A stretch of DNA of 64,000 nt, from NCBI GenBank assembly GCA_014191035.1, contig BJGX01000002.1, positions 18,813 through 82,812 on the forward strand. Direction: 5' to 3'. The position numbers and the translations under genes are program-made. Origin of the DNA: Candidatus Saccharimonadota bacterium. GTDB lineage: Bacteria; Patescibacteriota; Saccharimonadia; CAILAD01; BJGX01. This document shows positions 1 through 64,000 of this stretch, in pieces; within the stretch, counting starts at the first letter, position 1; the number at the start of each line of letters is the position of its first letter. Under the pieces are notes generated by a model. It worked only from the letters and a program-made list of their open reading frames with translations, had not been told where the DNA came from and ran no database searches.

Positions 1-1211
1 CCAGTATAGAGAAAAACGAAATATTAAGTGCATTACTAACTAAAGCGGGTGTTAAACACGAAACTCTAAATGCTAAAAACAATGAACGTGAGGCAGAAAT
101 TATTGCTCTTGCTGGTCAAAAAAAGGCTGTAACATTGGCAACCAACATCGCGGGTCGTGGAACAGATATTGTGCTTGGTGAAGGCGTCAAAGAGCTAGGA
201 GGCCTTCATGTAATTGGTACCGAGAGGCACGAATCAAGACGTATCGATAATCAGCTTAGGGGTCGTGCAGGGCGCCAGGGCGATCCAGGCTCAAGTCAGT
301 TTTTTGTGAGTGTCGAAGATGATTTAATGCGTATTTTTGGTGGTGACAGGATTGGTTCTTTAATGGCCAGCTTGAATATTCCAGACGATGTTCCAATCGA
401 GAATCAAGTTATTTCTCGCTCGCTCGAAAACGCGCAAAAGCGAGTAGAAGGACATAATTTCGATATTCGAAAGCACTTAGTCGAATATGACGATGTAATG
501 AATTCTCAACGAGAAGTAATTTACGCAAAAAGACGCAAGTACCTAGAGGGACTTGAGCTTAGATCAGAGGTTGAGGATATGTTTAAAGAAGAAGTAGCCT
601 CTGTAGTTATGGCCAACACCGATGCCAGAACGGGTGCAGTTAATCTCAAAGAGCTGCAGGAAGCTATAGACACAATTTTGCCACTACCCAAAGACTGGTC
701 CGACAAAATCACAACCAAGGTGCCTGAGCTTATTACTGAAGATATTATGGATAAGGTAAAAGCCGCACTTAATGATCGCGAAAAGACCTTGGGCGATGTC
801 ATGAATGTGGTTTATAAAATGGTATGCTTAAAGACTATCGATAGCGCCTGGTTGGCACACCTAGAAAATATGGACCATCTAAGAGATGGTATCGGACTCA
901 GGGGCTATGGTCAGCGCGACCCCCTTGTGGAGTATAAGGCTGAAGCTTTTGGGATGTTTAATCGACTGCAAGTTTCAATCCGTTCCGAAATCGTTAACAC
1001 CATATTAAAGGTTGATGTGCGCGAGCAACCTCAGGCAATTGAAACCGAGACAGAACTTACCGAAGGGGCCGAAAGGGCAAATACAGCAATGGAGCAATCA
1101 ATCAAGAAGCAGTCCAAGCAAAGTGCCGTAAAAACTCGAAAAGTATCCGCAAAGCCTTCGCTTAAGCCAATACGTAAAAAATCAAAGAAGAAGAAAAAGA
1201 AGCGTAAGTAA
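1..1211 (+). CDS. secA: Preprotein translocase ATPase SecA, C-terminal part. The gene begins upstream of the window.
   Basis: Frame is open from nt 1. SecA helicase-C motifs are present (TLATNIAGRGTDIVLG, HESRRIDNQLRGRAGRQGDPG), followed by a lysine-rich tail. Stop at 1209-1211. Confidence 0.9.
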   Translation, partial: SIEKNEILSALLTKAGVKHETLNAKNNEREAEIIALAGQKKAVTLATNIAGRGTDIVLGEGVKELGGLHVIGTERHESRRIDNQLRGRAGRQGDPGSSQFFVSVEDDLMRIFGGDRIGSLMASLNIPDDVPIENQVISRSLENAQKRVEGHNFDIRKHLVEYDDVMNSQREVIYAKRRKYLEGLELRSEVEDMFKEEVASVVMANTDARTGAVNLKELQEAIDTILPLPKDWSDKITTKVPELITEDIMDKVKAALNDREKTLGDVMNVVYKMVCLKTIDSAWLAHLENMDHLRDGIGLRGYGQRDPLVEYKAEAFGMFNRLQVSIRSEIVNTILKVDVREQPQAIETETELTEGAERANTAMEQSIKKQSKQSAVKTRKVSAKPSLKPIRKKSKKKKKKRK

Positions 1212-1270
1212 TTTTGATACAAAATTCTTTTTGATGTAAAATAAGATTAAACAATTGTACTAGGAGGGTA

Positions 1271-1642
1271 ATGTCGGCATCAATTCCGTTAAAAGTTAAT
1301 GATTTGTCAACTCCAAAGGTTTCAGCTCAGAAAAAAAGAAGAGGAAGACCAAAAAAGGACTCAACAATTAGAAAAATGGACATTTCTCCCAGAAAACATG
1401 TTTCTTTTGACTCAGTTGTAAAAGAACAAGACGAATCCATAGAAAAAAGCTTGGTTGATAAGCCAGAAGTAGAGGTTAATTCCTCAGAGCGATATCATAG
1501 TCTCCCAGTTCATGCAGACAACCTAGGCATTATCAAACAAACCGAGCCAGAGGCGCAAAAAAAGCGTGAACTGCAAGCTGATGACAAAATTGTTATTAAC
1601 TTAAGAAATACCGATAATGCAAAGTTGGTACTAACAATCTAG
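1271..1642 (+). CDS. Small basic hypothetical protein with an AT-hook motif (KKRRGRPKK).
   Basis: GGAGGG SD 6 nt upstream of the ATG. RGRP AT-hook core. No recognisable enzymatic motifs. Confidence 0.5.
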   Translation: MSASIPLKVNDLSTPKVSAQKKRRGRPKKDSTIRKMDISPRKHVSFDSVVKEQDESIEKSLVDKPEVEVNSSERYHSLPVHADNLGIIKQTEPEAQKKRELQADDKIVINLRNTDNAKLVLTI

Positions 1643-1664
1643 CTAAGCATAAGTAAAAACACTT

Positions 1665-1699
1665 GACAAAATGCTTATAATGTAGTAATATCACATCTG
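1665..1699 (+). promoter_or_regulatory. Sigma70-like promoter: TTGACA, 17 nt spacer, TAATAT.
   Basis: Near-consensus -35/-10 hexamers about 45 nt upstream of the GTG start at 1743. That start is preceded by AGGAG. Confidence 0.4.
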
Positions 1700-1742
1700 A
1701 TTCTCGCACCTTGCGGGGAAGTAGTTTTGAGAAGGAGAAGCC

Positions 1743-2135
1743 GTGCGTAGAGCTTTGAGAGAGGTGTGGTTTAAAGTGCGATTCAAGCTTTTTGGTAATT
1801 CCGAAGCTGAATGGTGGTACAAAGTAAACCAGAACAGAAAGAATGCAGATTTTTCAAACCCAAGATCTGATCTTCGACCCAGCATGGGCAAACTCGCACC
1901 AACTCAAGAGCCCGACAGCTTTATCGATATCGATGAAGAGTCTGCAGAAAGAGTCTTCTTCGAAGAAGTAGATGAGCTAATTAATTCGGGAATCAGCGAA
2001 AATGATCTAGATGAAAAGCTTCTAGATCTGGCAGAAGAACTTTCGCTGGCACTCGAGGCCAAGAAATTGGCTGATTCAGAGACTAACGAAAGCCTTGGTT
2101 CATATTTTGAAGCAATGCATAAGTTTGGATACTGA
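1743..2135 (+). CDS. Hypothetical protein with an acidic C-terminus. GTG start.
   Basis: The ORF has an AGGAGA SD 6 nt upstream of the GTG, a promoter-like element upstream and a rho-independent terminator downstream. Confidence 0.45.
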   Translation: MRRALREVWFKVRFKLFGNSEAEWWYKVNQNRKNADFSNPRSDLRPSMGKLAPTQEPDSFIDIDEESAERVFFEEVDELINSGISENDLDEKLLDLAEELSLALEAKKLADSETNESLGSYFEAMHKFGY

Positions 2136-2156
2136 ACATAAATAAATTAGGGCTAA

Positions 2157-2187
2157 CTTCGCTGTAAATGCAGCGAAGATAGTTTTT
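2157..2187 (+). terminator. Rho-independent terminator: CTTCGCTG-taaatg-CAGCGAAG hairpin followed by a T-run.
   Basis: 8-bp perfect stem followed by AGTTTTT. Confidence 0.5.
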
Positions 2188-2267
2188 AACCAGGATGTAT
2201 TAATCTGGCGACGCCCGTCGTCAGTCAGTGCACCCTCACATCAACCGGGAGGTTGAAATGCCAAACA

Positions 2268-2935
2268 ATAATGACAATCTTAGTGGCTTTATCTCAACAC
2301 AGCAGAAGGTCAACACAGACCTGTTTGCTGCACGAGACGAGGCACGAGCTCGTATCAAGCAGATCACTTACCAGATCGATGAGCTGAAGCGTGTCGGCCG
2401 GGGTACGTCCCTTGCCAACAAGCGTGCAGCTCAGCTGGAGCGCAAGCTTCAGAAGATCGAGAGTGACTTCTCGGAGTACGGTGCAAGCAAGGCCGTGCTC
2501 AGCGAGCTTGCGAGGCTAGATACCTCGACCAAGAACCTCTATCTGGAGGTGGCTGGTCATGGTGATCGAATTCGTGCGTTGGAGCAGTCCGACGCTATGA
2601 AGATCGATTTCCAGAATTCCGGTGTTGAGGTCGCTCACACGACCGATGCAAAGTTCGACACCCCCTGGGTAGAGGCTTTCATCGTTGGTGCAGTGGCTTT
2701 CCTCCTGACCGCATTCGCGCTGAATGCGTGGATCGCTCAGGACTGGAACTTCAACAAGGACTTCTGGGCTAGCATCATCGTTGGCGCTGCGGCGTTCTTC
2801 GTGATGGCAAGCTTCGAGAAGCTTCGACTCGGTCTGCAAATTCAGGCCCGCCACGTGTGGGTCATGAAGGAGCAGCCCGCTGAGAACCAGCAGCCCTCTA
2901 CGGCTACTACTCAGCAGGATCGGGTCGACGCCTAA
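2268..2935 (+). CDS. GC-rich hypothetical membrane protein: N-terminal coiled-coil plus two C-terminal TM helices, with a Q-rich tail.
   Basis: GGGAGG SD 6 nt upstream of the ATG at 2268 (the ORF track starts at 2228). About 57% GC versus about 37% genome background. Hydrophobic segments AFIVGAVAFLLTAFALNAWI and IIVGAAAFFVMASF. Confidence 0.55.
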
Positions 2936-3105
2936 GTCGTTTAAAAGGGGCATGTCAACCTCATAAAAAACTGACCGTAATTCTCAGGGGAAGTTCCTGG
3001 GGGCTGTTGATCGATAAGCCGTCACTATCGATTGGGTACACATGTGCTAGCCCGCAATCGCGAAATAGCACACCTTATCCCAACCTGGGAGAGGAGGTGA
3101 GCTGA

Positions 3106-4086
3106 ATGGCTCACGTCAACGGAAAGCGCTTGGCAGGGGGTCTCTGTACCCTACTGCTTTTGTTCCTGCTCGTGGGTGGCATCAAGCAGGTGGTTTCCGA
3201 GCCACCGGCCGATGCAAATCCGCTTCCTCCCAAGGTTGCGGATTGCCCTGGGCCCGTTCACTACTTCCGGCATGACCTGCCGGTTGAGGTGAACCATTTC
3301 GGTCCAGCAGTTGGCGATGGCAACATCGACCTCGTTTTGGAGCAGCTCCACTACCGGCGCTGTGTGGATCCGGCACTGACGGTGGCTCACCGTCAGTACC
3401 AGGCCCGGAACTACACCAGCCCGGAAGAGAGGCTCTTTCAGACGGAAGGCTTGCAGGACAATCCCGAAGCGTGGGCACTGAATGTGCTTGCTCTGGAGGA
3501 GCGTGAAGCAACCGCCGTCAAGGTCGAAATTGTCGAAATGACGGAGTCTTACCAGACTCTTTACATGGTCGACACGCCTGTGCCGACCATCTATCAGGAT
3601 GTTGTTGACAGGCCGCAGTACAAGGTGATTCGCTTCACCTATGCTGACGGCTCAGTTGACAACCTCAAGCTCGACTGTGGCTTTCAGCCTGTCGAGCCTG
3701 TGTTTCCTGGTATTCCTGGACCCCCGGTGCCTGGTGGAAGCGTGACGCCTTCGGGCGACACACCAACACCAACGCCTGGCCCTGGTCCTCGGCCCAACCC
3801 GCCGACCACCTGTGACCCTCGGGTCTGCAAGGGGCCGGCACCGGCCACCCCACCGCCCTGTATCGACAACGCAGGAGTGCGTTGTACGGTGCAGCCAGGG
3901 GCTGGTGGTGAACCCGGTAAGGGGGGAGCCATTAACAGGGGCAGCGACGGGTACTCTCCGGAGGATCCGCCGCCCCCGACCTGGGTGGCACCGGCGCCAA
4001 CGCCGACGTCTGTGGTCACCGTGCCACCGACGACGGCATCGCCACCACCAAGCCAGAACCTTAACCCGGGAATGATTCCGGGCTAA
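3106..4086 (+). CDS. GC-rich secreted protein with signal peptide, conserved cysteines and a Pro/Thr-rich C-terminal half.
   Basis: GAGGAGG SD upstream of the ATG. N-terminal hydrophobic signal (LCTLLLLFLLVGG). Long PTPTPGPGPRPNPP...PPPPTWVAPAPTPT low-complexity region. High GC. Confidence 0.55.
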   Translation: MAHVNGKRLAGGLCTLLLLFLLVGGIKQVVSEPPADANPLPPKVADCPGPVHYFRHDLPVEVNHFGPAVGDGNIDLVLEQLHYRRCVDPALTVAHRQYQARNYTSPEERLFQTEGLQDNPEAWALNVLALEEREATAVKVEIVEMTESYQTLYMVDTPVPTIYQDVVDRPQYKVIRFTYADGSVDNLKLDCGFQPVEPVFPGIPGPPVPGGSVTPSGDTPTPTPGPGPRPNPPTTCDPRVCKGPAPATPPPCIDNAGVRCTVQPGAGGEPGKGGAINRGSDGYSPEDPPPPTWVAPAPTPTSVVTVPPTTASPPPSQNLNPGMIPG

Positions 4087-4223
4087 GGTGAGGCTATTAC
4101 CTCGCTTGGCCTGGGGGAGTAAAATCCCCCGGGCACAAGCCCAAACTTCAAACTTGAACCTAGTAAGTAATTGCTTATTGAGTTCAGGGTTGCAGCCCTG
4201 CTAAAAGCTAATGCTTAAAAGTA

Positions 4224-4252
4224 TTGACAAATATAACCAAAAGTGGTATTAT
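4224..4252 (+). promoter_or_regulatory. Sigma70-like promoter: TTGACA, 17 nt spacer, TATTAT.
   Basis: Consensus-like hexamers about 95 nt upstream of the LPXTG gene start. Confidence 0.4.
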
Positions 4253-4345
4253 TCATTACCGTAATTAGCGTTTGATCTTTGAAAGCCAAATAGCCATCGT
4301 TTTTAAGAAACATCCTTATTAATTAACTGTTTCAAAGGAGAATCT

Positions 4346-5698
4346 ATGAAACTTAAATCTTTTGCCAAATTGGGTGTATTTGTCGCTGCTCTAGCTGCTG
4401 TGATAATTATTCCAATAACTGCGATTGCCGGATACGAACCAGCTAATAGGCCTACTAAGACCTATACTGGCCCAGAATCTGAAGCATTCCAATACCCAGT
4501 ATTTAACTCTTGGGTAAACACACCATATTATGGTGACGAACGTGCGTTTTTTGACGCCGCAACACAAACAAACGGACAGTATCAAGACAAGCTTGCTGTA
4601 ACTCCTGGACAAGAAGTAACCCTTAGAATGTATATTCATAACGGTGCTGCTCCAGGCCTAAATGGCACAAACTTTGATGGTCCAGGCGTTGCTAGAAATA
4701 CTCGTTTACAGGTATTCTTACCAACTGCCACTTCAACTCAACTTAGAAGTTTTGGTTATATCGTTGCCGATAACACCAATCCTGGTTGGGTAGCTGACTC
4801 AATTGACTTTAACTCTTCTGTGCCAGTAAGCATGGAATTTGTTAAAGGATCAGCTCGTTTGGCTAACCGTGCAAACCCTAACGGTGTTGCACTTCCAGAC
4901 ACAATTGTAAATAACGACACACAATTCAATGTTAATCGTCCTGGTGCCCCTGTGGGTTACCAAAACATGGACGGTAACTTCCCTGGATGTTTCGAGTATG
5001 ATGCATTTGTAACCTTGAAAGTTAAAATCAATGGACCTGCTTTGAGCGTACAGAAAAAGGTAACCACTCCTGGTTCTACAAACTGGCAGGAAAACCTTGA
5101 TGTTAACATGAACGATTCTAATTCAACTCCAACTACTAGTTGGTTGATCGAATACAAGAACACCGGTACTGCTACTGCTACTAATGCTGTAATTAGAGAC
5201 AGTTTGCCAGCAAATCTTAAGCTAGTTCCTGGATCGGTAACATTCTTTGACGGTAACAACCCTAATGGTAGTCCGGTTGCTGACGATGGATTGTTCAAGG
5301 GTGGAGTAGGTTTAGGTAATGTATTGCCAGGTTCAAACGGATTTTTCCGCTTTAGAACTACTGTTGCAACACCATTTACACCTCAAGAATGTGGCGTGAA
5401 GCCTTTGGTAAACACTGCCGAAGCTGAAGCCACTGGAGTAGCTAAGGTTAATGACACCGCTAGCGTAACTACTAAAAAGGACGCTAACTGTGCCACTCCT
5501 CCAGCTCCTCCAACTCCTCCAGCCCCAACTCCATCTGTTGTTCCTTCTACCCCTGTGAGCGCTACTTTGCCTCAAACAGGTGTTGAAGCTGGACTATTAG
5601 GAGTAATTGGTTCAAGTGCGATGGCTATTGGTGCAATTAAGTACCGACAGAGTAAAAAGGCTGTAGCCGAAACTCTTAAGAAAAAGTCAAACCGCTAA
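4346..5698 (+). CDS. Cell-wall-anchored surface protein with LPXTG sortase signal (LPQTG, hydrophobic span, KKK tail).
   Basis: N-terminal signal peptide. C-terminal PAPPTPPAPTP linker, then LPQTG, then GVEAGLLGVIGSSAMAIGAI and a basic tail. GGAG SD. Confidence 0.8.
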   Translation: MKLKSFAKLGVFVAALAAVIIIPITAIAGYEPANRPTKTYTGPESEAFQYPVFNSWVNTPYYGDERAFFDAATQTNGQYQDKLAVTPGQEVTLRMYIHNGAAPGLNGTNFDGPGVARNTRLQVFLPTATSTQLRSFGYIVADNTNPGWVADSIDFNSSVPVSMEFVKGSARLANRANPNGVALPDTIVNNDTQFNVNRPGAPVGYQNMDGNFPGCFEYDAFVTLKVKINGPALSVQKKVTTPGSTNWQENLDVNMNDSNSTPTTSWLIEYKNTGTATATNAVIRDSLPANLKLVPGSVTFFDGNNPNGSPVADDGLFKGGVGLGNVLPGSNGFFRFRTTVATPFTPQECGVKPLVNTAEAEATGVAKVNDTASVTTKKDANCATPPAPPTPPAPTPSVVPSTPVSATLPQTGVEAGLLGVIGSSAMAIGAIKYRQSKKAVAETLKKKSNR

Positions 5699-5719
5699 TA
5701 TAAATAAAATTAAGAATTA

Positions 5720-5745
5720 GACCCCATACGGGGTCTTTTTCTTTT
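5720..5745 (+). terminator. Rho-independent terminator: GACCCCATACGGGGTC followed by a T-run.
   Basis: Perfect 6-bp GC stem followed by TTTTTCTTTT. Confidence 0.7.
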
Positions 5746-5774
5746 ATAGGAAAATAAGTTATATAATAGACATT

Positions 5775-6851
5775 ATGAAAAACAATATCGAAAAGCTAAC
5801 CACCTGCCTAAATGAGGTAGAGGATGCGATAAAAAAGCTAAATATAGAAGCAGACGCAACAAAGCTAGCTGAGCTAGAGGAGGAAATGGCAAGTCCAGAT
5901 TTGTGGAATAATCAAGAAAGAGCAGAGCAAGTCACCAAAGAAGCTTCATCTCTTAAATCTTATATAGATGCATGGAATAGCTTAAAAGAAGACCTTTCGA
6001 CCACACTGGAGCTTATTGAATTAGAGCCTGATAATAATGATTATGAAAACACAATAGAGGAGCTAATTAATCGTACAAGTACGATGTTGGTAGCAGTTAA
6101 GCTAAATGGTGAGTACGATAAATCCCCAGCAATATTGCAGTTATCGGCTGGTGTTGGAGGTACAGATGCAGCTGATTGGACAGAAATGCTAATGCGTATG
6201 TATTTACGTTATGCCGAAAAAGCCGATTTGTCAGCAGAGATTTTAGAGGAAAGTCCTTCCGAAGAAGCTGGTATAAAAAGTGCTACATTAAGAATCAGCG
6301 GGCCGTTTGCGTATGGAAAGCTGAAATCTGAAAAGGGAGTCCATCGTTTGGTTCGCCTAAGCCCATTCAATTCTGATAATTTACGCCAGACTTCTTTTGC
6401 ACTGGTAGACGTAATTCCAGAAATTGAACAAGCAAAGTTTGATATCGATGAAAAAGATTTAAAGATTGATACCTATCGAAGTAGCGGTAAAGGTGGGCAA
6501 AGCGTAAATACAACCGATAGTGCAGTTAGAATAACCCATTTGCCAACCGGAACTGTGGTTTCCATTCAAAGCGAGCGGAGCCAGCTTAAAAATAAACAGA
6601 GAGCCATGAACATTTTAGTTAGTAGACTGGCTGAATTAGCCAGAGAACAGCACCAGGGCGATGTCAGCAAGCTTAAGGCTACCAAGTCGGCTGATTGGGG
6701 TAGCCAGATAAGATCATATGTACTTCATCCATATCAAAAAGTAAAAGATAACCGTAGTGGCTTTGAGACAAGTGATACGCAGGGTGTACTTGATGGTAAC
6801 CTAGAGCCAATCATAGAAGCCTATTTAAGCTCACAAGTCGGTAAGGATTAG
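5775..6851 (+). CDS. prfB: Peptide chain release factor 2.
   Basis: SPF tripeptide (RLSPFNS) and GGQ motif (GKGGQSVNTTDSAVRITHLPTG). Single uninterrupted frame with no programmed +1 frameshift site. Confidence 0.9.
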   Translation: MKNNIEKLTTCLNEVEDAIKKLNIEADATKLAELEEEMASPDLWNNQERAEQVTKEASSLKSYIDAWNSLKEDLSTTLELIELEPDNNDYENTIEELINRTSTMLVAVKLNGEYDKSPAILQLSAGVGGTDAADWTEMLMRMYLRYAEKADLSAEILEESPSEEAGIKSATLRISGPFAYGKLKSEKGVHRLVRLSPFNSDNLRQTSFALVDVIPEIEQAKFDIDEKDLKIDTYRSSGKGGQSVNTTDSAVRITHLPTGTVVSIQSERSQLKNKQRAMNILVSRLAELAREQHQGDVSKLKATKSADWGSQIRSYVLHPYQKVKDNRSGFETSDTQGVLDGNLEPIIEAYLSSQVGKD

Positions 6852-6890
6852 CTTTATATTTTTCATAAATTTTGTTAAGATAGTTATTAT

Positions 6891-7571
6891 ATGATTTTAC
6901 TCGACCGAGTTACCGTTATTTACCCAAACAAGACGGTGGCGCTTTCAGGCGCCTCACTGCACATTCAACCAAAGGAGTTCGTAACTGTGGTTGGAGCCTC
7001 GGGTGCTGGTAAAAGTACTCTAATCCGATTACTTATCAAGGAAGAAGTTCCAACTTCCGGTAAAATAATTGTAGGCAGTATCGACTACGACACAATTGAT
7101 AAGTCTAATATTCCTCATTTGCGCCGTAAAATTGGTGTAGTATTTCAAGATTTTAAATTACTACCAAACCTCACTGTATACGAAAATGTAGCCTTTGCAT
7201 TAGAAGTTTCGGGAGTTAAAAACACCGAAATCAAAAGAGCTGTTCCCAAAATTTTACAACTGGTTGGCTTAAGCGAAAAAGCCCACCATTATCCGGGTGA
7301 AATTTCAGGAGGTGAGCGTCAAAGAACTGCTATTGCTAGGGCTCTGGTAAGAAATCCTAAAATACTCATCGCTGATGAGCCCACAGGTAATCTAGACCCA
7401 AAGAATTCTTGGGATATTATTGAATTGCTATTAAAGATCAACCGTTTTGGCACTACAGTTGTACTTACCACGCACAATAAAGAAATTGTCGATGCCTTAA
7501 AGAAGCGCGTTATTACAATTAACCGTGGGCGCGTAGTTAAAGACGAAAAAGTAGGAAAATATAGTCTATGA
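6891..7571 (+). CDS. ftsE: Cell-division ABC ATPase FtsE.
   Basis: Walker A (GASGAGKST), ABC signature (LSGGERQR) and Walker B (ILIADEPTGNLD). Overlaps ftsX by 4 nt. Confidence 0.9.
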   Translation: MILLDRVTVIYPNKTVALSGASLHIQPKEFVTVVGASGAGKSTLIRLLIKEEVPTSGKIIVGSIDYDTIDKSNIPHLRRKIGVVFQDFKLLPNLTVYENVAFALEVSGVKNTEIKRAVPKILQLVGLSEKAHHYPGEISGGERQRTAIARALVRNPKILIADEPTGNLDPKNSWDIIELLLKINRFGTTVVLTTHNKEIVDALKKRVITINRGRVVKDEKVGKYSL

Positions 7572-8482
7572 TTACGCTTTGGAGGGTATTTAAAAGTGGT
7601 TTTCGCAATACTTTCAGAAATGCTTGGTTAAGTACTGCCGCAACCGCAATAATGGCAGTAACTCTGTTAATTATGACCTTTTTTGCTTTTTCGATATTTT
7701 TTGTGAGATCTCAGCTTAATGAAGTTCAGCAAAAAATTGATTTAACTGTTTTTATTTCTGACGACGCTAAAGACGAGCAAATAAAAGCGCTGCAAAATAA
7801 AGTTTTGCAGTCGGGTGGAGTTGAATCTGTTGAATTTGTTTCAAAAGCAGACGCATTAAAGCGTTTAGAAAACAGTAGCGAAGAAGGAAAAAAATTGGCC
7901 AAATCAGCCACAGAAATTGGCAATCCATTGCCAGCATCTTTGGAAGTAAAGCTCGAAAAATTAGATGATATCGGAGGTATCAACAAGCAAATCCGCGAAC
8001 TGCCAGAGGCCGTTATAATAACCGAAACTAGCTACGATAGCCGCGACGACAATCGTAAGGGTGTAATTGAGAACGTAATTAAAATAAGTAATGGAGTAAC
8101 TAGGGTTGGTGCAATTCTGAGCATAGTCTTTTTAGTAATCGCGCTTTTAATTATTTTTAATACAATCAGAATGGCTATCTTTACTCGTCGAGAAGAGATT
8201 GAAATTATGAAGCTAGTAGGAGCAACTAAGTGGTTTATTCGCGGCCCATTTATAGTTGAAGGGTCAATGTATGGTGTTTTTGGTGCAACCATTGCAACAA
8301 TTGCCTTAATTCCTATCGGAAGAGTTGCTGGCCAGTTCTTAATAGACAAGTTTAACGCTGGCCAAGCGATGGCTTATTTTGGTACAAATTTCTGGCTAGT
8401 AGTACTCTGCATATACGCGCTAGGAATATTCATAGGTGCGGTTTCAAGTTGGCTTGCTATATCAAGACATTTAAAGCTCTGA
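7568..8482 (+). CDS. ftsX: Cell-division permease-like protein FtsX.
   Basis: 4-TM topology with a large extracytoplasmic loop between TM1 and TM2. Directly follows ftsE. Confidence 0.9.
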   Translation: MITLWRVFKSGFRNTFRNAWLSTAATAIMAVTLLIMTFFAFSIFFVRSQLNEVQQKIDLTVFISDDAKDEQIKALQNKVLQSGGVESVEFVSKADALKRLENSSEEGKKLAKSATEIGNPLPASLEVKLEKLDDIGGINKQIRELPEAVIITETSYDSRDDNRKGVIENVIKISNGVTRVGAILSIVFLVIALLIIFNTIRMAIFTRREEIEIMKLVGATKWFIRGPFIVEGSMYGVFGATIATIALIPIGRVAGQFLIDKFNAGQAMAYFGTNFWLVVLCIYALGIFIGAVSSWLAISRHLKL

Positions 8483-8540
8483 AAACCTCGCATTTGAAAT
8501 TAAATTATGTTATAATAGTTATGTTACGGAGGGTAATCGA

Positions 8541-9635
8541 TTGATCTTAAATAAAACAAAATCAGCATTAATAGCAACTACAATTTTGGCGCTAATTATG
8601 TCGCTGGTTTTTACTATTTCCAGACCGGCCAAGGCCGATCAGTTCGATGAGCAGATTGCTGCCCTAAACCGCAAGGTGCGCGATGCAACTGCAGTTGCAG
8701 ATGCTAAAAAATCTGAAGTCAATACGCTAAAAGGTAAAATTGCAAGTATTGAAGCTGAAATCAGTGCTGCTCAAAACCAGCTTGACTTAACAAATCTTGA
8801 AATCAAAAAAACCCAAGCAACAATCGAAAAAAATAATCAAGAAATGGAACGCCAAAAAGAAATTTTGAAAGAAAATCTCCGAATGATATACAAACAGGGC
8901 GAGATTAGCCCACTAGAAGTTGTGGCTTCTAGTAAAAATTTAAGTGATTTTGTTTCGCAACAACAATATCTTGGAGCCATCAAAAAGAAAGTTGACGACA
9001 ATTTAGACAAAATAGAGCAGCTAAAAAAAGAGCTTGACCAGAAGAAAGGTCAACTTAATGCTCAATCGTCACAGCAAAAAGAAGTAGTTGATGGTATCGC
9101 AGTAAAAAGAGCTGAGCAAGCATCGATATTGGCCAGAACTCAGGGTGAAGAAGCAAATTATCGCAATGTGATCAAAGAAGATAATGCAAGAATTGCAGAG
9201 CTAAAGCGCCAGCAAGCAGCTATTATTAGTTCATATTCATCGAATGTTCAATACGGTGGTACTGGAAGTTACCCCTGGGCCAATGTTCCATTCCCAAATA
9301 GCATGCCAGATCCTTGGGGGATGTATAAACGTCAGTGTGTAAGCTATACTGCCTGGAAGGTTGCCTCTTCTGGAAGGAATATGCCATACTGGGGAGGCCG
9401 CGGTAACGCCAATCAGTGGGATGACAATGCCAGAGCTGCTGGCATACCAGTCGATGGAAATCCTAGAGTAGGTGATGTTGCTGTCAACAATTCCGGTCCT
9501 TATGGTCACGTAATGTATGTTGAAGCAATTCTGGGCAACGGCAAGGTTCGGGTGAGCCAATATAACGCTGGATTCGACGGCCGATATTCGGTTAGTGATG
9601 TGACAATTGCCGGCTTGCAGTTTATACACTTTTAA
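8541..9635 (+). CDS. PcsB-like peptidoglycan hydrolase: signal peptide, long coiled-coil, C-terminal CHAP domain.
   Basis: TTG start with a GGAGGG SD. Coiled-coil heptads (residues about 40-230). CHAP Cys and His (CVSYTAW ... GHVMYVEA). Sits immediately 3' of ftsEX. Confidence 0.75.
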   Translation: MILNKTKSALIATTILALIMSLVFTISRPAKADQFDEQIAALNRKVRDATAVADAKKSEVNTLKGKIASIEAEISAAQNQLDLTNLEIKKTQATIEKNNQEMERQKEILKENLRMIYKQGEISPLEVVASSKNLSDFVSQQQYLGAIKKKVDDNLDKIEQLKKELDQKKGQLNAQSSQQKEVVDGIAVKRAEQASILARTQGEEANYRNVIKEDNARIAELKRQQAAIISSYSSNVQYGGTGSYPWANVPFPNSMPDPWGMYKRQCVSYTAWKVASSGRNMPYWGGRGNANQWDDNARAAGIPVDGNPRVGDVAVNNSGPYGHVMYVEAILGNGKVRVSQYNAGFDGRYSVSDVTIAGLQFIHF

Positions 9636-9645
9636 ATAATTATCT

Positions 9646-10869
9646 ATGAAAAAAGAACCAACCAATAAAAACTCTTTAATTACAAAGAAAAACGCCCTTG
9701 TTTTGGGAGTAGGTTTTTTGCTTGGAATATTTAGCTTCTGGCTAGTAGGGATAATAACCAGCCCTTCATTAAGTAAACAGAAGCTTGATACTACCTTACT
9801 TAATAAGGTTCAGTCTATTTTGCAAAACAAATACAATGGAGATATCGATTATCAAAAAATGTCTGAAGGAGCAGCCGCAGGTGCCGTTGCTTCCTTGGGC
9901 GACCCGTACACTGTATTTTTGGATGAAAAATCTAATAAGGAGCTAAATGATGATTTAGCAGGCGAGCTTTCAGGTATAGGCATTGAGGTTGGTCAAAAGA
10001 ATGACCGACTAACCGTTATCGCTCCAATCGATGGAACTCCTGCTGACAAGGCCGGCATACGCGCGGGGGATTATATTGCTGCAATTGATGGGGTTGATAC
10101 GAGAACTCTGACCATAGATGAAGCTGTCAAAAAAATACGTGGCGAAAAGGGCACCAATGTTAAATTGACTGTAGTGAGGGGTAGTGAATCGCCAAAAGAA
10201 ATAGAAATTACACGTGACTTAATCAGTGTTCCTAGTGTAACAAGCGAAATGAAGGCCGATGGCGTTGGATACATTAAGATACGTCGCTTTGGCGATGATA
10301 CTGCGCAAGAAGTTCGTAAAGCAGGCTTAACTCTAAATACTCAAGGGGCAAAAGTTTTAGTATTAGATGTAAGAGATAATCCCGGCGGTTATCTGCAGTC
10401 GGCCGTGGATGTTGCTTCTGAGTTTTATAGTGAAGGTGTGGTCGTTGAGGAGAGATCTCGAAACTCTAAGAATAAAGTAGATACAGCTCGGCCCGGAGGC
10501 GCATTAACAGACCTACCAGTAGTTGTTTTAATAAATGAAGGAAGTGCTTCAGCATCCGAAATATTAGCAGGCGCATTAAATGACAAGGATAATGCCATCT
10601 TGGTAGGAGAAAAATCTTACGGCAAGGGTAGTGTTCAAGAAGTTATCTGCTTAAACAATGTATTATTTACAAGTAGCTGTAAGGGTCCATCTCTGAAGGT
10701 TACTATTGCAAATTGGTTTACTCCTGCAGGAGTAAATATCAGTAAAGAAGGCATTAGACCAGAGTTTGAAGTTAAATTAAGTACTGACGATGCGAATAAC
10801 AATCGCGACCCTCAGCTAGATAAGGCCCTCGAGCTTGCCAAGCAAGAAATAAATAACTTTTTATATTGA
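9646..10869 (+). CDS. ctpA: C-terminal processing (tail-specific, S41) peptidase with PDZ domain.
   Basis: N-terminal TM anchor. PDZ segment (GIGIEVGQ...GDYIAAIDGV). S41 catalytic region (VLDVRDNPGGYL ... KSYGKGSVQ). Confidence 0.85.
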   Translation: MKKEPTNKNSLITKKNALVLGVGFLLGIFSFWLVGIITSPSLSKQKLDTTLLNKVQSILQNKYNGDIDYQKMSEGAAAGAVASLGDPYTVFLDEKSNKELNDDLAGELSGIGIEVGQKNDRLTVIAPIDGTPADKAGIRAGDYIAAIDGVDTRTLTIDEAVKKIRGEKGTNVKLTVVRGSESPKEIEITRDLISVPSVTSEMKADGVGYIKIRRFGDDTAQEVRKAGLTLNTQGAKVLVLDVRDNPGGYLQSAVDVASEFYSEGVVVEERSRNSKNKVDTARPGGALTDLPVVVLINEGSASASEILAGALNDKDNAILVGEKSYGKGSVQEVICLNNVLFTSSCKGPSLKVTIANWFTPAGVNISKEGIRPEFEVKLSTDDANNNRDPQLDKALELAKQEINNFLY

Positions 10870-10926
10870 CCTGCTGCAAAACTAAGAGCTATTATATAAA
10901 CTAATAATTAAGTTGGAGGGGGAGTT

Positions 10927-12576
10927 ATAAAAAAATCAAACACAAAATATATTTTTGTTACCGGCGGCGTAATTTCTGGTCTAGGCAAAGGAATATCTGC
11001 CGCCTCACTCGGTAAAATATTATCCTCTAGAGCTCTGAGGGTCACAATGCAAAAGTGTGATCCTTATTTAAATATGGATGCCGGCACGCTCAATCCCTCC
11101 GAGCATGGAGAGGTTTTTGTTACGTGTGACGGTGGAGAGACGGACTTAGATTTGGGTCACTATGAGAGATTTATCGATAGAGAACTAACAAAAAAATCAT
11201 CCACAATGAGTGGCAAGATATACTCCAAAGTACTTTCAGATGAGCGGAAAGGTTTATTTTTGGGAAAGACAATTCAAATTATCCCCCATATAACTAACGA
11301 AATTATGAATCAAATTATATCATCAGCAGATAACAGCGATGTTCATATAGCAGAAGTTGGTGGTACAGTTGGGGATTACGAAGCAATGGCCTGGATTGAG
11401 GCAATTAGACAAATGAAGCGAAAAGTTGGAGAAGAGAATGTTTTGTATTGTCATGTTGTCTACATCCCCTACCTTGGAGTTAGTAAGGAATTTAAAACAA
11501 AGCCAGCGCAGAATAGTGTAAGAGATCTAAGAGAGGCTGGTATACAGCCAGATATTTTGTTTGTTCGTTCGGATGAGCCTGTAAATGCTGAGGCTTTTGA
11601 AAAAATGAGTTTGTATTGTGATGTAGAAAAAGATGCGATTGTTGCATTGCCCAATGCAGTTAGCGTTTATGAGGTGCCTCTAAGGATGGAGGAGGGCGGT
11701 ATTGGTAATTATATTTGCTCTAGGCTTGAAATATCTTGCAGTAAGCCAAATCTTAAAGACTGGAGCAGTTTAGTAGATAAAATAAGATCAAACAAGCCAA
11801 GCATTACGATAGGTGTTATCGCAAAATACATGTCAAATGAAGATACTTATTTAAGTGTTTTTGAAGCATTGCGTGCTGCAGCTTGGCATCATAATCTTGA
11901 TGTCGAAATAATTTGGGTAGATTCAGAACGAATAGAACTAAGTAATAAAAATTTAGAAGATCTAGATGGCATATTGGTGCCTGGCGGCTTTGGTGTGAGA
12001 GGGGTAGAAGGCAAAATAGCTGCCTCAAGGTATGCAAGAAAAAACAACATACCATATCTCGGACTTTGTCTGGGGATGCAGGTTGCTGTTATTGACTTTG
12101 CTAGAGAGGTATTGGGAGATGAAGAGGCTAATAGTAGCGAGATGAATCCAGATGCAAAAAACAAAGTAATTTATATAATGCCTGATCAAATTAATGTTGA
12201 TCTTGGAGGAAGTATGCGTCTCGGGGACTATGAAGCAAAGCTTAACAAAAAGTCTAGATCCTACTTGGCCTATGGAAAAACTAAAATTATTGAGCGCCAT
12301 CGCCATAGGTATGAGTTTAATAATGACTATAGAGAAACCCTCGAGAAAGCTGGTCTGGTTATTGCTGCTACTTCAACTGATGGCAAGTTAGTTGAAATAA
12401 TTGAACATAAGGACCATCCCTTCTTTGTTGCGAGTCAATTCCATCCTGAATACAAATCTAGACCTGATAAGCCCCACCCATTGTTTAGAGATTTTGTAGC
12501 CTCTGTGAAGCACAGAAAGTCATTGCTCTCATCTAAATCCACCAACGGTACCATTGCACAAAAAAAGCCGCAATAA
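10927..12576 (+). CDS. pyrG: CTP synthase. The apparent start is non-ATG; the first in-frame ATG is at 11047.
   Basis: Conserved N-terminus KYIFVTGGVISGLGKGI is encoded in frame upstream of the first ATG, with a TAA at 10909-10911. The glutamine amidotransferase Cys region (GLCLGMQ) and C-terminal His are present. GGAGGGGGAG SD at 10914-10923. Confidence 0.8.
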   Translation: MKKSNTKYIFVTGGVISGLGKGISAASLGKILSSRALRVTMQKCDPYLNMDAGTLNPSEHGEVFVTCDGGETDLDLGHYERFIDRELTKKSSTMSGKIYSKVLSDERKGLFLGKTIQIIPHITNEIMNQIISSADNSDVHIAEVGGTVGDYEAMAWIEAIRQMKRKVGEENVLYCHVVYIPYLGVSKEFKTKPAQNSVRDLREAGIQPDILFVRSDEPVNAEAFEKMSLYCDVEKDAIVALPNAVSVYEVPLRMEEGGIGNYICSRLEISCSKPNLKDWSSLVDKIRSNKPSITIGVIAKYMSNEDTYLSVFEALRAAAWHHNLDVEIIWVDSERIELSNKNLEDLDGILVPGGFGVRGVEGKIAASRYARKNNIPYLGLCLGMQVAVIDFAREVLGDEEANSSEMNPDAKNKVIYIMPDQINVDLGGSMRLGDYEAKLNKKSRSYLAYGKTKIIERHRHRYEFNNDYRETLEKAGLVIAATSTDGKLVEIIEHKDHPFFVASQFHPEYKSRPDKPHPLFRDFVASVKHRKSLLSSKSTNGTIAQKKPQ

Positions 12577-12584
12577 AGCGGCTT
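12565..12584 (-). terminator. Hairpin AAGCCGC-aataaa-GCGGCTT, preceded on the + strand by an A-run. It acts mainly as a terminator for minus-strand rpmA.
   Basis: 7-bp perfect stem. T-run on the minus strand. Overlaps the pyrG stop codon. Confidence 0.5.
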
Positions 12585-12603
12585 GAATGAATGACTATAT
12601 GGA

Positions 12604-12888
12604 TTAGCTAGCGTTAGCTACAACGCTAACAAGTGATCTGCGCTCTTTATTGCCAGTGAAGGCTTGCTTACGAACGGTTTTAAATTCAACCGATCCTGAT
12701 TTAAGAGCAAATAGAGTGTGGTCTTTGCCAATTCCTACGTGAGAACCGGCTATAAATTTAGTGCCTCTTTGGCGAATTATAATATCTCCGGCCTGAACAG
12801 CTTGTCCACCAGAGCGCTTAACCCCAAGTCTTTTTGATTGTGAATCTCTACCGTTTTTTGTAGAACCACCAGCTTTAGTCTTTGACAT
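12604..12888 (-). CDS. rpmA: 50S ribosomal protein L27.
   Basis: [24 protein letters not shown]... is a canonical L27 N-terminus. Confidence 0.9.
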
Positions 12889-12890
12889 AA

Positions 12891-14033
12891 TTAATTCTCC
12901 TTGTTTGGTTTAAATACAACAATCTGCCGACCTGTAAATTGACCCTCTCTGTAGTAGTTGAGAGTACTTTGTCGAGCAGATTTGAACTCCACAATAGTAT
13001 AGCCCAGATTGGCAATTTCGTCAATAAGATTGAGCCTGATCGTTTGCTCGTTTACCCTCCAGAATGGCACGCAGATACAAACAACATCAGGTAGCCTTTC
13101 CTGTAAGAGCAGGTTTTTAAAAAACTCAACATATATATTTTTTAGGTTCGATATTTGCTCATCTATTAGCTGCTTGGTTGGTTTAGAAAGAAAATTAATT
13201 CCCAAAAAGCCCTCAGTTACCACGCTATAACTTTCTTTTGGATATTTAAGCTTGGTTGCATCGTTTGATTTCAGAATTTCCACTTTTCCTTTGGCATTGA
13301 AATTATCCAAAAACCATTCGATGTTTTTTTTAGCACATTTTGTCATATCATCCGATAAATCACTGCCTATACTGTCATAGCCCATTAGAGAGGCCTCCAT
13401 AAGTAAGCCGCCGGATCCGCAAAATGGATCGCATATTACAGTATTATCATCTGGGTTGGCCAAATTGATCATTATCTGCGAAAGCTTGGGGGGCAACATG
13501 CCAACTTTTCGGTCCCTGCATGGTTTTTCATAATCTCTTTTAGAGTACATATCTATATCCTGAAAAGACAGACCGACTGCTAAAAGCATCTTATCTTTTG
13601 ACTGCACTACGATAAATTCACGTCCATCGGGGAATATCTTGTTGTGCTTTATAGAGGCAGCATTAAGTATTGCGCCATCACTAGGCATTACAAATCTCGG
13701 CTTTAAGCCAGTTGATTTAAGCTCTTTTTTTAGTTTTATCCCAATTTGATTAAAATTAATTTTCGAATTTCCATAATAGCTAATTCCATAATTAAACTTA
13801 GTCTCTATCTCAATATCCTTACAGTGGTTAATTATTTCCTTTTGAAGCTCATTTATACTTGAGACGTTATTGGCAATAATTTCACCTACTTTTATCGTGC
13901 CGCCCAGATTATTGATATCAAATAATTTTTTTGACACAGCAATCTGCTCTGTTATTAGCTCAACATTTTTATCCTTGCTCTCTAGTTCGGCCAAACACAA
14001 ATCTCTTTCTCGTCCTAATATATACAAATACAT
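12891..14033 (-). CDS. SAM-dependent RNA (guanine-N2) methyltransferase-like protein (UPF0020 / RlmL-Trm14 type).
   Basis: DPFCGSGG motif I followed by a conserved acidic loop. N-terminal THUMP-like region plausible. Stop abuts the rpmA start. Confidence 0.6.
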
Positions 14034-14072
14034 AACTATATTATAGACCTCATACCACTTAAGCGCGAGCTG

Positions 14073-15089
14073 ATGTACAATAGCTTTATGCGATTAAGAC
14101 ATGTCTTATTTTTTATTGCGTTAGTTTTTATAACTGTATTTGCGATAGTTCAGTTTGGTGAGCTTCAAAATTTTATGGATATTATAAAAAATATCAATGT
14201 ATTTTTGCTGCTGATTGTATTCGCCATTCGATACTTGGCATATTTTGCAAACGCAAAATATTTCCAGGTTTATTTAAAAAATTTCAATCATCCTATACCT
14301 TTCAAATCTATCTATAAGGATGTAATTACTATGAACTTTGCAAATACAGTATTTCCGAGTGGTGGAATTAGCGGCGTAGCATTATTAAGAGGGCAATTTA
14401 GAAAGCACAAGGTTTCGGCCCATACAACTACTGTGGCTCAGGCTTTTTGGTTCGGATTTACTGCTATTTCTTTTATTGTGTACCTGCTTCTTGCACTTTT
14501 AATGCTTTTTTTGTCACAAAAAATTGAAATGGTCAGCTTCAGGTTAATAATGATTGCTTTGGTGTTTGTTTTGGTTGGCTCTATTATCGTAGTCGGACTT
14601 TTATTAAATAGAAAAATTGCCGAGAAAATAACTTACATGTTAACCCGACCCACTAATTGGATCTTAAAAAAATTTAAAAAACACAGCCTAGAACGTGAGC
14701 AGCTACATGAACTCAACAGCAAGTTCTATGAAACGCTTTATGAATTTAAAAATAATTGGCGCATGCTAATTAAGCCATTTTTATGGTGTTTTACTTCAAT
14801 GGGCTTTGACTTGTTATCTCTTTATATGGTCTTTATTGCTTTTGGAGTTTATCCAAACCCCGGAGTAATTATTGCGGCGTACCTAATCGCCCTCGGCCTT
14901 TCTGTATTGTCAGTTTTCACTTCGGGTATTGGGGTTTTTGAAATCAGCATGGTTAGTATACTTGTTGGCCTTGGATTGAGCTTTGACTTGAGCTTTTCTG
15001 CTTCGATTGTTTTTAGGATAATAGCACTTTGGTTGTTTTTACCTGTTGGTCTTTATTTTTACAAACGGACAATGCTGGATGGGAAATGA
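14073..15089 (+). CDS. Polytopic membrane protein resembling the UPF0104 / lysylphosphatidylglycerol-synthase TM-domain family.
   Basis: About 8 TM helices. Family resemblance recalled from memory only. Confidence 0.45.
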   Translation: MYNSFMRLRHVLFFIALVFITVFAIVQFGELQNFMDIIKNINVFLLLIVFAIRYLAYFANAKYFQVYLKNFNHPIPFKSIYKDVITMNFANTVFPSGGISGVALLRGQFRKHKVSAHTTTVAQAFWFGFTAISFIVYLLLALLMLFLSQKIEMVSFRLIMIALVFVLVGSIIVVGLLLNRKIAEKITYMLTRPTNWILKKFKKHSLEREQLHELNSKFYETLYEFKNNWRMLIKPFLWCFTSMGFDLLSLYMVFIAFGVYPNPGVIIAAYLIALGLSVLSVFTSGIGVFEISMVSILVGLGLSFDLSFSASIVFRIIALWLFLPVGLYFYKRTMLDGK

Positions 15090-16278
15090 TGCTATTACAG
15101 TTTCGGAGTTTAATTCTTTATTAAATCAGACGCTTACTTTTGCTTACCCAGAAGTGGTTGTAGAGGGAGAGGTTTCGAGCTTTAAAATTAACCAAAGTAA
15201 ATGGATATTTTTTGACCTAAAGGACGAACATAATTTAGTCGGCTGTTTTATGACTATTTATCAGCTTAAAACTGAACTTGAGGATGGAATGTTGATTCGA
15301 GTTAAAGCCACACCCCAGCTTACTAAATGGGGAAAATTCAGTCTAACCGTTAAAGAAGTCGAGTTGGCTGGTGAGGGCTCTGTAAAGCGTGCCTTTGAAA
15401 TGCTCAAGTCGAAATTTGAAAAAGAAGGATTGTTTTTAGAAGATCGTAAGAGAGAACTCCCGCTCTATCCTCAGCGGGTTGGATTGGTAACATCAAATCA
15501 GGCGGCTGCATTTAATGACTTTATAACTATCTTAGAGGACCGTTGGTCGGGTTTAGACGTGGAACATATCCAAGTGCAGGTTCAGGGCCCAAGCGCACCC
15601 GATCAAATATCTAAGGCAATTGAACATATGAATATGTTTGGCAGTTATGATGTGCTGGTTGTCATAAGGGGAGGTGGCAGTGCCGAGGATTTGCAGGCTT
15701 TTAATTCGGAAGAAGTTGTAAGAGCAATTTATGCCAGCAACATACCGACTCTTGTTGCAATCGGCCACGAGGACGATATAACTCTATCTGAGCTGGCGGC
15801 AGATGTTAGGGGTGCCACACCAACCGATGCAGCCAGGAGACTAGTGCCCGATAAAAATGAGCTTCTGGAGAAGATTGGTGCCATTCAGTTAAGAAATTTT
15901 AATATGCTAGAAGGCATCTCTGCCAAGGGGCGATCCGTGCTCGACAGCTTTTACTATAGCATCGAAGCTAGGATCAATAATATGAGACATACTGCCGCAG
16001 ATAGCCATACTCGAAGCATCAATTCTATTGACAGGCATATGCAGGCTGTTTTGTCCGTAATACAATTGCAAAGAAAATTACTAAAAAGCCTTGACCCGTC
16101 GGCGATACTATCGAGAGGCTACAGCATAACAAGAGTTAATGGAAAAGTAATTAAATCATCTGATGAATACATTTCAGGCGCAGAGCTTATGATACAATTG
16201 CATAAAGGACAGATAAATATTAAGGCTGATGCAGGAGAAAAAGATGCCAAAAGACAGCAAACCGAACTCAGGTTTTAA
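15079..16278 (+). CDS. xseA: Exodeoxyribonuclease VII large subunit.
   Basis: OB-fold N-terminus (PEVVVEGEVSSFKINQSKWIFFDLKDE) and catalytic region (VIRGGGSAEDLQAFN). Start chosen at the ATG at 15079, which overlaps the upstream stop. Confidence 0.85.
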   Translation: MGNDAITVSEFNSLLNQTLTFAYPEVVVEGEVSSFKINQSKWIFFDLKDEHNLVGCFMTIYQLKTELEDGMLIRVKATPQLTKWGKFSLTVKEVELAGEGSVKRAFEMLKSKFEKEGLFLEDRKRELPLYPQRVGLVTSNQAAAFNDFITILEDRWSGLDVEHIQVQVQGPSAPDQISKAIEHMNMFGSYDVLVVIRGGGSAEDLQAFNSEEVVRAIYASNIPTLVAIGHEDDITLSELAADVRGATPTDAARRLVPDKNELLEKIGAIQLRNFNMLEGISAKGRSVLDSFYYSIEARINNMRHTAADSHTRSINSIDRHMQAVLSVIQLQRKLLKSLDPSAILSRGYSITRVNGKVIKSSDEYISGAELMIQLHKGQINIKADAGEKDAKRQQTELRF

Positions 16279-16453
16279 ATATTCAGAAGCTATAAAGGAA
16301 CTCCAGGAGATAACCGACTATTTAGAAAGTAGCGAAGTAGATCTTGATGAGGCCATAGAAAAATTCGACAGGGGAAGTAAGATAGCTAGCGAAATAGAGA
16401 ATCACCTAAAGAACGCCGAAAACAAGATCAAAACAATCAAATCTAAATCATAG
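16244..16453 (+). CDS. xseB: Exodeoxyribonuclease VII small subunit.
   Basis: The 70-aa product has the XseB helical-hairpin signature (EAIKELQEITDYLESSEVDLDEAIEKFDRG). AGGAG SD 6 nt upstream of the ATG at 16244. Overlaps the xseA 3' end. Confidence 0.8.
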   Translation: MPKDSKPNSGFKYSEAIKELQEITDYLESSEVDLDEAIEKFDRGSKIASEIENHLKNAENKIKTIKSKS

Positions 16454-16488
16454 ACTTATAGCAGTAAAAATGTTATAGTAACGCCGAT

Positions 16489-16881
16489 ATGCCAGATTAC
16501 TTTACAGCCCTAGTTGGACAGTATTGTGGAGCGGTAAACTCCAGTCAGGCCGAGAATTATGCTCGGTCATTTATAGATGCGTGGTATTTTACACTACCCC
16601 GAGCCAAGCAATCAGAACTTGTTTCTATACTTCCAGACTATTTGAGGCCACGAAAACAAAATACCTTTAATTTTAAAAGGCAGACTGAATTTAGAGGTGT
16701 ACAATCGGATATCTTTATATCTAGATTAACAATGGATTTGGGTAGATCAGCAGAAGATGAGACAAAATATATTATTTTAGGAGTCATGAAGAGCATAAAG
16801 ATTATTTCGTCACCTGAGCAAAAATTCAGCTATTCAAAACTATTTGATAAAAAGCTTTTTGATCTTTATGTGAGAGCATAG
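16489..16881 (+). CDS. Hypothetical protein.
   Basis: ORF only. No motif recognised. Confidence 0.35.
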   Translation: MPDYFTALVGQYCGAVNSSQAENYARSFIDAWYFTLPRAKQSELVSILPDYLRPRKQNTFNFKRQTEFRGVQSDIFISRLTMDLGRSAEDETKYIILGVMKSIKIISSPEQKFSYSKLFDKKLFDLYVRA

Positions 16882-16882
16882 A

Positions 16883-17674
16883 ATGAATAACATGCAATTC
16901 AGACTAGATTCATCTACTAAAGATTTTGATGAAATTTTCTTCAATCGACCAGTAAGTAAAATTCAGGCTTCATGGGTTGGTATAGTTACATCTAAAAATG
17001 TAACCATAAAAGAAGTTAGCTCAATTTACCAGATAATAAATGAGATGTCTCATAATACTGCTTTAGTAGCAGACGAGAGGCAGTTTCATGATGCTTTTGC
17101 AGTCGATGTATCCCTAAAGCCTAAAAAGACGCCTGGATACTCAAACATAGATGATGGAATAGAAAGCTTAAGAAATTGTAAAATAATTATTTTTCTAGCA
17201 GGTAAAGAATTAAACTCAGATATGGAATTATTTATGATTAAGCTTCTTGATAACTTTAAGGGGCTAATTATTACCGATTATCCCGAGATATTTTACGATG
17301 TAGATTTTGTTGGTCAGAAGATTATAATTGCCGATAAGAATAAAATAAAATCAAATTACAACTTTGGACTTAACCATACTGCCGGACTTGTTCAGTCTTA
17401 TGCTCAGGAAAATAAGAGCCCAGTAGTGTTTTTTGATAAAAATCAAATAATCTGCCTAGACAACAATCATAAAGATACAGCCTGCATAGTTAATTCAAAA
17501 GAAACCATCCTAAGAGAAGATTTTATTGGCTTTTTGGCGAGCCTAATGTCAGATAAAAAAATACCTCTTGAAGCTGATTGGCTGAGGTATTGTCAGGCAG
17601 CGGGCTATTTAACCCGAAAGATGCAAACGGAAGGATTAAGATCTGTTAAAAAGTATCTTGAAGAAAAGTTTTGA
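16883..17674 (+). CDS. Hypothetical protein.
   Basis: ORF only. Translationally coupled to the upstream ORF. Confidence 0.35.
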   Translation: MNNMQFRLDSSTKDFDEIFFNRPVSKIQASWVGIVTSKNVTIKEVSSIYQIINEMSHNTALVADERQFHDAFAVDVSLKPKKTPGYSNIDDGIESLRNCKIIIFLAGKELNSDMELFMIKLLDNFKGLIITDYPEIFYDVDFVGQKIIIADKNKIKSNYNFGLNHTAGLVQSYAQENKSPVVFFDKNQIICLDNNHKDTACIVNSKETILREDFIGFLASLMSDKKIPLEADWLRYCQAAGYLTRKMQTEGLRSVKKYLEEKF

Positions 17675-17681
17675 TAACTAA

Positions 17682-17768
17682 TGGTGCCAAAGGTGGGAGT
17701 CGAACCCACACGCCCTTGCGAGCACACGATTTTGAGTCGTGCGTGTCTGCCAATTCCACCACTCTGGC
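17682..17768 (-). tRNA. tRNA-Leu, anticodon CAA, with long variable arm and encoded CCA.
   Basis: Reverse complement reads GCCAGAGTGGTGGAATTGGCAGACACGCACGACTCAAAATCGTG...GGGTTCGACTCCCACCTTTGGCACCA. Shows the T-loop GGTTCGACTCC, anticodon loop CTCAAAA and a type-II variable arm. Confidence 0.85.
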
Positions 17769-17846
17769 TTAAAAAACATTTTTAGCAGATGAATAAGTAG
17801 TTCATATTATATATAATAGAAGTAAATCAAGCAAAAGAATTATTAT

Positions 17847-19040
17847 ATGAAGATTATACATCCAAACAACGACGATACTGAAAAACACTCAAGCCAGTTG
17901 AATGAGGGCGAAGAGATCTCTTTGGGGTTAGAGCCTAAGCAGGAGCTTAAGCATAGTTCAGTTGAGCATTCTAAACCAGGGGAAGAAAATTATCATAAGA
18001 TTACAAAAATTAATCACAATAGAATTACAGACGAATCAAACATAGCACCTCATGCGCAGGGTGATTTAAGCACCAGAGCTCAACTTGAAACACAAGACAA
18101 CACTACTGAGCATTACGAATTGTCGAATTATCCCAAAATCGACTTGAAGCCAGACGAATCTGAAGATCGTCCAGAAGATTCAAATCAAAAGAAAACTACA
18201 AGGCAAAAATTATCGGAAATAAGAAAACACAAGCATTGGCATAATGCCAAGCTGGTTGTTGGAACAGTTCTGGTGTTTTTGCTGATATTTAATTCTCAGT
18301 GGTTTATATCGCAATTTATGTTCTTGTTTAACAGACCAAAGGCTCAGACAACAACAGAACAAGCCCAAGATAAAAACCAACAGGCTTCTAAAAATACAGA
18401 AGCTGAAGTTGTTGGTCCACAAAATGAAATTATTATTCCTAAGATTGGGGTAACTGCACCTTTAGTTTTTATAAACACAACCAATGAGGCCGATGTGCTC
18501 TTCGCATTAAGAGACGGAATAGTGCACTATTATGGCACAGCACTGCCCGGAGAAGTGGGGAATTCAGTATTTTTTGGGCATTCTAGCAATGATTGGTGGG
18601 AGCCTGGTAACTACAAATTTGTATTTGTTCTGCTAGAAAAGCTAGCAGTTGGTGACACCTATGAAATACACTATAATTCCAGAAAATATGTGTATAAAGT
18701 TTCAGAAACAAAGATAGTAGCACCCAATGATCTAAGTGTGCTTAATCAAACAAGCGAACCTACCTCTACACTCATCACCTGTACGCCTCCAGGCACTAGT
18801 TGGCAAAGGTTTGTAGTTGTAGGAAAGCAAATATCTCCCGTATTCAATACTTCCACTTCTCAGTCAGAGCAAAAGACTGCAAATAATAAAACTTCTACGT
18901 CTTCGACCCTACCTAGTGCTCCTCCAAGTTTGTGGCAACAAATAACAGACTTCTTTTCGGGCCTAACTGGAGGCAGAGACAATAAAGATTCTAGCAACCA
19001 GCAACCTACCGAAGTAAAGCGATTACCTGAAATTAATTAA
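17847..19040 (+). CDS. Sortase (transpeptidase) with N-terminal acidic extension and TM anchor.
   Basis: Catalytic TLITC motif (TSTLITCTPPG), upstream His (FFGHSSNDWW) and conserved Arg downstream. Confidence 0.8.
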   Translation: MKIIHPNNDDTEKHSSQLNEGEEISLGLEPKQELKHSSVEHSKPGEENYHKITKINHNRITDESNIAPHAQGDLSTRAQLETQDNTTEHYELSNYPKIDLKPDESEDRPEDSNQKKTTRQKLSEIRKHKHWHNAKLVVGTVLVFLLIFNSQWFISQFMFLFNRPKAQTTTEQAQDKNQQASKNTEAEVVGPQNEIIIPKIGVTAPLVFINTTNEADVLFALRDGIVHYYGTALPGEVGNSVFFGHSSNDWWEPGNYKFVFVLLEKLAVGDTYEIHYNSRKYVYKVSETKIVAPNDLSVLNQTSEPTSTLITCTPPGTSWQRFVVVGKQISPVFNTSTSQSEQKTANNKTSTSSTLPSAPPSLWQQITDFFSGLTGGRDNKDSSNQQPTEVKRLPEIN

Positions 19041-20423
19041 TCCACGAGGCTGAAGGGTATAGTAGCTCAGACTACCAGAAAGGGAGTAGTAGATAGATTT
19101 ACTATCAATTTGAGTTGTAAAAGTGTAGTTATCGAGTGGGTTTGAGTTTGGCGGAATCTTTGTTAGGTTGTAACCATTAAAGTCAATTATGTATAGTCCA
19201 TCTGCCTTGGAGAGAACTATTTGGTAATTGCTTAGCCACTTCAGAGAGCTAACTGCCGCTAAGCCAGCAGAATATCTGTCTCCAGTTTCAATATCAATAG
19301 TTTTGAGGGTGTCCTTTTGTGTAAAACTTAAGAATCTCCCAGTTGGACTAAAGTTGATATTATTAGTTTCGTTGCCAATATTTGAGGTTAGATTTTTACC
19401 TTCTGCCTGCCTAAAGACTATTAAATCTCCATTTCCAGTGTCTCTAATGGCTAAAATTTTCTGGCCATTATATTCCGTCGCGGTAATGCTTCTGGTTGAA
19501 CTAGCCGGTTGTAATTGGGTAAGAACGTATCTATTATTGCCATTGTAATCATATCGTACTAGGAATTGTCCTTGCTCCAATGGGGATAGATTTTCAAGAG
19601 TATATAGATAATCTTTGTCGATTTGGTAAGAGGCAACTCCGCTAATATTAAGATCTAGAATTTGTTTATTATCAACATTTAGCCTTCGTATTTTGCCACC
19701 TTCAAGGTTATATAACTCTTTAGAGTTTCTTTGATTAAATTTGACATCTGTTGGCTTTTGGCCCAGCGATGGCTCTATATTGAAAAATTGACCATTGTTG
19801 TTATCGACCCAGAAAAACGACGGCTGGCCCTCTGGGTAATTTGCCTTAACAAACAAAGATGAGCCATCACGACTCAACTGACCTTCGGTTAATTTAACTG
19901 GGGCCTGAATGGCAGGATTAACTGGCAACTCAATAATTTTTCTGGGGCTGTTTGATTTATCAAGCTCATAAATTGTGCCGGGGCTGTTCAAGAATCCAAA
20001 AACTTTATTACGCTCTGTGCTTGAAAGTAATGTGTCAAATTTGATTTCTGTAAACTTATCATTTTGCTCAATTGCATTTGGTATTAAAAGGGCGTAGTCG
20101 GCAAAAGTTACCTGGCCAGGCCTTACAGTGTATTTTGAAAGCCAGTTTTTATAGTCATTTCTGGAATATTCAACCGTCAAATCTCCAGTCTTAAAGTTTT
20201 CGAGTCTGTGGGGAGTTTTTTGAGAAATGGTGCGTCCATTAATTTTTATTGTTGCGCCAGATGGGTTTGAGCCAAGCAGCACTAGCCCAGTGGAAAATAT
20301 CTCGCCCCTGAAAACGTCAATATTGTAGCCCGACGAAAAGGCTACTATAAGTATTGTTCCAATCGCAACAAGAATAGTTCCTATGGTTATCTTGAGCGAA
20401 GATCTTGTCTTTTGTGATATCAT
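19023..20423 (-). CDS. Membrane-anchored PEGA-domain / beta-propeller-like protein.
   Basis: N-terminal TM helix. PEGA-like segment (GATIKINGRTISQKTPHRLENFKTGDLTVEYS). Repetitive beta-rich remainder. Confidence 0.55.
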   Translation of the reverse strand: MISQKTRSSLKITIGTILVAIGTILIVAFSSGYNIDVFRGEIFSTGLVLLGSNPSGATIKINGRTISQKTPHRLENFKTGDLTVEYSRNDYKNWLSKYTVRPGQVTFADYALLIPNAIEQNDKFTEIKFDTLLSSTERNKVFGFLNSPGTIYELDKSNSPRKIIELPVNPAIQAPVKLTEGQLSRDGSSLFVKANYPEGQPSFFWVDNNNGQFFNIEPSLGQKPTDVKFNQRNSKELYNLEGGKIRRLNVDNKQILDLNISGVASYQIDKDYLYTLENLSPLEQGQFLVRYDYNGNNRYVLTQLQPASSTRSITATEYNGQKILAIRDTGNGDLIVFRQAEGKNLTSNIGNETNNINFSPTGRFLSFTQKDTLKTIDIETGDRYSAGLAAVSSLKWLSNYQIVLSKADGLYIIDFNGYNLTKIPPNSNPLDNYTFTTQIDSKSIYYSLSGSLSYYTLQPRGLINFR

Positions 20424-20489
20424 ATTTTTATTACTGAGTTGATTATAAACCAGTTTTGAATCTATCTAAATACTAACAAAGGAAAATTC

Positions 20490-21749
20490 TTGCAAAAACT
20501 TATTATCGAAGGGCCATCAAAGCTTGAGGGTTCAATAAAGACTGCTGGCAGTAAAAACCATGTTTTGCCAATGCTGGCGGCCATGCTTTTAACTACCGAA
20601 GACACCGTTTTACATAATGTTCCCGACATTGCTGATGTGGATGTAATGATAGAAATCCTAGAATCTTTTGATGTTAAAGTTGAAAGAACACGGAACAGTG
20701 TGGTTTGTAATGCCAAAAATGCTAACCCCAATTTATTAAAACCTGAGCTAACTCATAAATTAAGAGCATCGCTTCTGGTTCTTGGGCCATCACTGGCCAG
20801 ATTTGGGGAGGTAAAGATGGGCTTTCCGGGGGGTGATTTAATTGGTGCAAGGCCACTGGATTCGCATTTAAATGGTCTTAAGGCAATGGGTGCCAAAGTA
20901 GTTAATAATGATGCAGAAATTGAACTCAAAGGAAGACTTAGTTCAGCAAGAGTATTGTTAGATGAAATAAGCGTCACGGCCACAGAAAATCTTATTTTAG
21001 CTGCGGTAATTACTATGGGAACAACCGAAATAAGAATGGCAGCAACAGAACCTCATATAGTAGCTTTATGTGAATTTCTGAATGATTTAGGGGCTAGAAT
21101 TTCCGGTATAGGCAGTAACGTGTTGACGATAGAGGGGGTAGAAAAATTAAATGCAGGCGAAGGCCGAATCATTCCTGATTATTTGGAATCCGGAACATTT
21201 GCAATTGCTGCCGCTGCTTCCAGGGGAAATTTGATAATCGAGGATTTTGTTATCGACGACCATGATGCATTGTTAAATACTTTTTCAAGAATGGGAGTCA
21301 ATTTTAAAATTTTAGATAAAAATAAACTGCAAATACTGCCAACGAAAAAGCTTAGAGCAACGAGAATTAGAACGGATATATTTCCGGGCTTTAGTAGTGA
21401 TCTTCAGGCTCCAATGGCAGTTTTATGTACTCAGGCCGAGGGCGTTTCAGAGCTTTTCGAGACCATGTATGAAGGACGCTTGCAGTATTTATTTGAACTT
21501 CAAAGAATGGGGGCTCATGTAAATGTCCGTGACAGCCATGTAGGACTTGTAGAGGGGCCAAGTGTTTTGCACGGTACAGACTTAATTTCTTTTGATATCA
21601 GAGCTGGCGCTACAGTTTTGCTGGCTGCAATTATTGCTCACGGAAAAACAACAATAGATAGGATTGAACATATCGATAGAGGGTACGAGCATTTTGACGG
21701 ACGTTTGCGATCTCTAGGCGTTAAGATATCAAGAATCGGCTCAAAGTGA
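20490..21749 (+). CDS. murA: UDP-N-acetylglucosamine 1-carboxyvinyltransferase.
   Basis: TTG start with an AAGGA SD. GSKNHVLPMLAA and the catalytic Cys region (KLRASLLVLGPSLARFGE) are typical of MurA. Confidence 0.9.
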   Translation: MQKLIIEGPSKLEGSIKTAGSKNHVLPMLAAMLLTTEDTVLHNVPDIADVDVMIEILESFDVKVERTRNSVVCNAKNANPNLLKPELTHKLRASLLVLGPSLARFGEVKMGFPGGDLIGARPLDSHLNGLKAMGAKVVNNDAEIELKGRLSSARVLLDEISVTATENLILAAVITMGTTEIRMAATEPHIVALCEFLNDLGARISGIGSNVLTIEGVEKLNAGEGRIIPDYLESGTFAIAAAASRGNLIIEDFVIDDHDALLNTFSRMGVNFKILDKNKLQILPTKKLRATRIRTDIFPGFSSDLQAPMAVLCTQAEGVSELFETMYEGRLQYLFELQRMGAHVNVRDSHVGLVEGPSVLHGTDLISFDIRAGATVLLAAIIAHGKTTIDRIEHIDRGYEHFDGRLRSLGVKISRIGSK

Positions 21750-21762
21750 TAAAATATCTAGT

Positions 21763-22770
21763 ATGTTTAGTAAAAGAATCGCAATTGATTTAGGTACGGC
21801 CAACACCCGAGTATATATTCCCAAAAAGGGGCTAGTTGCTAATGAGCCTTCGGTAGTTGCAATTAGTGTTGAAGACAATAGGATTGTTGCTATTGGCAGT
21901 GACGCCAAAGAAATGCTTGGGCGAACACCAGATATTATTGCCGCTTCTAAGCCGCTAAGAAATGGAGTCATTGCCAATTACAGAATAACTGAGGCTCTAC
22001 TTAAATACTTTCTTAATAAAATTACGGGGCATATAAGACTGATTAGGCCAGAACTCATGATTACTGTACCGACGGGTGTTACCTCGACAGAGAGAAGGGC
22101 AGTAATTGATGCATCAATTGCCGCCGGAGCAAAGAAAGTGTATATAATTCGAGCTCCAATTGCAGCAGCAATAGGTGCTAATGTGCCTATTTCGGCTCCA
22201 GCTGGTAATTTAATCGTTGATATTGGAGAGGGTACAACCGAAGTTGCAATTATTTCCTTGGGTGGTATTGTTGCGCAAAATTCAGTCAGAGTGGGTGGTG
22301 CCAGAATCAGCTCGGCAATTGCCGAACACATACGTAAAAAACACGGCTTAGTCATTGGAACTCAGACTTCTGAAGAAATTAAGAAAAAAATTGGTTCTGC
22401 AACAGCGCTGGATAAACCTAGAAGGATGCAAGTTCGTGGTAGGGACGTTGTTGGGGGCCTCCCAAAAACAATTGAAGTTACAAGCACAGAAGTCACAGCG
22501 GCTATAAAAGATCGTTTAGAAGATATAATAATGGCAGTAAAATCAGTTCTAGAACAGACGCCTCCAGAACTTTCAAGCGATATTATAGACCGAGGAATGA
22601 TCATAACCGGCGGAGGAGCGTTGCTTAAAAATATCGATAAACTCATGACTAAAGTTACTGGGGTGCCAGCCTATATTGCCGAGGACCCCATGCTTTGTGT
22701 TATTAAGGGAGCTGGCACAGCCCTAGAGAACCTCGATGAGTATATAAGAAGTGTTGTGACTAACAAATGA
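21763..22770 (+). CDS. mreB: Rod-shape-determining actin homologue MreB.
   Basis: IAIDLGTANTRVY phosphate-1 motif and DIGEGTTEVAIIS phosphate-2 motif. Confidence 0.9.
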   Translation: MFSKRIAIDLGTANTRVYIPKKGLVANEPSVVAISVEDNRIVAIGSDAKEMLGRTPDIIAASKPLRNGVIANYRITEALLKYFLNKITGHIRLIRPELMITVPTGVTSTERRAVIDASIAAGAKKVYIIRAPIAAAIGANVPISAPAGNLIVDIGEGTTEVAIISLGGIVAQNSVRVGGARISSAIAEHIRKKHGLVIGTQTSEEIKKKIGSATALDKPRRMQVRGRDVVGGLPKTIEVTSTEVTAAIKDRLEDIIMAVKSVLEQTPPELSSDIIDRGMIITGGGALLKNIDKLMTKVTGVPAYIAEDPMLCVIKGAGTALENLDEYIRSVVTNK

Positions 22771-24044
22771 AATCTATAAGCAACATAGCAGAAAAAATTT
22801 CAAAAGAAGTAATCGTTTTTGGGCTTTTGGCGATACTGTTAATAATGCCCTTCCATGCATTAATTAGCACATTTATAGGCTCGTTAGGAATCAATAAGCT
22901 CTTGGTGCAGTCCTGGAAAGAAGTATTAGTGGTTATAATGTCGCTTTGCTGGGTGGTGTATCAACTGACGAAAAAAAGACTGGCAATTAAGGCTGACTCG
23001 GTTAATATTCTGTTCTTATTGATTATTTTTTTAAGCGCTATAGTAACCTTACTTATCAGGCCCAATTCAGAAGCTGTACTTTTTGGTATAAAAACAAATC
23101 TAGTTGCGTTGGCTGTGTTTTTTATTGCTCAAATACCAATTGCATCTAAATCATTTTTAAAAAAGAATCTGCAATGGATAGTAATTTTGCCAGCTATAGC
23201 TGTGTCTATACTTGCAATTTTACAGGCATTTTTGATCCCACCGGAGTTATTAGAAAAAATTGGGTATTCAGTTGAAACAATTAACCCGCGTCAAATTATT
23301 GATGGCTCAATAAATTTTTATAGATCTTTTTCAAGTCTTGGAGGGCCAAACCAGCTAGGTGCTTATCTTCTTATGCCACTAGCTTTTTCTTTAGTTTATG
23401 GAATCAAGCAAAAAAACTGGCTAGCAATCCTGTCTTCGATTCCTATTCTTGCCGGTATAGTACTGAGCTTTTCCAGAAGCGCGTGGATTGGAGCAGTTAT
23501 TACTTTTTTCCTATCAATATTTATTTCAATACCCAAAAAACAAAAAATTTACTTTCTAGTTTCTAGTTTGGCGTTGGGCAGTATAGTTGGCGTATTAGTT
23601 TTGAGTCAAATAGGAACCAATGAGCGGCTTCAAAATGTTTTATTGCACGGCAGGGTTTTTGAAGGCAGAATAGAGGGCTCGGATCAGCAAAGAATAAACT
23701 CTATAGCAAATACGGCCTCCGAAATAGTAGCCAGGCCTTTTGGGCATGGGCTTGGATCAGCTGGACCAGCTAGCTTTAGAGCAGACAAGCCGGTAATTCC
23801 AGAAAATTGGTTTTTACAAATAGCTTATGAAATTGGAATAATAGGTTTACTGCTGTATATTTTTGCCTTTGCCGCACTCTTGGGCGATTTTATTAGAAAT
23901 AGATCAAATCCACTCGCCGCTAGCCTTTTTTCTGCAACTGTAGGAATTTTAGTAATTAATATCTTTCTACAAGCTTGGGCTGATTCAACCTTAGTGCTAT
24001 GCATGTTCGCTCTCTATGGAATATATAAATCAAAAAGTTCATGA
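22767..24044 (+). CDS. O-antigen ligase/polymerase-like polytopic membrane protein (Wzy_C-type).
   Basis: About 10-12 TM helices with a large periplasmic-type loop (SFSRSAWIGAV...). Overlaps mreB by 4 nt. Confidence 0.5.
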   Translation: MKSISNIAEKISKEVIVFGLLAILLIMPFHALISTFIGSLGINKLLVQSWKEVLVVIMSLCWVVYQLTKKRLAIKADSVNILFLLIIFLSAIVTLLIRPNSEAVLFGIKTNLVALAVFFIAQIPIASKSFLKKNLQWIVILPAIAVSILAILQAFLIPPELLEKIGYSVETINPRQIIDGSINFYRSFSSLGGPNQLGAYLLMPLAFSLVYGIKQKNWLAILSSIPILAGIVLSFSRSAWIGAVITFFLSIFISIPKKQKIYFLVSSLALGSIVGVLVLSQIGTNERLQNVLLHGRVFEGRIEGSDQQRINSIANTASEIVARPFGHGLGSAGPASFRADKPVIPENWFLQIAYEIGIIGLLLYIFAFAALLGDFIRNRSNPLAASLFSATVGILVINIFLQAWADSTLVLCMFALYGIYKSKSS

Positions 24045-25138
24045 AAATAGCAATACTACACGACTGGCTTAATCAGAAAGTGGGTGGCGCAGAGAGTGTA
24101 CTCATAAAACTTTCCAATATGTATCCAGATGCAGACATATATACGATTGTTTATAACAAGAAAAAATTTGAAGGTCTTTTAGATGAGAAACGAATTAAGA
24201 CTTCCCATCTCCAGAAAATGCCAAGTTTTATAAAAAGAAGACCCAAGCTCCTGTTACCATTCATAAAAAAAGCAATACAAAAGTGGGATTTAAGTGAATA
24301 TGATTTAGTTATTAGTTCGTCTTCAGCATGGGTCAAGAATGCTAATATTCCAAATTCTGTAAGACACGTATGCTATTGCTATAGCCCTGCAAGGATGCTT
24401 TGGGATAGTTGGCCAAAATATATGTACGATTTAAAGATCGGCTCCATGGGTAGGCTGTATGTTACTAGCTTAGCCTCCAGGCTCAGGCTTTGGGACTATT
24501 ATCAGTCTCAAGATAGCATTGAATTCATAGCGATAAGTGAACATGTAAAAAATAGAATTACAAAGTTTTACCACAAAGATAGCAAAGTTATATATCCACC
24601 AGTCAGTATGCCAACTCATACAGATAATGAAAATCAAAAGAGAGATTATTACTTAATAATATCGGTCTTATCAAAGTATAAAAATATCGAGTTGGCAGTT
24701 AGGGCATTTAAAGACTCAGGCAAAAATTTAATTATTGCTGGTGACGGCCCAGACATTAAAAGACTTAAGAAGATAGCGGAAGGCTTTGAAAATATTATAT
24801 TTCTTGGAAGGGTGGACAATTCTCATAAAGACAAATTACTTAAAGAAGCGAAGGCATTTATATTTTGCAATATCGAAGATTTTGGCATTACCATGGTTGA
24901 ATCAATATCTTTAGGTACAGGAGTTATTGCGCTTCGTGGCGGTGGTGCTCAGGAGATAGTCATAGAAAATAAAACAGGTATATTTTATGACGATGCTAAC
25001 GAAGAGAGCCTAAATCGAGCAATAGTAAAATATGAAAAAAGCATAGATTTCAAATCCGTTAACGGTGAGTATGCCAGAAGCAAATTTAGTGAAGAAAAAT
25101 TTGAAGAGCACTTTAGAGGAGTAATAGATGCAAAATAG
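24041..25138 (+). CDS. Glycosyltransferase, GT-B fold (GT4-like).
   Basis: EX7E-like C-terminal region (FCNIEDFGITMVESISLGTGVIALRGGGAQEIV). Confidence 0.75.
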   Translation: MKIAILHDWLNQKVGGAESVLIKLSNMYPDADIYTIVYNKKKFEGLLDEKRIKTSHLQKMPSFIKRRPKLLLPFIKKAIQKWDLSEYDLVISSSSAWVKNANIPNSVRHVCYCYSPARMLWDSWPKYMYDLKIGSMGRLYVTSLASRLRLWDYYQSQDSIEFIAISEHVKNRITKFYHKDSKVIYPPVSMPTHTDNENQKRDYYLIISVLSKYKNIELAVRAFKDSGKNLIIAGDGPDIKRLKKIAEGFENIIFLGRVDNSHKDKLLKEAKAFIFCNIEDFGITMVESISLGTGVIALRGGGAQEIVIENKTGIFYDDANEESLNRAIVKYEKSIDFKSVNGEYARSKFSEEKFEEHFRGVIDAK

Positions 25139-25952
25139 CTCAATTTATATTTTAGGTGTCAGGATTGATGTTTATAAAATCGAAGAAATAAACAGCCTGA
25201 TAGTTGAATATATAAAAAAAGAAACTAAAAAACCGCTAATAATATTTAAACCTTATGTGGAGTTTTTATCTCTGGCCGGTAAAAACGATGACGTTAAAAA
25301 ACTTCTAAACAGTTCAGATATAAACATAGCTGATTCTTCGGCAATACAGTGGGCTGCTAGCTACCTGTACGGCAAACCAAACATTGGAAGTAATATTATT
25401 TCTACGTATTTCAGTTTGATATTTAGACTACAATCAGAAAAATGGCGCCAACAAATAGTGTCTCAAAGAATGGCGGGTGTGGATCAGACACTTCCTCTAT
25501 TAAGGCTAGCTAGCAAAAATAATCTTAAAATAGGCATATTGGGCGGGCCAAAAGATACCTTAGAAACCCAAAAGGAATTAGAAAAAAGATTTAAAAATAT
25601 TAAAGTCAATATTTGGTCTGGTTTCTATGAAGAAAGTTCCGAATCTGAACTTGTTGATGATATAGCAAGCAAGAATTTAGACGTGTTATTCTGCGCAATG
25701 GGCTTTCCAAAGCAGGAAAAATTTATTGTTAAACATCAAAATAAACTTAACGCAAAGGTGCTAATTGGTGAGGGCGGTAGTTTCGATTACGATCAACTGG
25801 GGGGCAGTATTAAAAGAGCCCCCGCCTGGATGAGAAAGTTGAGCTTAGAATGGTTATGGAGATTAATCATTCAGCCAAAAAGAATTAGGCGGCAGCTAGC
25901 AATTCCTAATTTTATAAAGCAGGTCAGAAAAGAAAAACGTAGCCAAAAATAG
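25128..25952 (+). CDS. WecB/TagA/CpsF-family glycosyltransferase (N-acetylmannosaminyltransferase-like).
   Basis: Family signature region LFCAMGFPKQEKFI...VLIGEGGSFDY...RAPAWMRKLSLEWLWRL. Confidence 0.75.
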   Translation: MQNSSIYILGVRIDVYKIEEINSLIVEYIKKETKKPLIIFKPYVEFLSLAGKNDDVKKLLNSSDINIADSSAIQWAASYLYGKPNIGSNIISTYFSLIFRLQSEKWRQQIVSQRMAGVDQTLPLLRLASKNNLKIGILGGPKDTLETQKELEKRFKNIKVNIWSGFYEESSESELVDDIASKNLDVLFCAMGFPKQEKFIVKHQNKLNAKVLIGEGGSFDYDQLGGSIKRAPAWMRKLSLEWLWRLIIQPKRIRRQLAIPNFIKQVRKEKRSQK

Positions 25953-25997
25953 CTTTACGCTTATGTTGTAATAACTTATAATGGTTATATCTAAAGG

Positions 25998-27266
25998 GTG
26001 AGTATGATAGAACTAAGCAAATGTCCAAATTGTTCAGAAGATGACCGCGTTACAATCGCGGGTAAAGATTTTTGTATGCGCTGTGGGACTCCTACAGAAG
26101 ATAATGCAATGATGGATGTTAATAATTCTCAATCCAACGCTGCAGAGCAAATGCAGACCAACAGCCCCATTAATGCTGCTCAAGAACACACGCCTCAAGC
26201 GGCCGCAGACTCTGTTCAAAAGTTTAATACACAGCCCCCAGTCTCAGACGAATTATCAGCACTTAATTCGGCTGAAATGAAATTCACCCCTCCACCTAGA
26301 ATGTCTAAGCCCGAGATGCAAGAAGCTACTGCTTTAAACCAGACTTCAGTCGACCAGGCACCTGCAGAAGCTATTTCAATTCCAGCAATTATTACAACTC
26401 ACCAGCCACAAGCGCCAGCAGCCCCTAACGAGGTTGTGGCTCCGATACCTGCCTCAAATACCATGCCTGCAGCCGCAGCGATGGGCACCATGTCGCTAGA
26501 TAAAAAAGCGGGCGTGCTTTCAGATGATCAATTTGATCAATTAAAAGCTTCGGTTAATACTGCGGTTGCACAAAACAACCCTAATCCTAATTTAAATGCC
26601 GATATTCTGACTCATCAAGCTCCGGCTGTGAATACTAGCCAAACTGCTGCTCAGCCAAATATTAGCCAACCAGGGCCACAGGATCATCAAAATAAAATTG
26701 CAATGGCTACGGATATTTATTCTGGCCCAGCAGAACAACCTAAATTACAAGAAGAACATAAGTCTAGCCAGCCTAATACAGAAAAGTCTAAAAACAAAGC
26801 CGGAAAAGTAGCCAAGCCAGTAGCCATAGCCGTAAGCATTGCTGCCCTATTCGCCACCGGTGCCTACATATGGAGAATTAACTACCCTAGCTTGGCCTTC
26901 AAAATCGCTAGCGCTAAGGCGGGAATAAGCGCCACTATGCCAGGATACGTTCCGGCTGGGTATAACTTGGGAGGAAGAATACAAACTAATCCGGGTACAG
27001 TAAGCTATAGCCTGCTTGGTGGCTCTAATGATAATCGTATTTCTGTAACTCAAAGTAAGACAGATTGGGACAGCCAAGCATTAGCCGAAAATTATGTTGC
27101 ACCAAAAGCTGAAAATTATTTAGCTCTTCAGGCCCAAGGACTAACGATCTATGTTCTTGGAAAAAATGAAGCCACCTGGGTCAATAAAGGAACCTGGTAT
27201 AAATTAGACAGCAAGGGCCAAGACCTAAACCAAGATCAAATAATTAAAATAGCTACTAGCCTATGA
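25998..27266 (+). CDS. Zinc-ribbon membrane protein (anti-sigma-factor-like architecture).
   Basis: N-terminal CPNC...CMRC zinc ribbon. Long P/Q/A-rich linker. Single TM helix (VAIAVSIAALFATGAYIW). C-terminal extracytoplasmic beta-rich domain. Confidence 0.5.
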   Translation: MSMIELSKCPNCSEDDRVTIAGKDFCMRCGTPTEDNAMMDVNNSQSNAAEQMQTNSPINAAQEHTPQAAADSVQKFNTQPPVSDELSALNSAEMKFTPPPRMSKPEMQEATALNQTSVDQAPAEAISIPAIITTHQPQAPAAPNEVVAPIPASNTMPAAAAMGTMSLDKKAGVLSDDQFDQLKASVNTAVAQNNPNPNLNADILTHQAPAVNTSQTAAQPNISQPGPQDHQNKIAMATDIYSGPAEQPKLQEEHKSSQPNTEKSKNKAGKVAKPVAIAVSIAALFATGAYIWRINYPSLAFKIASAKAGISATMPGYVPAGYNLGGRIQTNPGTVSYSLLGGSNDNRISVTQSKTDWDSQALAENYVAPKAENYLALQAQGLTIYVLGKNEATWVNKGTWYKLDSKGQDLNQDQIIKIATSL

Positions 27267-27604
27267 ACGATAGAGCCTGGGAAGAATTGGTTGATCTTAT
27301 AGACGACCAATATACTATTGATAATTCCAACCGCAAAGAAGAGGCACTTGAAGACAATAACAAACTCAAACAAATTATAGAGTCAATTGAGTTTGAAAAA
27401 GATAATATAAAGTACAAAATTGATAGAGTTACCGGCCCAAGAATAATAGATAAAAAGACATTCTACTCTGGCCACGGCTCAGCCAATCGAATGCAGTATG
27501 TTTATGACCCCGAAGAAACTAGCTCCAAGGTCGTTTTTTATAAACAGCTTGCAGACGGCAACTTCAATGAGATATCACCAGAAGACCTGATGACAAGCTC
27601 TTAA
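27263..27604 (+). CDS. Hypothetical protein, overlapping the upstream gene by 4 nt.
   Basis: ORF only. Confidence 0.35.
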   Translation: MNDRAWEELVDLIDDQYTIDNSNRKEEALEDNNKLKQIIESIEFEKDNIKYKIDRVTGPRIIDKKTFYSGHGSANRMQYVYDPEETSSKVVFYKQLADGNFNEISPEDLMTSS

Positions 27605-27622
27605 TCTGATATAATTATCAGT

Positions 27623-29038
27623 ATGAATAATCCTGTAAGAGTTAGATTTGCACCCAGCCCAACTGGGTTTTTACATATTGGCGGTATTAGAACCGCACTA
27701 TTTAATTATTTGTTTGCTAAAGCTAATAGTGGCCAGTTCATATTACGCCTTGAAGACACCGACAGAGAACGCTTTGTTGAAGAAGGGGTGGAACAGATTA
27801 TCAAATCTCTCGATTGGATTGGCCTGCATCCCGACGAAGGTGTTTGGTATGAGCAGAAGCCAGGCGAACATGGCCCATATATTCAATCGCAGAGGCTAAA
27901 CCACTATAAGGATTATGCCCAAAAGCTAATTGACAAAGGCTTGGCATATTATTCGCAAACCATACCCGAAAAGATAGAATCGCTTAAGGCAGAGGCAATC
28001 AATGAAAGGCGCCCATTTGTATATAAGCACTCTATGGAACCGACTGAAGCACCAGCTTCTACCAGAGGTATGCCTATCAGGCTTAAAGTGCCAGATGGCA
28101 AGACTATGTGGAAAGATGAGGTGCGTGGAGAATTCGAAAGTAATCATGAAATAATTGATGATTTTATTATTGTTAAAGCCGACGGCTTTCCGACCTATAA
28201 CTTCGCAAATGTGGTCGATGACCATCTTATGAATATAAGCCACGTTATTCGTGGTGATGAGTTTATCAGCAGTACAGCCAAGCATGCACTGCTTTATGAT
28301 TTATTAGAATTCGATCGCCCAGCCTGGGTGCACCTACCTTCTATTCTGGGGCCAGACGGCAAAAAGAAGCTAAGCAAGCGCGATGGTGATGTGAATGTTT
28401 TAGAATATAAAGCCAAAGGCTACCTTCCAGAAGCAATCTTGAATTTCTTGGCTCTTCTAGGATGGAACGATGGTACCACCCAAGAAGTTTTTAGCCCAGA
28501 AGAATTAATAAATAAGTTTAATATTGGTAGGGTACAAAAAAGCCCAGCAGTTTTTGATGTTAATCGCCTAGACTGGATGAACGGTGAATACATTCGAAAT
28601 AAACTCAGCGATGAAGAGCTTATTGAGCACATTAAGCCGTACCTGCCAGAAGCCTGGCTAGAAAACATGAATTATTTCAAAACCGTGCTAGCTCTAGACA
28701 AAGAACGAATCAAGCGTTTCGATGAAGCTAAGTACATAATGGAGATATTTTTTGAGACTCCAAATGTTGATAAGGCCTTGCTGTGTAAGAAAGACGACAT
28801 TGATACTATTAAATCCTGGGTATCGGAAGTGGTTAAGGCTATCGAGCCAATCGATTTTGAACACGACCAAGTGGAAAAGGCTCTTCGTGAACTTGCCGAA
28901 AAGCTAGATGTCCAATCAGGCCGACTATTCTATACTTTAAGAGTTGGTCTAACGGGCCGTACCGAGGCGCCAGGGCTTTTCGATATATTCGTAACGCTCG
29001 GCAAAGCCGAATCTTTAAAGCGTCTACAAAGTCTATAG
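27623..29038 (+). CDS. gltX: Glutamyl-tRNA synthetase.
   Basis: HIGG motif (PSPTGFLHIGGIRTALFN) and KMSKS-type motif (KLSKRDG). Confidence 0.9.
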   Translation: MNNPVRVRFAPSPTGFLHIGGIRTALFNYLFAKANSGQFILRLEDTDRERFVEEGVEQIIKSLDWIGLHPDEGVWYEQKPGEHGPYIQSQRLNHYKDYAQKLIDKGLAYYSQTIPEKIESLKAEAINERRPFVYKHSMEPTEAPASTRGMPIRLKVPDGKTMWKDEVRGEFESNHEIIDDFIIVKADGFPTYNFANVVDDHLMNISHVIRGDEFISSTAKHALLYDLLEFDRPAWVHLPSILGPDGKKKLSKRDGDVNVLEYKAKGYLPEAILNFLALLGWNDGTTQEVFSPEELINKFNIGRVQKSPAVFDVNRLDWMNGEYIRNKLSDEELIEHIKPYLPEAWLENMNYFKTVLALDKERIKRFDEAKYIMEIFFETPNVDKALLCKKDDIDTIKSWVSEVVKAIEPIDFEHDQVEKALRELAEKLDVQSGRLFYTLRVGLTGRTEAPGLFDIFVTLGKAESLKRLQSL

Positions 29039-29039
29039 C

Positions 29040-29681
29040 ATGAAATATTTATTGTTTTCGCATGGATTTGGTGTGCGCAAAGATAGTAATGGTATGTTTA
29101 GCGACATCGCAAGAGCCTTTCCTGATTACAAGCCAGTTATGTTTGATTATAACAAACATGATAGTAAATCTAATTTAACAACGGTCTATAGCTATCGAAA
29201 ACAGGCAAAGATTTTAAAAAACAAAATCACTAACATATACAGGAAAGATCCTGGCGCCATAATCACTGTAGTTGCTCATTCCCAAGGTGCAATAGTGGCC
29301 GCATTGTGTAATCAAGATACCGCAAAAGCAATTTTATTAGCCCCACCAAGTACTGTATCAGCAAAAAGATCTAAGTTGAGGCCGAACCGAAAAGTAAGAA
29401 AGAATGGCTCTGTAATGATATTCAAAAAGGATGGCAGTAGAATATTATTAACTACATCATTCATGCTTGGCTTGAAATTAACCAATCCAATAAAGATTTA
29501 TGAGAAGCTAGCGCTTCGAGAGCCCACTGTAATTATTGCAGCCAAGCAAGATGAGATGGTCAATAACGACAATCTTCACAAAGTGCGAAGTGCTGAGGTT
29601 TACGAGATAGACGGCGACCACAACTTTACCGGGGAAAATAGAAAAGGCCTCATAGAGACCCTTTCTAAAGTATTAAGCTAG
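29040..29681 (+). CDS. Alpha/beta-hydrolase-fold esterase/lipase-like protein.
   Basis: GXSXG nucleophile elbow (AHSQG) and a distal DGDH motif. Confidence 0.55.
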   Translation: MKYLLFSHGFGVRKDSNGMFSDIARAFPDYKPVMFDYNKHDSKSNLTTVYSYRKQAKILKNKITNIYRKDPGAIITVVAHSQGAIVAALCNQDTAKAILLAPPSTVSAKRSKLRPNRKVRKNGSVMIFKKDGSRILLTTSFMLGLKLTNPIKIYEKLALREPTVIIAAKQDEMVNNDNLHKVRSAEVYEIDGDHNFTGENRKGLIETLSKVLS

Positions 29682-29691
29682 TATTTCTTTT

Positions 29692-30726
29692 CTAATCCCA
29701 GTCCAGAGTTCCGCCGGTTTGGTACTCGATAACTCTAGTTTCAAAGAAGTTCTTTTCTTTGGAAAGATCGGCAGCTTCACTCATCCACGGGAATGGATTT
29801 TTGGTATGGAACTGCTTAGGTAGGCCAACCGATGCTAGGCGCCTATCGGCAACATGCTCGATGTATTGCTTGAAACCATCGGCGTTCATTCCAAAAATGC
29901 CATTAGGAAATACGTCCTGTGCGTAGCTGTATTCAAGCTTAGCAGCTTCCTTTACAAGATCTATAATGCGCTGCTGGAACTCATCGGTCCAAAGCTCGGG
30001 CTGTTCTTCTTTGATGGCATTGATCATGTTTATACCAAAGTTTAGATGCTGCGATTCGTCGCGCATGATGTATTGGATTTGCTCAGCACTACCTACTAGC
30101 TTGTTTTGACGCTGGAATCCAAAGATTACAGCAAAACTAGAGTAGAAGAATATACCTTCTAAAATTAACGAGAATACACACAAGTTCTCTAAAAATTTTT
30201 GGTCGTTTTCGAATGTACCGGTGTGGAAGTTATCATCAAAGATACCTTCGTTAAAAGTAAGGATAAACTTTGCTTTACTATAGTGTGAAGCGTTCTCGCG
30301 GTACATATTAAACACCTTGCCTCCATCAAGCCCCAAACTTTCAACGATGTATTGATAAGCATGTGTATGTATTGCTTCTTCGTAGGATTGCCGCAATAGG
30401 TACATTCGGCATTCTGGGCTTGATATGTGCTTATAGAATGCTAGCACTAAGTTATTGGCCGCAATCGAATCAGCGGTAGTGAAGAACCCTAGAGCAGTCT
30501 GGAAAGCTTGGCGTTCATCTTCGGTTAATTTATCGGACTTCCATAATTCGATATCGTCTTGCATGGCGATTTCGGTTGGTAGCCAGTGGTTGGCATTGCC
30601 AGCCAGGTAGGCGTCCCAGGCGAAATTATGCTTCATTGGGTGAAGCTGGATAACGTCTGCATCTTCGCCGTTAATTACTCTTCGTTTGTTGATGTCTGGT
30701 CGGACATCGGTCATCTTAAGTGACAT
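29692..30726 (-). CDS. nrdB: Ribonucleotide reductase class I small (beta) subunit.
   Basis: Di-iron ligand motifs (EEAIHTHAY ... EGIFFYSSFA ... RDESQHL). Confidence 0.9.
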   Translation of the reverse strand: MSLKMTDVRPDINKRRVINGEDADVIQLHPMKHNFAWDAYLAGNANHWLPTEIAMQDDIELWKSDKLTEDERQAFQTALGFFTTADSIAANNLVLAFYKHISSPECRMYLLRQSYEEAIHTHAYQYIVESLGLDGGKVFNMYRENASHYSKAKFILTFNEGIFDDNFHTGTFENDQKFLENLCVFSLILEGIFFYSSFAVIFGFQRQNKLVGSAEQIQYIMRDESQHLNFGINMINAIKEEQPELWTDEFQQRIIDLVKEAAKLEYSYAQDVFPNGIFGMNADGFKQYIEHVADRRLASVGLPKQFHTKNPFPWMSEAADLSKEKNFFETRVIEYQTGGTLDWD

Positions 30727-30747
30727 GTGTTACCCTCCTAATTTATT

Positions 30748-33459
30748 TTATTTTTCTTCGACACCTGCAGTAGTGGATTCACGCTTGTGAGTGGCTCCGA
30801 ACTCTGCTGTATCAACGGTTGATTTTTCGACTTGTGATATGGCCAAACTTCTTAGATAGTAAGTAGTCTTTAAGCCCTGTTCCCAGGCAGCCATGTAGAT
30901 ATCGCTTAGTTGCTTACCGCTAACGCCATGTACAAAGATATTAAAGCTCTGGCTTTGATCTATCCATTTACCTCGGTGGGCGGTAACTTTTACTAAGGTG
31001 AGCGGGTTAATTTCAAACACTTCCTTGTATTTGTTGCGTAACTTTTCTGGTATTTCTGTAATTTTCTGTATTGAACCATCGTGGAATTTAATCTTCTTAA
31101 CCATTGTGTCGTTCCACATGTTAAGTTTTTTAAGATCCTCAATTAGGTAAGAGTTGATTACCGTGAAGTCACCACTCATGTTGGATTTAACATATAGGTT
31201 CTTATAGATTGGCTCGATGCATGGGTAGCAGCCGGCGATGTTTGATATGGATGCGGTTGGTGCAATGGCCATGGTATTGGAGTTGCGCATACCGTGTTTT
31301 TTAACATGGGATTTAGCATATTTCCAATCTAATTTTCCACCACGCTTAACATCGATTTTGCGTCCACGCTCTTTTTCTAGCAAGTCCACGGTGTCGGCTG
31401 GGAAAATTCCGCGCTCCCATTTTGAGCCCTTAAAGCTCTTATAAGCCCCTCGCTCCTTGGCAAGCTTGCTTGAACCTAGAATTGCGTGGTAGCTAATAAG
31501 CTCCATTGATTCATCGGCAAATTCGACGGCCTTTGGCGAGTCAAAATTAATATCAAGCATATATAGGGCGTCCTGGAAGCCCATAATTCCTAAACCAACT
31601 GGGCGGTGTTTAAGGTTTGAGTTTTCACATTCCTTGGTGGTGTAGTAACAGATATCGACCACATTATCGAGCATTCTCATGGCAAGTTCGGTAGTATTTT
31701 CAATGAGCTCTTTATCTAACTTGCCAGCCTTGATGTGCTTGGCCATGTTAATCGAACCCAAGTTACACACTGCAGTTTCGTCGGCTGAGTTATTGAGGGT
31801 TATTTCGGTGCATAGGTTAGAGTTATGGATCACGCCCTGGTGGTCTTGAGGACTGCGTACGTTACATGCATCCTTGAAGGTTATCCATGGGTGGCCAGTT
31901 TCAAATAGCATTGTTAGCATTTTTCGCCATAGCTGTATTGCGGGTATTCTGCGGAATTGACTAATTTTGCCTTCATCAGCCATTTGCTCGTATTCTTCAT
32001 AACGTTTTTTAAAGGCCGCACCATATAGGTTGTGTAAGTCCGGTGTTTCGTCTGGGCTGAATAGTGTCCATGGCTCATCGTTAGACACACGATCCATAAA
32101 TAAGTCTGGCACCCAGTTGGCAGTATTCATGTCATGAGTACGACGGCGTTCGTCACCGGTGTTTTTACGAAGCTCCAAAAAGTCTTCGATATCCAGGTGC
32201 CAAGTTTCGAGATAAGCACAGGTTGCGCCCTTGCGCTTGCCAGAACGACTAATTGCAACTGTCGTATCGTTCATAATTTTTAGAAATGGTATAACGCCCT
32301 GTGATGGAATATTGACAGTCTTAATAAGTGATCCGGTAGCACGTATGTTTGACCAGTCGGTGGCGATACCGCCAGAGTATTTGCTCATTAAGGCGTTATC
32401 AAGATAAACCTTGAAGATATGTTTAAGATCATCCTCGACGGTATTTAAAAAGCATGAGCTAAGCTGAGGTTTACTAGTTCCGGAGTGAAAGAGGGTAGGA
32501 GTCGACGGAACGTAGCGAAGAGTGGAAAGTACATCATAAAATTCCATAGCCCATTTGTCCTTGTCTTTCTTTTCGGCGATTGCAAGGCCCATAGCTATGC
32601 GCATCCAGAATCCTTGTGGCACCTCGAGGCGTCGACCGCGGCCTTGTGACTGAATGAAGTAGCGGTCATGGAGCATATCTAAGCCCATAAAGTCGAGTAA
32701 TGTATCACGCTCAGGCTTGATATACTCGGCTAGTTTTTTAAGATCGAAGCTAAGCAAGCGTTTGTCTAGCCTTCCATCTTTGACGGTATCTTTAATAAAG
32801 CTAGTAAAGCTCTCTTGGTAAGTCTCGGATAGATTGCGCTTATAATCTTTACCTAAAACTTCTTTGTAGACCTTACGAAGCATCAAGCGCGCAGATAGCT
32901 GTGAATAAAGTGGATCAATCTCGATTTGTGACTTAGCAGCCATAATCATCGAGTCTTCCAGCTCATCATATGTAATGCCATCATAAATACTCCCTTTGAC
33001 CATCTGAGCGGTTTCATCTAGGTCAACGTCGTCGGCAATTTCATCAGCTGCCTCAATTAGGTCCTTTAAAAGTTTTGCATAGCTAAAGTTTTCTAAGCTT
33101 CCATCGGGCATGGTTACTTTTAGATTGCTTTGCTCAAGCTTTTCGGCTGAACGTGCAGCTTCGGCTTCACGCATAGCTTTGTGGGTGTCACGATAAATAA
33201 TAAATGCACGCACGGTCTTATAGTGGCCATCTTTCATTAGCTGTTGCTCAATAAGATCCTGAAGTGTTTCAACATCTGGAGTAGATTCGCTAAAAGCCTG
33301 TTCAGCTTGGATTATCACCTGATCTACAACTGATATTATGTCTTCTTTACTAGCTTCTCCGCCCGAACTATCACTAGCTTTGCCAATTGCTGTTTCGATT
33401 CGGCTGCGATCAAAATCAACCATTTGCCCATTACGTTTTTTTATTTGCTCAAAACTCAT
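30748..33459 (-). CDS. nrdA: Ribonucleotide reductase class I large (alpha) subunit with N-terminal ATP-cone.
   Basis: ATP-cone (KRNGQMVDFDRSRIETAI). Catalytic NLCTEI and C-terminal CYPC. Start set at the ATG at 33459, which has a perfect AGGAGG SD. The ORF track extends to 33528. Confidence 0.9.
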   Translation of the reverse strand: MSFEQIKKRNGQMVDFDRSRIETAIGKASDSSGGEASKEDIISVVDQVIIQAEQAFSESTPDVETLQDLIEQQLMKDGHYKTVRAFIIYRDTHKAMREAEAARSAEKLEQSNLKVTMPDGSLENFSYAKLLKDLIEAADEIADDVDLDETAQMVKGSIYDGITYDELEDSMIMAAKSQIEIDPLYSQLSARLMLRKVYKEVLGKDYKRNLSETYQESFTSFIKDTVKDGRLDKRLLSFDLKKLAEYIKPERDTLLDFMGLDMLHDRYFIQSQGRGRRLEVPQGFWMRIAMGLAIAEKKDKDKWAMEFYDVLSTLRYVPSTPTLFHSGTSKPQLSSCFLNTVEDDLKHIFKVYLDNALMSKYSGGIATDWSNIRATGSLIKTVNIPSQGVIPFLKIMNDTTVAISRSGKRKGATCAYLETWHLDIEDFLELRKNTGDERRRTHDMNTANWVPDLFMDRVSNDEPWTLFSPDETPDLHNLYGAAFKKRYEEYEQMADEGKISQFRRIPAIQLWRKMLTMLFETGHPWITFKDACNVRSPQDHQGVIHNSNLCTEITLNNSADETAVCNLGSINMAKHIKAGKLDKELIENTTELAMRMLDNVVDICYYTTKECENSNLKHRPVGLGIMGFQDALYMLDINFDSPKAVEFADESMELISYHAILGSSKLAKERGAYKSFKGSKWERGIFPADTVDLLEKERGRKIDVKRGGKLDWKYAKSHVKKHGMRNSNTMAIAPTASISNIAGCYPCIEPIYKNLYVKSNMSGDFTVINSYLIEDLKKLNMWNDTMVKKIKFHDGSIQKITEIPEKLRNKYKEVFEINPLTLVKVTAHRGKWIDQSQSFNIFVHGVSGKQLSDIYMAAWEQGLKTTYYLRSLAISQVEKSTVDTAEFGATHKRESTTAGVEEK

Positions 33460-33483
33460 TTCACCCTCCTTATTGGTATTTAT

Positions 33484-33531
33484 GTCTGTATATAGTGTTT
33501 TAAAGCTCTTATGCACCACTATATACATGCT
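33484..33531 (-). promoter_or_regulatory. Candidate tandem NrdR boxes upstream of nrdAB.
   Basis: Two inverted copies of a CACTATATACAG-type half-palindrome, at 33486-33497 and 33518-33530. TATATA cores are 31 bp apart, matching known NrdR-box phasing. Located 25-70 nt upstream of the nrdA start. Confidence 0.4.
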
Positions 33532-33774
33532 TATTTATGTGGTCAACGTGTTTTTTTTACTACACCCAATTTCGCACTATAAAACCCCTTTGGTGTTGGC
33601 TTGGCAAGACATTACACATAAAAATATCCCCCTTAGCACAACTATCTTCACAAAACCTGTTCGTTATTTATGATACGCTCTTCGCTTTTGTGAGTCTAGA
33701 CTTGTCAGTAATCAAAAATAATATTATAGCCTGCAAATGAGGTGCTATAATTTATATAAACTCAAGGAGGGTGT

Positions 33775-34581
33775 ATGAAAATTCAAAATAAGGTATTTGT
33801 AGTAACTGGTGCTGGAAGCGGTATTGGCCGAGAAATAACAAAGGCAATTATTGCTAGTGGCGGAAAAGTTGCTGGGGTGGATCTTCGTAAAGAGGGTCTT
33901 CAGGAATTAAAGAAAGAGCTAGGTGGGCAGGGTGATAATTTATCAATTCATGAGGCCAGTGTGGCCGACAAAAAGGCTGTCGAAGCACTACCTAAAGAAA
34001 TAATAAAAGATCAGGGCCATGTCGATGGGCTAATAAACAACGCCGGTATTATTCAGCCGTTCGTAAAAGTGAATGACCTAGATTATGACGCAATCGATAG
34101 GGTGATGGGTGTTAACTTTTACGGAACACTATATATGATAAAGGCCTTTTTACCAGAATTATTAAAGCGTCCTGAAGGAAATATTGTAAATATCTCTAGT
34201 ATGGGTGGGTTTTTGCCGGTGCCTGGCCAGAGCGTTTATGGTGCATCCAAGGCTGCAGTGAAGCTATTAAGCGAAGGCTTGTCTTCGGAATTAATTGATA
34301 CAAATGTAGGTGTAACTGTGGTATTCCCAGGAGCAACATCTACCAATATTACTAAAAACTCGGGTGTTAAATCGCCAATGAGCGAGGAGGATGCTAAAAA
34401 AGCCAAAATTCCAACGCAATCTCCTGCCGATGTTGCCAAACTTGTCGTGAGAGCTATCCAAAATAATCAATTAAGGGTTTATGCAGGTAAAGATTCTAAA
34501 TTTATGAATAAGATTTACAGACTCAGTCCAGACTATGCTACAAATCTTATAGCAAAGCAGATGAAGTCACTTTTAAAATAG
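33775..34581 (+). CDS. Short-chain dehydrogenase/reductase (SDR).
   Basis: TGAGSGIGRE Rossmann motif, NNAG, and the catalytic S...YxxxK (YGASKAA). AGGAGGG SD. Confidence 0.8.
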   Translation: MKIQNKVFVVTGAGSGIGREITKAIIASGGKVAGVDLRKEGLQELKKELGGQGDNLSIHEASVADKKAVEALPKEIIKDQGHVDGLINNAGIIQPFVKVNDLDYDAIDRVMGVNFYGTLYMIKAFLPELLKRPEGNIVNISSMGGFLPVPGQSVYGASKAAVKLLSEGLSSELIDTNVGVTVVFPGATSTNITKNSGVKSPMSEEDAKKAKIPTQSPADVAKLVVRAIQNNQLRVYAGKDSKFMNKIYRLSPDYATNLIAKQMKSLLK

Positions 34582-34786
34582 TATTTATACGAAAAAACCC
34601 CACATCAATGATGTGAGGTAGGTGATGACCCGAGGGCTTGCTTGGCGAGAGAAGTCGAACTTCTCAGCAAACCCCCGGGTCGAGCGGTGCCTGGGTCCCT
34701 GCGGAGGAGAAGGGAAGGAGCACGTCTGCAGTTGCAGGGCCCAGGCATACGCTAGCGCGTCCACTAGCGATTATATGCCGGCAAGG

Positions 34787-35218
34787 TTAGTTGCCAATGC
34801 CGGACGAAGCATGTGAGCTGTTGCACTTGCCGCTGTCCTCAGCGACAGTTTCGGTACTCCAGAGCTCATTGCCGTTCGATGGCGGGACAAGTGCTACATC
34901 GTAGCACTGAACGTTGCCCTCTGACCACCGGGCTACCAAGCTACCATCGTCGTAGTGGTAAACTCTGATGCCCTGAACGTCTGAGCCACTAAGCTCGGCC
35001 GAAGCCTTGAGCTCACGCTCAATTTGATCGACAAGCTTCAGCTCATCATTGAAGCTGTGGTTAATTTGAACTAATGCTCCACCGAAAAGCAAAGCAATCA
35101 GGCCCACAGCAATCAGAAGAAAAATGAGTTTCGGGCTGGTGCGTTTCCGGTCGATTTCGTCATCGACCCACTCGGGGGCCGTGACACCATCATCTCGCGT
35201 GGTGCTGATAAACGGCAT
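34787..35218 (-). CDS. GC-rich hypothetical membrane-anchored protein.
   Basis: Single TM helix (LIFLLIAVGLIALLFGGALV) followed by a soluble domain. GAGG SD 8 nt upstream. About 52-55% GC, atypical for this window. Confidence 0.5.
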   Translation of the reverse strand: MPFISTTRDDGVTAPEWVDDEIDRKRTSPKLIFLLIAVGLIALLFGGALVQINHSFNDELKLVDQIERELKASAELSGSDVQGIRVYHYDDGSLVARWSEGNVQCYDVALVPPSNGNELWSTETVAEDSGKCNSSHASSGIGN

Positions 35219-35322
35219 ACGTCACTCCTTGGGTACGGTCAGGGAATGACTCCCTGAATTCGCTGTAATTATAACCTTAAATAGTTTAAATGTCAATATA
35301 TAAAGTCTGTTAGAATATATTT

Positions 35323-35610
35323 ATGAAGCAAACTAAAAAACGCTCATTAATTGATTATTTGTTTAAGTGCAAAGATGGAAAATACGTGTATTTTCAGTTT
35401 CCAAATTTGCCTTTGATGATTGCAATATTAGCTTACGGCTTAAGTCTGGTGATATTTGCTAAGCCCTATAATGGTATTTTAAACATTATCTTTACTGCCT
35501 CGATTATAGTCTGGTCAATACTCGAGATATTCTGGGGAGTTAATTTGTTTAGGAGGATTTTTGGAGCCTTAATCCTTGGCTTTGTGTTATTTGGCCTGAT
35601 TATGGGTTAG
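35323..35610 (+). CDS. Small membrane protein with 2-3 TM helices.
   Basis: ORF with hydrophobic helices. Confidence 0.4.
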   Translation: MKQTKKRSLIDYLFKCKDGKYVYFQFPNLPLMIAILAYGLSLVIFAKPYNGILNIIFTASIIVWSILEIFWGVNLFRRIFGALILGFVLFGLIMG

Positions 35611-35619
35611 AATTGAGCT

Positions 35620-36171
35620 ATGAAAGAACAGGTTGTATTGGTAGACGAAAATAATAAAAAACTTGGACTAGAAGACAAATACCAGGTTCACACCGGAGAA
35701 ACTCCCTTACATCGCGGGTTCTCGATGTTTATTTTTAACAGTAAGGGCGAGCTACTTCTGCAACAACGCTCGGATAAAAAGATAACCTGGCCTAGTGTTT
35801 GGAGTAATTCTGTGTGTGGGCACCCTGCTGATGGTGAATCGCCTCAAGAAGCTGCAAAAAGACGTGCAGAGTTTGAGTTAGGCATGCAAATTGAACTAGA
35901 CGAAATAAAACTCATTTTGCCAAATTACAGATATCGATATGAACACAAGGGCGTGGTGGAAAACGAAATATGCCCGGTTATGGTGGCATTTGGAGATTAC
36001 AAGTTTAATCCGAACCCTGATGAAGTCAAAGATGTCCGATTTGTAAAATGGGGTGACTTTTTAGAGGAAATATCAAAGGCAAACGAGTACTCCGAATGGT
36101 GCCAAGAAGAAGCCATGCTTTTAAATAGCAATTCAGAATTTAAGAAGCTATTTAGCGAACACACCAAATAG
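35620..36171 (+). CDS. idi: Isopentenyl-diphosphate delta-isomerase, type 1 (Nudix fold).
   Basis: TNSVCGHP active-site Cys motif (SNSVCGHP), Nudix-like E-rich box (EAAKRRAEFELG) and conserved W/E near the C-terminus. Confidence 0.85.
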   Translation: MKEQVVLVDENNKKLGLEDKYQVHTGETPLHRGFSMFIFNSKGELLLQQRSDKKITWPSVWSNSVCGHPADGESPQEAAKRRAEFELGMQIELDEIKLILPNYRYRYEHKGVVENEICPVMVAFGDYKFNPNPDEVKDVRFVKWGDFLEEISKANEYSEWCQEEAMLLNSNSEFKKLFSEHTK

Positions 36172-36207
36172 TTGCCATTAGATAACCATAAGGTTTATTA
36201 TGGTTGT

Positions 36208-37110
36208 ATGGATAATGCAATTCAAACTGCAGGATTAAGTAAAAAATATGGTAACAAATGGGCTATTCGTGGAGTTGAAATTGAGGTCCCTAGAAAAAGT
36301 GTATACGGCTTTCTGGGCCCTAACGGCGCCGGCAAGACAACAACCATTCGTTGTCTGATGAATTTTATTAAACCCACCAAGGGCATTATTAGCGTACTGG
36401 GTATGGACTCTCAGGACGATGCCAAAATGATCCATAAAAGAGTGGGCTATTTGACTGGTGAAATGGACTACTATGAAAACCTTACCGGTCGGCAATACAT
36501 CAGCTATATGGGTCATTTGCAGGGGAATCATGATAAAACTGAGGTCAATAAGCTTGCCAAACGCCTCAAGGCTGATCTGGGTGTGAAAATTAAAACCTTA
36601 AGTAGGGGAAACAAACAAAAGATTGGCTTGATATCGGCTTTTCAGCACAAACCAGAACTACTGGTTCTTGATGAGCCAACCAGTGGGCTAGACCCGATAC
36701 TTCAACGCGAATTTGTCGATATGGTCTTCGAGCATAAAGAAGCTGGCGGAACGACTTTTATAAGTTCACACTTTTTAATGGAAGTAGAACAAATGTGCGA
36801 TATGGTATGTTTTATAAATAAAGGCCGCGTTGTCGAGGAAATGACACTCGAAAAACTTCACGAAAGATCAATTCACGAGTTCGACGTAGTGTTTAAAGAC
36901 AAAAAAGCCTCTAAAGATATGCTAGATGGAGTTAAGGGTATTAAGGAGCTTAAAGTTAGTGATAATTTTATGCATTGTCATATAGCCGGCTCGGTTGATG
37001 GGTTTTTAAAGGCTATTGCAAAACAACCTGTTAGAAGCCTTCGAACCAGGGAGCTTGACTTAGAAGAGATATTTTTGAAAATGTATGGTAGGGATGTGCC
37101 AAATGTTTAG
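36208..37110 (+). CDS. ABC transporter ATP-binding protein (ABC-2 type).
   Basis: Walker A (GPNGAGKTT), signature (LSRGNKQK) and Walker B (LLVLDEPTSGLD). Start at 36208 is uncertain; a TTG at 36172 is also possible. Confidence 0.8.
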   Translation: MDNAIQTAGLSKKYGNKWAIRGVEIEVPRKSVYGFLGPNGAGKTTTIRCLMNFIKPTKGIISVLGMDSQDDAKMIHKRVGYLTGEMDYYENLTGRQYISYMGHLQGNHDKTEVNKLAKRLKADLGVKIKTLSRGNKQKIGLISAFQHKPELLVLDEPTSGLDPILQREFVDMVFEHKEAGGTTFISSHFLMEVEQMCDMVCFINKGRVVEEMTLEKLHERSIHEFDVVFKDKKASKDMLDGVKGIKELKVSDNFMHCHIAGSVDGFLKAIAKQPVRSLRTRELDLEEIFLKMYGRDVPNV

Positions 37111-37893
37111 AACTCCCGTACTTAAAACTTTATACGATAAGCGCTGGGTAATTTTGGCTTGGTCTTTAGGCGCATTTGCGATGAATCTTTTAATAACCTG
37201 GATCTTTCCTGATTTTAAAAACCCACAGCTAGTTGAGGTCTTTAAGAGCCTTCCAGAATCATTACAGGCCTTTTCGGGCTCACTAGATATTGGAACAATT
37301 GATAAATATTTAGATAGCCAAGTGTTTTTTAACAATGGATCATTTATATTTTGGATATTAGGTATAAGCATCGGAGTAAATTTGCTCTCGACCGATGAAG
37401 ATAAAGGAACTTTGGAGACAACCTTGTCTACTAAAATATCTCGCAATCGTCTGTATGTTGAAAAATTTATAGCGATGACGTTTATATTCTTGGCTGTAAA
37501 TATTGCATCAACCTTAGGAATATGGCTGGGCTTATTTATTATTCATGAACCCGTAAGTGCAGTAAGGATTGTTCAGGCTACATTTATGCTGTTTATTTTT
37601 ACATGCCTTTTGGGCTCATTCTCATTTGGTATCGGGGCATTGTCTGGTAAAAAGAACTTATCAATAGGCATACCGACACTTACTTTAGTAGTTATGTTCT
37701 TGGTCTACACTTTCGCACAAACTGTTGACTGGATGAAAAATTGGGATAAATTTACCTGGAACTATTACTATTCGAAAGGTCAGACAGTGATAAACGGAAT
37801 CTCTTATAGGGACTTTGCCGTTTTAATTGCTTTTGTAGCGATATTTTTTATAGCTGGTTTGATATTTTTTAATAAAAGAGACCTGCGCAAATA

Positions 37894-37894
<1 letters not shown>
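37103..37894 (+). CDS. ABC-2 family transporter permease.
   Basis: 6 TM helices. Overlaps the ATPase gene by 8 nt. Confidence 0.6.
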
Positions 37895-39603
<1,709 letters not shown>

Positions 39604-39610
39604 TTAAAAA

Positions 39611-39640
39611 AGCCCCCTAACCAGTAGAGGGCTTATTTTT
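39611..39640 (-). terminator. GC hairpin flanked by an A-run and a T-run (bidirectional-type terminator) at the 3' end of the minus-strand gene 39617..40312.
   Basis: Sequence AAAAAAGCCCCC...GAGGGCTTATTTTT. The stem is imperfect (about 5 bp). Confidence 0.4.
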
Positions 39641-40312
39641 AGGATTACTAACCATAAGCTCGTACAGTATTTTAACCAGAATATTAGGTTCAAAAACCCC
39701 AATATCTGTCGACTCATACAAAGAGTCGAGAATTTGTGCGAGCTTTTTCTGCTCTTGTCTTGTTGGTATCTGCCTAGATATTTCCATAAGAAAATACTTC
39801 TTATCGAACTTAAAGGATGAAATTCTGTAATGCATCCCGCCAAGTCTAGATAGTATCAACAATAATTGCTGAGCCTCCGGAGGCGACATCATTCTGATTG
39901 ACGGCGATCTGTTAAGAATGGATTCGACTTGCCTTCTGGTTTCGCCTGGCCCCCAGGCTTCCATAAATTCAGCAACTGTCCAGTTTCCATCCTTCATGCT
40001 CTCAAAAGTCACTCGCTTGGTGCTTTGATTAATACTACCAGAGGGTCGACCAGGCTTCTTTTTTACAAAAGCAAGACCCTTTAAGACAAGGTTTTCGACC
40101 TCGCTTTTTACATAAAAGTTAGCACCTGGAAAGCCAGGCGCCTTGATTGGCATAGCGTTATGTAGCTTCATAAAGTCAGAAAAACCCGCTGGATTTTTAC
40201 GGTTCATGATTAATAGTGCTTGCTGTGTGGTTACGAGTTCAGGATTTTGAAGTGCGGCCCACTCGCGCCTTCTTTGTTCTCGTAGTTTGCTATATTCGCT
40301 GTTGTCGTTCAT
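39617..40312 (-). CDS. Hypothetical protein.
   Basis: ORF only. Basic N-terminus. Confidence 0.4.
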   Translation of the reverse strand: MNDNSEYSKLREQRRREWAALQNPELVTTQQALLIMNRKNPAGFSDFMKLHNAMPIKAPGFPGANFYVKSEVENLVLKGLAFVKKKPGRPSGSINQSTKRVTFESMKDGNWTVAEFMEAWGPGETRRQVESILNRSPSIRMMSPPEAQQLLLILSRLGGMHYRISSFKFDKKYFLMEISRQIPTRQEQKKLAQILDSLYESTDIGVFEPNILVKILYELMVSNPKNKPSTG

Positions 40313-40428
40313 AGCAATCTCCAGTCGCGGCGGGGTAGTTATTAATTTATAGCTTAAGAACGTACTATTATCAAGTTTATTTAAACTAAAATATAGGTAT
40401 AATAAGAAAAGCGAACCAAGGAGTAAAG

Positions 40429-40833
40429 GTGGGGGAATTCTACGAAGTTCACGAAGCTATCCGCTACATTTACCCAGAACAAGCAGTTCCTATCAAGCAA
40501 ATGGTGTCGGCAGTTACAAAAGACCCAACAAAAGTTAGACCCATTTTTGGGGCCATTGGTTTCGATTTTATACGGCTAGTTTACTTTGAGATTGATGATG
40601 GAGAGTTGCTTAGGCACATTGTCGCAGAGCCCGAAACATATTATTGGGGCGATGAAATTAGCCTCGAAGAAGCACTACTTATGAATGGCCTCGAGGAAAT
40701 AGACGAAGTAACTAACTCTGACCGGTTTGTTTATACCAGCTGGGGAGCATTTATTCCGCTTAAGTCTAATGAACTAGTTTTGCCTTACCCAGAACTGCCA
40801 GAATTACCGGCTGATATGAGGCTGGATTTATAG
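40429..40833 (+). CDS. Hypothetical protein, paralogue A of a duplicated family (see 41156..41566).
   Basis: GTG start with an AAGGAG SD. Shares colinear motifs with paralogue B (E-HxxIRYIY ... VPIK ... GAxGFDFI ... YF-F--G-LRHI ... EAETYYWG-E-S-EE ... SWG-IIPLK). Confidence 0.55.
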   Translation: MGEFYEVHEAIRYIYPEQAVPIKQMVSAVTKDPTKVRPIFGAIGFDFIRLVYFEIDDGELLRHIVAEPETYYWGDEISLEEALLMNGLEEIDEVTNSDRFVYTSWGAFIPLKSNELVLPYPELPELPADMRLDL

Positions 40834-40857
40834 CCCCCGCATAGGGGCTTATTTTAT
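40833..40857 (+). terminator. Rho-independent terminator: GCCCCCGCATAGGGGC followed by a T-rich tract.
   Basis: Perfect GC stem followed by TTATTTTATTAT. Confidence 0.7.
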
Positions 40858-41061
40858 TATTTGTTGCACAAAAACAATAGCCAGGCCTAAAGATAGCGGA
40901 TATATTAAAAATAGCCAGATATAAGATACGGCTGAGGTTTGTTTAGGTTTTTTTATAAAGTCGTACCAGCTCTTGATTTTTAACTTAGAGGCAATAAGGT
41001 TTAGAACTATAGCACTTAATAAAAGAACGTATCCATATAATAAAGCTTTTGCTAAAAACAT
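40849..41061 (-). CDS. Small 2-TM membrane protein (tentative).
   Basis: 70-aa ORF with two hydrophobic helices. No SD checked. Confidence 0.3.
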   Translation of the reverse strand: MFLAKALLYGYVLLLSAIVLNLIASKLKIKSWYDFIKKPKQTSAVSYIWLFLIYPLSLGLAIVFVQQIIK

Positions 41062-41155
41062 AATTATAGATTATCACACATTGCCTAACCTGCTAAAAGT
41101 ATTGCTTTTTTTAGTTTTTTGTTGTATAGTATGCGTAACCGAGAAAAGGAGCACC

Positions 41156-41566
41156 ATGGCTAACGAGCCAGAAATCTTCCGCACTGAACTTGAGGTTCAT
41201 AAGTGTGTGAGGTATATTTACCTCGATACAGTTGTGCCAATTAAGGATTTTTCAGATCGGAAGAGTGATAACCCGGCCGATGTTGAGCCAGTCAATGGAG
41301 CCGTCGGCTTTGATTTCATCAGCGTTATCTACTTCGACTTCGAGGGTCGCACCTTGCGACATATTCTTGGAGAAGCAGAAACGTATTACTGGGGTCAAGA
41401 GCTCTCTCGTGAGGAGCTCGAAACCATGCCCGACATGGGTGGGGTTCTCCGCAGGACCGAGTCCCAAAGGTTTCTCTTGAGCTCGTGGGGAGGAATCATT
41501 CCACTCAAGGCTCACGAGTTTGCCATCGCCCCTAATTTTAGCGAAGCGCTAAGAGATTTTAGCTGA
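41156..41566 (+). CDS. Hypothetical protein, paralogue B of the 40429..40833 family. Its DNA is GC-richer than that of paralogue A.
   Basis: AAGGAG SD 5 nt upstream of the ATG at 41156. The ORF track's longer 40973 start lies upstream of the SD. Colinear similarity to paralogue A. Confidence 0.55.
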   Translation: MANEPEIFRTELEVHKCVRYIYLDTVVPIKDFSDRKSDNPADVEPVNGAVGFDFISVIYFDFEGRTLRHILGEAETYYWGQELSREELETMPDMGGVLRRTESQRFLLSSWGGIIPLKAHEFAIAPNFSEALRDFS

Positions 41567-41583
41567 TTTTAAATCGGCTTTTG

Positions 41584-41611
41584 CCCCCCGTCTAACGGGG
41601 GGTTTAATTTT
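41584..41611 (+). terminator. Rho-independent terminator: CCCCCCG-tctaa-CGGGGGG followed by a T-run.
   Basis: 7-bp perfect GC stem followed by TTTAATTTT. Confidence 0.7.
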
Positions 41612-41672
41612 GTAGTAATAGCTATTCTTATGTAATATAAGAAATATATTAAATAATTAGCAGGAGAACATT

Positions 41673-42053
41673 ATGCATATAAAAGATCTCGAATCAAAAG
41701 CTATGGAAAACACAACCTTTAGAACGGTACTTGCAACATCAAAACATACACAAGTAGTAGTCATGGATGTTAAGCCAGGAGAAGACATTGGTAAAGAAAT
41801 TCATCCTAATGAAGATCAGGTATTGTATCTTATTTCAGGCAGGGGAACGATCTATATGGACGGCAAGGAAATGGATTTTAATAAAGGCGATTGTGTTTTA
41901 GTTCCAGCTGGCACCGAGCACAACTTTACTACTATTGGTGACGAGTCTATGAAAATTATTACAACCTATAGTCCTCCTCATCATCCAGATGGTACCGTTC
42001 ATAAAACTAAGGTTGATGCTGAAGCTGCCGAATTAGAGCACGATGCACACTAA
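41673..42053 (+). CDS. Cupin-domain protein.
   Basis: Cupin motifs G(X)5HxH-like (GKEIHPNEDQVLYLISGRG) and a second motif (GDCVLVPAGTEHNF). AGGAGA SD. Confidence 0.7.
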   Translation: MHIKDLESKAMENTTFRTVLATSKHTQVVVMDVKPGEDIGKEIHPNEDQVLYLISGRGTIYMDGKEMDFNKGDCVLVPAGTEHNFTTIGDESMKIITTYSPPHHPDGTVHKTKVDAEAAELEHDAH

Positions 42054-43123
42054 GTCTGGCCTACTTTGCTCATCATTGATATTTTTCTGACAAACATCAA
42101 GAGCCATCCAAAAGTAATTATAAAGCCAATAAGCTCGAAGGCAGTTAGGCTAAAGTATCCTACAAAAGCAAATAATACATAACAAAAAGCAATTAGGGCT
42201 AAGGTTAAGTATGAGTTGGTTAGAAATGTTTTATCTATTTTGGGAAATATGAATCTTAAGCTCAGCACTATAACCCCAAAAATTATCAGCATAGAGTAGC
42301 CCAAAATATCATGAACCAAAGGCGCTCTGTCGTAGGGGAATAAACCCAAGCTGGCCATGTCTATCCCTAGTATTATAAAAAGTAAGCTTAGGATATTTAA
42401 ATTAACATCCTTCTTATTAAAAATATGTTTAGAGCGCTTTAAGTCATTAGTGAATTGAGTGCTCAGGGCTATAACCAAAAGGCCAGCCATAACAATGGTC
42501 ATATTAAAGCTTATTGAGGATATTCCATTACCCCAGCCCAGATAAGAGAAGTTAACCTGCCACCAATTAGGATTGCTATTTGTAAGCATAGACAAAATTA
42601 TTCCAGACACCATTACTATCGAAAAGAGCCTCGCAACTATAGCCGTGTTCATACCTTTAGCAAGTGGAATTAGTAGGTATATCAAGACACCAGAATAAAT
42701 CCCAACAAAGGCAGAGGACACAAAGGCATCTAAAGAAAGGTTCTTAAATGAATTATTAAGAACCGAAATTATTAAAAAGCTCACCATAGCTACTGTGATT
42801 GCTACAGCTACAGTCAATACAATGCAGTTATAAACTAGAACTCCGACTTTAAGTTTGATACCACGTTCTTTGAGCCCCATTAGGTAGAAAGGGGTAAAGG
42901 TGAACAAGCAGATTGCTGCTGCTGAAATAAGCATCATAAGACCAATCGAAACATCTCCAGATAGAGTGATTGCAGGCTTGCTCCTAAAAACAATGAAGCT
43001 AATTATAGTAAAAACAACAATGCTGGGAATTAGTAAAATCTCACCAGGATTTTGCGAGGCTTTAAATGACTTTTTAATTGAATGAAGCATATTATTTCTT
43101 TCTTTTGCTTTTTTGCTTTTCAA
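42050..43123 (-). CDS. Hypothetical polytopic membrane protein with about 10 TM helices.
   Basis: ORF with many hydrophobic helices. Family not recognised. Confidence 0.45.
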   Translation of the reverse strand: MKSKKAKERNNMLHSIKKSFKASQNPGEILLIPSIVVFTIISFIVFRSKPAITLSGDVSIGLMMLISAAAICLFTFTPFYLMGLKERGIKLKVGVLVYNCIVLTVAVAITVAMVSFLIISVLNNSFKNLSLDAFVSSAFVGIYSGVLIYLLIPLAKGMNTAIVARLFSIVMVSGIILSMLTNSNPNWWQVNFSYLGWGNGISSISFNMTIVMAGLLVIALSTQFTNDLKRSKHIFNKKDVNLNILSLLFIILGIDMASLGLFPYDRAPLVHDILGYSMLIIFGVIVLSLRFIFPKIDKTFLTNSYLTLALIAFCYVLFAFVGYFSLTAFELIGFIITFGWLLMFVRKISMMSKVGQT

Positions 43124-43415
43124 TTCTTCTTTGGGCTGCTGTACGAACTATTATATTCAATGATGCAGCAATTATTCCAACTCCGATTAGTACATAAAAA
43201 ATTGTAAATATTTTTGTAATATCGTTTGTTGGGTGGATATCGCCATATCCTACGGTAGTAATTGTGATAACCGAAAAGTACAAGGCATCGAGCCACTTTA
43301 ATGGCATGAAATAATGGTAAAAAATAGTTCCAGTCCCTATTACAGACAATGCAGTAAGTACAACCCATTTAAACTTAAGAGCTTCTGATTCTGATTTTCG
43401 ACTTTTCTTGTTCAT
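43092..43415 (-). CDS. Minimal 2-TM potassium channel (KcsA/Kch-like pore domain).
   Basis: K+ selectivity filter TTVGYGD flanked by two TM helices. Basic C-terminal tail. Confidence 0.8.
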   Translation of the reverse strand: MNKKSRKSESEALKFKWVVLTALSVIGTGTIFYHYFMPLKWLDALYFSVITITTVGYGDIHPTNDITKIFTIFYVLIGVGIIAASLNIIVRTAAQRRIEKQKSKRKK

Positions 43416-43486
43416 TTATTGTAATTTATACAGTATTTTTAATCTTTAAGCTAGCTTATAGAGCTTATGTAATATATTATACCACT

Positions 43487-43882
43487 ATGGAATATGGTTC
43501 TTGGTATTCGAGACAAAAAAAGCCCTCCTGGGCGCCACCAGAAATTGCCTTTGGCCAAGTATGGAGCATTTTGTATCCTATAATATTTGCTGTCAATATT
43601 TATGTTTTCTATCTTTTAAGCAAGGGTCAAATAAGCTGGCGGGTAGCATTGCCATTCTGGCTTAATTTGTTTTTTAATTTTGCTTTTTCACCACTTCAAT
43701 TTGTGCTGAGATCGCAGATTTTATCATCTATTGATATCGTTCTAGTCTTAATAACTACCATATGGTGCATTATTGCCATTTGGCCATATAGCAAATTAGC
43801 CTCTATTGCTTTCGTTCCGTATTTGATATGGGTTACGATTGCTTCAGTTTTACAAATTTCAATAACTGTACTTAATAGATAG
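43487..43882 (+). CDS. tspO: TspO/MBR-family (tryptophan-rich sensory protein) membrane protein, short form.
   Basis: Family N-terminal signature: KKPSWAPP, then 6 residues, FGQVWSILY, then W-rich helices. Confidence 0.7.
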   Translation: MEYGSWYSRQKKPSWAPPEIAFGQVWSILYPIIFAVNIYVFYLLSKGQISWRVALPFWLNLFFNFAFSPLQFVLRSQILSSIDIVLVLITTIWCIIAIWPYSKLASIAFVPYLIWVTIASVLQISITVLNR

Positions 43883-43938
43883 TTTATAGTTGTTATGCTA
43901 AAATTATAATTATTATTTAATGGGAACTAATTAAAGTT

Positions 43939-44712
43939 ATGCAAGCAAAAACCATACAAGGTAAAAAACTTCAGAAATTAAACCTCATTATGGGTTTAAT
44001 TCATCTTGCGCAGGCAGGCATACTGTTTGTTATTCTTAACTATTCATTTAAGATACCAATCCTAACTAGGTTTTTTGATACCACCCCTGGCGGTGGATTT
44101 ACGGTAATTACTGAGCGACTTTGGGATGTGCCAATTGCAGTTATAGCGCCTATTTTCTTACTTATAGCGGCATTCTTCCACCTTTTAATTGCATCACCGC
44201 TATATATTCGTCGCTACGAACAAAACATTAAAAATGGAATTAACCCAATACGCTGGTGGGAATACTCAATTAGCTCCTCTTTGATGCTAGTCGGTTTAAT
44301 GATGATGGCCGGACTCACCGAGCTTCCAAGTGTTGTGTTTGTCTTTACCCTTAACTGGATAATGAACATGATGGGCTTAATGATGGAGCGCTATAACCAG
44401 CTGACCGATAAAACAAAATGGTTCCCGTATAACATTGGGGTGGTTGCGGGCTTGGTTCCTTGGATAATTGGATTTATATACTTCTGGGTAAATACCAATA
44501 ACATTTCCGAATCTATTCCTTCTTGGGCCAAGATCGGCTTTATTATTACTTTCCTATTCTTTAATACCTTTGCTGTTAATATGTTCTTGCAGTATAAAAA
44601 GGTCGGGAAGTGGAAAAATTACGTTTATGGAGAGCGTGGTTACATTTGGCTAAGTTTGATTGCCAAGTCTGTACTAGCCTGGATAATCGTCTTGGGAACA
44701 CTAAATCAGTAG
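43939..44712 (+). CDS. Heliorhodopsin (7-TM retinal protein with inverted topology).
   Basis: Colinear match to the prototype heliorhodopsin 48C12 as recalled. TM1: GLIHLAQAGILFV. TM3: FHLLIASP..RRYE...NPIRWWEYSISSSLM, including the counter-ion Glu. TM5: GLVPWIIGFIYF. TM6: FLFFNTFAVNMFLQYKKVGKWKNY. TM7: GERGYIWLSLIAKSVLAW, with the Schiff-base Lys. Confidence 0.85.
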   Translation: MQAKTIQGKKLQKLNLIMGLIHLAQAGILFVILNYSFKIPILTRFFDTTPGGGFTVITERLWDVPIAVIAPIFLLIAAFFHLLIASPLYIRRYEQNIKNGINPIRWWEYSISSSLMLVGLMMMAGLTELPSVVFVFTLNWIMNMMGLMMERYNQLTDKTKWFPYNIGVVAGLVPWIIGFIYFWVNTNNISESIPSWAKIGFIITFLFFNTFAVNMFLQYKKVGKWKNYVYGERGYIWLSLIAKSVLAWIIVLGTLNQ

Positions 44713-44718
44713 GGGCTT

Positions 44719-45387
44719 ATGGGTACATCAGCTAATCTAGTTCAGGCAATCTTCATAACCCTCAATATTGTTGGCTTTGGATATTTAGCCTATAAATTCA
44801 TTTCTAGTAAAAGCTCAACAGCCAAAATATTTGGTTACGGAATGGCTCTTCTAGCTTTTGTAGAATTTTGTGTGCTGGGTGTAAATATGTTGTGGACTAT
44901 ACCTGTTTTAGATTTTAAATCCTTGCAGTATCTTTTCTATCTGTATGCAATACTAGTCTTATTTGCTACGTCTGCGGCCTCTCTTAAGCCAAGAACAAGG
45001 TACTACATTAATATATTTTTAGCTTTTGCAGCCATTTTAGTTTCTGGCCTATTCTTTTTAGAAAGGACTTTGAACAACGCAACAGCATACACAATAAATT
45101 ATTATCTGTCCTTTGATAATCCTGCTACCCTAAATATTTTCAGCCTGACTGTGGCATTGTCGCTTGGTATGGCAGCTCTGGTGGTAGCACAATATTTTAA
45201 AGATCGAAGCCTTAAATTGGCTTTAGAATTGGGCTATTTGATAGTAACTATATCTTTGGTAATTAGTCTGATTGTATTTAACGACACTATAAGATTAATC
45301 AGCAGTATTGCTCAGCTCGGTTCTCTTCTGGCCATGTCGTTATACATCTATAAAAACCCAGCAGAATTCCAAAAACTCAAAAGATAA
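44719..45387 (+). CDS. Uncharacterised 7-TM membrane protein, 5 nt downstream of the heliorhodopsin gene.
   Basis: Seven hydrophobic helices predicted by eye. No Lys in the last helix and no type-1 rhodopsin motifs. The ATG start follows the HeR stop almost immediately. Confidence 0.5.
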   Translation: MGTSANLVQAIFITLNIVGFGYLAYKFISSKSSTAKIFGYGMALLAFVEFCVLGVNMLWTIPVLDFKSLQYLFYLYAILVLFATSAASLKPRTRYYINIFLAFAAILVSGLFFLERTLNNATAYTINYYLSFDNPATLNIFSLTVALSLGMAALVVAQYFKDRSLKLALELGYLIVTISLVISLIVFNDTIRLISSIAQLGSLLAMSLYIYKNPAEFQKLKR

Positions 45388-45392
45388 GCGTA

Positions 45393-45421
45393 TTGACATT
45401 AATAGCTTAATAAAATAGTAT
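45393..45421 (+). promoter_or_regulatory. Sigma70-like promoter: TTGACA, 17 nt spacer, TAGTAT.
   Basis: Consensus -35 with correct spacing to a -10-like hexamer. About 30 nt upstream of the GTG start at 45451. Confidence 0.4.
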
Positions 45422-45449
45422 ATTACGGCCACAGAACAGACTGGAGAAT

Positions 45450-45461
45450 TGTGAGCTCACA
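45450..45461. promoter_or_regulatory. Perfect 12-bp palindrome TGTGAGCTCACA, lac-operator-like (AATTGTGAGC|TCACAGAAT), overlapping the GTG start codon.
   Basis: Exact dyad symmetry. Sits at about +22 to +33 relative to the putative transcription start. Confidence 0.3.
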
Positions 45462-46053
45462 GAATCTGAAGCTTGTGACGTACTTAAAAAATGAGCAGAA
45501 ATTGGCTGATAAGTATCTCGAAGATACTTCGGCTTTTTTGACCAATACTTATAACGTCAAATTCACGATGCGTGATCTGTTAGAGATTGCTTCATCACCT
45601 CATGAAATTGCAGCTCGACGACAGTTCAATTCCATCCTTGTTATGCGTGACGTCTATGTAGACTCCGCTGAAATTAACAAGCAAATCGAATTGATTGTAG
45701 GCTCATACAATAGCTATGCCACGCTAATGGGTTTTGCAAATTGCGTAGGTGATAAGATAGCTAAAATTGCCCACGATAGAGTACTAGCAGTTAAAGACGT
45801 ATGGCCAAAGGACGCTTTCGGCTCGCTTATGAGTTCGCTTCAAGTTTACTCGACTTCAAATATTGAATTCAGACAGAGTGTCAGAGCTGAAGCAAGTAAT
45901 AAGCTAAATTTTACCAATTCTCTAGGGGCATACATAACACTCACGCCAGCAGAGCGAATCTTGTCTAATGTGTCGGTCAGCCCGGTAGAAGAGCTTTGCT
46001 CCTGGATAGACCAAGCAGGTGTTACATTCGCCACTACTCTTTCTAGCAACTAA
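45451..46053 (+). CDS. Hypothetical protein. GTG start.
   Basis: ORF with a GGAGA SD 4 nt upstream. No motif recognised. Confidence 0.4.
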   Translation: MSSQNLKLVTYLKNEQKLADKYLEDTSAFLTNTYNVKFTMRDLLEIASSPHEIAARRQFNSILVMRDVYVDSAEINKQIELIVGSYNSYATLMGFANCVGDKIAKIAHDRVLAVKDVWPKDAFGSLMSSLQVYSTSNIEFRQSVRAEASNKLNFTNSLGAYITLTPAERILSNVSVSPVEELCSWIDQAGVTFATTLSSN

Positions 46054-46070
46054 ACTAAAGTATAAAGAGA

Positions 46071-46093
46071 GCCCGCCATTTAGGCGGGTTTTT
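46071..46093 (+). terminator. Rho-independent terminator: GCCCGCC-attt-AGGCGGG followed by TTTTT.
   Basis: 7-bp stem (6 G:C, 1 A:T) followed by a T-run. Confidence 0.7.
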
Positions 46094-46132
46094 ACTATTA
46101 AAAAATTATTATTTGAGTTATGCTTATTAGAT

Positions 46133-46786
46133 ATGGGGCCAAAAAAAATTCCAGGAAGTTACGATCATGAAATCAACAAAAGCTATATGTGGAGATGGTT
46201 GTTTGTCATTATAATATTGGTAGTTGCTGTCAGCCTGGGAGCCTTTATTTTATTAAGGCCAAAACAGCAAAGCACCAAAACCGGACAAGATTTAAATAAC
46301 AGCATTAGCTCTTATGAAAATCGTTATGTCGGTAAAAAGATAGAATATAATTTGGCCAACATACAAAACGACTGGAACAAGATCAGTGGTGAGGGCGGTT
46401 CTAACTACAAATTAGATGAGTCGTCTTGCACATCAAGTTTGCTTTCTTCAGATAATGTAAAAAGCTTAATTAATTCTGGTTCTACTCTAGCAAGTGCAAT
46501 CAACAAACAGCTTGAAGAAACAAAAGATTCATCACCTGATAAAACCATCATTATAGGTAATACCTACAGTGCTAATCTATCTTCCAACAAAGGAGATCTG
46601 GAGTTCATGATAAAAGATGCTGATTATAAGGCCGCAGATGGCACGTCTCACAAAATAAAAATTTATGGTCAGTGGATCGGCGACTACCAGCTTTTTATTA
46701 GGCAAGAGTGCACAGTAGGTGATTTCAATAATTCAAAAGAAAAGCTCGAATCATTTATTGATAGATTGGCGATAATAGTAAACTAG
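46133..46786 (+). CDS. Membrane-anchored or secreted hypothetical protein.
   Basis: The ATG at 46133 follows the terminator. The ORF track's longer 46019 start would read through that terminator. N-terminal TM helix (WLFVIIILVVAVSLGAFILL). Confidence 0.5.
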   Translation: MGPKKIPGSYDHEINKSYMWRWLFVIIILVVAVSLGAFILLRPKQQSTKTGQDLNNSISSYENRYVGKKIEYNLANIQNDWNKISGEGGSNYKLDESSCTSSLLSSDNVKSLINSGSTLASAINKQLEETKDSSPDKTIIIGNTYSANLSSNKGDLEFMIKDADYKAADGTSHKIKIYGQWIGDYQLFIRQECTVGDFNNSKEKLESFIDRLAIIVN

Positions 46787-47202
46787 TTTAGTTTGCCCAG
46801 CCGATACTCTGATAGTAAAGCGTCTGCATTTGAAGAGTGCCTACCTTCGCCGCCCTTATTATTATAGGCAGAGGTGGCATCCTTTCCGCAGTAAGTCAGA
46901 ATTAAGTCAGCGCCACCTGGGTGTTCATCGAGATAGCTTGTAACATCATAAACATTGCCCCTAATTGCTACCCAGCAATCACTAGATTTATTATGTTTAG
47001 ATAGTTCGGTAGTTGATATTGTCTTTTCATCAATTGCTACTTCTTCTTCAGCTGGCTGTTGCTGTGTGTTTTGATCTACTTTTTCGTCTATTTTTTCTTC
47101 CACAGCATTTTCCTTATTCTGGCTATCGATAAATCCCCAAACAAACATTCCGCTCATAAGCACAGCAACAATAATCAAAACAACTGCAACAACCTTTTTC
47201 AT
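46783..47202 (-). CDS. Membrane-anchored cytochrome b5-like haem-binding domain protein.
   Basis: N-terminal TM helix. b5 fold signature (HNKSSDCWVAIRGNVYDVTSYLDEHPGGADLIL...GKDATSAY). Confidence 0.75.
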   Translation of the reverse strand: MKKVVAVVLIIVAVLMSGMFVWGFIDSQNKENAVEEKIDEKVDQNTQQQPAEEEVAIDEKTISTTELSKHNKSSDCWVAIRGNVYDVTSYLDEHPGGADLILTYCGKDATSAYNNKGGEGRHSSNADALLSEYRLGKLN

Positions 47203-48512
47203 GACAAGTTAAACTCCTCGGTATTTATATTCTTATTTTTTACTCTCTTTTGCTTAAGCTGTCTTTTGATAGCCTTCATCATGGCCGATGGTCCACAAAT
47301 CATAAAGTTTGCATCCTCTAAGTTTTTGCTCTTTTCAAAGATTATATCGGCGCTTAAAAAACCATCTTTGTCTTCGAAATAAGTTATCAGATTAAAATTA
47401 CTCTTCTGCTTATCTAACGCTTCAAGCTCGGCCAGGTAAAAAGCATCTTGCTTGGTTTTTAAGGCATAATATAAATCAATTTGCTGAGTTTCGTCTGCAG
47501 ATTTAGCCATTGACATAAATGGAGTTACACCTATACCGCCAGCTATCCAAATCTGCCTACTATTTTTTACAACCTTGTTAGAAAATGTACCGTATGGACC
47601 ATCTATCTTAAAGGTTGTGCCTTTTTCAGCACCCTCTAGGGCAGCTGTAAAATCACCCAGCGCCTTTATACCAAACTTTAGTTTACTTTCGTCTGGTGAA
47701 GAACTCATCGAGAAAGGATGGGATTCACCTAAAAGGCCTTTGCTGTCTTGTTTTATAAAAGCATACTGGCCCGGCACAAAATTTAATTTATCGCCGATTG
47801 GACTTAAAACAATTTCATAAATACTTCCTGATTTACGAATGTCGTCGAGTTTATATTCATAGAATTTAGCAAAATTGCCGTGGAATATTGAACGATATAC
47901 GTAAACTATTAAAGCCATCGCTATTAACACGGCAAAGTATATTTGTAAGCTCAAAATCCCATTACCTCTAAAGCCTAGGTTACTACCGCCGACAAAGACA
48001 GCATGAATCGCACCTACAAACAGTATCAAACCAAGTAGCCGCTGAGCCAAAATGAAAAACTTATAAGAAACCTTGATATACAAGGTGACTATAATTGCCA
48101 GTACCATTCCAAATAAGGCAATGCTTCCCAGGGCCCTGAATGGCGATAACAGGTTGGGTTTTAAAAATTCAAAGGCCGAATTAGGAGAAATTAAAAAATA
48201 TCGAATAGTTAAAAATAGGGGGTGCAACAATAGCAGTATAAAAGCTATCGATCCGATGTTGTGATGCGCTCGGTAGGTGTTATCTAGGCCATGAAACATT
48301 CTATTATATATTTTGAATCTGGCACTGAGTATTACGGCCCAGGCAAAAAGAGCCATACCAGCAAGACCCGCTAGCTTACCTAGACTCTGGAATATGTTTT
48401 GGGCGCCATCCCAATCTAGCGGCATCGCAATTAGCCACAGAATCACGGGGGTAAGAGCAATGATAACCGTAAGATATCCGCCCGGATTAAAGTATTTTCT
48501 TCGACTATTCAT
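47199..48512 (-). CDS. NOX/FRE-family flavocytochrome: ferric-reductase 6-TM domain plus FAD- and NAD(P)H-binding domains.
   Basis: TM His pair spaced 14 residues (AHHNIG...LLLHP). FAD motif HPFSMSS. NAD(P)H motif AGGIGVTPF. C-terminal CGP motif. Overlaps the b5 gene by 4 nt. Confidence 0.8.
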   Translation of the reverse strand: MNSRRKYFNPGGYLTVIIALTPVILWLIAMPLDWDGAQNIFQSLGKLAGLAGMALFAWAVILSARFKIYNRMFHGLDNTYRAHHNIGSIAFILLLLHPLFLTIRYFLISPNSAFEFLKPNLLSPFRALGSIALFGMVLAIIVTLYIKVSYKFFILAQRLLGLILFVGAIHAVFVGGSNLGFRGNGILSLQIYFAVLIAMALIVYVYRSIFHGNFAKFYEYKLDDIRKSGSIYEIVLSPIGDKLNFVPGQYAFIKQDSKGLLGESHPFSMSSSPDESKLKFGIKALGDFTAALEGAEKGTTFKIDGPYGTFSNKVVKNSRQIWIAGGIGVTPFMSMAKSADETQQIDLYYALKTKQDAFYLAELEALDKQKSNFNLITYFEDKDGFLSADIIFEKSKNLEDANFMICGPSAMMKAIKRQLKQKRVKNKNINTEEFNLS

Positions 48513-48562
48513 AAAAAATATTATAACAAATAAAAAACATCAAAGTATAACCTTGATGTTGT

Positions 48563-48910
48563 TTATAGTAGATCCAGCGGCCACATGAATTTGGGCTCTA
48601 GAATTTCTTCTTTGCACTTTTCGATTTCTGAATTTTTTACAATGTAGAGCTCTACAGTGGTCGGGAAAAGCAGCTTATTGTTCAGTAAAAACCTGTCATA
48701 ACATTCTTTGTAGTCTTCTCGAGAGTTAACTTCCTGAGTTAGTGGTACAAACGAATGAATATCCATCTCAAAGACCATATCAGCAATCAAAGAGTATTCT
48801 CTTGATATTTTTGGCTTCTTCTTTGGGGGATCACCCAGGTAGATTCCTAAATTCCTTACAAAGCTTTGTTCAAAAAAGGTTCTTCCATCGATTATCGTTT
48901 TTGTGTACAA
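48563..48910 (-). CDS. Hypothetical protein, first gene of the apparent NOX operon.
   Basis: ORF only. Confidence 0.4.
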   Translation of the reverse strand: MYTKTIIDGRTFFEQSFVRNLGIYLGDPPKKKPKISREYSLIADMVFEMDIHSFVPLTQEVNSREDYKECYDRFLLNNKLLFPTTVELYIVKNSEIEKCKEEILEPKFMWPLDLL

Positions 48911-49006
48911 CGAATCTCCTTGAGGGACGAGGCTTGATATTATGCTACAAAATATATATCAAGTCAATATATATTTATTTGATATAATAATAAAAAAGGA
49001 GGAAAC

Positions 49007-49165
49007 ATGAACGATAATTTAAAATACTTAAGAAATAAAAACAAACAAGAGGGCGACGCCCAAGAGGCAGAGCAAAATGTAGAGAATATGGCTAAAGACA
49101 ATATTAACGAGAATGAAGTGGCTGAATCTCAAAAACCCGAAGACCAGGATAGTCAAATCGTTTGA
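49007..49165 (+). CDS. Small acidic protein of 52 aa (tentative). Not in the ORF track.
   Basis: AAAGGAGG SD 6 nt upstream of the ATG. The frame is open to the TGA at 49163. Confidence 0.35.
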   Translation: MNDNLKYLRNKNKQEGDAQEAEQNVENMAKDNINENEVAESQKPEDQDSQIV

Positions 49166-49196
49166 ATAATTAATCCAAAAAGAGTATTCTAGCGGT

Positions 49197-49835
49197 GTGA
49201 CCGCACCTACGAACCTTCCCATAATTCGTTTTAGTACATCATGGGAGCTGTATGAAAAGATTATTCGAAATATCTACCGATATCCTGACGACTCAGTTGA
49301 TTTAGAAAAAGAAGATTTCAACGCCAGACGCATGATTTCCGATTGGCTTAATTATGAAGATGAAGTAGTCAGAGGTATCTGTTCAATCACAGGGCTGGAG
49401 TTCAGAAAGAACATTATTGATATCTGCATTGCGCCAAAAGTAATCAGCACATCCAGGCCAATAATTATCGGTGTTGATGGCTACGACAGGCGCTTTGTAG
49501 ATGAAGTAATGTTTCAGTTGATCATTCAGCTACTTATGGATAACACCTCTGTCCCGTACACTTACGACGTAATTGAAGATTGGATTGATATTTTTAGCGA
49601 TAGTCTTTACGAAGATGAAGCTTACTTTGTGCCCGCTTTTGCTCTATTAAAGGCTCTTTGTCTAGACATTCTTAACGAGCCCGACAGGTTAGTGCGAATT
49701 ACTAAAAGATGTGGAGGTCTTTTTAGGGGTGACGAAAAGGTAGCATGGGAATATGTAGACACTCATGACTACAAAGAAATAATTAATACACTTCAGAGGC
49801 TTTATCAAGCAATCGAGGAAGAGTATGATTTTTAG
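49197..49835 (+). CDS. Hypothetical protein. Apparent GTG start.
   Basis: ORF only. Confidence 0.4.
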   Translation: MTAPTNLPIIRFSTSWELYEKIIRNIYRYPDDSVDLEKEDFNARRMISDWLNYEDEVVRGICSITGLEFRKNIIDICIAPKVISTSRPIIIGVDGYDRRFVDEVMFQLIIQLLMDNTSVPYTYDVIEDWIDIFSDSLYEDEAYFVPAFALLKALCLDILNEPDRLVRITKRCGGLFRGDEKVAWEYVDTHDYKEIINTLQRLYQAIEEEYDF

Positions 49836-49876
49836 CCGGCAAAGAGCCGGCTTTTTTATGCTATACTTTTTATAGT

Positions 49877-50725
49877 ATGAAGCTTAGGAAACCAGTAAAT
49901 ATTATTCGTGGCAGAGAGGGGACCGATGGTGCCGGCGTAAAGCTGATCCGTTTGTTTTCGCACGATAACACAAATGATTTTGACCCCTTTTTAATGATGG
50001 ATGCATTCGACAGTGTCGATCCAGAAGATTACAATAAGGGCTTTCCATGGCATCCCCACAGGGGTATTGAAACTATAACCTACTTAATTGATGGTGCCAT
50101 AGAACACCAAGACAGCCTTGGAAATTTCGGTGCCATTAATGCTGGTGATGCGCAGTGGATGACGGCAGGGTCAGGCATTATTCATAATGAAATGCCAGTT
50201 GAGTCCAAGAGAATGCGCGGATTTCAGTTGTGGCTGAATCTACCCAAACAACACAAAATGACCAGCCCATCTTATAATGAGATTAAAGAACATAGCATTC
50301 CAGTAGTTAAAGAGGGCAAAAACACTATTAGGATTATTTCAGGCAACTACGGTAATAAAATGGGTGCGTTTGATCCAAAATATGTAAATCCATTATTTTT
50401 GGATATATCGCTTTCAAAAAATTCCAAATTTGAGCTGTCCACACCAAGCTCAGACACATTGTTTGTATATATTTTAGAAGGGGACGTTTCATTTTCCGAT
50501 TCAGAAGATGCTATAGCACATAAAAATGTTGTATTTTTTGGCAAAGGAGACACGCTTAGGGCAAATTCTGTAACTACAAATGCAAGGATTTTGCTTTTTT
50601 CCGCTAAACCAATAAAAGAGCCGGTTGCTTGGGCTGGACCAATAGTTATGAACACAGAAGCTGAACTAGAACTAGCTTTTTCACAGCTAAGGCGCGGAAC
50701 TTTTGTTCAAGATAATCATAAATAA
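49877..50725 (+). CDS. Pirin-family protein (bicupin).
   Basis: HPHRGIETITY motif and the second-cupin GSGIIHNE region. Confidence 0.85.
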   Translation: MKLRKPVNIIRGREGTDGAGVKLIRLFSHDNTNDFDPFLMMDAFDSVDPEDYNKGFPWHPHRGIETITYLIDGAIEHQDSLGNFGAINAGDAQWMTAGSGIIHNEMPVESKRMRGFQLWLNLPKQHKMTSPSYNEIKEHSIPVVKEGKNTIRIISGNYGNKMGAFDPKYVNPLFLDISLSKNSKFELSTPSSDTLFVYILEGDVSFSDSEDAIAHKNVVFFGKGDTLRANSVTTNARILLFSAKPIKEPVAWAGPIVMNTEAELELAFSQLRRGTFVQDNHK

Positions 50726-50757
50726 ACCTTGTTTTGGGTGTACAATTGATTTAGCTC

Positions 50758-51333
50758 ATGAAAAAAGAAATAGAATCTCTAAGAAAGGAGGTGAATAGGC
50801 TAAAAAAGCTAGCCTATCGTGATCACCTTACAGGCCTTCTAAACCGAAGAGGTTTTGAAGATTCTATTAATTTGGCCATAGATCAATACAATAGCAGTGA
50901 TAAAAAATTAACCCCACGCAGGGGTTTTATTGTTAATAGCGTAAGTTTAATCGTTATCGATATTGATAGGTTCAAAAAATTAAATGATAAATACGGCCAT
51001 CCTGAGGGAGATAAAATATTAAAACATCTTTCAAAGCACATTACTAGCCAAGTTCGATCAAATGATCTTGTTGGGCGCTGGGGTGGAGAAGAATTGGTTG
51101 TGGGCCTAATTGGAGCCGACTTAGAATCTGCTTATGAATTGGCTGAAAATGCAAGAATTGAACTAAAAAAATCAGGCTTTGAGCCGGTTTATACTTTTAG
51201 CGCCGGCGTTGCTGGTGTAAATAATCAAATCAATACCTTTCAAAAGCTTTATGAGTGTGCCGACGAGGCTCTTTACAAAGCCAAAACGTCTGGCCGAGAC
51301 AGGGTTGAAAAGTGTAAAATTAAAAGTAATTAA
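50758..51333 (+). CDS. GGDEF-domain diguanylate cyclase (GGEEL variant) with N-terminal coiled-coil.
   Basis: DHLTGLLNRRGF, IDIDRFKKLND and the RWGGEELVV active site. Confidence 0.8.
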   Translation: MKKEIESLRKEVNRLKKLAYRDHLTGLLNRRGFEDSINLAIDQYNSSDKKLTPRRGFIVNSVSLIVIDIDRFKKLNDKYGHPEGDKILKHLSKHITSQVRSNDLVGRWGGEELVVGLIGADLESAYELAENARIELKKSGFEPVYTFSAGVAGVNNQINTFQKLYECADEALYKAKTSGRDRVEKCKIKSN

Positions 51334-51346
51334 TTAGAGGGTAGAA

Positions 51347-51985
51347 ATGAAAGAACAAGTATCAAAGTTGAAGCTAGAGAGATATTCTAAAAATCGCGTT
51401 GAAAACTTAAGTGATGGAGTCTTTGGCTTCGCCATGACATTATTAGTGCTTAATATTGTAATCCCTGAAAGCAGTATAATTTCCAGCAATTCTCAGCTAT
51501 GGCAAGCAATTTCGGGCCAAGGAAGAGCTTTTCTGAGTTTTGCTATTGCGTTTTTTATACTGGCTTCTATGTGGAGCCTGCATGTCAGGCAATTTGAAAA
51601 CCTTCAAGAAATTGATAGGCGATTTGTATTTATAAATTCAATTAGGCTTTTTATGGCAATTCTTATTGCATTTAGTACTGGCATTGCTAGCAGTTACGAA
51701 AAGCTCGAGCTGGCTAGGATGATATTACCAATTAATCTTTTGTTGCTTGCGATTATCGGCACAATACAATGGCATTATGCTGCTTATAGTAAGCCACCTC
51801 TTTTAGAAGGAATTACCAGTGAAGAAAAAAACATGCACAAAATCAGAGCAATCATATTTATTATATTCTCACTATTCACCGTTGTGGCTTCATATTTTGT
51901 CGGAGAAATAGCTTTTGCCATATTTATACTTATGCCAATTATAGTAAGGTTAACTGGCGTTAAAAAGACAAAGTCCTCGGTTTAG
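51347..51985 (+). CDS. DUF1211 / TMEM175-like membrane protein (putative K+ channel family).
   Basis: Signature RVENLSDGVFGFAMTLLVLNI (family consensus RxxxFSDGVFAIAxTLLV). Confidence 0.65.
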   Translation: MKEQVSKLKLERYSKNRVENLSDGVFGFAMTLLVLNIVIPESSIISSNSQLWQAISGQGRAFLSFAIAFFILASMWSLHVRQFENLQEIDRRFVFINSIRLFMAILIAFSTGIASSYEKLELARMILPINLLLLAIIGTIQWHYAAYSKPPLLEGITSEEKNMHKIRAIIFIIFSLFTVVASYFVGEIAFAIFILMPIIVRLTGVKKTKSSV

Positions 51986-52000
51986 AATATAATTATCTAC

Positions 52001-52723
52001 ATGAAACCATACGCAGTATTTGACCTCGACGGCACTCTCATTCGCTGGCAATTATTTCATGTAATTGTCGATAGACTAGGCAAGATCGGCAAAATAGATA
52101 AGCAGATCTATCAAGATATTTTAGATTCACGTATGGCCTGGAAAAGACGCGAGCAGTCTGATGGCTTTGATAGGTATCAAATTAAACTCATTGATGCCTA
52201 TAATTCGGTAGTTACAAATCTTTCTCAAAAAGAGCTAGAGGAATTAGCCAACAGGGCATTCGAAGAACATAAAGACCAAAGCTATGTGTTTACTCGAAAT
52301 TTAATGAAGGATTTGAAAGCAAAAGGCTATATGCTGTTTGCCATTTCTGGATCGTTCACTGAAGTTGTGCAACTTATTGCCAAGCACTATGGCTTTGATG
52401 ACTCGGCCGGCACTATGCATGCCAAAAAAAGTGGTAAGTTCACTGGCGAAATAGATGTAGTGCAGTATGAGCGAAAAGTGGATATGCTAAACGATCTTAA
52501 AAAGAAATACGATCTTACTGATGAAGATAGCTATGCGGTCGGGGATTCAATGGGCGACTATGCTATACTTAAGCACGTTCAAAATCCCATAGTATTCAAC
52601 CCCGCGCGAGAGCTGTTTGAAAAAGCAAAAGAACATGGCTGGCGAATTGTAGTAGAACGTAAAAATGTAATATATGAACTTAGCAAAAAAGACGATAACT
52701 ACATCCTAAACTCTGGGGTATAA
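52001..52723 (+). CDS. HAD-superfamily hydrolase (phosphoserine-phosphatase-like).
   Basis: Motif I FDLDGTL and motif IV GDSMGD. Confidence 0.7.
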   Translation: MKPYAVFDLDGTLIRWQLFHVIVDRLGKIGKIDKQIYQDILDSRMAWKRREQSDGFDRYQIKLIDAYNSVVTNLSQKELEELANRAFEEHKDQSYVFTRNLMKDLKAKGYMLFAISGSFTEVVQLIAKHYGFDDSAGTMHAKKSGKFTGEIDVVQYERKVDMLNDLKKKYDLTDEDSYAVGDSMGDYAILKHVQNPIVFNPARELFEKAKEHGWRIVVERKNVIYELSKKDDNYILNSGV

Positions 52724-52730
52724 TATACAA

Positions 52731-54269
52731 ATGAATAAAAAACTAGTCCTTTCCAAATCCGAATATATGATGTATCTAAAGCACCCAGCCTACTTATGGA
52801 TTAAAAAGCACGATAAAAACAAGATTCCGCCAGTAAGTGCAGATTTACAGGCCATGTTTGATGCCGGAAATGAATTTGAACAATATGCCGAATCGCTTTT
52901 TCCCGATGGTGTAAGGGTGGGCTTTAATGACTATAACGAATATTTAAATATGCCTGCACGCACCCAAGAAGAGCTCGATAAAGGCACCAAAACTATTTTC
53001 CAGGGCCGATTCGAACATGAACAAACGACCTTTATTTGTGATGTTGTTCGCGTCATTGGTAAGAATGAAGTTGATTTGTACGAAATTAAGTCAAGCACCG
53101 GCGTGAAGCTGGAGCATATCTTGGATCTTGCTTACCAAACTACAGTTTTAGAAAATTGCGGCTATAGTGTTAATGATATTTATGTGGTGCATGTAGACAA
53201 TAGCTATGTACGAGCAGGCGAGATAGATCCAAAGCAAATTACTACCACCACCAACGTAACCGAAGATGTCAAAAAGGAGCTTGGCAGGACAAAACGAAAT
53301 ATCTTAGATGCAATTGCAGTTATGGAGCAGTCTGATATGCCAGATCCATCACCGGCCCGTTGTAAGCTAAATAGTCTTAAGGAATGGCTTGAAGTTTATA
53401 AAAACATTAAACCAATAGAAGAGGGTAGTATATATGAACTTTGCAGACTTAACGCTGATACCGTGCGTTTATTAGAGGAAGAAGGGGTTAGTAAGCTCAA
53501 AGATATTCCATTAAGCCTAATTGATAATGAAAAACAACGTTGGCAGCTAGAGGCACTAGAAAACGGTGAGCCAATTTACAATAAAGATAAAATCAAAAAG
53601 TTTTTAAGTAAGCTACATTACCCATTATACTTTTTTGACTATGAAACACTAAGCAGTTGCGTTCCATATTTTGATGGAACCAAGCCATATCAACAGATAC
53701 CGTTTCAGTATTCATTGCATGTTATAGAATCGCCTGGTGGCGAATTGAAGCATATGGGGTACTTGCAGGCCGACAACACAAACCCAGCCGAAGCTCTTAG
53801 TAAAACCCTTAAAGATCAAATCGGCACAACTGGAAGCATAATTGCCTGGAATATGAGCTTTGAAAAAATGTGCAATACCGCACTAGGCACTATGGCTCCA
53901 GAATACAAAGATTTTTATGAAGATCTTAATACTCGTATGGCTGATTTAATGATTCCTTTTAGTAAAGGTTATTATATAGATTCCAGTTTTCTCGGTAGTG
54001 CTAGTATCAAAAATGTCTTACCAGTATTGGTGCCAGAGCTAAGCTACAAAGATCTTGGTATTCAAGAGGGTGGAAGTGCCCAGCGAAGCTGGATGGACGC
54101 GGTTTTATACGAAAAGCGATCTGATAAAGATCAGGTACTTAAAGATCTCGAAGAATACTGCAAACTTGATACTTTAGCAATGGTAGAAATATTTAACTTT
54201 CTAACCAAGCTTGTGGCAGGCGAAGGCGGAAGTGTAGCTAAAGCCGAGCAACTAGGTTTGGGTATATAA
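52731..54269 (+). CDS. DUF2779-like protein with an N-terminal PD-(D/E)xK-type nuclease signature.
   Basis: VDLYEIKSS (hhhD-x-hE-x-K pattern) in the N-terminal third. Large C-terminal region of unknown function. Confidence 0.45.
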   Translation: MNKKLVLSKSEYMMYLKHPAYLWIKKHDKNKIPPVSADLQAMFDAGNEFEQYAESLFPDGVRVGFNDYNEYLNMPARTQEELDKGTKTIFQGRFEHEQTTFICDVVRVIGKNEVDLYEIKSSTGVKLEHILDLAYQTTVLENCGYSVNDIYVVHVDNSYVRAGEIDPKQITTTTNVTEDVKKELGRTKRNILDAIAVMEQSDMPDPSPARCKLNSLKEWLEVYKNIKPIEEGSIYELCRLNADTVRLLEEEGVSKLKDIPLSLIDNEKQRWQLEALENGEPIYNKDKIKKFLSKLHYPLYFFDYETLSSCVPYFDGTKPYQQIPFQYSLHVIESPGGELKHMGYLQADNTNPAEALSKTLKDQIGTTGSIIAWNMSFEKMCNTALGTMAPEYKDFYEDLNTRMADLMIPFSKGYYIDSSFLGSASIKNVLPVLVPELSYKDLGIQEGGSAQRSWMDAVLYEKRSDKDQVLKDLEEYCKLDTLAMVEIFNFLTKLVAGEGGSVAKAEQLGLGI

Positions 54270-54272
54270 AAA

Positions 54273-54301
54273 ACCACTTCATTACGAAGTGGTCAGTTTT
54301 T
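54273..54301. terminator. Bidirectional terminator: AAAAAA-CCACTTC-atta-cGAAGTGG-TCAGTTTTT.
   Basis: 7-bp stem flanked by an A-run and a T-run. Lies between convergent genes. Confidence 0.7.
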
Positions 54302-54496
54302 ACCATACGTTTCTTCTATGTGCTTTCTGCCTTTTCGGATAAGGTAGTCAGAAAGTATACTATAAAAGAAATAAAGAGCACCGATTATTGGTATGAATGA
54401 AAGAACTGGCAATACGTACAACAAAATTGCTGAGAAAAACAAGCAAATTACAAAAGCAATTGCAAAGCCTGTGGAGTCAGGTTGCTTTTTAGCCAT
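54293..54496 (-). CDS. Small 2-TM membrane protein (tentative; start at MAKKQ).
   Basis: Short ORF with two hydrophobic helices. Confidence 0.3.
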   Translation of the reverse strand: MAKKQPDSTGFAIAFVICLFFSAILLYVLPVLSFIPIIGALYFFYSILSDYLIRKGRKHIEETYGKN

Positions 54497-54497
54497 T

Positions 54498-54764
54498 TCA
54501 CTTACCCCCTGGGTGGTCCTCAATTTTGCAATTTTTAACAATGAATGTCCCAACGGCATATAATTCAAAACATTGATATTCTCCAGCTAAAAAGTCTTTG
54601 TAGTGCATCTCGTAGTCAAAAAAGTGGCTTACATCAATTGCTGTAACACTTTTCTTTGTTTCTAAAATTACTATCAAGCTTTGATCGGGAAGTACCCTTG
54701 GTGCGTGTCTTGGAGGATTCGGAATGTACCTACCAAGATTTTGTATCAAGCTTGGCTTATACAT
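54498..54764 (-). CDS. Hypothetical small protein.
   Basis: ORF only. Start is uncertain. Confidence 0.3.
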   Translation of the reverse strand: MYKPSLIQNLGRYIPNPPRHAPRVLPDQSLIVILETKKSVTAIDVSHFFDYEMHYKDFLAGEYQCFELYAVGTFIVKNCKIEDHPGGK

Positions 54765-54824
54765 CCGACCTCCTTTTAAGGTGCGCCGTGGCGATATTGT
54801 CCCACTTTTTAAGTTGTTTTTCAA

Positions 54825-56447
54825 TTATTCTTGTTCTTGCAGTTTTAGATCGGAAGCTTTCTGAACCTTTGTATCGGGCAAGTTTCGAGACATAAATAGT
54901 GAAATTATCGATAGAAATATCAATAGCACCATTGCTTGCTTTAGCCCCGCTAACTGCGATTCGGTGTAAAGCTCAACAATATTTTGAGTCTGCTGAGGAG
55001 AATAGCCACGATCCTGAACGGCCTTTTCAACTTCAGAGGTAGATAGTACGGGTATTCCTTTATTGGCTTGTTCTGATACGGCCTGCTTTATGTTGTCTGG
55101 AATCTGCGAATCAGCCGAAACCTTAGCGCTAAAACCACTCGAGAGCGTCATGATTAGCACCGAACCAATAATTGCTGTACCAAGCGAAGACCCTATATTC
55201 TGGGCAGTCCCTTGCATACCACCAACTTCACTTGAATGCCGCTTATCTACAGCGTTCATATTAATATTACCTAGCTGTGAGGCTAAGAGTCCAAGGCCTG
55301 CGCCGAGCAGGAACATGCCTATAAATAGCGGGGCTCCGGTTAGCTCTGGATCGATAGTTGTAGTAATAATTATCACTCCAGCAATTAGCATTAGCTGGCC
55401 AATTTTTACAATCTTTTTAGGGCTCAAATACTGGCTCGTTTTGGAGCCAAACATCGAAAAGAGTATTAATGAGACTGAAAGTGGAAGTATGCGAAGGCCA
55501 GTTTCTAGCGCATTTAGGCCAATGACCATTTGCAGATAAATTGGCAGAACAAAGAACACCGCACCAACTATTAGGTATTGAGACATAAGCACACCAAGGC
55601 CACTGCGAAGTTGAGGGATTTTTAAAACCCTCGCATCTAATAGTGGAGTTTTGCCTGCTTGTATTAAGTTCTTTTGATGATTCAAAAACCACACAATAAG
55701 AACTAAGCCTGCAAAAATCATATAGGCAACTATCGATATTCCGAATGGCGCTAATTCATAGCCAAAAATGGTTGGAATAGTCATGGGCTTAACCCAACCC
55801 CAAACCTTACTTTGTAGTATTCCAAATATCAAAAGTGCCATTCCGCCAGCTGACAAAAGGACGCTTGGAATATCAAGTTTAGTTTTAGTAGTTTTTGGAG
55901 ATTCTGGCACCAATTTATGTAGTAGTAGTATCCCAACAACAATTACCGTTTCAAATGCAAATACAAAGCGCCAGCTCAAGTAGGTAGTAACGAAGCCTCC
56001 AATCAAAGGCCCTGCAGCAGCGGCAGCACCAGCCACGGCACCTGTAATTGCATAGGCAGTTAGCCTATCTCGGCCTTCGTAGCGAGAAGCAATTAAGGCT
56101 GCAATTGCAGGAATCACCAAAATAGCACCCAAGCCTTCTACTAAAGACCAGCCAAACATCAATGTTTGAATGTTCGGGCTTAGTGCGGTAATTAGTGATC
56201 CAATTCCATAAACACCAAGGCCAATCAAAAAGGCTTTTTTACGGCCCCAAATATCTCCTAGTTTTCCGCCCGTTAACATAAATGCAGCCATAGTTAGGGT
56301 AAAGAATGTAATTGCTGCTTGCATGGCAGCCACACTTGTCCCTAAATCTTTCACTACGGTAGATATCGACACATTCATTACGGTGCTATCTAAAACCATC
56401 ACGAACTGCGCGAGCGCAAGTAAAATTATTGCAGACCACTTCTTCAT
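54825..56447 (-). CDS. MFS transporter, 14-TM drug:H+ antiporter (DHA2/EmrB-like).
   Basis: 14 TM helices. MFS motif A-like GGKLGDIWGRKK. N-terminal LAQFVMVLDSTVMNVS, typical of DHA2. Confidence 0.85.
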   Translation of the reverse strand: MKKWSAIILLALAQFVMVLDSTVMNVSISTVVKDLGTSVAAMQAAITFFTLTMAAFMLTGGKLGDIWGRKKAFLIGLGVYGIGSLITALSPNIQTLMFGWSLVEGLGAILVIPAIAALIASRYEGRDRLTAYAITGAVAGAAAAAGPLIGGFVTTYLSWRFVFAFETVIVVGILLLHKLVPESPKTTKTKLDIPSVLLSAGGMALLIFGILQSKVWGWVKPMTIPTIFGYELAPFGISIVAYMIFAGLVLIVWFLNHQKNLIQAGKTPLLDARVLKIPQLRSGLGVLMSQYLIVGAVFFVLPIYLQMVIGLNALETGLRILPLSVSLILFSMFGSKTSQYLSPKKIVKIGQLMLIAGVIIITTTIDPELTGAPLFIGMFLLGAGLGLLASQLGNINMNAVDKRHSSEVGGMQGTAQNIGSSLGTAIIGSVLIMTLSSGFSAKVSADSQIPDNIKQAVSEQANKGIPVLSTSEVEKAVQDRGYSPQQTQNIVELYTESQLAGLKQAMVLLIFLSIISLFMSRNLPDTKVQKASDLKLQEQE

Positions 56448-56473
56448 AATTTAATTATAAATCAATGCCTAAA

Positions 56474-57718
56474 TTATTGGTACTGAACTTTATATATAAG
56501 GTTTTGCTTATCATCACTTATATACATGTTGCCTGCAGGGTCAAAGCCAACACCAACCGGACGTCCCCAGGCGCCACTGCCATCTAGCCAGCCAGTAATA
56601 AAATTATATTCTTTCATTGGGTTAGATTTGGTATCTACCCAAATCACTTTATAGCCAGTCGGAACGGTTCGGTTCCAGGATCCGTGCATCGCACCAAAAA
56701 ATCCGTTTTCAAATACATTTGGCCAGGTCTGTTTGGCAGCCTCGTTTTCAAATGTAATCCCAAGAGGGGCGTAGTGAGCCTGAAGGCCAAGTACAGGGCC
56801 AGCAGTTTGGGCTTTACAATATTCAGCCTTATCTTTGTATTCAGGGTTATTTATTTTATCGCCATAACAGTAAGGCCAGCCATAATTTTTACCTTGCTCA
56901 ATAATATTTACTTCCTCTGGTGGGATATCATCGCCAATTTGGTCTCGCCCCATGTCTAAGCCCCAAAGTTTGCCTTCGTTAAATGTAAAGCCCACGGTGT
57001 TACGAAGCCCGCTAGCATAAATTTCTCCGCCAGTTCCATCGAGATTATAGCGCATTATTGTTGCTCTGCGATTGTCATTTTCAATACAGACATTACATGA
57101 TGATCCGATAGATACATACATTTTATTATCGGGCCCAATTACGACTGTACGGGTAGTGTGGCCGCCGCCCGTGAGCTTACTTCCGCCAGGCAAATTATCA
57201 ACCAAAACTTCTTTTTTAGAATATGTTCCATTGCTTTTAATGCCGCGATACACACTGACTCTTGTCTGTTCGGCTAGGTATAAATCGCCATTATAATAAT
57301 AAACCGAGTGTGGTGTGTTAAGTTTGCTCTCTATTACAACCGGCGTGCCGGCTGTGCCATTATTGTCTGGAATAGCGTATATACTATCGCCGGTGTTACT
57401 ACCAACAAACATCGTGCCATCGGGTGCAAATGTAAAGAATCTCGCGCCCTTAATGTTTGTGGCATAAATACTTATTTTAAAGCCCGCTGGGGCATATAAT
57501 GTTTTACCACCGACACTTTGGGCAACCAAATTAAATGGCGCTTCAAGTTGGTTTTGATTGTTCTCATTAACTTGCTGTTGGCTCAATTTGCCACTCAAAA
57601 ATGCCGTATTATTAATTACCCAATAAATCACATATCCAATTGCAGATAGCAAAATTATTGCTATAACTAACAGCGCAACATTTCTTTTATTGTGATTTTT
57701 GCTTTTGGATTTAGCCAT
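56474..57718 (-). CDS. Soluble quinoprotein glucose/sorbosone dehydrogenase-like beta-propeller protein with N-terminal TM anchor.
   Basis: Family-typical N-terminal blades (LYAPAGFKISIYA...FTFAPDGTMFVG). Start at the ATG at 57718 is uncertain; the ORF track uses 57754. Confidence 0.65.
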   Translation of the reverse strand: MAKSKSKNHNKRNVALLVIAIILLSAIGYVIYWVINNTAFLSGKLSQQQVNENNQNQLEAPFNLVAQSVGGKTLYAPAGFKISIYATNIKGARFFTFAPDGTMFVGSNTGDSIYAIPDNNGTAGTPVVIESKLNTPHSVYYYNGDLYLAEQTRVSVYRGIKSNGTYSKKEVLVDNLPGGSKLTGGGHTTRTVVIGPDNKMYVSIGSSCNVCIENDNRRATIMRYNLDGTGGEIYASGLRNTVGFTFNEGKLWGLDMGRDQIGDDIPPEEVNIIEQGKNYGWPYCYGDKINNPEYKDKAEYCKAQTAGPVLGLQAHYAPLGITFENEAAKQTWPNVFENGFFGAMHGSWNRTVPTGYKVIWVDTKSNPMKEYNFITGWLDGSGAWGRPVGVGFDPAGNMYISDDKQNLIYKVQYQ

Positions 57719-57775
57719 AAGTTTATTATAACATCTCAAATAAAGCCCAAGCATGAAAAATCATGTAAAGAAAAA

Positions 57776-57801
57776 GCCACACTACGTCGTTGTAGTGTGG
57801 C
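57776..57801 (-). terminator. Perfect 10-bp hairpin GCCACACTAC-gtcgtt-GTAGTGTGGC, with a T-run on the minus strand.
   Basis: Preceded on the + strand by GAAAAA. Terminates the minus-strand gene ending at 57822. Confidence 0.6.
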
Positions 57802-57821
57802 CAGGGCCGAAGCAAATCGGC

Positions 57822-58121
57822 TCAGTTCTGGTAAGAATGAGACTGAGAGAGGACGTCGCAGGAGTCCTGCAGTCTCTCAATCTGATACTTCATGTCTCTG
57901 TACAGGTAGACAACGCCACTGATGCAGCCAATCAGCATGGACACCAATGGGGCAGTATCCCAGAAGCTGACTTTTGTGTTGTCGGAGACCAGTTCGAGTG
58001 CGATTAGCACCATGAAGACGAACGAGATCATCCCCAGGGCCAGTACAGTCGAGAAGGCGTAGACAGCGAAAGACCGAGAAATGACGGACTTCCTGTCCCA
58101 GCCGAAGTACTTGTAGAGCAT
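57822..58121 (-). CDS. GC-rich small membrane protein (2-3 TM).
   Basis: GGAGG SD 6 nt upstream of the ATG at 58119-58121. About 52% GC versus the AT-rich surroundings. Confidence 0.5.
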   Translation of the reverse strand: MLYKYFGWDRKSVISRSFAVYAFSTVLALGMISFVFMVLIALELVSDNTKVSFWDTAPLVSMLIGCISGVVYLYRDMKYQIERLQDSCDVLSQSHSYQN

Positions 58122-58225
58122 GTGGCACCTCCAGTACCAGCGCAACCAACCTGGTTACGGATTGAAATTATACTACATATGGTTACTTTTGTCAATGCTA
58201 AATATGTTTTTGTTATAATATAATC

Positions 58226-58852
58226 ATGAAAATTATCGTCTTTGGTGCTAGTGGCAAAACCGGTCTAGAAGTATGCAAGCTGGCCTCAAAAAAGGGCTAC
58301 GATGTAATTGGGTTTGATATTCATAAAAACGACCAGCTAGTGGGGCTTAATAATTTTAAATTCATCAAGGGCAGTGTATTAAATGCCGATGAGGTCGATC
58401 AGGCAATGAGCGGGGTAGATGCAGTCGTCTCCGAGCTTGGGGTTAAAATCGGCAGCAAATTACCGCTACTTTCTGAGGGTAACAAAAACATAATCTCGGC
58501 AATGCACAAGCATAAAATAAAGCGGCTCATAACCCAATCAGCCTTTGGTGCGCTCGAATCTTATAAAAAGCTACCATTTTATTACAAAATAATTCACAAA
58601 CTCTTGCTTGGGCCAATGTCCAAAGACAAAAACATCATGGAGCGCGAGGTGCAAAAATCTGATATCAACTTCACAATTATCCGCCCAGTTAGACTCACCA
58701 ATGGTCCAGCCAAAGGCAAGTTCAGAACAGGGGATACCAATCTCAAACTCGGCCTTAACCCTAGAGTCTCCAGAAAAGACGTTGCCATATTTATTATGGA
58801 TGAGCTAGAAAATAACAATTTTATTAAAAAAGCCGTTACAATTACTTATTAA
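58226..58852 (+). CDS. NAD(P)H-binding NmrA/atypical-SDR-like protein.
   Basis: Rossmann motif IIVFGASGKTG. Short 208-aa form lacking the SDR YxxxK in its usual position. Confidence 0.7.
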   Translation: MKIIVFGASGKTGLEVCKLASKKGYDVIGFDIHKNDQLVGLNNFKFIKGSVLNADEVDQAMSGVDAVVSELGVKIGSKLPLLSEGNKNIISAMHKHKIKRLITQSAFGALESYKKLPFYYKIIHKLLLGPMSKDKNIMEREVQKSDINFTIIRPVRLTNGPAKGKFRTGDTNLKLGLNPRVSRKDVAIFIMDELENNNFIKKAVTITY

Positions 58853-58853
58853 T

Positions 58854-59183
58854 ATGGAGGATTACCAAAAAGGCAGCATAGTATTCGACCGTGCGGTAGA
58901 TATTGTCCGCAAGTGGGATGAAGTTAATAAAAGTCATGTCAGCCCTATAGGCTTAATGTTTGTTATGCGTATTGGCTATGCAATGGCACAAAACATTATG
59001 GATCAGCTTCGCGAAAACCACATTGTGCGTATGGAATTTATTAAGCATGACGATGGCGAGGAAGGAATCAAATACCATATTATTACCAAGGCTGAGTTAG
59101 CCAAAAAGTTCCCGGACGAGGAGTGGTACGAGCCAAAACACGAAAGTGGGTTTGATTATGATTTGGCAAAGGAGTCTTTATGA
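58854..59183 (+). CDS. FtsK-gamma-like winged-helix DNA-binding protein.
   Basis: Colinear with the E. coli FtsK gamma domain as recalled: FDRAVDIV...SHVS...L.F.MRIGYAMAQNI.DQL.ENHIV versus LFDQAVQFV...[30 protein letters not shown]. Translationally coupled to neighbours on both sides. Confidence 0.55.
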   Translation: MEDYQKGSIVFDRAVDIVRKWDEVNKSHVSPIGLMFVMRIGYAMAQNIMDQLRENHIVRMEFIKHDDGEEGIKYHIITKAELAKKFPDEEWYEPKHESGFDYDLAKESL

Positions 59184-59821
59184 AATCAGTAAATATAAAT
59201 TTAGGCAAAATAAAAAATGCTCAAAAAGATCTAAATATCGGAATTGGCGACCTATCTTACTGTTTAGTCATTGGCGGCTGGGCATCAGGCAAATCTTTTT
59301 GGCTGGACAACATTTATAATCAACTTAAAGAACAAATGAGCCCAGAAGAATTGGGCTTTGTGTTACTAAATGTGTCGGGTGGCGCTGAAGAAATAAACAA
59401 TGAGTATATTATCGAAGAACACATTAGCAACGAATGCTTAGGCCCGCTTGCCGAGTACGCCGAGCTTGCTAGGCAGCGTTCGAATGGCGACGAAGCTAAA
59501 GACAGGCACATCATCGTTCATATCGAGGGAAATGATCTGGCTTTAACAAATGAACGAAGCAAATATTTTAATTCGATTACACTACTTGCAAGCAATGCAA
59601 AGAATGCAAATATGTCATTAATAATCGTCGACAACCGAGCAAACGAACAGCAAACACCACCCGAAATTACCAAATTATGCAGGCTAATTGCATTATTTAG
59701 TAGCAACAATTATTTACCAAATGCCAAGTATATAGGGGCAGCTAAATCAAAGTTGGATAAATTCGAAAAGCAAATTATTTTGAATAATGAGACTTATATT
59801 TTAGAAAGGCTCAAAACCTAG
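59180..59821 (+). CDS. Miniature P-loop ATPase, FtsK/SpoIIIE RecA-fold-like.
   Basis: Walker A LVIGGWASGKS. Walker B-like IIVHIEG. Distal LIIVDNRANEQ resembles the FtsK HLVLATQRP segment. Confidence 0.5.
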   Translation: MKSVNINLGKIKNAQKDLNIGIGDLSYCLVIGGWASGKSFWLDNIYNQLKEQMSPEELGFVLLNVSGGAEEINNEYIIEEHISNECLGPLAEYAELARQRSNGDEAKDRHIIVHIEGNDLALTNERSKYFNSITLLASNAKNANMSLIIVDNRANEQQTPPEITKLCRLIALFSSNNYLPNAKYIGAAKSKLDKFEKQIILNNETYILERLKT

Positions 59822-59871
59822 CGCCAACAGATATAAAATGCTATGATTATTTTTAAATTAATGAGGTTATA

Positions 59872-62800
59872 ATGTCAGCCACAAACAGCCCTGAAGAAAA
59901 AAACATGGAGAGAAGAATAAAAACTACAAAAGTAGTCTACCCACAACTTTATTCTTATGTCTTGCCAGACTTAACAGCAAATGAAGGTTCTCAAAAAATA
60001 GGCTACACCGAACGTAAAGATGTAGATGAGCGAATTCGCGAACAGACGCAAACGGCAGCAATGAAGTTGCGTTACGACAAACTCTGGAGTGCGCCTTCTT
60101 TTTTTACGAATTCAAATACAGATTTTACAGATAAGATTTTCCATCAGTTTCTGGTTAGAAATGGTGTAGAAAAAAGAGATGATCTGGGAACGGAATGGTT
60201 TTATTTCAACGGCACACCGGAAAAATCAAAACAACTTTTTGATTCATTCAGAAACGAAGGTTATGCCGCTCTCCAAAATAATAATGGTAAAAAACCTTAC
60301 ACCTTAAGAGAAGAACAAGAAGCAGCGGTAAGTCAGGCTATAGAGTATTTTAACAACTATACAAATGGAGAATTCCTGTGGAATGCCAAGCCTAGATTTG
60401 GCAAGACGCTTGCGACTTATGACCTTGCCAAAAGACTAGGGGCTCAAAAGGTGCTTATAGTTACCAATAGGCCAGCAATTGCCAACTCGTGGTTTGATGA
60501 CTTTGAAAATTACATCGAGGATTTTTATTTTATATCCGAAACATCATCACTAGCAGAGAGGGGCACCTTAACCAGAGCGCAGTATGTTGATTCGGACGTT
60601 GAAAAACCACAAATAACTTTCTTGTCACTTCAAGACCTAAAAGGCTCCAGGTTTTTTGGAGGAAAGCATGATAAGTTGAAATGGATTGCTGACCTCGAAT
60701 GGGACTTGCTTGTAATTGATGAGGCGCATGAAGGGGTCGATACTGGTCGCACAGATGCAGCATTCGATGTCGTGAAGCGCAGCCATACTTTGCATCTTTC
60801 AGGTACACCATTCAAGGCACTAGCAAATAATAAATTTCCAAAGGAAGCCATATTTAACTGGACATATTTGGATGAGCAAAAAATAAAGAAATTAGAAATA
60901 TCAGAAAATGAAACTGGTGACCATACTGACCTCCCAGATTTAAAACTTTTCACTTACAGAATATCGCAAATGATAGCTGAACAAGTTAATGAAGGAATAG
61001 AACTAGAAAACGAGTCACGAGATTACGCCTTTGATTTAAATGAATTTTTTGCGACTGAGAACCAAAAATTTGTTCGAGAACAAGACGTTAGACAATTCCT
61101 GAAAAACCTCAGTGCGAATAAAAAATATCCATTTTCTACACCCGAACTTCGAGACGAACTACGCCATACGTTTTGGTACGTAGGCAATCGTGTAGATTCA
61201 GTTAAGGCCCTTGAAAAGTTACTAGCTGATGATGATGTTTTCAAAGATTATAAGGTTGTAGTGGCAGCCGGTGACGGCAAATCATTTGATGAGGAGGAAA
61301 CTGACTTCGGAGCCAATGAAAAGTCATTTGACAAAGTCAAAAAAGCCATTAAAAATCACCCAAAAACAATTACATTATCATGTGGCCAACTAACCACTGG
61401 TGTGACCATAAAAGAATGGAGCGCAGTATTAATGCTTACAGACATTAAATCGACTCCAGTCTATATGCAGGCGGCATTTAGGGCTCAAAATCCTTACAAG
61501 TACTATGAAGACGGCATGCTCAAAGTTAAAGAGTCAGCCTATCTTTTTGATTTCGCACCAATACGTGTATTGGAGATGTATGATGAATTTGCAAATGGAT
61601 TAAACCCTGATGCTACCAATGGCCTGATCACAGAGGAGGACCGCAAAGGTAACATCCGAGAACTGTTAAATTATTTCCCAGTTATATCTGAAGACACTGA
61701 AGGACAAATGGTCGAGCTAGATGCCGAAAAAGTATTGACCTTCCCGAATGCTCTCGCCGCTACCGAAATTGTCCAAGCACGCTTCATGACCAATTTGCTA
61801 TTCAATGACAACATTAAAGGGGTCTTTCATTTTCCTAAAGAAGTCGAAGATATACTCGATAAAATGCCTGTTGAAAAGAACAAGCGTGTTGAAGTGTCCA
61901 AGCAATCACTTGACCTAGAAGATGCACGAAAGGTTGAGCAAGATAAACAAGCTAAAATTAGCGAGAATACTGGCGTCATATTGGGCGAAAAGATTTATCG
62001 AGCCAATATTGATAGAGTTGTAGACAATGTTTTAGATCAAGCAACGCCTGAAGAAACCATAGACATGCTGCCTGAAAAGGTAGAAGCCCTGGTAGAGGCG
62101 CCTATAGCCAAACTAAAAGAACAATATAAGCTAACTGCCACCGAAACAGATGAATTACGCAAAGAAACAGCCGAAAAGATCAAGATTGTTGTATCAGAAT
62201 TTGAAAATAGTGATGATAAAGATCCAGATACTTTAAAACAAAGCCTTGCTAATGTTATTGAACACGATTTGGTGCAGGCAAAAGTGGAGCAACAAGAAAC
62301 CAAAGCCGTAGAAACAGTACAAAAATCTAAAGAAGAAGAGGTGCGCGAACACCTGCGTGCCTTTACTCGCACAATTCCAATGTTCGTAATGGCAAATTCT
62401 TCACGTGATACGATTACTATAGACAACTTTGACGAGCAAATAAGCGATGAAGATTTTATCGACTTAACAAATATTACCAAGGAAGAATTCCATAAGCTCC
62501 GTGACGGTTTTGATTATTCTGATGATAACGGTGAGCGCCAGCACTTTGATGGTGTGTTTCACAAGTACAAGTTCAACGCATCTATAGCAGAATTTGTGTC
62601 TGAAAAACAAAAACGAGCTAACTATTTCGAAACAGATGATGATATTTTTGAATTAATTCCTAATCAAAAGAATAATCAAATATTTACACCCCGCAAAGTT
62701 GTGAAGATGATGATTGATGGGCTCGAGAAAGAACAGCCGGAGCTATTTAAGCGAACCGACAGTACATTTATTGACTTATATATGAAATCAGGCATGTATG

Positions 62801-64000
62801 TAACAGAAATAGTTAAAAAGCTGTTTGCTGGCACTCGGCATAATTACAGCACCGACAAAGAATGCCTCAAGCATATACTAGAGAACCAAGTGTATGGCTT
62901 GGCGCCTACTGGTGTGCTGCATGGCATCACTAAAAGTTATATACTAGGATTTGATGTAGATCATAATATAAGTAGTAGAAACTTTGTGCAACACGACTTA
63001 CTGCCAGAGGCCAAAGCCGGCACTGCAGCACAAAAAATCGCAGATTTATTTAACAATGGAGATATTAATATGAAATTTGATGCAGTTGTAGGTAATCCGC
63101 CTTACCAGGTGGCGCTATCACAAAATAAAATGTCACGTAGCATTTATCCGGACTTTGTGCGAGCCGCGAAAAAAATTTCGGAGACTTTTTCGTTTGTGAT
63201 GCCTGCTCGCTGGATGAGTGGCGAGAATGGGCCTTATCGAGAAACACAAGGATTTGTAGACGAAATGCTAGATGGCAGTCATTTAAAATCATTTACATTA
63301 TTCCCAGATTCTAGTGAGCTATTCAAGGGCGTTGACATAAAAGGAGGTGTTTGTTATTTCGTATGGGACAAAAATTATAGCAAGGATTTAGTGGATTATA
63401 CACTGAGCGAACGAGGTAAAGACGTAACCGCAATTGTTCCATTCAAAATTAGTGACAATATCATCGTGCGTTTTCCGCAACTTACAAATATAGTTCAAAA
63501 AATTTCAAGGAATGCACCTAGTGATTCCATGAAGACACTGGTATCTTCATGGAATCCGTTCGGATTCATTTCAGATTTGTTCGTAAAAAATAATGAGGGC
63601 GTTCGTAGGATTAGCGAAAAGAAAATGGATACTGATGACTATAAGGTTATTGGCCTTTTAAAAGGAAGGCGTGTATACCGCTATATACCGAATGATGAAC
63701 TTAAGAAGAATAGAATTGGCGCTAAGTCATGGAAAGTATTTGTTCCAAGAGCAAATGGTAGTGGAGTATTTGGGGAGGTTTTTAGTACACCGATGCTCGG
63801 TGTACCGATGCTCGTATGCACTGATACTTTTTTACAAGTAGGTGAGTTCGACAATGAATATGAGGCAAATAGCGTATTGACGTATGTAAAAACAAAGTTC
63901 TTCAGGGCAATGGTAGGGGTGAAAAAAACAGCAGTATTTAACTATAAAGATGCTTTTACTTTCGTACCTCAACAGAATTGGACGAATAAATCCGACATAG
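59872..64000 (+). CDS. Single-polypeptide restriction-modification-like enzyme (Type ISP-like): PD-(D/E)xK nuclease, SF2 DEAH ATPase, gamma-class N6-adenine MTase (NPPY). The 3' end lies beyond the window.
   Basis: Frame is open from the ATG at 59872 to the window end. N-terminal VLPD-x14-ERK. Helicase motifs I (KPRFGKT), II (VIDEAHEG), III (LSGTPF), V (GQLTTGV) and VI (QAAFRAQN). MTase motif I-like DLYMKSGMYV and motif IV VVGNPPYQ. Confidence 0.75.
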   Translation, partial: MSATNSPEEKNMERRIKTTKVVYPQLYSYVLPDLTANEGSQKIGYTERKDVDERIREQTQTAAMKLRYDKLWSAPSFFTNSNTDFTDKIFHQFLVRNGVEKRDDLGTEWFYFNGTPEKSKQLFDSFRNEGYAALQNNNGKKPYTLREEQEAAVSQAIEYFNNYTNGEFLWNAKPRFGKTLATYDLAKRLGAQKVLIVTNRPAIANSWFDDFENYIEDFYFISETSSLAERGTLTRAQYVDSDVEKPQITFLSLQDLKGSRFFGGKHDKLKWIADLEWDLLVIDEAHEGVDTGRTDAAFDVVKRSHTLHLSGTPFKALANNKFPKEAIFNWTYLDEQKIKKLEISENETGDHTDLPDLKLFTYRISQMIAEQVNEGIELENESRDYAFDLNEFFATENQKFVREQDVRQFLKNLSANKKYPFSTPELRDELRHTFWYVGNRVDSVKALEKLLADDDVFKDYKVVVAAGDGKSFDEEETDFGANEKSFDKVKKAIKNHPKTITLSCGQLTTGVTIKEWSAVLMLTDIKSTPVYMQAAFRAQNPYKYYEDGMLKVKESAYLFDFAPIRVLEMYDEFANGLNPDATNGLITEEDRKGNIRELLNYFPVISEDTEGQMVELDAEKVLTFPNALAATEIVQARFMTNLLFNDNIKGVFHFPKEVEDILDKMPVEKNKRVEVSKQSLDLEDARKVEQDKQAKISENTGVILGEKIYRANIDRVVDNVLDQATPEETIDMLPEKVEALVEAPIAKLKEQYKLTATETDELRKETAEKIKIVVSEFENSDDKDPDTLKQSLANVIEHDLVQAKVEQQETKAVETVQKSKEEEVREHLRAFTRTIPMFVMANSSRDTITIDNFDEQISDEDFIDLTNITKEEFHKLRDGFDYSDDNGERQHFDGVFHKYKFNASIAEFVSEKQKRANYFETDDDIFELIPNQKNNQIFTPRKVVKMMIDGLEKEQPELFKRTDSTFIDLYMKSGMYVTEIVKKLFAGTRHNYSTDKECLKHILENQVYGLAPTGVLHGITKSYILGFDVDHNISSRNFVQHDLLPEAKAGTAAQKIADLFNNGDINMKFDAVVGNPPYQVALSQNKMSRSIYPDFVRAAKKISETFSFVMPARWMSGENGPYRETQGFVDEMLDGSHLKSFTLFPDSSELFKGVDIKGGVCYFVWDKNYSKDLVDYTLSERGKDVTAIVPFKISDNIIVRFPQLTNIVQKISRNAPSDSMKTLVSSWNPFGFISDLFVKNNEGVRRISEKKMDTDDYKVIGLLKGRRVYRYIPNDELKKNRIGAKSWKVFVPRANGSGVFGEVFSTPMLGVPMLVCTDTFLQVGEFDNEYEANSVLTYVKTKFFRAMVGVKKTAVFNYKDAFTFVPQQNWTNKSDI

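Follow-up and report, generated by a model that had tools for sequence, protein, structure and literature searches.

A heliorhodopsin and an orphan 7-TM protein gene directly behind it in a narrow lineage of Saccharimonadia

Gene content and putative transcription signals of the locus

The window, i.e., the whole 64-kb stretch of DNA that was analysed, originates from a freshwater Candidatus Saccharimonadia (CPR) and carries on its plus strand a heliorhodopsin (HeR) gene (43939..44712, 257 aa) followed by a gene for an orphan 7-TM protein without a family match (44719..45387, 222 aa). A TspO/MBR homologue (43487..43882, plus strand, 131 aa) precedes HeR, and a K+ channel gene (43092..43415, minus strand, 107 aa) is divergent from it. 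All four genes lie where the first-pass annotation had placed them, and the divergent spacer of about 70 nt that it gave between the channel and TspO measures 71 nt. The tight position of the 7-TM gene behind HeR also stood, while the spacer has to be corrected from 5 nt to 6 nt (gggctt, 44713-44718). On the minus strand, the gene for a 346-aa multi-pass membrane protein (42050..43090) starts 1 nt past the channel stop; it has no Pfam match in the window, and its L010 orthologue matches DUF998 weakly. Downstream of the 7-TM gene, the plus strand encodes a 200-aa soluble protein without family (45451..46053), which occupies this position in part of the clade, and a 217-aa single-pass membrane protein, also without family (46133..46786). 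The minus strand carries, convergent with the HeR unit, the genes for a membrane-anchored Cyt-b5-domain protein (46783..47202; PF00173, E 1.1e-25) and a ferric-reductase/NOX-like flavocytochrome with Ferric_reduct, FAD_binding_8 and NAD_binding_1 domains (FRE; 47199..48512).

A generic sigma-70 promoter scan was uninformative, with 22 sites against 25 expected, and therefore conservation across loci was used for the promoter call. The putative extended -10-like element TATGCTAAAAT (43894..43904, plus strand), situated within the TspO-HeR spacer 35 nt 5' of the HeR start, is kept 5' of HeR in L001, L009, L006, L010, L024, L025, and L028, and its exact pattern occurs just twice in the window. 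It is likely HeR's own conserved promoter. The GC-rich hairpin CCCGCC-ATTTA-GGCGGG with a T-run behind it (46072..46096, plus strand), 19 nt past the stop of the 200-aa gene, likely marks the end of a HeR/7-TM/200-aa transcription unit.

TspO, the K+ channel and the redox genes

The TspO homologue matches PF03073 with 96 bits (cutoff 24, E 2.2e-27) and remains below the cutoff of the corresponding NCBIfam equivalog (66 bits vs 180). TspO proteins are tetrapyrrole binders, and the window protein shares with the TspO/MBR family (RsTspO, BcTspO, mitochondrial TSPO) two conserved motifs, WY-x3-KP-x-W-x-P in the loop that precedes TM2 and PY-x2-W...LN in the C-terminal part, but it has four helices instead of five. 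The shortening, which had escaped the first-pass annotation, removes TM1: the Pfam match begins at profile position 21 of 145, about 28 N-terminal residues are missing in an alignment (A4) with the full-length L059 TspO and two reference TspOs, and the ORF has no in-frame upstream extension. Without TM1, the canonical TspO pocket would be open on one side. The short form belongs to a large family with 346 matches, of which the best 120 are mostly 128-134 aa long, with two of 145 aa, and include one labelled Candidatus Saccharibacteria. This TM1-less variant, widespread in Saccharimonadia, may interest structural biologists working on TspO.

The co-occurrence of TspO with HeR, raised in the first-pass annotation, is occasional. 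The TspO gene is missing from L006, L010, and L024, i.e., it was lost from part of the clade, and of about 70 HeR loci examined outside the clade, only 2 have a TspO gene directly 5' of HeR. TspO-HeR adjacency recurs in the unrelated contexts L028 and L044. In L059, the full-length TspO is encoded 1.4 kb from HeR on the opposite strand. The link is weak because all three short TspO relatives sampled in the reverse direction were far from any HeR, and on this ground, together with its rarity beside other HeRs, TspO was rejected as a general HeR partner.

The divergent gene encodes, as previously annotated, a minimal 2-TM TTVGYGD K+ channel. It matches Ion_trans_2 (PF07885) with 74 bits (cutoff 22.5, E 7.5e-21), its filter sequence is ITITTVGYGDIHP, and the 2-TM pore with the T-V-G-Y-G-D filter is accompanied by no RCK or other gating domain. 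The channel gene lies 5' of HeR in all 7-TM-bearing loci with upstream sequence available, and the Cyt-b5 gene is present in all those with downstream sequence available; L025, which has neither the 7-TM gene nor TspO, retains the channel, HeR, Cyt-b5, and FRE together. Encoded on the strand opposite HeR, the K+ channel is a syntenic neighbour at the level of the lineage, and its specific coupling to HeR is unsupported.

We propose that TspO, the K+ channel, and the pair of Cyt-b5 and ferric reductase are neighbours transcribed separately, which may share a light, redox, or heme theme. A stronger version would make HeR, TspO, Cyt-b5, the NOX-like ferric reductase, and the K+ channel one photo-oxidative or heme unit, in which the 7-TM protein is just a structural member. 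The conserved grouping in L025, the recurrence of TspO-HeR adjacency in two unrelated contexts, five further loci with a Cyt-b5-domain protein at 0.6-3.5 kb from HeR, nearby pirin, cupin, and GGDEF genes, and the reported ties of HeR to oxidative-stress genes (PMC8612252, PMC9166423) are all consistent with such a unit. However, its genes are split between the strands or served by promoters of their own, the patchy distribution of TspO described above argues against it, and the association could be plain lineage synteny. We rate this explanation as very unlikely.

Properties of HeR and the orphan 7-TM protein

The window protein is a canonical heliorhodopsin, which exceeds the cutoffs of both Pfam PF18761 (274.8 bits vs 26.7, E 7.4e-82) and the NCBIfam equivalog NF038020 (289.9 bits vs 100, full length) and carries the expected residues. 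H22, H81, E108, which we take to be the equivalent of the TM3 Glu counterion of 48C12, and the TM7 motif S239-x3-K243 (S239-L-I-A-K243) are invariant in an alignment of 17 HeRs (A3). The SxxxK criterion for the retinal Schiff-base lysine was taken from PMC9166423. The N-terminal segment MQAKTIQGKKLQK contains five Lys and, read from sequence, fits an N-in topology by the positive-inside rule.

No sequence match to the 7-TM protein was found in Pfam, NCBIfam, or PDB, its family comprises only 13 cluster representatives among 1.84 billion proteins, and no second copy was found in the 64-kb window. The ORF is a real gene, since its dN/dS is 0.044 against the L001 orthologue (dS about 1.6), which indicates purifying selection, and homologues were found in independent assemblies. 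The dN/dS of HeR is 0.010, and dS against the closest relative (1.2-1.9) is already saturated. The 7-TM protein diverges 3-5 times as fast as HeR (dN 0.07 vs 0.013 and 0.81 vs 0.215) and fastest of all cluster genes retained at long range, which is unusual for a tight-fitting partner of a protein under such strong constraint.

In the structural model (pLDDT 84), the protein folds into a GPCR-like bundle of generic type with a predicted N-out/C-in orientation, with Foldseek TM-scores of 0.4-0.56 and 7-13% identity to GPCRs; a well-known transporter fold, which the first-pass annotation had named as evidence against a HeR partner, was not predicted. The most conserved stretch is a predicted extracellular, aromatic-rich segment (121-139; Y124, Y128, S131, F132, N139), and conserved polar residues are few across the protein.

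Several known classes were tried for the 7-TM protein and rejected. We agree with the earlier reading that it lacks the retinal Lys and type-1 motifs and is not a rhodopsin: an hhalign probability of 0.1% against the HeR profile, the lack of an interior Lys in predicted TM7 (helix 189-212), and the absence of Bac_rhodopsin or Heliorhodopsin Pfam matches at E<=1 in all 14 members contradict a degenerate paralogue of HeR or of a rhodopsin, and the structural matches to rhodopsins are weak (TM-scores 0.39-0.50). Nor is it an Htr-type transducer, since it has seven helices in 222 aa and lacks any Pfam domain. The 7TMR-DISM_7TM receptors (PF07695) usually have a fused signalling domain, which is lacking here, and the similarity is not significant, with a best E of 0.33 in 2 of 14 members. 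Brp/Blh beta-carotene dioxygenases have conserved iron-binding His in their TM helices, whereas the 7-TM protein has no Pfam match and no invariant His in alignments A1 and A2 or in that of the 11-sequence subfamily.

Pairing across genomes and its possible meaning

Among members with readable context (leaving aside P0008, P0010, and fragments), the HeR-linked 7-TM subfamily is always encoded 1-11 nt 3' of HeR on the same strand in 9 distinct lineages, i.e., the window, L001, L006, L009/L022, L010, L016, L017, L024, and L029. The co-occurrence in relatives sought in the first-pass annotation is therefore present within the lineage, and the position behind HeR is kept even as 7-TM identity drops to 23-32% between loci. 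The gap leaves no room for a promoter-like spacer between the two genes. HeRs nested in the same clade (L025, L028, L032/L033) have no 7-TM gene, no pseudogene remnant of it was found in loci that lack it, and it is also absent from about 60 more distant HeR loci (60-71% identity). This outgroup is treated as taxonomically mixed, since GC content did not discriminate HeR loci of Saccharimonadia from actinobacterial ones. The pairing is limited to a single narrow HeR lineage within Saccharimonadia. The 7-TM protein looks like a HeR-dependent, dispensable, lineage-specific accessory and not a general HeR transducer, because its HeR-linked subfamily was never found without HeR directly upstream, while HeR persists after loss of the 7-TM gene. 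The earlier suggestion of a HeR partner thus gains from the tight coupling within the lineage and loses from the nested HeRs without the gene, and the hope that this neighbour is a general handle on HeR function is not upheld, because the pairing is lineage-confined and both nested and distant HeRs do without it.

Three distant 7-TM paralogues (P0014, P0016, P0017) have no adjacent HeR, which suggests a HeR-independent ancestral role of the family. They adjoin or lie near genes for PlsC acyltransferase, UbiA prenyltransferase, polyprenyl synthase, CDP-alcohol phosphatidyltransferase, and AT3-SGNH acyltransferase. This raises the idea that the 7-TM protein handles isoprenoids, lipids, or retinal, and helps a retinal-auxotrophic episymbiont to capture, hold, or deliver host retinal or shapes the annular lipid around HeR. 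Saccharibacteria have no blh and depend on imported retinal (PMC9296517), and the conserved aromatic-rich segment is predicted to face outside. On the other hand, no conserved His, Asp, or Glu suggestive of catalysis occurs in the 7-TM alignments, no resemblance to Blh or to a lipid enzyme was detected, and sister HeRs do without the gene; moreover, a passage of PMC9296517 that cites the TaHeR structure describes rapid unaided uptake of external retinal by the HeR apoprotein. We hold this role to be very improbable indeed.

Within the lineage, synteny extends over the whole neighbourhood, and the HeR/7-TM adjacency may therefore partly reflect vertical inheritance. Taken to its end, this would make the 7-TM protein a neutral hitch-hiker, unrelated in function and fast-evolving, which is kept in the HeR unit by descent. 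The shared order of cupin, K+ channel, HeR, Cyt-b5, and FRE across the same loci (FRE is conserved across the clade with 58-88% identity), the rapid divergence of the 7-TM gene, its repeated loss while HeR stays, and the HeR-independent paralogues all fit such a passenger. However, genes of the block turn over: the 346-aa protein is kept with 75-94% identity in L001, L006, L009, and L010, the 200-aa protein is fast-evolving (36-94% identity), and these two genes together with the 217-aa gene are absent from L017/L029, yet HeR and the 7-TM gene remain 1-11 nt apart although dS is saturated. Furthermore, apart from fragments and members with unreadable context, the subfamily occurs nowhere else among 1.84 billion representatives, and the gene is under clear purifying selection. 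We consider a neutral passenger unlikely.

We hypothesize, with about an even chance of being right, that the 7-TM protein is a HeR-dedicated accessory subunit in a HeR-centred membrane cluster. The persistence of the junction despite saturation and flanking turnover argues for an accessory subunit, and the nested HeRs that work without the gene argue against it. Transcription of HeR would start at a conserved extended -10 promoter of its own, and the 7-TM gene would be read from the HeR mRNA, probably by translational coupling. The GPCR-like bundle, predicted to be oriented oppositely to HeR, could then associate with it laterally in the membrane, and in the complex it could receive the slow light-induced conformational change of HeR, or stabilise or tune HeR, and the extracellular helix and loop 121-139 would likely serve for contact or ligand binding. 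The dependence would be one-way, with the 7-TM protein needing HeR and HeR doing without it. The more far-reaching possibility, that the 7-TM protein serves HeR as a cognate and dedicated transducer or co-receptor in the membrane, the first of its kind and the equivalent of Htr for sensory rhodopsins, and that in a CPR episymbiont the two make up an oppositely oriented 7-TM hetero-complex in which segment 121-139 couples light to a host or environmental cue, seems to us decidedly unlikely.

Sensory rhodopsin II-HtrII of haloarchaea is a precedent in which a non-pumping rhodopsin has a dedicated membrane partner that is adjacent, co-transcribed, and rhodopsin-dependent, and the HeR/7-TM pair may be analogous in having such a partner encoded beside the rhodopsin. 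Htr proteins combine 2 TM helices with HAMP and methyl-accepting domains, whereas the 7-TM protein spans the membrane with seven helices and lacks a cytoplasmic output domain, so that it has no obvious route to downstream signalling. Among heliorhodopsins, AbHeR physically regulates its operon neighbour glutamine synthetase (PMC9529153), TfHeR its operon neighbour photolyase (PMC9769723), and OcHeR the integral membrane ABC transporter OmrDE (PMC11109279). The HeR/7-TM pair resembles them as a short-spacer, same-strand unit with a neighbour; the known partners are bound and light-regulated by HeR, whereas the pair described here is known from its genes, and its neighbour is an orphan 7-TM protein without known activity, downstream of HeR. 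Glutamine synthetase, photolyase, and ABC transporters are widespread without HeR, in contrast to the HeR-linked subfamily, which was found only beside it. The orphan is absent from the ten neighbour groups of PMC11109279 and from the contexts of PMC8612252.

Neither the 7-TM protein, which is dispensable and restricted to one lineage, nor TspO, with its occasional adjacency, explains HeR function in general. To our knowledge, what heliorhodopsin does for the cell is still largely an open question and almost nothing is known about signalling in CPR bacteria, and the few solved HeR cases all came from attention to operon neighbours. The locus offers a compact, directly testable pair of HeR and a membrane protein of 222 aa that was found in no place other than behind HeR, and about 9 independent pairs exist. 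If the two proteins do not interact, the locus would be a caution that genes of streamlined genomes can stay closely spaced and in conserved order without function. If they do, the 7-TM protein would be the first HeR-specific partner, rather than a housekeeping enzyme or transporter.

Gene order around heliorhodopsin

The open reading frames confirm exactly the placement of four genes in the first-pass annotation: a 107-aa K+ channel with the TTVGYGD motif (43092-43415, minus strand; Ion_trans_2, 7.5e-21), TspO (43487-43882, plus; TspO_MBR, 2.2e-27), a full-length heliorhodopsin, HeR (43939-44712, plus; Pfam 7.4e-82; NCBIfam HeR equivalog 290 bits, cutoff 100), and a 222-aa seven-helix membrane protein, 7-TM (44719-45387, plus), with zero Pfam or NCBIfam matches. 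The divergent gap between K+ channel and TspO, given as about 70 nt, measures 71 nt; the close coupling of HeR and 7-TM also stands, with a spacer of 6 nt (gggctt) instead of 5 nt. HeR is canonical, S239-x3-K243, E108, H22 and H81 being invariant in an alignment with 17 relatives. In this window of about 40% GC the order is cupin (+), 346-aa membrane protein (-; start 1 nt past the K+ channel stop), K+ channel (-), TspO (+), HeR (+), 7-TM (+), 200-aa protein (+), 217-aa single-pass protein (+), membrane-anchored cytochrome b5-domain protein (Cyt-b5; 46783-47202, -) and ferric-reductase/NOX-like flavocytochrome (FRE; 47199-48512, -). The TspO-HeR spacer holds an extended -10-like element, TATGCTAAAAT (43894-43904), which is kept upstream of HeR in the related loci L001, L006, L009, L010, L024, L025 and L028; the 64-kb window has just two exact copies of the pattern. 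A GC-rich hairpin with a T-run (46072-46096) follows the 200-aa gene. Judged by these signals, we infer that HeR, 7-TM and the 200-aa gene form one transcription unit, apart from TspO.

Several other features lie nearby. Just past the HeR cluster are genes for a pirin (49877-50725), a GGDEF-like protein (50758-51333) and a TMEM175-type channel (51347-51985), the second K+ channel in the neighbourhood, in the company of redox and signalling genes. Upstream of the cupin lie tandem paralogues of about 133 aa and no family (40429-40833 and 41168-41566), which share the motif ...YIYP...VPIK...GAIGFDF...ETYYWG... and have orthologues in related loci, e.g., L009 4449-4850. A GC-rich island (2400-4200; 56-64% GC vs about 40% in the genome), with a SecA C-terminal fragment on one side and a gene for a class-I peptide release factor (PCRF and RF-1 domains) on the other, carries two plus-strand ORFs without a Pfam match (2228-2935 and 3106-4086) and may be foreign DNA.

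Linkage of 7-TM to HeR and its extent

Wherever the context is readable, every member of the HeR-linked subfamily of 7-TM immediately follows HeR in the same orientation, across a gap of 1-11 nt; for 7-TM, the co-occurrence test proposed in the first-pass annotation is thus positive within the lineage. This set (the window, L001-L005, L007, L006, L009/L022, L010/L011, L016, L017-L019, L024 and L029) represents about nine distinct lineages, across which HeR is 72-98% identical and 7-TM identity falls to 23-43%. The flanking genes are less constant: L006, L010 and L024 have no TspO, and L017/L029 lack the genes for the 200-, 217- and 346-aa proteins. Our main argument for a functional tie is that the HeR/7-TM junction has been kept through saturated synonymous divergence; that 7-TM is a neutral hitch-hiker sitting beside HeR without such a tie is a less likely but still substantial alternative. 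At about even odds, the reading we consider most likely makes 7-TM an accessory membrane subunit that is co-translated with HeR and depends on it, belongs to a single Saccharimonadia lineage, and can be dispensed with by HeR. In GTDB species genomes, the 7-TM profile matched two MAGs from Lake Mendota that are labelled Candidatus Saccharimonadia.

A HeR profile scan of metagenomes yielded 80 loci whose HeR is 60-100% identical, among which the 7-TM family occurs only where HeR identity is at least 72% (L021, L022, L024, L029). It is found in none of about 60 loci with HeR at 60-71% identity and room downstream, where HeR is mostly followed by a convergent, unrelated gene. Outgroup HeR loci are taxonomically mixed (GC 39% to 58%), some of them actinobacterial-looking. 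In the neighbor-joining tree of HeR, several loci without 7-TM nest in the smallest clade holding all 7-TM-bearing HeRs; none of 100 bootstraps grouped the 7-TM-bearing set as an exclusive clade. Within that smallest clade, L025 combines HeR with the K+ channel, Cyt-b5 and FRE and is devoid of 7-TM and TspO, L028 is limited to TspO and HeR, the surroundings of HeR in L032/L033 are unrelated, and the L026 contig stops 31 nt past HeR. No 7-TM remnants were detected by tblastn in L025, L028 or L032/L033. HeR has therefore lost, or moved away from, 7-TM several times, and the reverse, a subfamily member parted from HeR, was never observed in readable contexts. Confined to one Saccharimonadia lineage and missing from the nested and about 60 other HeR loci, the pairing does not serve as a general handle on HeR function. 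In L032 and L033 (about 4983-5771), close HeRs (70% identity) stand alone beside very large genes (about 900-1100 aa), and HeR may have relocated there on its own.

Across the clade, L025 included, HeR is found together with the K+ channel and the Cyt-b5/FRE pair. An integrated redox module around HeR is a minority reading of this neighbourhood; since these genes lie on the other strand or converge on HeR, their company may be lineage synteny. Five loci with HeR 62-64% identical (L052, L055, L085, L092, L097) look actinobacterial and encode secreted Cyt-b5-domain proteins 0.6-3.5 kb from HeR, echoing the Saccharimonadia cluster; such HeR similarity across apparently different phyla hints at host/episymbiont transfer.

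An orphan membrane protein family

7-TM is a real gene, because its dN/dS against the L001 orthologue is 0.044 at a dS already near 1.6. A word-indexed search retrieved relatives in 6 clusters, and HMMER, run exhaustively with the profile against 1.84 billion representatives, retrieved only 13. No family member searched against Pfam gave a meaningful E-value, the profile matched no PDB sequence, and profile-profile comparison with HeR returned a probability of 0.1%; the protein is an orphan. Its TM7 is without Lys, so the earlier statement that it has no retinal Lys is correct. The AlphaFold2 model (pLDDT 84, pTM 0.81; 14-sequence alignment) has seven transmembrane helices and a short helix at 121-129. 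Lys and Arg concentrate in loops 1-2, 3-4 and 5-6 and at the C-terminus, which predicts an N-out/C-in topology opposite to that of HeR. Conservation in the HeR-linked subfamily peaks in the extracellular segment 121-139 (Y124, Y128, S131, F132, N139), with G39 and A152 also conserved.

The distant paralogues P0014, P0016 and P0017 (17-25% identity, full-length alignments, whole-library E-values 1e-5 to 1e-6) do not adjoin HeR. In L013 (444-4533) the order is polyprenyl synthase (-), 7-TM, PlsC-type acyltransferase, UbiA (-) and CDP-alcohol phosphatidyltransferase; in L020 (3-3442) it is AT3-SGNH acyltransferase (-), 7-TM and UbiA; in L012 (38-991) 7-TM precedes a small membrane protein that carries a KTWRG motif and matches nothing in Pfam. 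This context suggests a lipid or isoprenoid-related ancestry of the family. It also favours a minority reading that assigns the HeR-linked branch a role in handling retinal or lipid, as does the absence of blh from Saccharibacteria, which must import retinal (PMC9296517). However, the subfamily alignment shows no His, Asp or Glu conserved in a way that would suggest catalysis, HeR apoproteins take up external retinal quickly and unaided (PMC9296517), and sister HeRs manage without the 7-TM gene. A 79-aa ORF in L001 (13212-13451) resembles the C-terminal third of the lipid-context branch (HMM E 2e-19) and probably represents a piece of a second paralogue; the corresponding position in the window is occupied by a 240-aa gene without an assigned family, and no second 7-TM copy was found in the window.

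TspO and known HeR partners

A point missing from the first-pass annotation is that TspO starts just before the WY-x3-KP-x-W-x-P loop and is devoid of TM1 (alignment A4); the Pfam match starts only at position 21 of the profile's 145, and the window sequence offers no in-frame upstream extension. Short TspOs also occur at L017 2397-2792, L028 4541-4936, L029 4080-4475 and L044 720-1106, and this four-helix form, of which no description was found in the literature searched, is a large family with 346 matches at E <= 1e-10; the best 120 are mostly 128-134 aa (two of 145 aa), one being labelled Candidatus Saccharibacteria. TspO lies directly upstream of HeR (28-56 nt) in the window lineage, in L017/L029 and, amid otherwise differing surroundings, in L028 and L044, so the adjacency described earlier does recur. 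The TspO-HeR link nevertheless appears weak, because TspO is patchy in the clade, is directly upstream at just 2 of some 70 further HeR loci, and is nowhere near HeR in 3/3 sampled long contigs with short TspOs of 61-65% identity, while HeR-adjacent TspOs are no closer to each other than to non-adjacent ones. TspO could equally be related to two nearby heme proteins. L059 has a full-length TspO 1.4 kb from HeR on the opposite strand. On the 154-kb L028 contig, a photolyase-related DPRP (44-1495; PF04244, 5e-52) lies 3.5 kb upstream of the TspO-HeR pair; HeR-photolyase cooperation has been reported (PMC9769723).

Freshwater Saccharimonadia HeRs are already known (80 occurrences, PMC9166423). 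Published HeR neighbours include glutaredoxin, GSHPx, glyoxalase, catalase and histidine kinases (PMC8612252); neither published context analysis (PMC8612252, PMC11109279) contains TspO or the orphan 7-TM, and no paper combining 'heliorhodopsin' and 'TspO' was found in the literature searched. Overall, the first-pass observation holds, and its interpretation is partly supported. In experiments, HeRs have been shown to bind the products of neighbouring operon genes and to control them, a membrane transporter among them (PMC9529153, PMC9769723, PMC11109279). The HeR/7-TM pair is no general key to HeR function; it is a compact and testable variation on the known theme of HeR with an operon partner.

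Follow-up and report, generated by a model that had tools for sequence, protein, structure and literature searches.

A heliorhodopsin gene in a freshwater Saccharibacterium, its membrane-protein neighbors, and its relatives in Actinomycetota

Results

The heliorhodopsin locus and its host

The window (the whole 64-kb stretch of DNA that we analyzed) encodes a heliorhodopsin, which we will call HeR. The features around it are:

42050–43123, minus strand: TM357, a conserved multi-pass membrane protein of 357 aa with no match in Pfam or NCBIfam
43092–43415, minus strand: a two-TM protein of the K+-channel type, 107 aa (Ion_trans_2, E=7.5e-21)
43487–43882, plus strand: a TspO/MBR-family protein, 131 aa (PF03073), which ends 56 nt upstream of HeR
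43883–43910, plus strand: a promoter-like site, TTTATA-16-TATAAT, in the TspO–HeR spacer (10/12 consensus matches)
43939–44712, plus strand: HeR, 257 aa, from ATG to TAG (PF18761)
44719–45387, plus strand: TM222, an orphan 7-TM membrane protein of 222 aa, which starts 6 nt after the stop codon of HeR
46783–47202, minus strand: a cytochrome b5-domain protein (Pfam Cyt-b5, E=1.1e-25)
47199–48512, minus strand: a ferric-reductase/NOX-like flavocytochrome (Ferric_reduct, FAD_binding_8, and NAD_binding_1); its ORF overlaps that of the cytochrome b5 protein by 4 nt

The window is from a freshwater member of Candidatus Saccharibacteria (Saccharimonadia, within the Patescibacteria/CPR) with a tiny genome. 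Its GltX is identical to GDX62629.1 from "Candidatus Saccharibacteria bacterium," and a 4-mer classifier assigns the window to the CPR (P(CPR)=0.98; 42/42 correct in leave-one-out testing). The closest genome loci (L002 and L003) are from Saccharimonadia MAGs; their HeR proteins are 95–96% identical to the one in the window and the loci are fully syntenic. The window also encodes a sortase, an LPQTG surface protein, an MprF-type TM domain, and a TagA/WecG glycosyltransferase. Together with GltX, these support the original prediction that the host is a monoderm-type bacterium with a small genome. (The sole match from Rfam and tRNA scans is a tRNA-Leu at 17682–17768, which is unrelated to the HeR locus.)

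HeR is intact and has the retinal-binding residues

The reading frame of HeR, at 43939–44712 on the plus strand and with 257 codons for amino acids, is exactly as originally predicted. It matches the Pfam family for heliorhodopsins (PF18761) across its full length (E=7.4e-82 and 274.8 bits, where the cut-off is 26.7 bits; profile positions 1–242 of 242). It also matches the NCBIfam equivalog for HeR, NF038020, from end to end (289.9 bits, where the cut-off is 100; positions 1–244 of 244). Among proteins of known structure, phmmer aligns residues 6–256 of HeR to residues 13–257 of TaHeR (6is6_A) with only short gaps (E=1.5e-60). 48C12 (6su3) matches with E=6.5e-46, and there are further matches to 6uh3, 9ljj, and 9vfc. 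The end-to-end alignments with 6is6 and 6su3 bear out the claim that HeR is colinear with other heliorhodopsins across all seven helices. At the level of sequence, these results confirm that 43939–44712 is a genuine, intact, full-length heliorhodopsin. As compared to its ortholog in L002, HeR has dN=0.033 with saturated synonymous sites, which shows that the gene is under strong purifying selection.

We then examined the retinal pocket by using MAFFT to align HeR with 48C12 and TaHeR. The Schiff-base lysine is K243 (K241 in 48C12) and the counterion in TM3 is E108 (E107 in 48C12), so the pair of residues that had been proposed from the motifs NPIRWWEYSISSSLM and YIWLSLIAKSVLAWII, both of which are present in the translation, is retained in a proper alignment. 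S239, H22, H81, W106, and Y109 correspond to S237, H23, H80, W105, and Y108 of 48C12. The retinal-binding motif in TM7, S239-L-I-A-K243, is of the SxxxK type. SxxxK is the criterion for heliorhodopsins, while type-1 rhodopsins have DxxxK, and the SLIAK form has been described before (PMC9166423). Across 10 members of the clade that HeR belongs to (see below), neither K243 nor S239 varies, and E108, H22, and H81 are invariant in the clade as well. As judged from this alignment, every residue for binding retinal as a protonated Schiff base is shown to be present in HeR.

The N-terminal tail of HeR (MQAKTIQGKKLQKLN) has four lysines and no acidic residues. By the positive-inside rule, this composition fits a cytoplasmic N-terminus, which is the inverted topology. 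The same topology would be inherited by homology to TaHeR; both lines of evidence are indirect.

The characterized proteins TaHeR (from a Thermoplasmatales archaeon; 6is6/7u55) and 48C12 (6su3/6uh3) belong to the same family as HeR and share its lysine, glutamate counterion, SxxxK motif, and pair of histidines. There are differences: M215 of HeR corresponds to Q213 in 48C12 (TaHeR is like HeR at this position), and the gene contexts differ. Also, the heliorhodopsins of Thermoplasmatales are in a different clade, which groups with the outgroup, and are 42–48% identical to HeR.

Retinal is probably obtained from outside the cell

The original prediction noted one isoprenoid gene in the window:

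35620–36171, plus strand: idi, type-1 isopentenyl-diphosphate isomerase (NF002995, TIGR02150)

This gene is real, as it scores above the cut-offs of both families (206 bits for NF002995, cut-off 127; 140.9 bits for TIGR02150, cut-off 105.8). (At its syntenic position in L082, L084, and L085, there is an ORF of 183–184 aa with a NUDIX domain.) As a general isoprenoid enzyme, idi does not speak for carotenoid synthesis. When we searched some 66 ORFs (non-overlapping, 90 aa or longer) with Pfam, the claim that the 64-kb window contains no carotenoid or retinal genes was borne out: we found no phytoene synthase, phytoene desaturase, lycopene cyclase, Blh/BCD, or RPE65-type oxygenase. But 64 kb is only a minor fraction of the genome, and the missing genes prove little by themselves. 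The argument for scavenging is based on genome-wide surveys in the literature (PMC9296517).

In these surveys, Saccharibacteria with rhodopsins have no blh, and nearly all of the blh from the same lakes is actinobacterial (PMC9296517). crtE/B/I/Y and blh are reported for the co-occurring Nanopelagicales Actinobacteria (PMC9296517), and Jaffe 2022 proposed that retinal is scavenged from actinobacterial hosts (PMC9296517). According to that paper, which cites Shihoya 2019, heliorhodopsin captures external retinal rapidly via an opening in the apoprotein, and TaHeR, whose organism likewise has no retinal pathway, does so (PMC9296517). For TaHeR and the type-1 rhodopsins of Saccharibacteria (SacRs), reconstitution is reported to take tens of seconds. 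The original prediction held that a scavenged chromophore would be notable. The literature supports the idea of scavenging (PMC9296517) but not its novelty, as both parts of it have been published (PMC9166423, PMC9296517). In particular, Chiriac 2022 describes 80 HeRs in Saccharimonadia, including the SLIAK motif, so HeRs were already known from these genomes (PMC9166423). A heliorhodopsin in a small-genome bacterium without retinal synthesis, as the finding was originally framed, repeats published results and matters little.

Could the bacterium make its own retinal by an unrecognized route, either by non-homologous cleavage of the host's beta-carotene or with genes from elsewhere in its genome? 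We examined 64 kb, in which about 20 ORFs have no family assignment. Also, the title of Nakajima 2020, as given in a reference list (PMC12422013), describes functional rhodopsins in a bacterium without a known retinal-biosynthesis gene. On the other hand, the window has no crt or blh gene, and blh is likewise missing from the rhodopsin-bearing Saccharibacteria whose whole genomes were surveyed (PMC9296517). The unknown membrane proteins beside HeR have zero or one invariant histidine. Blh-type dioxygenases use four histidines. (We rejected a hidden Blh-like enzyme among these conserved neighbors, as TM357 has one invariant histidine, TM222 has none, and neither matches a family.) We consider endogenous synthesis by such a route quite improbable. 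Instead, we propose that the genome is unable to make retinal and that HeR would take its chromophore from outside the cell, with the membranes of Actinomycetota hosts as the most plausible source.

HeR is probably coupled to an orphan 7-TM protein

TM222 begins 6 nt downstream of HeR, and in five independent loci, the spacing between HeR and the 7-TM gene ranges from -4 to +10 nt. This spacing is kept in spite of the divergence of the 7-TM protein, which goes as far as 51% identity or, in other cases, E=1e-26 or 2e-12. TM222 is fast-evolving, with the invariant motif NNATAYTINYYLSFDNPAT. We infer that TM222 is probably co-transcribed and translationally coupled with HeR.

TM222 does not seem to be a rhodopsin itself. 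It has no detectable homology to microbial rhodopsins or heliorhodopsins, it has no lysine in the middle of TM7, and its structural matches are to generic 7-TM bundles only. (That it might be a degenerate second rhodopsin was considered and is unsupported: hhalign gives a probability of 0.2%.)

Upstream of HeR, the TspO ORF matches PF03073 (E=2.2e-27 and 96 bits, where the gathering score is 24) at positions 21–143 of 145. Against the NCBIfam model for TspO, it scores 66 bits, which is below the cut-off of 180, and covers positions 25–148 of 152. The ORF begins at the loop-1 motif and no upstream extension is possible. The absent N-terminal segment is presumably TM1 of the five-helix protein. 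By coverage and score in Pfam and NCBIfam, 43487–43882 has neither the full five-helix architecture nor an equivalog-level match to TspO. As judged from these profiles, it is a TspO-family protein without TM1, rather than a demonstrated TspO equivalog. Its dN/dS is 0.024 as compared to L002. The TspO gene lies upstream of HeR in L001–L003, L084, and L085/86, and is missing in L082/83. Our literature search found no paper that pairs heliorhodopsin with TspO, or TspO with Saccharibacteria. (The promoter-like site between TspO and HeR is weak: in a scan of 42900–46200, the counts of promoters and terminators were no better than in shuffled sequences.)

The other neighbors are conserved to varying extents. 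The K+-channel-type gene is divergent from the TspO–HeR unit and keeps its position in all of the syntenic Saccharimonadia loci. TM357 is 73–97% identical across L002, L003, L082, and L084, with a single invariant histidine; its ortholog in L084 has a weak DUF998 mark, and it is absent in L085. The cytochrome b5/flavocytochrome pair is downstream of HeR in L002, L082, L084, and L085, as syntenic neighbors only.

TspO, TM222, the K+ channel, and TM357 are found beside HeR only in the window's own sub-lineage of Saccharimonadia. Using tblastn (E<=1e-5) and a scan of downstream ORFs, we did not find them beside the HeRs of Actinomycetota or of other CPR. HeRs from the same clade in L087–L090 and in all of the Actinomycetota loci have different neighbors. 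As TM222 is confined to one sub-lineage of Saccharimonadia, it cannot be a general partner of heliorhodopsins. (L092 encodes a distant homolog of TM222, with upstream DNA that is too short to show any preceding HeR.)

A proposed role for HeR

Heliorhodopsins have been found experimentally to regulate the products of their own operons: a glutamine synthetase for AbHeR (PMC9529153), a photolyase for TfHeR (PMC9769723), and the ABC transporter OmrDE for OcHeR (PMC11109279). We propose the same principle for HeR, in which light acts through it on the product of a co-transcribed neighbor. By analogy, HeR would be a slow-cycling, retinal-dependent light sensor that contacts a partner protein directly and thereby modulates it. 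The best candidate for the partner is the orphan 7-TM protein at 44719–45387, and the second candidate is the upstream TspO protein that lacks TM1. The orphan 7-TM protein is not among the ten partner groups described previously (PMC11109279). Like other prokaryotic heliorhodopsins, HeR would not move ions. Overall, we think it quite likely that this is a functional HeR in a freshwater Saccharibacterium, acting as a slow light sensor with a membrane partner, using retinal from outside, and belonging to a clade that is shared with Actinomycetota. If so, the conserved and coupled 7-TM neighbor is a concrete lead on what heliorhodopsins do.

Another reading is that HeR lies in an island of genes for light and oxidative stress and tunes the surrounding redox or photoprotective functions, not the 7-TM protein specifically. 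This overlaps with our main explanation and differs from it only in the output. TspO, directly upstream of HeR, would fit: in other bacteria, TspO binds and photodegrades porphyrins. The cytochrome b5/ferric reductase pair, a pirin, and a GGDEF protein are encoded within 7 kb of HeR and are kept in syntenic loci. (A cupin that is encoded around HeR would belong to the island as well.) Furthermore, Bulzu 2021 (PMC8612252) and Chiriac 2022 (PMC9166423) already proposed that the HeRs of monoderms and CPR have a role in oxidative stress. However, only the 7-TM gene seems to be translationally coupled to HeR; the redox genes lie on the opposite strand or behind unrelated ORFs; synteny in a small genome need not mean functional linkage; and the TspO protein lacks TM1 and is lost in L082/83. 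We view the stress-island reading as possible but on the unlikely side, and we favor a light sensor that acts on TM222.

Given the K+-channel gene next door, we also considered whether HeR transports ions as a light-gated proton channel or pump, perhaps together with that channel. The channel gene is a conserved divergent neighbor, and some viral heliorhodopsins conduct protons. But HeR fits the prokaryotic equivalog as well as the solved TaHeR and 48C12 structures, and its E/H/H/S/K set is the same as in these non-transporting proteins. (Pushkarev and colleagues reportedly detected no ion transport in 2018 for these two.) Ion transport by HeR seems very unlikely to us. HeR also differs from the SacRs, which are type-1 rhodopsins of Saccharibacteria (PMC9296517). 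SacRs are from the same lineage and the same lakes, and they depend on external all-trans-retinal, with Actinobacteria as the proposed source. But they belong to another rhodopsin family with the opposite membrane orientation. They have a DTS motif and pump protons outward, while HeR is presumably non-transporting.

The HeR clade is shared with Actinomycetota

HeR is 60–67% identical to proteins from Aquiluna, Microbacteriaceae, and Planktophila, but just 41–46% identical to other HeRs from Saccharibacteria and Patescibacteria. The HeRs of Actinomycetota (Aquiluna/Luna-1, Microbacteriaceae, Pontimonas, and Planktophila/acI; PMC12422013) are its nearest named relatives outside of Saccharibacteria. 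They have the same length and the same set of motifs, but they are from another phylum, their genes have a GC content of 0.42–0.51 instead of 0.39, and they lack the TspO and 7-TM neighbors. In neighbor-joining trees with Kimura distances, from a sample that was centered on our query, the HeRs of the window's Saccharimonadia and of Actinomycetota were monophyletic in 200/200 bootstraps. These comparisons show a clade, as defined by protein similarity, that is common only to freshwater Saccharimonadia and to freshwater or marine Actinomycetota.

An obvious concern is that an actinobacterial fragment was assembled or binned into a Saccharibacteria contig, since the nearest named relatives of HeR outside of Saccharibacteria are all Actinomycetota. 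But HeR is in the middle of the window, whose composition is uniform across 64 kb (the GC content is 0.39 for HeR and 0.40 for the window), while the Aquiluna loci have a GC content of 0.50–0.54. Also, the genes on either side of HeR are those of Saccharibacteria, and at least 6 other datasets yielded the same syntenic block in independent assemblies. This explanation is effectively refuted. Against 317 kb of Actinomycetota DNA, HeR is 67% identical, and the other window proteins that match (a SecA fragment, an FtsE-like ATPase, and an ABC ATPase) are 32–37% identical.

Two observations bear on transfer between the phyla. First, the HeR of L089 is 80–82% identical to that of Aquiluna. LigA from L089 is of the Saccharibacteria type (75–79% identical to Ca. 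Saccharibacteria/Microsaccharimonas). This near-match to Aquiluna on a Saccharibacteria contig implies an inter-phylum transfer. (Several intermediate sequences, among them L087, L088, and L090, are assigned to CPR by the 4-mer classifier only.) Second, the clade is common to both phyla and is distinct from the ordinary HeRs of CPR, which implies that the lineage crossed between the phyla of the symbiont and its presumed host at least once. In the rooted neighbor-joining topology, Actinomycetota are nested among Saccharibacteria lineages, which hints at transfer of HeR from symbiont to host, although the root and the direction of transfer are insecure.

The previously reported HeRs of Saccharimonadia and CPR are from the same group of organisms and the same habitat, with the same SLIAK motif, and in the available part of Chiriac 2022, we found no mention of kinship with Actinomycetota, of TspO, or of the 7-TM neighbor (PMC9166423). 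We consider this kinship and the tight pairing with an orphan 7-TM protein to be mildly new. The shared clade, including the 80–82% pair from Saccharibacteria and Aquiluna, is a genetic and independent line of evidence that the phyla are in intimate contact. It bears on who hosts freshwater Saccharibacteria and complements the retinal-supply hypothesis. A more ambitious idea is that HeR, the coupled 7-TM protein, and the TspO protein without TM1 form an undescribed light-sensing membrane module in one lineage of freshwater Saccharibacteria, and that the HeR lineage moved between episymbionts and their actinobacterial hosts; we offer this combination as a speculation, and a rather doubtful one. 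If true, it would turn the clade into a genetic trace of an otherwise unproven partnership between Saccharibacteria and Actinomycetota in lakes.

The sister MAGs also carry a second HeR of the CPR type (L053 and L074). Like the other CPR-type HeRs that we sampled, these are 41–46% identical to the HeR in the window and lie outside of its clade.

Identity of the heliorhodopsin

The gene at 43939-44712 (+ strand) runs from ATG to TAG and encodes 257 amino acids. The original prediction was that this protein is a heliorhodopsin (HeR), colinear with known heliorhodopsins, and that it has the motifs RWWEYSISSS and WLSLIAKSVLAW with their Glu and Lys. Both motifs are present in the translation. The protein matches the Pfam family (PF18761) across positions 1-242 of 242 (E = 7.4e-82; 274.8 bits, with a cut-off of 26.7) and scores 289.9 bits against the NCBIfam equivalog NF038020 (cut-off 100). 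Two solved structures, TaHeR from a Thermoplasmatales archaeon (6is6; E = 1.5e-60) and 48C12 (6su3; E = 6.5e-46), align with it from one end to the other. When it is aligned with both by MAFFT, K243 corresponds to the Schiff base of 48C12 (K241) and E108 to the counterion (E107). (Similarly, S239, H22, H81, W106, and Y109 correspond to S237, H23, H80, W105, and Y108.) All of these residues are unchanged across ten members of the window HeR's clade, and dN is 0.033 with dS saturated, which indicates purifying selection. The protein is a heliorhodopsin, and a chance match is ruled out. The gene is intact, under purifying selection, and has the full set of chromophore-binding residues.

Kinship with Actinomycetota

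Among GTDB species representatives, the closest loci are L002 and L003, from Lake Mendota "Candidatus Saccharimonadia" MAGs, with HeRs that are 95-96% identical to the window's and synteny from SfLAP/TGT through the ferric-reductase gene. The next-best loci are from Aquiluna, other Microbacteriaceae, Pontimonas, and Planktophila/acI (60-67% identity), with no Saccharibacteria among them. About 20 other HeRs from Saccharibacteria, Dojkabacteria, and Patescibacteria are just 41-46% identical. Each of the two closest MAGs has a second HeR (L053 on JBIIIT010000012.1 and L074 on JBIIKB010000055.1) that is 43% identical and clusters with ordinary Patescibacteria-type CPR HeRs, so these MAGs probably hold two paralogues of different origins.

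Many metagenomic HeRs are 64-83% identical to the window's, and wherever it could be checked, they are from Saccharibacteria: P0004, P0008, and P0014 sit in syntenic loci, and P0061 and P0109 bear NCBI Saccharibacteria names. (Loci L087, L088, and L090 were assigned to CPR solely by a 4-mer classifier, with a leave-one-out accuracy of 42/42.) Neighbor-joining analysis of 58 sequences joins the window type and the intermediates with the Actinomycetota in one monophyletic group (200/200 bootstraps), and the smallest clade that contains every Actinomycetota sequence leaves out the window group (also 200/200). Against 317 kb of Actinomycetota DNA, HeR is 67% identical, and the only other matching window proteins (a SecA fragment, an FtsE-like ATPase, and an ABC ATPase) are 32-37% identical.

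One metagenomic contig, L089 (JGI 3300060879 Ga0589626_0000079), encodes a HeR (P0067; 6001-6780) that is 80-82% identical to those of Aquiluna. Its LigA is of the Saccharibacteria type (75-79% identical to Ca. Saccharibacteria/Microsaccharimonas), and the combination suggests that Saccharibacteria and Microbacteriaceae exchanged the gene fairly recently. If the tree is rooted with an outgroup, the Actinomycetota form a single derived clade that is surrounded by Saccharibacteria lineages. It is difficult to do without at least one transfer between the phyla. The topology favours transfer from symbiont to host, but this direction is not secure because the trees are neighbor-joining trees of a query-centred sample.

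A conserved gene cluster around the heliorhodopsin

Neighbours of HeR in the window (coordinates, strand, product)
42050-43123, -, multi-pass membrane protein without a family, 357 aa (TM357)
43487-43882, +, TspO/MBR-family protein, 131 aa
44719-45387, +, 7-TM protein, 222 aa (TM222)
46783-48512, -, cytochrome b5-domain gene and ferric-reductase/NOX-like flavocytochrome (Ferric_reduct + FAD_binding_8 + NAD_binding_1), with a 4-nt overlap

A block of genes is kept in six independently assembled Saccharimonadia loci (L002, L003, L082/83, L084, and L085/86); their HeRs share 72-96% identity with that of the window. Upstream are an SDR, a NUDIX-domain ORF at the position of idi, ABC, ABC-2, SfLAP, TGT, and then a cupin; the core is a K+ channel (-), TspO (+), HeR (+), and a 7-TM protein of about 220 aa (+); downstream are cytochrome b5 (-) and the NOX/ferric-reductase-like flavocytochrome (-). 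(In another locus, L001, the HeR sequence is the window's own, with the same flanking genes.) These independent assemblies and the uniform composition (GC is 0.40 for the window and 0.39 for HeR) contradict the idea of an artefact in assembly or binning, which we consider extremely improbable.

TM222 starts 6 nt after the stop codon of HeR (TAG GGGCTT ATG), and the spacing is -4 to +10 nt in L002, L082, L084, and L085. P0132, a very distant homologue of TM222 (E = 2e-12 to the family profile), lies 11 nt after a HeR of the same clade. Between TspO and HeR are 56 nt, with a weak promoter-like site, and TspO is absent from L082/83. These neighbours are not found beside the HeRs of Actinomycetota or of the clade's other Saccharibacteria, so the cluster was assembled inside one Saccharimonadia sub-lineage.

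TM222 has no Pfam or NCBIfam family. We found six homologues among 5.8 billion proteins and 13 clusters among 1.84 billion representatives. Its sequence diverges far more quickly than that of HeR (51-69% identity where HeR has 76-95%), but one segment, NNATAYTINYYLSFDNPAT, is invariant. TM357 is better conserved than TM222, at 73-97% identity across Saccharimonadia loci, and DUF998 is weakly matched in one of its orthologues. The TspO homologue matches only positions 21-143 of 145 of PF03073 (E = 2.2e-27) and scores under the NCBIfam equivalog cut-off. It begins at the loop-1 KPSWAPP motif, so it lacks the N-terminal segment, presumably transmembrane helix 1 (TM1). This short form is kept in its orthologues (122-131 aa; dN/dS = 0.024), and a narrow literature search on TspO found no description of it.

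The cytochrome b5/flavocytochrome pair is kept in all of the syntenic Saccharimonadia loci. Such a redox module is unusual for a bacterium that has been inferred to be most probably fermentative (PMC9166423).

Source of the retinal

As originally noted, the window encodes idi (NF002995, 206 bits; cut-off 127), which is a general isoprenoid enzyme, and has no genes for retinal biosynthesis. When roughly 66 non-overlapping ORFs were swept with Pfam, none matched phytoene synthase or desaturase, lycopene cyclase, Blh/BCD, or an RPE65-type oxygenase. This says little alone, since the window is a small part of the genome. Because Blh genes frequently adjoin rhodopsin genes, we checked the conserved unknown neighbours, TM357 and TM222, for likeness to Blh. 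The Blh family has four histidines; TM357 has one invariant histidine and TM222 has none, so we rejected this identity.

Freshwater Saccharibacteria with rhodopsin are without blh, and their type-1 rhodopsins need no more than 30 s to capture retinal from outside (Jaffe et al. 2022, PMC9296517). In the same lakes, blh is almost wholly actinobacterial, and actinobacterial hosts were proposed as the suppliers of retinal (PMC9296517). Given these reports and the content of the window, the retinal of this HeR is probably exogenous, and an endogenous route that escaped recognition seems quite unlikely. The source would most plausibly be Actinomycetota, the phylum with which the HeR lineage was exchanged.

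Chiriac et al. 2022 screened 1326 CPR genomes and reported 80 heliorhodopsins in Saccharimonadia (PMC9166423). Given these two studies, the original prediction's central point (a HeR without retinal genes, so that scavenging would be notable) is correct but was not novel (PMC9166423, PMC9296517): the finding is real and its interpretation right, and the substance was known before. The literature that we searched does not mention the clade shared with Actinomycetota, the two-paralogue pattern, or the TspO-HeR-7TM cluster, which are modestly novel leads.

Possible function

From what is known of the family, HeR would bind all-trans-retinal, absorb green light, and cycle slowly, with no ion transport; a transporter would be very surprising. 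There are HeRs that bind proteins encoded in the same operon (PMC9529153, PMC9769723, PMC11109279). These precedents and the tight, conserved coupling suggest that HeR may pass a light signal to a membrane partner. We favour TM222 as a candidate over TspO and the redox neighbours, and propose only tentatively that it is the specific partner. Chiriac et al. also listed SLIAK as one of the most frequent retinal-binding motifs and proposed a role in oxidative stress (PMC9166423). A broader light and oxidative-stress island around HeR, which would be compatible with signalling to a partner, is conceivable but rather unlikely.

The bacterium and other features of the window

The gene content fits a monoderm-like bacterium with a small genome, as proposed: there is a sortase, a surface protein ending in LPQTG, PcsB/CHAP, an MprF-type domain, TagA/WecG, MurA, MreB, and a class I RNR.

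Other features of the window
2228-2935, ORF without a family, coiled-coil and two TM segments (GC-rich island)
3106-4086, ORF without a family, signal peptide and Pro-rich tail (GC-rich island)
4346-5698, 450-aa surface protein after the island, with LPQTG, a TM segment, and a basic tail at its end, hence a sortase substrate
17847-19040, sortase gene
27623-29035, glutamyl-tRNA synthetase, identical to GDX62629.1 (glutamate--tRNA ligase [Candidatus Saccharibacteria bacterium])

The island (2000-4100) has a GC content of 0.56, while the window averages 0.40, and may be foreign DNA. At the other end, an ORF of at least 1376 aa (59872-64000, running out of the window) fuses a ResIII/DEAD helicase domain to an Eco57I-type methyltransferase and looks like a fused type ISP/IIG-like restriction-modification enzyme. 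An N6_Mtase/Eco57I gene is at the matching position in L082 and L083. Finally, a stand-alone GGDEF diguanylate cyclase (191 aa) adjoins a TMEM175-type K+ channel (50758-51985), with a pirin directly upstream (49877-50725), and this arrangement is kept in L082/83. Signalling by c-di-GMP is a surprise in a genome this reduced.

Follow-up and report, generated by a model that had tools for sequence, protein, structure and literature searches.

A predicted two-gene unit encoding a NOX-fold NAD(P)H flavocytochrome and a membrane-tethered cytochrome b5 in a Candidatus Saccharibacteria bacterium

Organization of the locus

The locus lies on the minus strand of the window, the whole 64-kb stretch of DNA analyzed here, which derives from a Candidatus Saccharibacteria bacterium. 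All three open reading frames (ORFs) named in the preliminary description were recovered from the ORF list at their coordinates: the gene for a 437-aa reductase (47199-48512), identified by Pfam domains, a match to SpNOX, an AF2 model and Foldseek searches; the gene for a 139-aa cytochrome b5 (46783-47202), identified in the same manner with a match to 1cxy; and a 115-aa ORF (48563-48910). As read from the sequence, the stop codon of the reductase gene and the start codon of the b5 gene share an ATGA (47199-47202, minus strand), which agrees with the 4-nt overlap described earlier and suggests translational coupling; comparison of neighboring genes showed the identical overlap (gap -3) in many related reductase/b5 loci. 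We regard the locus as a two-gene unit, predicted to encode a NOX-fold NAD(P)H flavocytochrome and a membrane-tethered cytochrome b5.

The 115-aa ORF, previously described as belonging to no recognized family, indeed has no match in Pfam or NCBIfam, but its proposed place in the same operon did not stand. Just past its stop codon lies a terminator-like hairpin of 11 pairs followed by the T-run TTTTATTTGT (48536-48560, minus strand), predicted to be the upstream limit of the two-gene unit, and beyond it an extended -10 promoter-like element, TGTTATAAT (48520-48528, minus strand; direct sequence reading, putative function). Moreover, the ORF was found again only beside a 97%-identical copy of the locus and is otherwise not conserved. 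It was rejected as an operon member and is treated as a separate unit, set apart by its own promoter-like site and terminator-like hairpin. Since the -10 element ends 7 nt from the reductase ATG and no Shine-Dalgarno sequence could be read ahead of this codon, the reductase transcript may be leaderless or nearly so.

No gene for a terminal acceptor, an iron transporter or a reductase partner was found near the module (within ±10 kb or among the neighbors of related loci), and no respiratory chain was seen within the 64-kb window. Within ±10 kb there is no histidine kinase or response regulator, only a GGDEF protein.

Domain architecture and fold of the reductase

The 437-aa protein is 100% identical to a public entry, 'membrane protein [Candidatus Saccharibacteria bacterium]' (P0001). 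Its Pfam domains all exceed their gathering scores: Ferric_reduct at residues 48-167 (38.2 bits versus 28), FAD_binding_8 (34.3 versus 22), NAD_binding_1 (53.3 versus 22) and NAD_binding_6 (24 versus 22.2). The closest solved relative by sequence is SpNOX of S. pneumoniae (E 3e-30, residues 48-427), and with the AF2 model (pLDDT 89.3, pTM 0.83) as a query, the best Foldseek matches are likewise SpNOX structures (8qt6, 8qta and 8qq7; E 5e-24, TMq 0.77, TMt 0.84), followed by DUOX1, NOX2 and NOX5. The dehydrogenase domain also matches NADH-cytochrome b5 reductases, both in sequence (2eix, E 8e-10) and in fold (2eix, 7rom). The earlier assignment to NOX/ferric-reductase-type flavocytochromes is thus upheld, as are the profile matches proposed as its check (Ferric_reduct, FAD_binding_8, NAD_binding_6 and, in the partner, Cyt-b5), the transmembrane (TM) haem domain included.

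Hydropathy and DSSP analysis of the AF2 model delineate a six-helix TM haem domain (aa 10-212; 47877-48485, minus strand), with helices at 10-29, 36-62, 76-108, 124-145, 150-173 and 187-209, followed by a beta/alpha domain. The outer loop between TM3 and TM4 holds a short conserved helix (110-117), and Y105, S109, A113, F116 and P119 are conserved in the homologue columns of this region. The predicted cytoplasmic dehydrogenase domain (aa 218-437; 47202-47861, minus strand), defined by Pfam and invariant columns, contains the FAD motif HPFSM (265-269), the NAD(P)H motif GIGVTP (326-331) and CGP (406-408), as defined for bacterial NOX by Hajjar et al. 2017 (PMC5676040); its C-terminal aromatic residue, Phe434, is invariant by homologue column counts. 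The motifs singled out in the preliminary description, namely AHHNIG (His83/84), LLLHP (His97), HPFS (265-268), GGIGVTP (325-331) and CGP, are all present, and most of their residues are invariant in an alignment of 41 sequences. Overall, the protein displays six TM helices with a C-terminal dehydrogenase domain, the TM3 bis-His pair, the FAD and NAD(P)H motifs and the NOX fold, all of which characterize bacterial NOX (PMC5676040).

Predicted haem ligands and the O2-centre position

Alignment to SpNOX, in which the haem ligands have been assigned (PMC11564096), places three histidines of the 437-aa protein opposite SpNOX ligands: His83 in TM3 (codon 48264-48266) corresponds to the inner-haem ligand His69, whereas His97 in TM3 (48222-48224) and His170 in TM5 (48003-48005) correspond to the outer-haem ligands His83 and His142, respectively (all on the minus strand). 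These three canonical haem histidines are invariant, His83 and His97 across 118 homologues. The fourth, the TM5 ligand of the inner haem equivalent to SpNOX His129, is replaced by Gln157 (48042-48044, minus strand). Accordingly, the single well-spaced pair of TM histidines remarked upon earlier is His83 and His97 of TM3, with TM5 contributing His170 alone. Of the 118 homologues, 53 have Gln, 47 His and 18 Met at position 157; the Saccharibacteria clade shows either Gln or Met there, and His is found in relatives farther away. It is these distant relatives, and not the protein at hand, that carry the TM5 bis-His pair completing the four histidines of Hajjar et al. 2017 (PMC5676040). STEAP proteins have Gln at the equivalent position (PMC12525009), and a non-His residue at the inner TM5 position is thus shared with MsrQ/STEAP; their second deviation, replacement of the inner TM3 His by Arg, is absent, as His83 is invariant in the homologue alignment. 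The inner site (His83/Gln157) most likely retains a haem whose ligation or potential is altered. The family supplies natural His-to-Gln and His-to-Met variants at the inner haem site of a NOX fold.

The residue four places beyond His97, at position 101, is one of Leu, Ile, Val and Met in 118 of 118 homologues; we take this +4 position to correspond to His115/His119 of NOX2 in the O2-reduction centre of eukaryotic NOX. That centre, a two-His/Arg/propionate site, is missing in SpNOX too (PMC11564096), and in the family of the 437-aa protein it is predicted to be incomplete.

The cytochrome b5 partner

The 139-aa protein consists of an N-terminal TM helix (aa 1-28), an acidic, disordered or flexible linker of about 25-35 residues (approximately aa 36-60) and a b5 domain (aa 60-139) that matches Pfam Cyt-b5 (PF00173) at residues 65-138 with 89.8 bits against a threshold of 23.7 (E 1e-25). 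Alignment identifies the candidate haem ligands as His94 of the HPGG motif (46921-46923) and His122 (46837-46839), both on the minus strand, both invariant across 25 bacterial, plant and insect b5 sequences and both aligned to those of 1cxy. The b5 domain is modeled by AF2 with pLDDT >90 and superimposes on rat, bovine and bacterial b5 structures with an rmsd of approximately 1.1 Å (Foldseek); the nearest solved structure is the bacterial soluble b558, 1cxy (sequence match E 4e-17, TMt 0.94). The partner is thus a classical bis-His cytochrome b5, with haem binding predicted, and both its earlier description as a membrane-anchored b5 with an HPGG motif and the conservation of its His ligands, also in plant b5, were borne out.

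The location of the b5 domain can be predicted from charge. In the b5 partners, the flank N-terminal to the membrane anchor carries a mean charge of +3.15 compared to -0.1 for the C-terminal flank, and the N-flank is the more positive one in 38 out of 40 partners. Some partner variants bear tandem b5 domains, PKD/Ig domains, Pro/Thr-rich linkers or Cys-rich segments, and some of those from DPANN end in poly-acidic tails. Because of the positive-inside bias and these architectures of the exported type, the b5 domain is predicted to be extracellular.

Distribution of the reductase/b5 pairing

The reductase family comprises 987 representative clusters at E<=1e-30, and a genome scan yielded at least 586 confirmed relatives. 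Loci for the synteny set were picked as the most similar to the query (best 80), so that the frequencies given below are biased towards CPR; CPR and DPANN records dominate these best 80 of at least 586 relatives. A b5 or b5-like gene lies directly downstream of the reductase gene in about 50 of 84 related loci, including those on CPR, DPANN and some Actinomycetota contigs. In 40 of the 84, the very next ORF downstream, on the same strand, is a b5 by a strict HMM, which supports the pairing as a gene unit. In 10 further Saccharimonadales loci the b5 position is occupied by an N-anchored PKD/Ig protein with a diverged b5-like region; the four of these that were scored fall below the Cyt-b5 threshold of Pfam (E 0.004-0.24). 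No other real gene family recurs as often near the reductase in 83 related loci. Nevertheless, in about 30 of the 83 no b5 partner could be recognized within 3.5 kb, so that the reductase is evidently able to function alone.

Besides CPR, the pairing occurs on contigs of DPANN, Acidimicrobiales and Dehalococcoidia, including long DPANN and Acidimicrobiales contigs (L071, 486 kb; L057, 1.4 Mb). Co-location of pFre and cytochrome b5 genes had been reported, as a CPR-only feature, in a 2021 preprint (bioRxiv 10.1101/2021.11.17.468889). Given this precedent, the size of the family and the preponderance of CPR and DPANN among its best 80 of at least 586 relatives, the view that such a protein is unexpected in a minimal organism is not supported.

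Two relatives carry C-terminal extensions. In P0285, the reductase is followed by a TM segment and a domain of no assigned family, whereas P0300 has a seventh TM helix and a C-terminal CxxCH cytochrome c domain (PF13442, E 5e-13). Cytochrome c maturation is possible only outside the cytoplasm; the cytochrome c domain of P0300 is therefore predicted to be extracytoplasmic.

A model of transmembrane electron export and its alternatives

We consider it moderately probable that the locus encodes a two-gene transmembrane electron-export module with the external b5 as the electron acceptor. The cytoplasmic FNR-type domain would transfer hydride from NAD(P)H onto FAD, and electrons would next traverse the membrane one at a time by way of two stacked cofactor sites of the six-helix ferric-reductase domain, the inner one formed by His83 and Gln157 and the outer one being a putative bis-His haem ligated by His97 and His170. 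Tethered to the outer face of the membrane by its N-terminal helix and acidic linker, the b5 would dock on the exposed outer haem, take the electron and hand it to an external acceptor, candidates for which are O2, Fe(III) or other metal chelates, quinones, and a surface or host protein; the net result would be re-oxidation of cytoplasmic NAD(P)H. The domains, motifs, folds, gene overlap, synteny and charge topology, along with the cytochrome c fusion of a relative, are computed features, and the overlap together with the conserved downstream b5 in related loci argues for a functional link between reductase and b5. Cofactor occupancy, the direction of the electrons, the role of the b5 as a direct acceptor and the physiological role are what we infer from them. 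The model is consistent with the behavior of SpNOX, whose outer haem is highly solvent-exposed and which reduces cytochrome c directly; the authors of that work note that the electrons may go to a protein and that O2 is possibly not the physiological acceptor (PMC11564096). It also agrees with the pairing of extracytosolic flavinylated carriers with those PF01794 proteins that are fused to NAD_binding_1 (PMC8238504). Points against it are the related loci lacking a recognizable b5 partner, the missing fourth ligand at the inner site, the lack of acceptor genes nearby and the supply of haem to an extracytoplasmic b5, the last especially if the organism, as is assumed for CPR bacteria, does not synthesize haem.

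The same electron path could serve an assimilatory surface metal reductase, with Fe(III) or Cu(II) chelates reduced at the b5 haem edge for uptake, as in yeast FRE and STEAP. Such a reductase would differ from the export module in physiological role, not in wiring. The TM domain does belong to Pfam Ferric_reduct, a subset of MsrQ-like PF01794 clusters is linked to the VIT1 iron transporter (Méheust et al., PMC8238504), the poly-acidic tails of some DPANN b5 partners could bind cations, and Fe3+ and copper have been named as possible substrates (bioRxiv 10.1101/2021.11.17.468889). Yet no iron or copper transporter recurs in the 83 loci or lies within ±10 kb of the present one, and SpNOX reduces ferric iron slowly (kcat 0.05 s-1), an activity regarded as probably non-physiological (PMC11564096), which makes this function unlikely. 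It is doubtful, too, that the reductase acts as an autonomous NAD(P)H oxidase converting O2 to superoxide or H2O2 at the outer haem, with the b5 off the path and perhaps serving as a haem-binding or delivery protein for an organism unable to make haem. Haem-chaperone roles of CPR b5-type proteins have been the subject of speculation (bioRxiv 10.1101/2021.11.17.468889), SpNOX oxidizes NADPH in an O2-dependent manner in vitro (PMC5676040, PMC11564096), and the absence of the b5 gene from about a third of the family loci would fit an oxidase acting alone, as would the O2-dependent class I ribonucleotide reductase encoded in the window, which implies that the organism meets O2. Set against this are the conserved overlap and synteny, which point to a joint function, the cytochrome c fusion of P0300, which argues for a protein acceptor, and the incomplete O2-reduction centre with its uniformly aliphatic or Met position 101. 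Furthermore, bis-His b5 proteins bind haem tightly, and such a hold fits an electron carrier better than a chaperone. An MsrQ-type role, put forward earlier along with O2/ROS handling and metal reduction, is a further candidate function.

The two remaining readings place the b5 elsewhere. The likeness of the dehydrogenase domain to NADH-cytochrome b5 reductases could be taken to mean that the b5 lies on the cytoplasmic side and receives its electrons straight from the FNR-type domain, the TM domain serving another purpose. However, this likeness is common to all NOX-family dehydrogenase domains because both groups belong to the FNR family, and a cytoplasmic b5 is very unlikely in light of the positive-inside bias in 38 of 40 partners, the PKD/Ig domains, Pro/Thr-rich linkers and tandem b5 domains typical of exported proteins, and the c-type cytochrome fused past the extra TM helix of P0300. 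The earlier suggestion that the b5 supplies a second haem, which the TM domain with its incomplete His pair would lack, draws on Gln157 standing in place of the fourth ligand, but it is almost certainly wrong: the b5 partner is as common with four-His reductases (31 loci) as with the Gln/Met forms (9 loci), the counts by residue 157 being 31 His, 7 Gln and 2 Met with a downstream b5 against 33, 6 and 2 in other loci. In addition, the ligand is absent from the inner site, on the cytoplasmic side, and the b5 domain is predicted to lie at the opposite, outer face; a soluble b5 domain is unable to occupy an intramembrane site.

Returning to the electron-export module, a far-reaching form of it, which we regard as improbable, holds that two groups, the Saccharibacteria-type enzymes and an actinobacterial-type clade including P0300, each independently lack a bis-His haem at the inner site. 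In its place they would have a haem of shifted potential ligated by His/Gln or His/Met, or even a STEAP/MsrQ-like flavin within a single-chain enzyme of the NOX type. The module would then be an uncharacterized NAD(P)H-driven extracellular electron-export chain and the main NAD(P)+-regenerating outlet of respiration-less CPR/DPANN episymbionts, possibly to the host surface. If so, the module would reveal what kind of protein, long sought, naturally accepts electrons from bacterial NOX homologues. A co-translated, surface-tethered b5 (a fused cytochrome c in one relative) would represent a genetically designated candidate acceptor; the acceptor question is directly testable with two small genes and bears on the NAD(P)H balance of CPR and DPANN organisms without respiratory chains.

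Comparison with known systems

The single-chain layout (six TM helices followed by FAD and NAD(P)H domains) and the fold are the same as in SpNOX (PDB 8qq7, 8qt6) and bacterial NOX in general. At about 24% identity, SpNOX and the 437-aa protein share three of the four haem histidines, the FAD and NADPH motifs and the C-terminal aromatic residue, and both are devoid of long extracellular loops and of the His residues of the eukaryotic O2 centre. The 437-aa protein differs in the Gln at the inner TM5 ligand position, which excludes it from the four-His filter of bacterial NOX, in its longer, conserved TM3-TM4 outer loop and in its dedicated, co-encoded b5 partner; to our knowledge, SpNOX has no known partner.

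The locus shows the same PF01794 and PF00173 association as the pFre clusters of CPR genomes, with the two genes adjacent and overlapping and thus well inside the <=10 kb used there (bioRxiv 10.1101/2021.11.17.468889). Those clusters center on a Tyr-ligated, MAPR-like cytb5MY accompanied by two atypical b5-like proteins and a two-component system, a composition proposed to be ancestral and not found here; the present locus is the minimal version, in which a single bis-His b5 of the classical type accompanies the reductase and the 10 kb to either side contain no two-component system. The preprint, which puts forward a membrane complex, offers no topology, NOX/SpNOX link or direction of electron flow. 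Since the pairing in CPR was already reported, the advance made here is a sharper, testable model, not a discovery.

MsrQ-like flavinylation systems (Méheust et al. 2021) and E. coli MsrPQ follow the same logic of a ferric-reductase conduit, often fused to an NAD domain, that feeds an extracytoplasmic partner. There the recipient is either an FMN-binding protein flavinylated by ApbE or the molybdoenzyme MsrP, whereas here it is a b-type cytochrome; Pfam searches found no apbE, FMN-binding gene or msrP within ±10 kb or among recurrent neighbors. The single-haem, flavin-containing FRD proteins STEAP1-4 and MsrQ likewise deviate from the four-His pattern at their inner site, and STEAP has Gln at the very TM5 position of Gln157; in STEAP/MsrQ, however, the inner TM3 His has become Arg (PMC12525009), whereas the 437-aa protein keeps His83. 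Unlike them, it carries its own C-terminal FAD/NAD(P)H domain and would therefore require no second membrane flavin.

Eukaryotic NADH-cytochrome b5 reductase and b5 also combine an FNR-family reductase with a membrane-anchored bis-His b5, but the eukaryotic pair resides on one side of the membrane, with the b5 anchored C-terminally. Here, the b5 is anchored N-terminally and predicted to lie opposite the flavin domain, with the haems in between. The closest solved b5, b558 of Ectothiorhodospira vacuolata (1cxy), is soluble and has no known dedicated reductase, in contrast to the membrane-tethered 139-aa protein operonic with its reductase; the two share a bacterial-type insertion ahead of the second His ligand.

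A NOX-type reductase with an altered inner haem site

The three minus-strand ORFs of the preliminary description, encoding proteins of 115, 437 and 139 aa, were recovered at positions 48563-48910, 47199-48512 and 46783-47202, respectively. Assignment of the 437-aa product to the NOX/ferric-reductase-type flavocytochromes is borne out by Pfam, where its Ferric_reduct (residues 48-167), FAD_binding_8, NAD_binding_1 and NAD_binding_6 domains all exceed the gathering score, and by Streptococcus pneumoniae NOX (SpNOX) being its nearest solved relative in both sequence (E = 3e-30, residues 48-427) and fold. NCBIfam yielded only FNR-family equivalogs far below threshold (e.g., BenC, 89 bits with the cutoff at 430), and a protein 100% identical to the reductase is on public record as 'membrane protein [Candidatus Saccharibacteria bacterium]'. 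Hydropathy and an AlphaFold2 model (pLDDT 89.3, pTM 0.83) place six TM helices ahead of a beta/alpha dehydrogenase domain. The top match in a fold search with this model was SpNOX 8qt6 (E = 5e-24, TMq 0.77, TMt 0.84), and the SpNOX structures were followed by DUOX1, NOX2 and NOX5. The HPFSM, GIGVTP and CGP motifs and the C-terminal Phe434 are conserved in the family. Position 101 is never His among the homologues, so that the eukaryotic O2-reduction centre is incomplete; it is likewise absent from SpNOX.

In SpNOX, the inner haem is ligated by His69 and His129 and the outer haem by His83 and His142 (PMC11564096). In the alignment, anchored at position 157 by the conserved Arg that follows it, the TM3 residues His83 and His97 correspond to SpNOX His69 (inner haem) and His83 (outer haem), and the TM5 residues Gln157 and His170 to SpNOX His129 (inner haem) and His142 (outer haem). 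The earlier remark that the TM domain contains a single well-spaced His pair was therefore right; what is lacking is specifically the ligand that TM5 would contribute to the inner site, on the cytoplasmic side. Across 118 reductase homologues, His83, His97 and His170 are invariant, whereas position 157 is occupied by Gln (53), His (47) or Met (18). Gln and Met are found mostly in the nearest homologues, that is, in Saccharibacteria sequences, and a distinct clade of high GC, which has Arg at position 84, carries Gln as well. In MsrQ and STEAP, the inner His of TM3 is replaced by Arg and a flavin takes the place of the inner haem, and STEAP carries Gln at exactly this TM5 position (PMC12525009). 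With an NOX-type His83 in TM3 and a STEAP-type Gln157 in TM5, the reductase is a hybrid of the two. We favour the inference that the inner haem is kept with altered ligation, because the reductase has its own FAD domain, because the gap between FAD and the outer haem needs some bridging cofactor, and because Met, a classical haem ligand, replaces Gln in a sister subclade.

A probable two-gene unit of reductase and cytochrome b5

The 139-aa protein is, as described earlier, a separately encoded, membrane-anchored cytochrome b5 with an HPGG motif (Pfam Cyt-b5, 89.8 bits, E = 1e-25), and its ligands His94 (of HPGG) and His122 are invariant in an alignment with bacterial, plant and insect b5. The structural model comprises a helix (residues 2-35), an acidic, disordered stretch (36-60) and the b5 domain (60-139, pLDDT above 90). 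The predicted domain superposes at ~1.1 Å on rat, bovine and bacterial b5; E. vacuolata b558 (1cxy) matches it with TMt 0.94 and is also the top sequence match (E = 4e-17). The reported 4-nt overlap is present, the reductase stop codon and the b5 ATG sharing ATGA at 47199-47202.

The upstream 115-aa ORF had been taken to complete the operon. It is directly followed by a hairpin and T-run resembling a terminator (48560-48536, minus strand), and then by an extended -10 element, TGTTATAAT (48528-48520, minus strand), that ends 7 nt ahead of the reductase ATG; no Shine-Dalgarno sequence precedes this ATG. The ORF has a promoter-like sequence of its own (TTGACT-17-CATAAT), is without a match in Pfam or NCBIfam, and among the related loci recurs only beside a 97%-identical reductase copy. 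We accordingly rejected it as a member of the unit. Given the hairpin and the promoter-like sites, which are consensus matches rather than proof, and this lack of recurrence, the transcription unit would comprise two genes, not three. A weak paralogue of the 115-aa ORF (E = 1e-6) is located ~6 kb away, at 54498-54824 on the minus strand.

Recurrence of the reductase-b5 pair

To the best 80 of at least 586 genome loci encoding reductase relatives we added loci from contig look-ups, and scanned every ORF with an HMM made from the b5 hits. By this strict HMM, a same-strand b5 ORF lies directly downstream of the reductase in 40 of the 84 loci, a set mostly picked by similarity and hence biased towards CPR bacteria. 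The two genes lie between -61 and +50 nt apart, in many cases with the identical 4-nt overlap; two partners carry tandem b5 domains. At the same position, the protein encoded in 10 further Saccharimonadales loci is N-anchored and combines a PKD/Ig-like domain with a C-terminus that is b5-like but diverged, the Cyt-b5 match being sub-threshold (E = 0.004-0.24) in the four scored in Pfam. When all neighbouring genes were clustered without bias, no real gene family besides b5 recurred to a comparable degree; the only others were DUF4352, at 15 loci, and an ABC ATPase, at 11. The pair is also found on Pacearchaeota (486-kb), Woesearchaeota, Acidimicrobiales (1.4-Mb) and Dehalococcoidia contigs, with the proviso that MAG labels of short contigs may err.

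The preliminary description also suggested that b5 could supply a second haem. The idea that it makes up for a haem missing from the membrane domain has to be dropped, because across the related loci b5 is present or absent irrespective of which residue occupies position 157. No reductase-b5 fusion was detected among the listed homologue matches or six longer representative matches; a fusion was seen with cytochrome c instead.

In two loci (L002:6290-6472 and L003:2991-3173), where the Saccharibacteria reductase homologue is 52% identical and carries Met157, the overlapping downstream ORF is just 60 aa long and without a b5 domain, and may represent a remnant or a replaced partner. In L022, L031 and L045, the strand opposite the main reductase gene carries, immediately upstream of that gene, a second reductase paralogue, which is divergent (~170-200 bits with the family HMM). 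The protein encoded downstream of the reductase in L023 (1467-2159) and L055 (5313-6464) is anchored at its N-terminus; a short Cys/His segment (…CLYI.NGKVYEKGT…SPH…) is followed in it by repeats rich in Pro/Thr and, at the C-terminus, by a TM helix. It has no Pfam match and may be the counterpart of the atypical 'b5-like' proteins of an earlier preprint (bioRxiv 10.1101/2021.11.17.468889).

Predicted topology of the b5 partner

Each b5 partner begins with a hydrophobic helix. The charge flanking this helix averages +3.15 on the N-terminal and -0.1 on the C-terminal side, the former being higher in 38 of 40 partners, and an N-in/C-out orientation is therefore predicted. Features typical of exported proteins occur among the partner variants, namely PKD/Ig domains, linkers rich in Pro/Thr (~200 residues in L057), segments rich in Cys, and b5 domains in tandem. 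An exhaustive representative search with the reductase gave 987 clusters at E ≤ 1e-30. Two relatives among its hits are natural fusions: P0300 continues beyond the reductase into a seventh TM helix and ends in a CxxCH cytochrome c domain (PF13442, E = 5e-13), and P0285 continues into a TM helix and a C-terminal domain (~190 aa) of no assigned family. Since c-type cytochromes mature only outside the cytoplasm, the haem acceptor of P0300 is extracytoplasmic and joined to the reductase by a covalent tether, a logic shared with the separate b5. Collectively, charge bias, partner architectures and the P0300 fusion predict that the b5 domain is located outside the cell. Both fusions carry Gln at the equivalent of position 157 and His-Arg at 83/84.

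In eight Saccharimonadales loci (L017, L019, L021, L030, L031, L038, L040 and L045), the same-strand gene order extends past the reductase to the N-anchored PKD/Ig protein with the diverged b5-like domain, an N-anchored DUF4352 protein and a 700-840-aa DUF5979/PKD-repeat surface protein, which suggests that the module is set within a cell-surface apparatus in this group. No catalytic domain was found in the big downstream proteins, which are Ig/PKD/DUF5979 surface proteins. The DPANN b5 partners of Woesearchaeota (L044:5200-5721) and Pacearchaeota (L071:5179-5688) have poly-acidic tails (DDEEDEEDDDEEDD and DDDEEEDD, respectively), which the Saccharibacteria b5 proteins lack.

Proposed electron path and genomic setting

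Electrons would most likely pass from NAD(P)H through FAD, the inner site (His83/Gln157) and the outer bis-His haem (His97/His170) to the tethered extracytoplasmic b5, and from there to an external acceptor. Such a path fits the behaviour of SpNOX, whose outer haem is highly solvent-exposed and which reduces cytochrome c directly (PMC11564096), as well as MsrQ-like systems combining PF01794 and NAD_binding_1, which feed extracytosolic flavinylated carriers (PMC8238504). The authors of the SpNOX study considered that a protein acceptor may exist and doubted O2 as the physiological acceptor (PMC11564096); our model, which is clear and testable, touches this open question of bacterial NOX acceptors. 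Candidate roles include NAD(P)+ regeneration, handling of O2 or other oxidants, and metal reduction. The recurrent neighbours of the module at related loci comprise no transporter, reductase or oxidase.

The association of reductase and b5 was already published in a 2021 preprint, and the present locus is a further member of that group. There, PF01794 genes (pFre) were reported in 1,427 of 7,645 CPR genomes, with a PF00173 gene within 10 kb in 185 of the 1,427, and a pFre/b5 membrane complex of unknown, CPR-specific function was proposed; the focus was on Tyr-ligated MAPR-like b5 proteins, pFre was not tied to NOX or SpNOX, and topology was not given (bioRxiv 10.1101/2021.11.17.468889). Other CPR work merely names cytochrome b5 among orphan electron carriers (PMC8080830). 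Our analysis confirms the observation made in the preliminary description, supports its interpretation in part, and adds the SpNOX-fold assignment, the predicted outside topology of b5, the cytochrome c fusion, the presence of Gln or Met as variants at the inner haem site, the occurrence beyond CPR and the exclusion of the 115-aa ORF from the unit.

The remainder of the window contains housekeeping genes, and Rfam detected one tRNA only. Large and small subunits of a class I (O2-dependent, di-iron) ribonucleotide reductase are encoded at 29692-33528 (minus strand), which indicates an organism living with oxygen. About 8 kb from the module, at 56474-57754 (minus strand), lies a gene for a glucose/sorbosone dehydrogenase of the PQQ type (GSDH, AA12-like); enzymes of this class often have b-type cytochromes as their natural electron acceptors. 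Three consecutive plus-strand genes, convergent with the reductase-b5 unit and ~1.4-3.3 kb from it, code for TspO/MBR, a membrane protein that binds tetrapyrroles (43487-43882), for a heliorhodopsin (43939-44712, Pfam E = 7e-82) and for a multi-pass membrane protein of 222 aa (44719-45387). A heliorhodopsin gene accompanies the reductase in only 3 of the 84 loci, namely ~2 kb from the module both here and in L001 (reductase homologue 67% identical) and next to the distant, 32%-identical homologue of L064, where the strand is the same, and a link to the module is therefore considered unproven. Finally, GC content reaches 0.56 at 2001-4000, against ~0.39 in the rest of the window. The two ORFs of this segment (2228-2935 and 3106-4086) have no Pfam match, the product of the latter being signal-anchored, Pro-rich and Cys-containing, and the segment may have been acquired horizontally.
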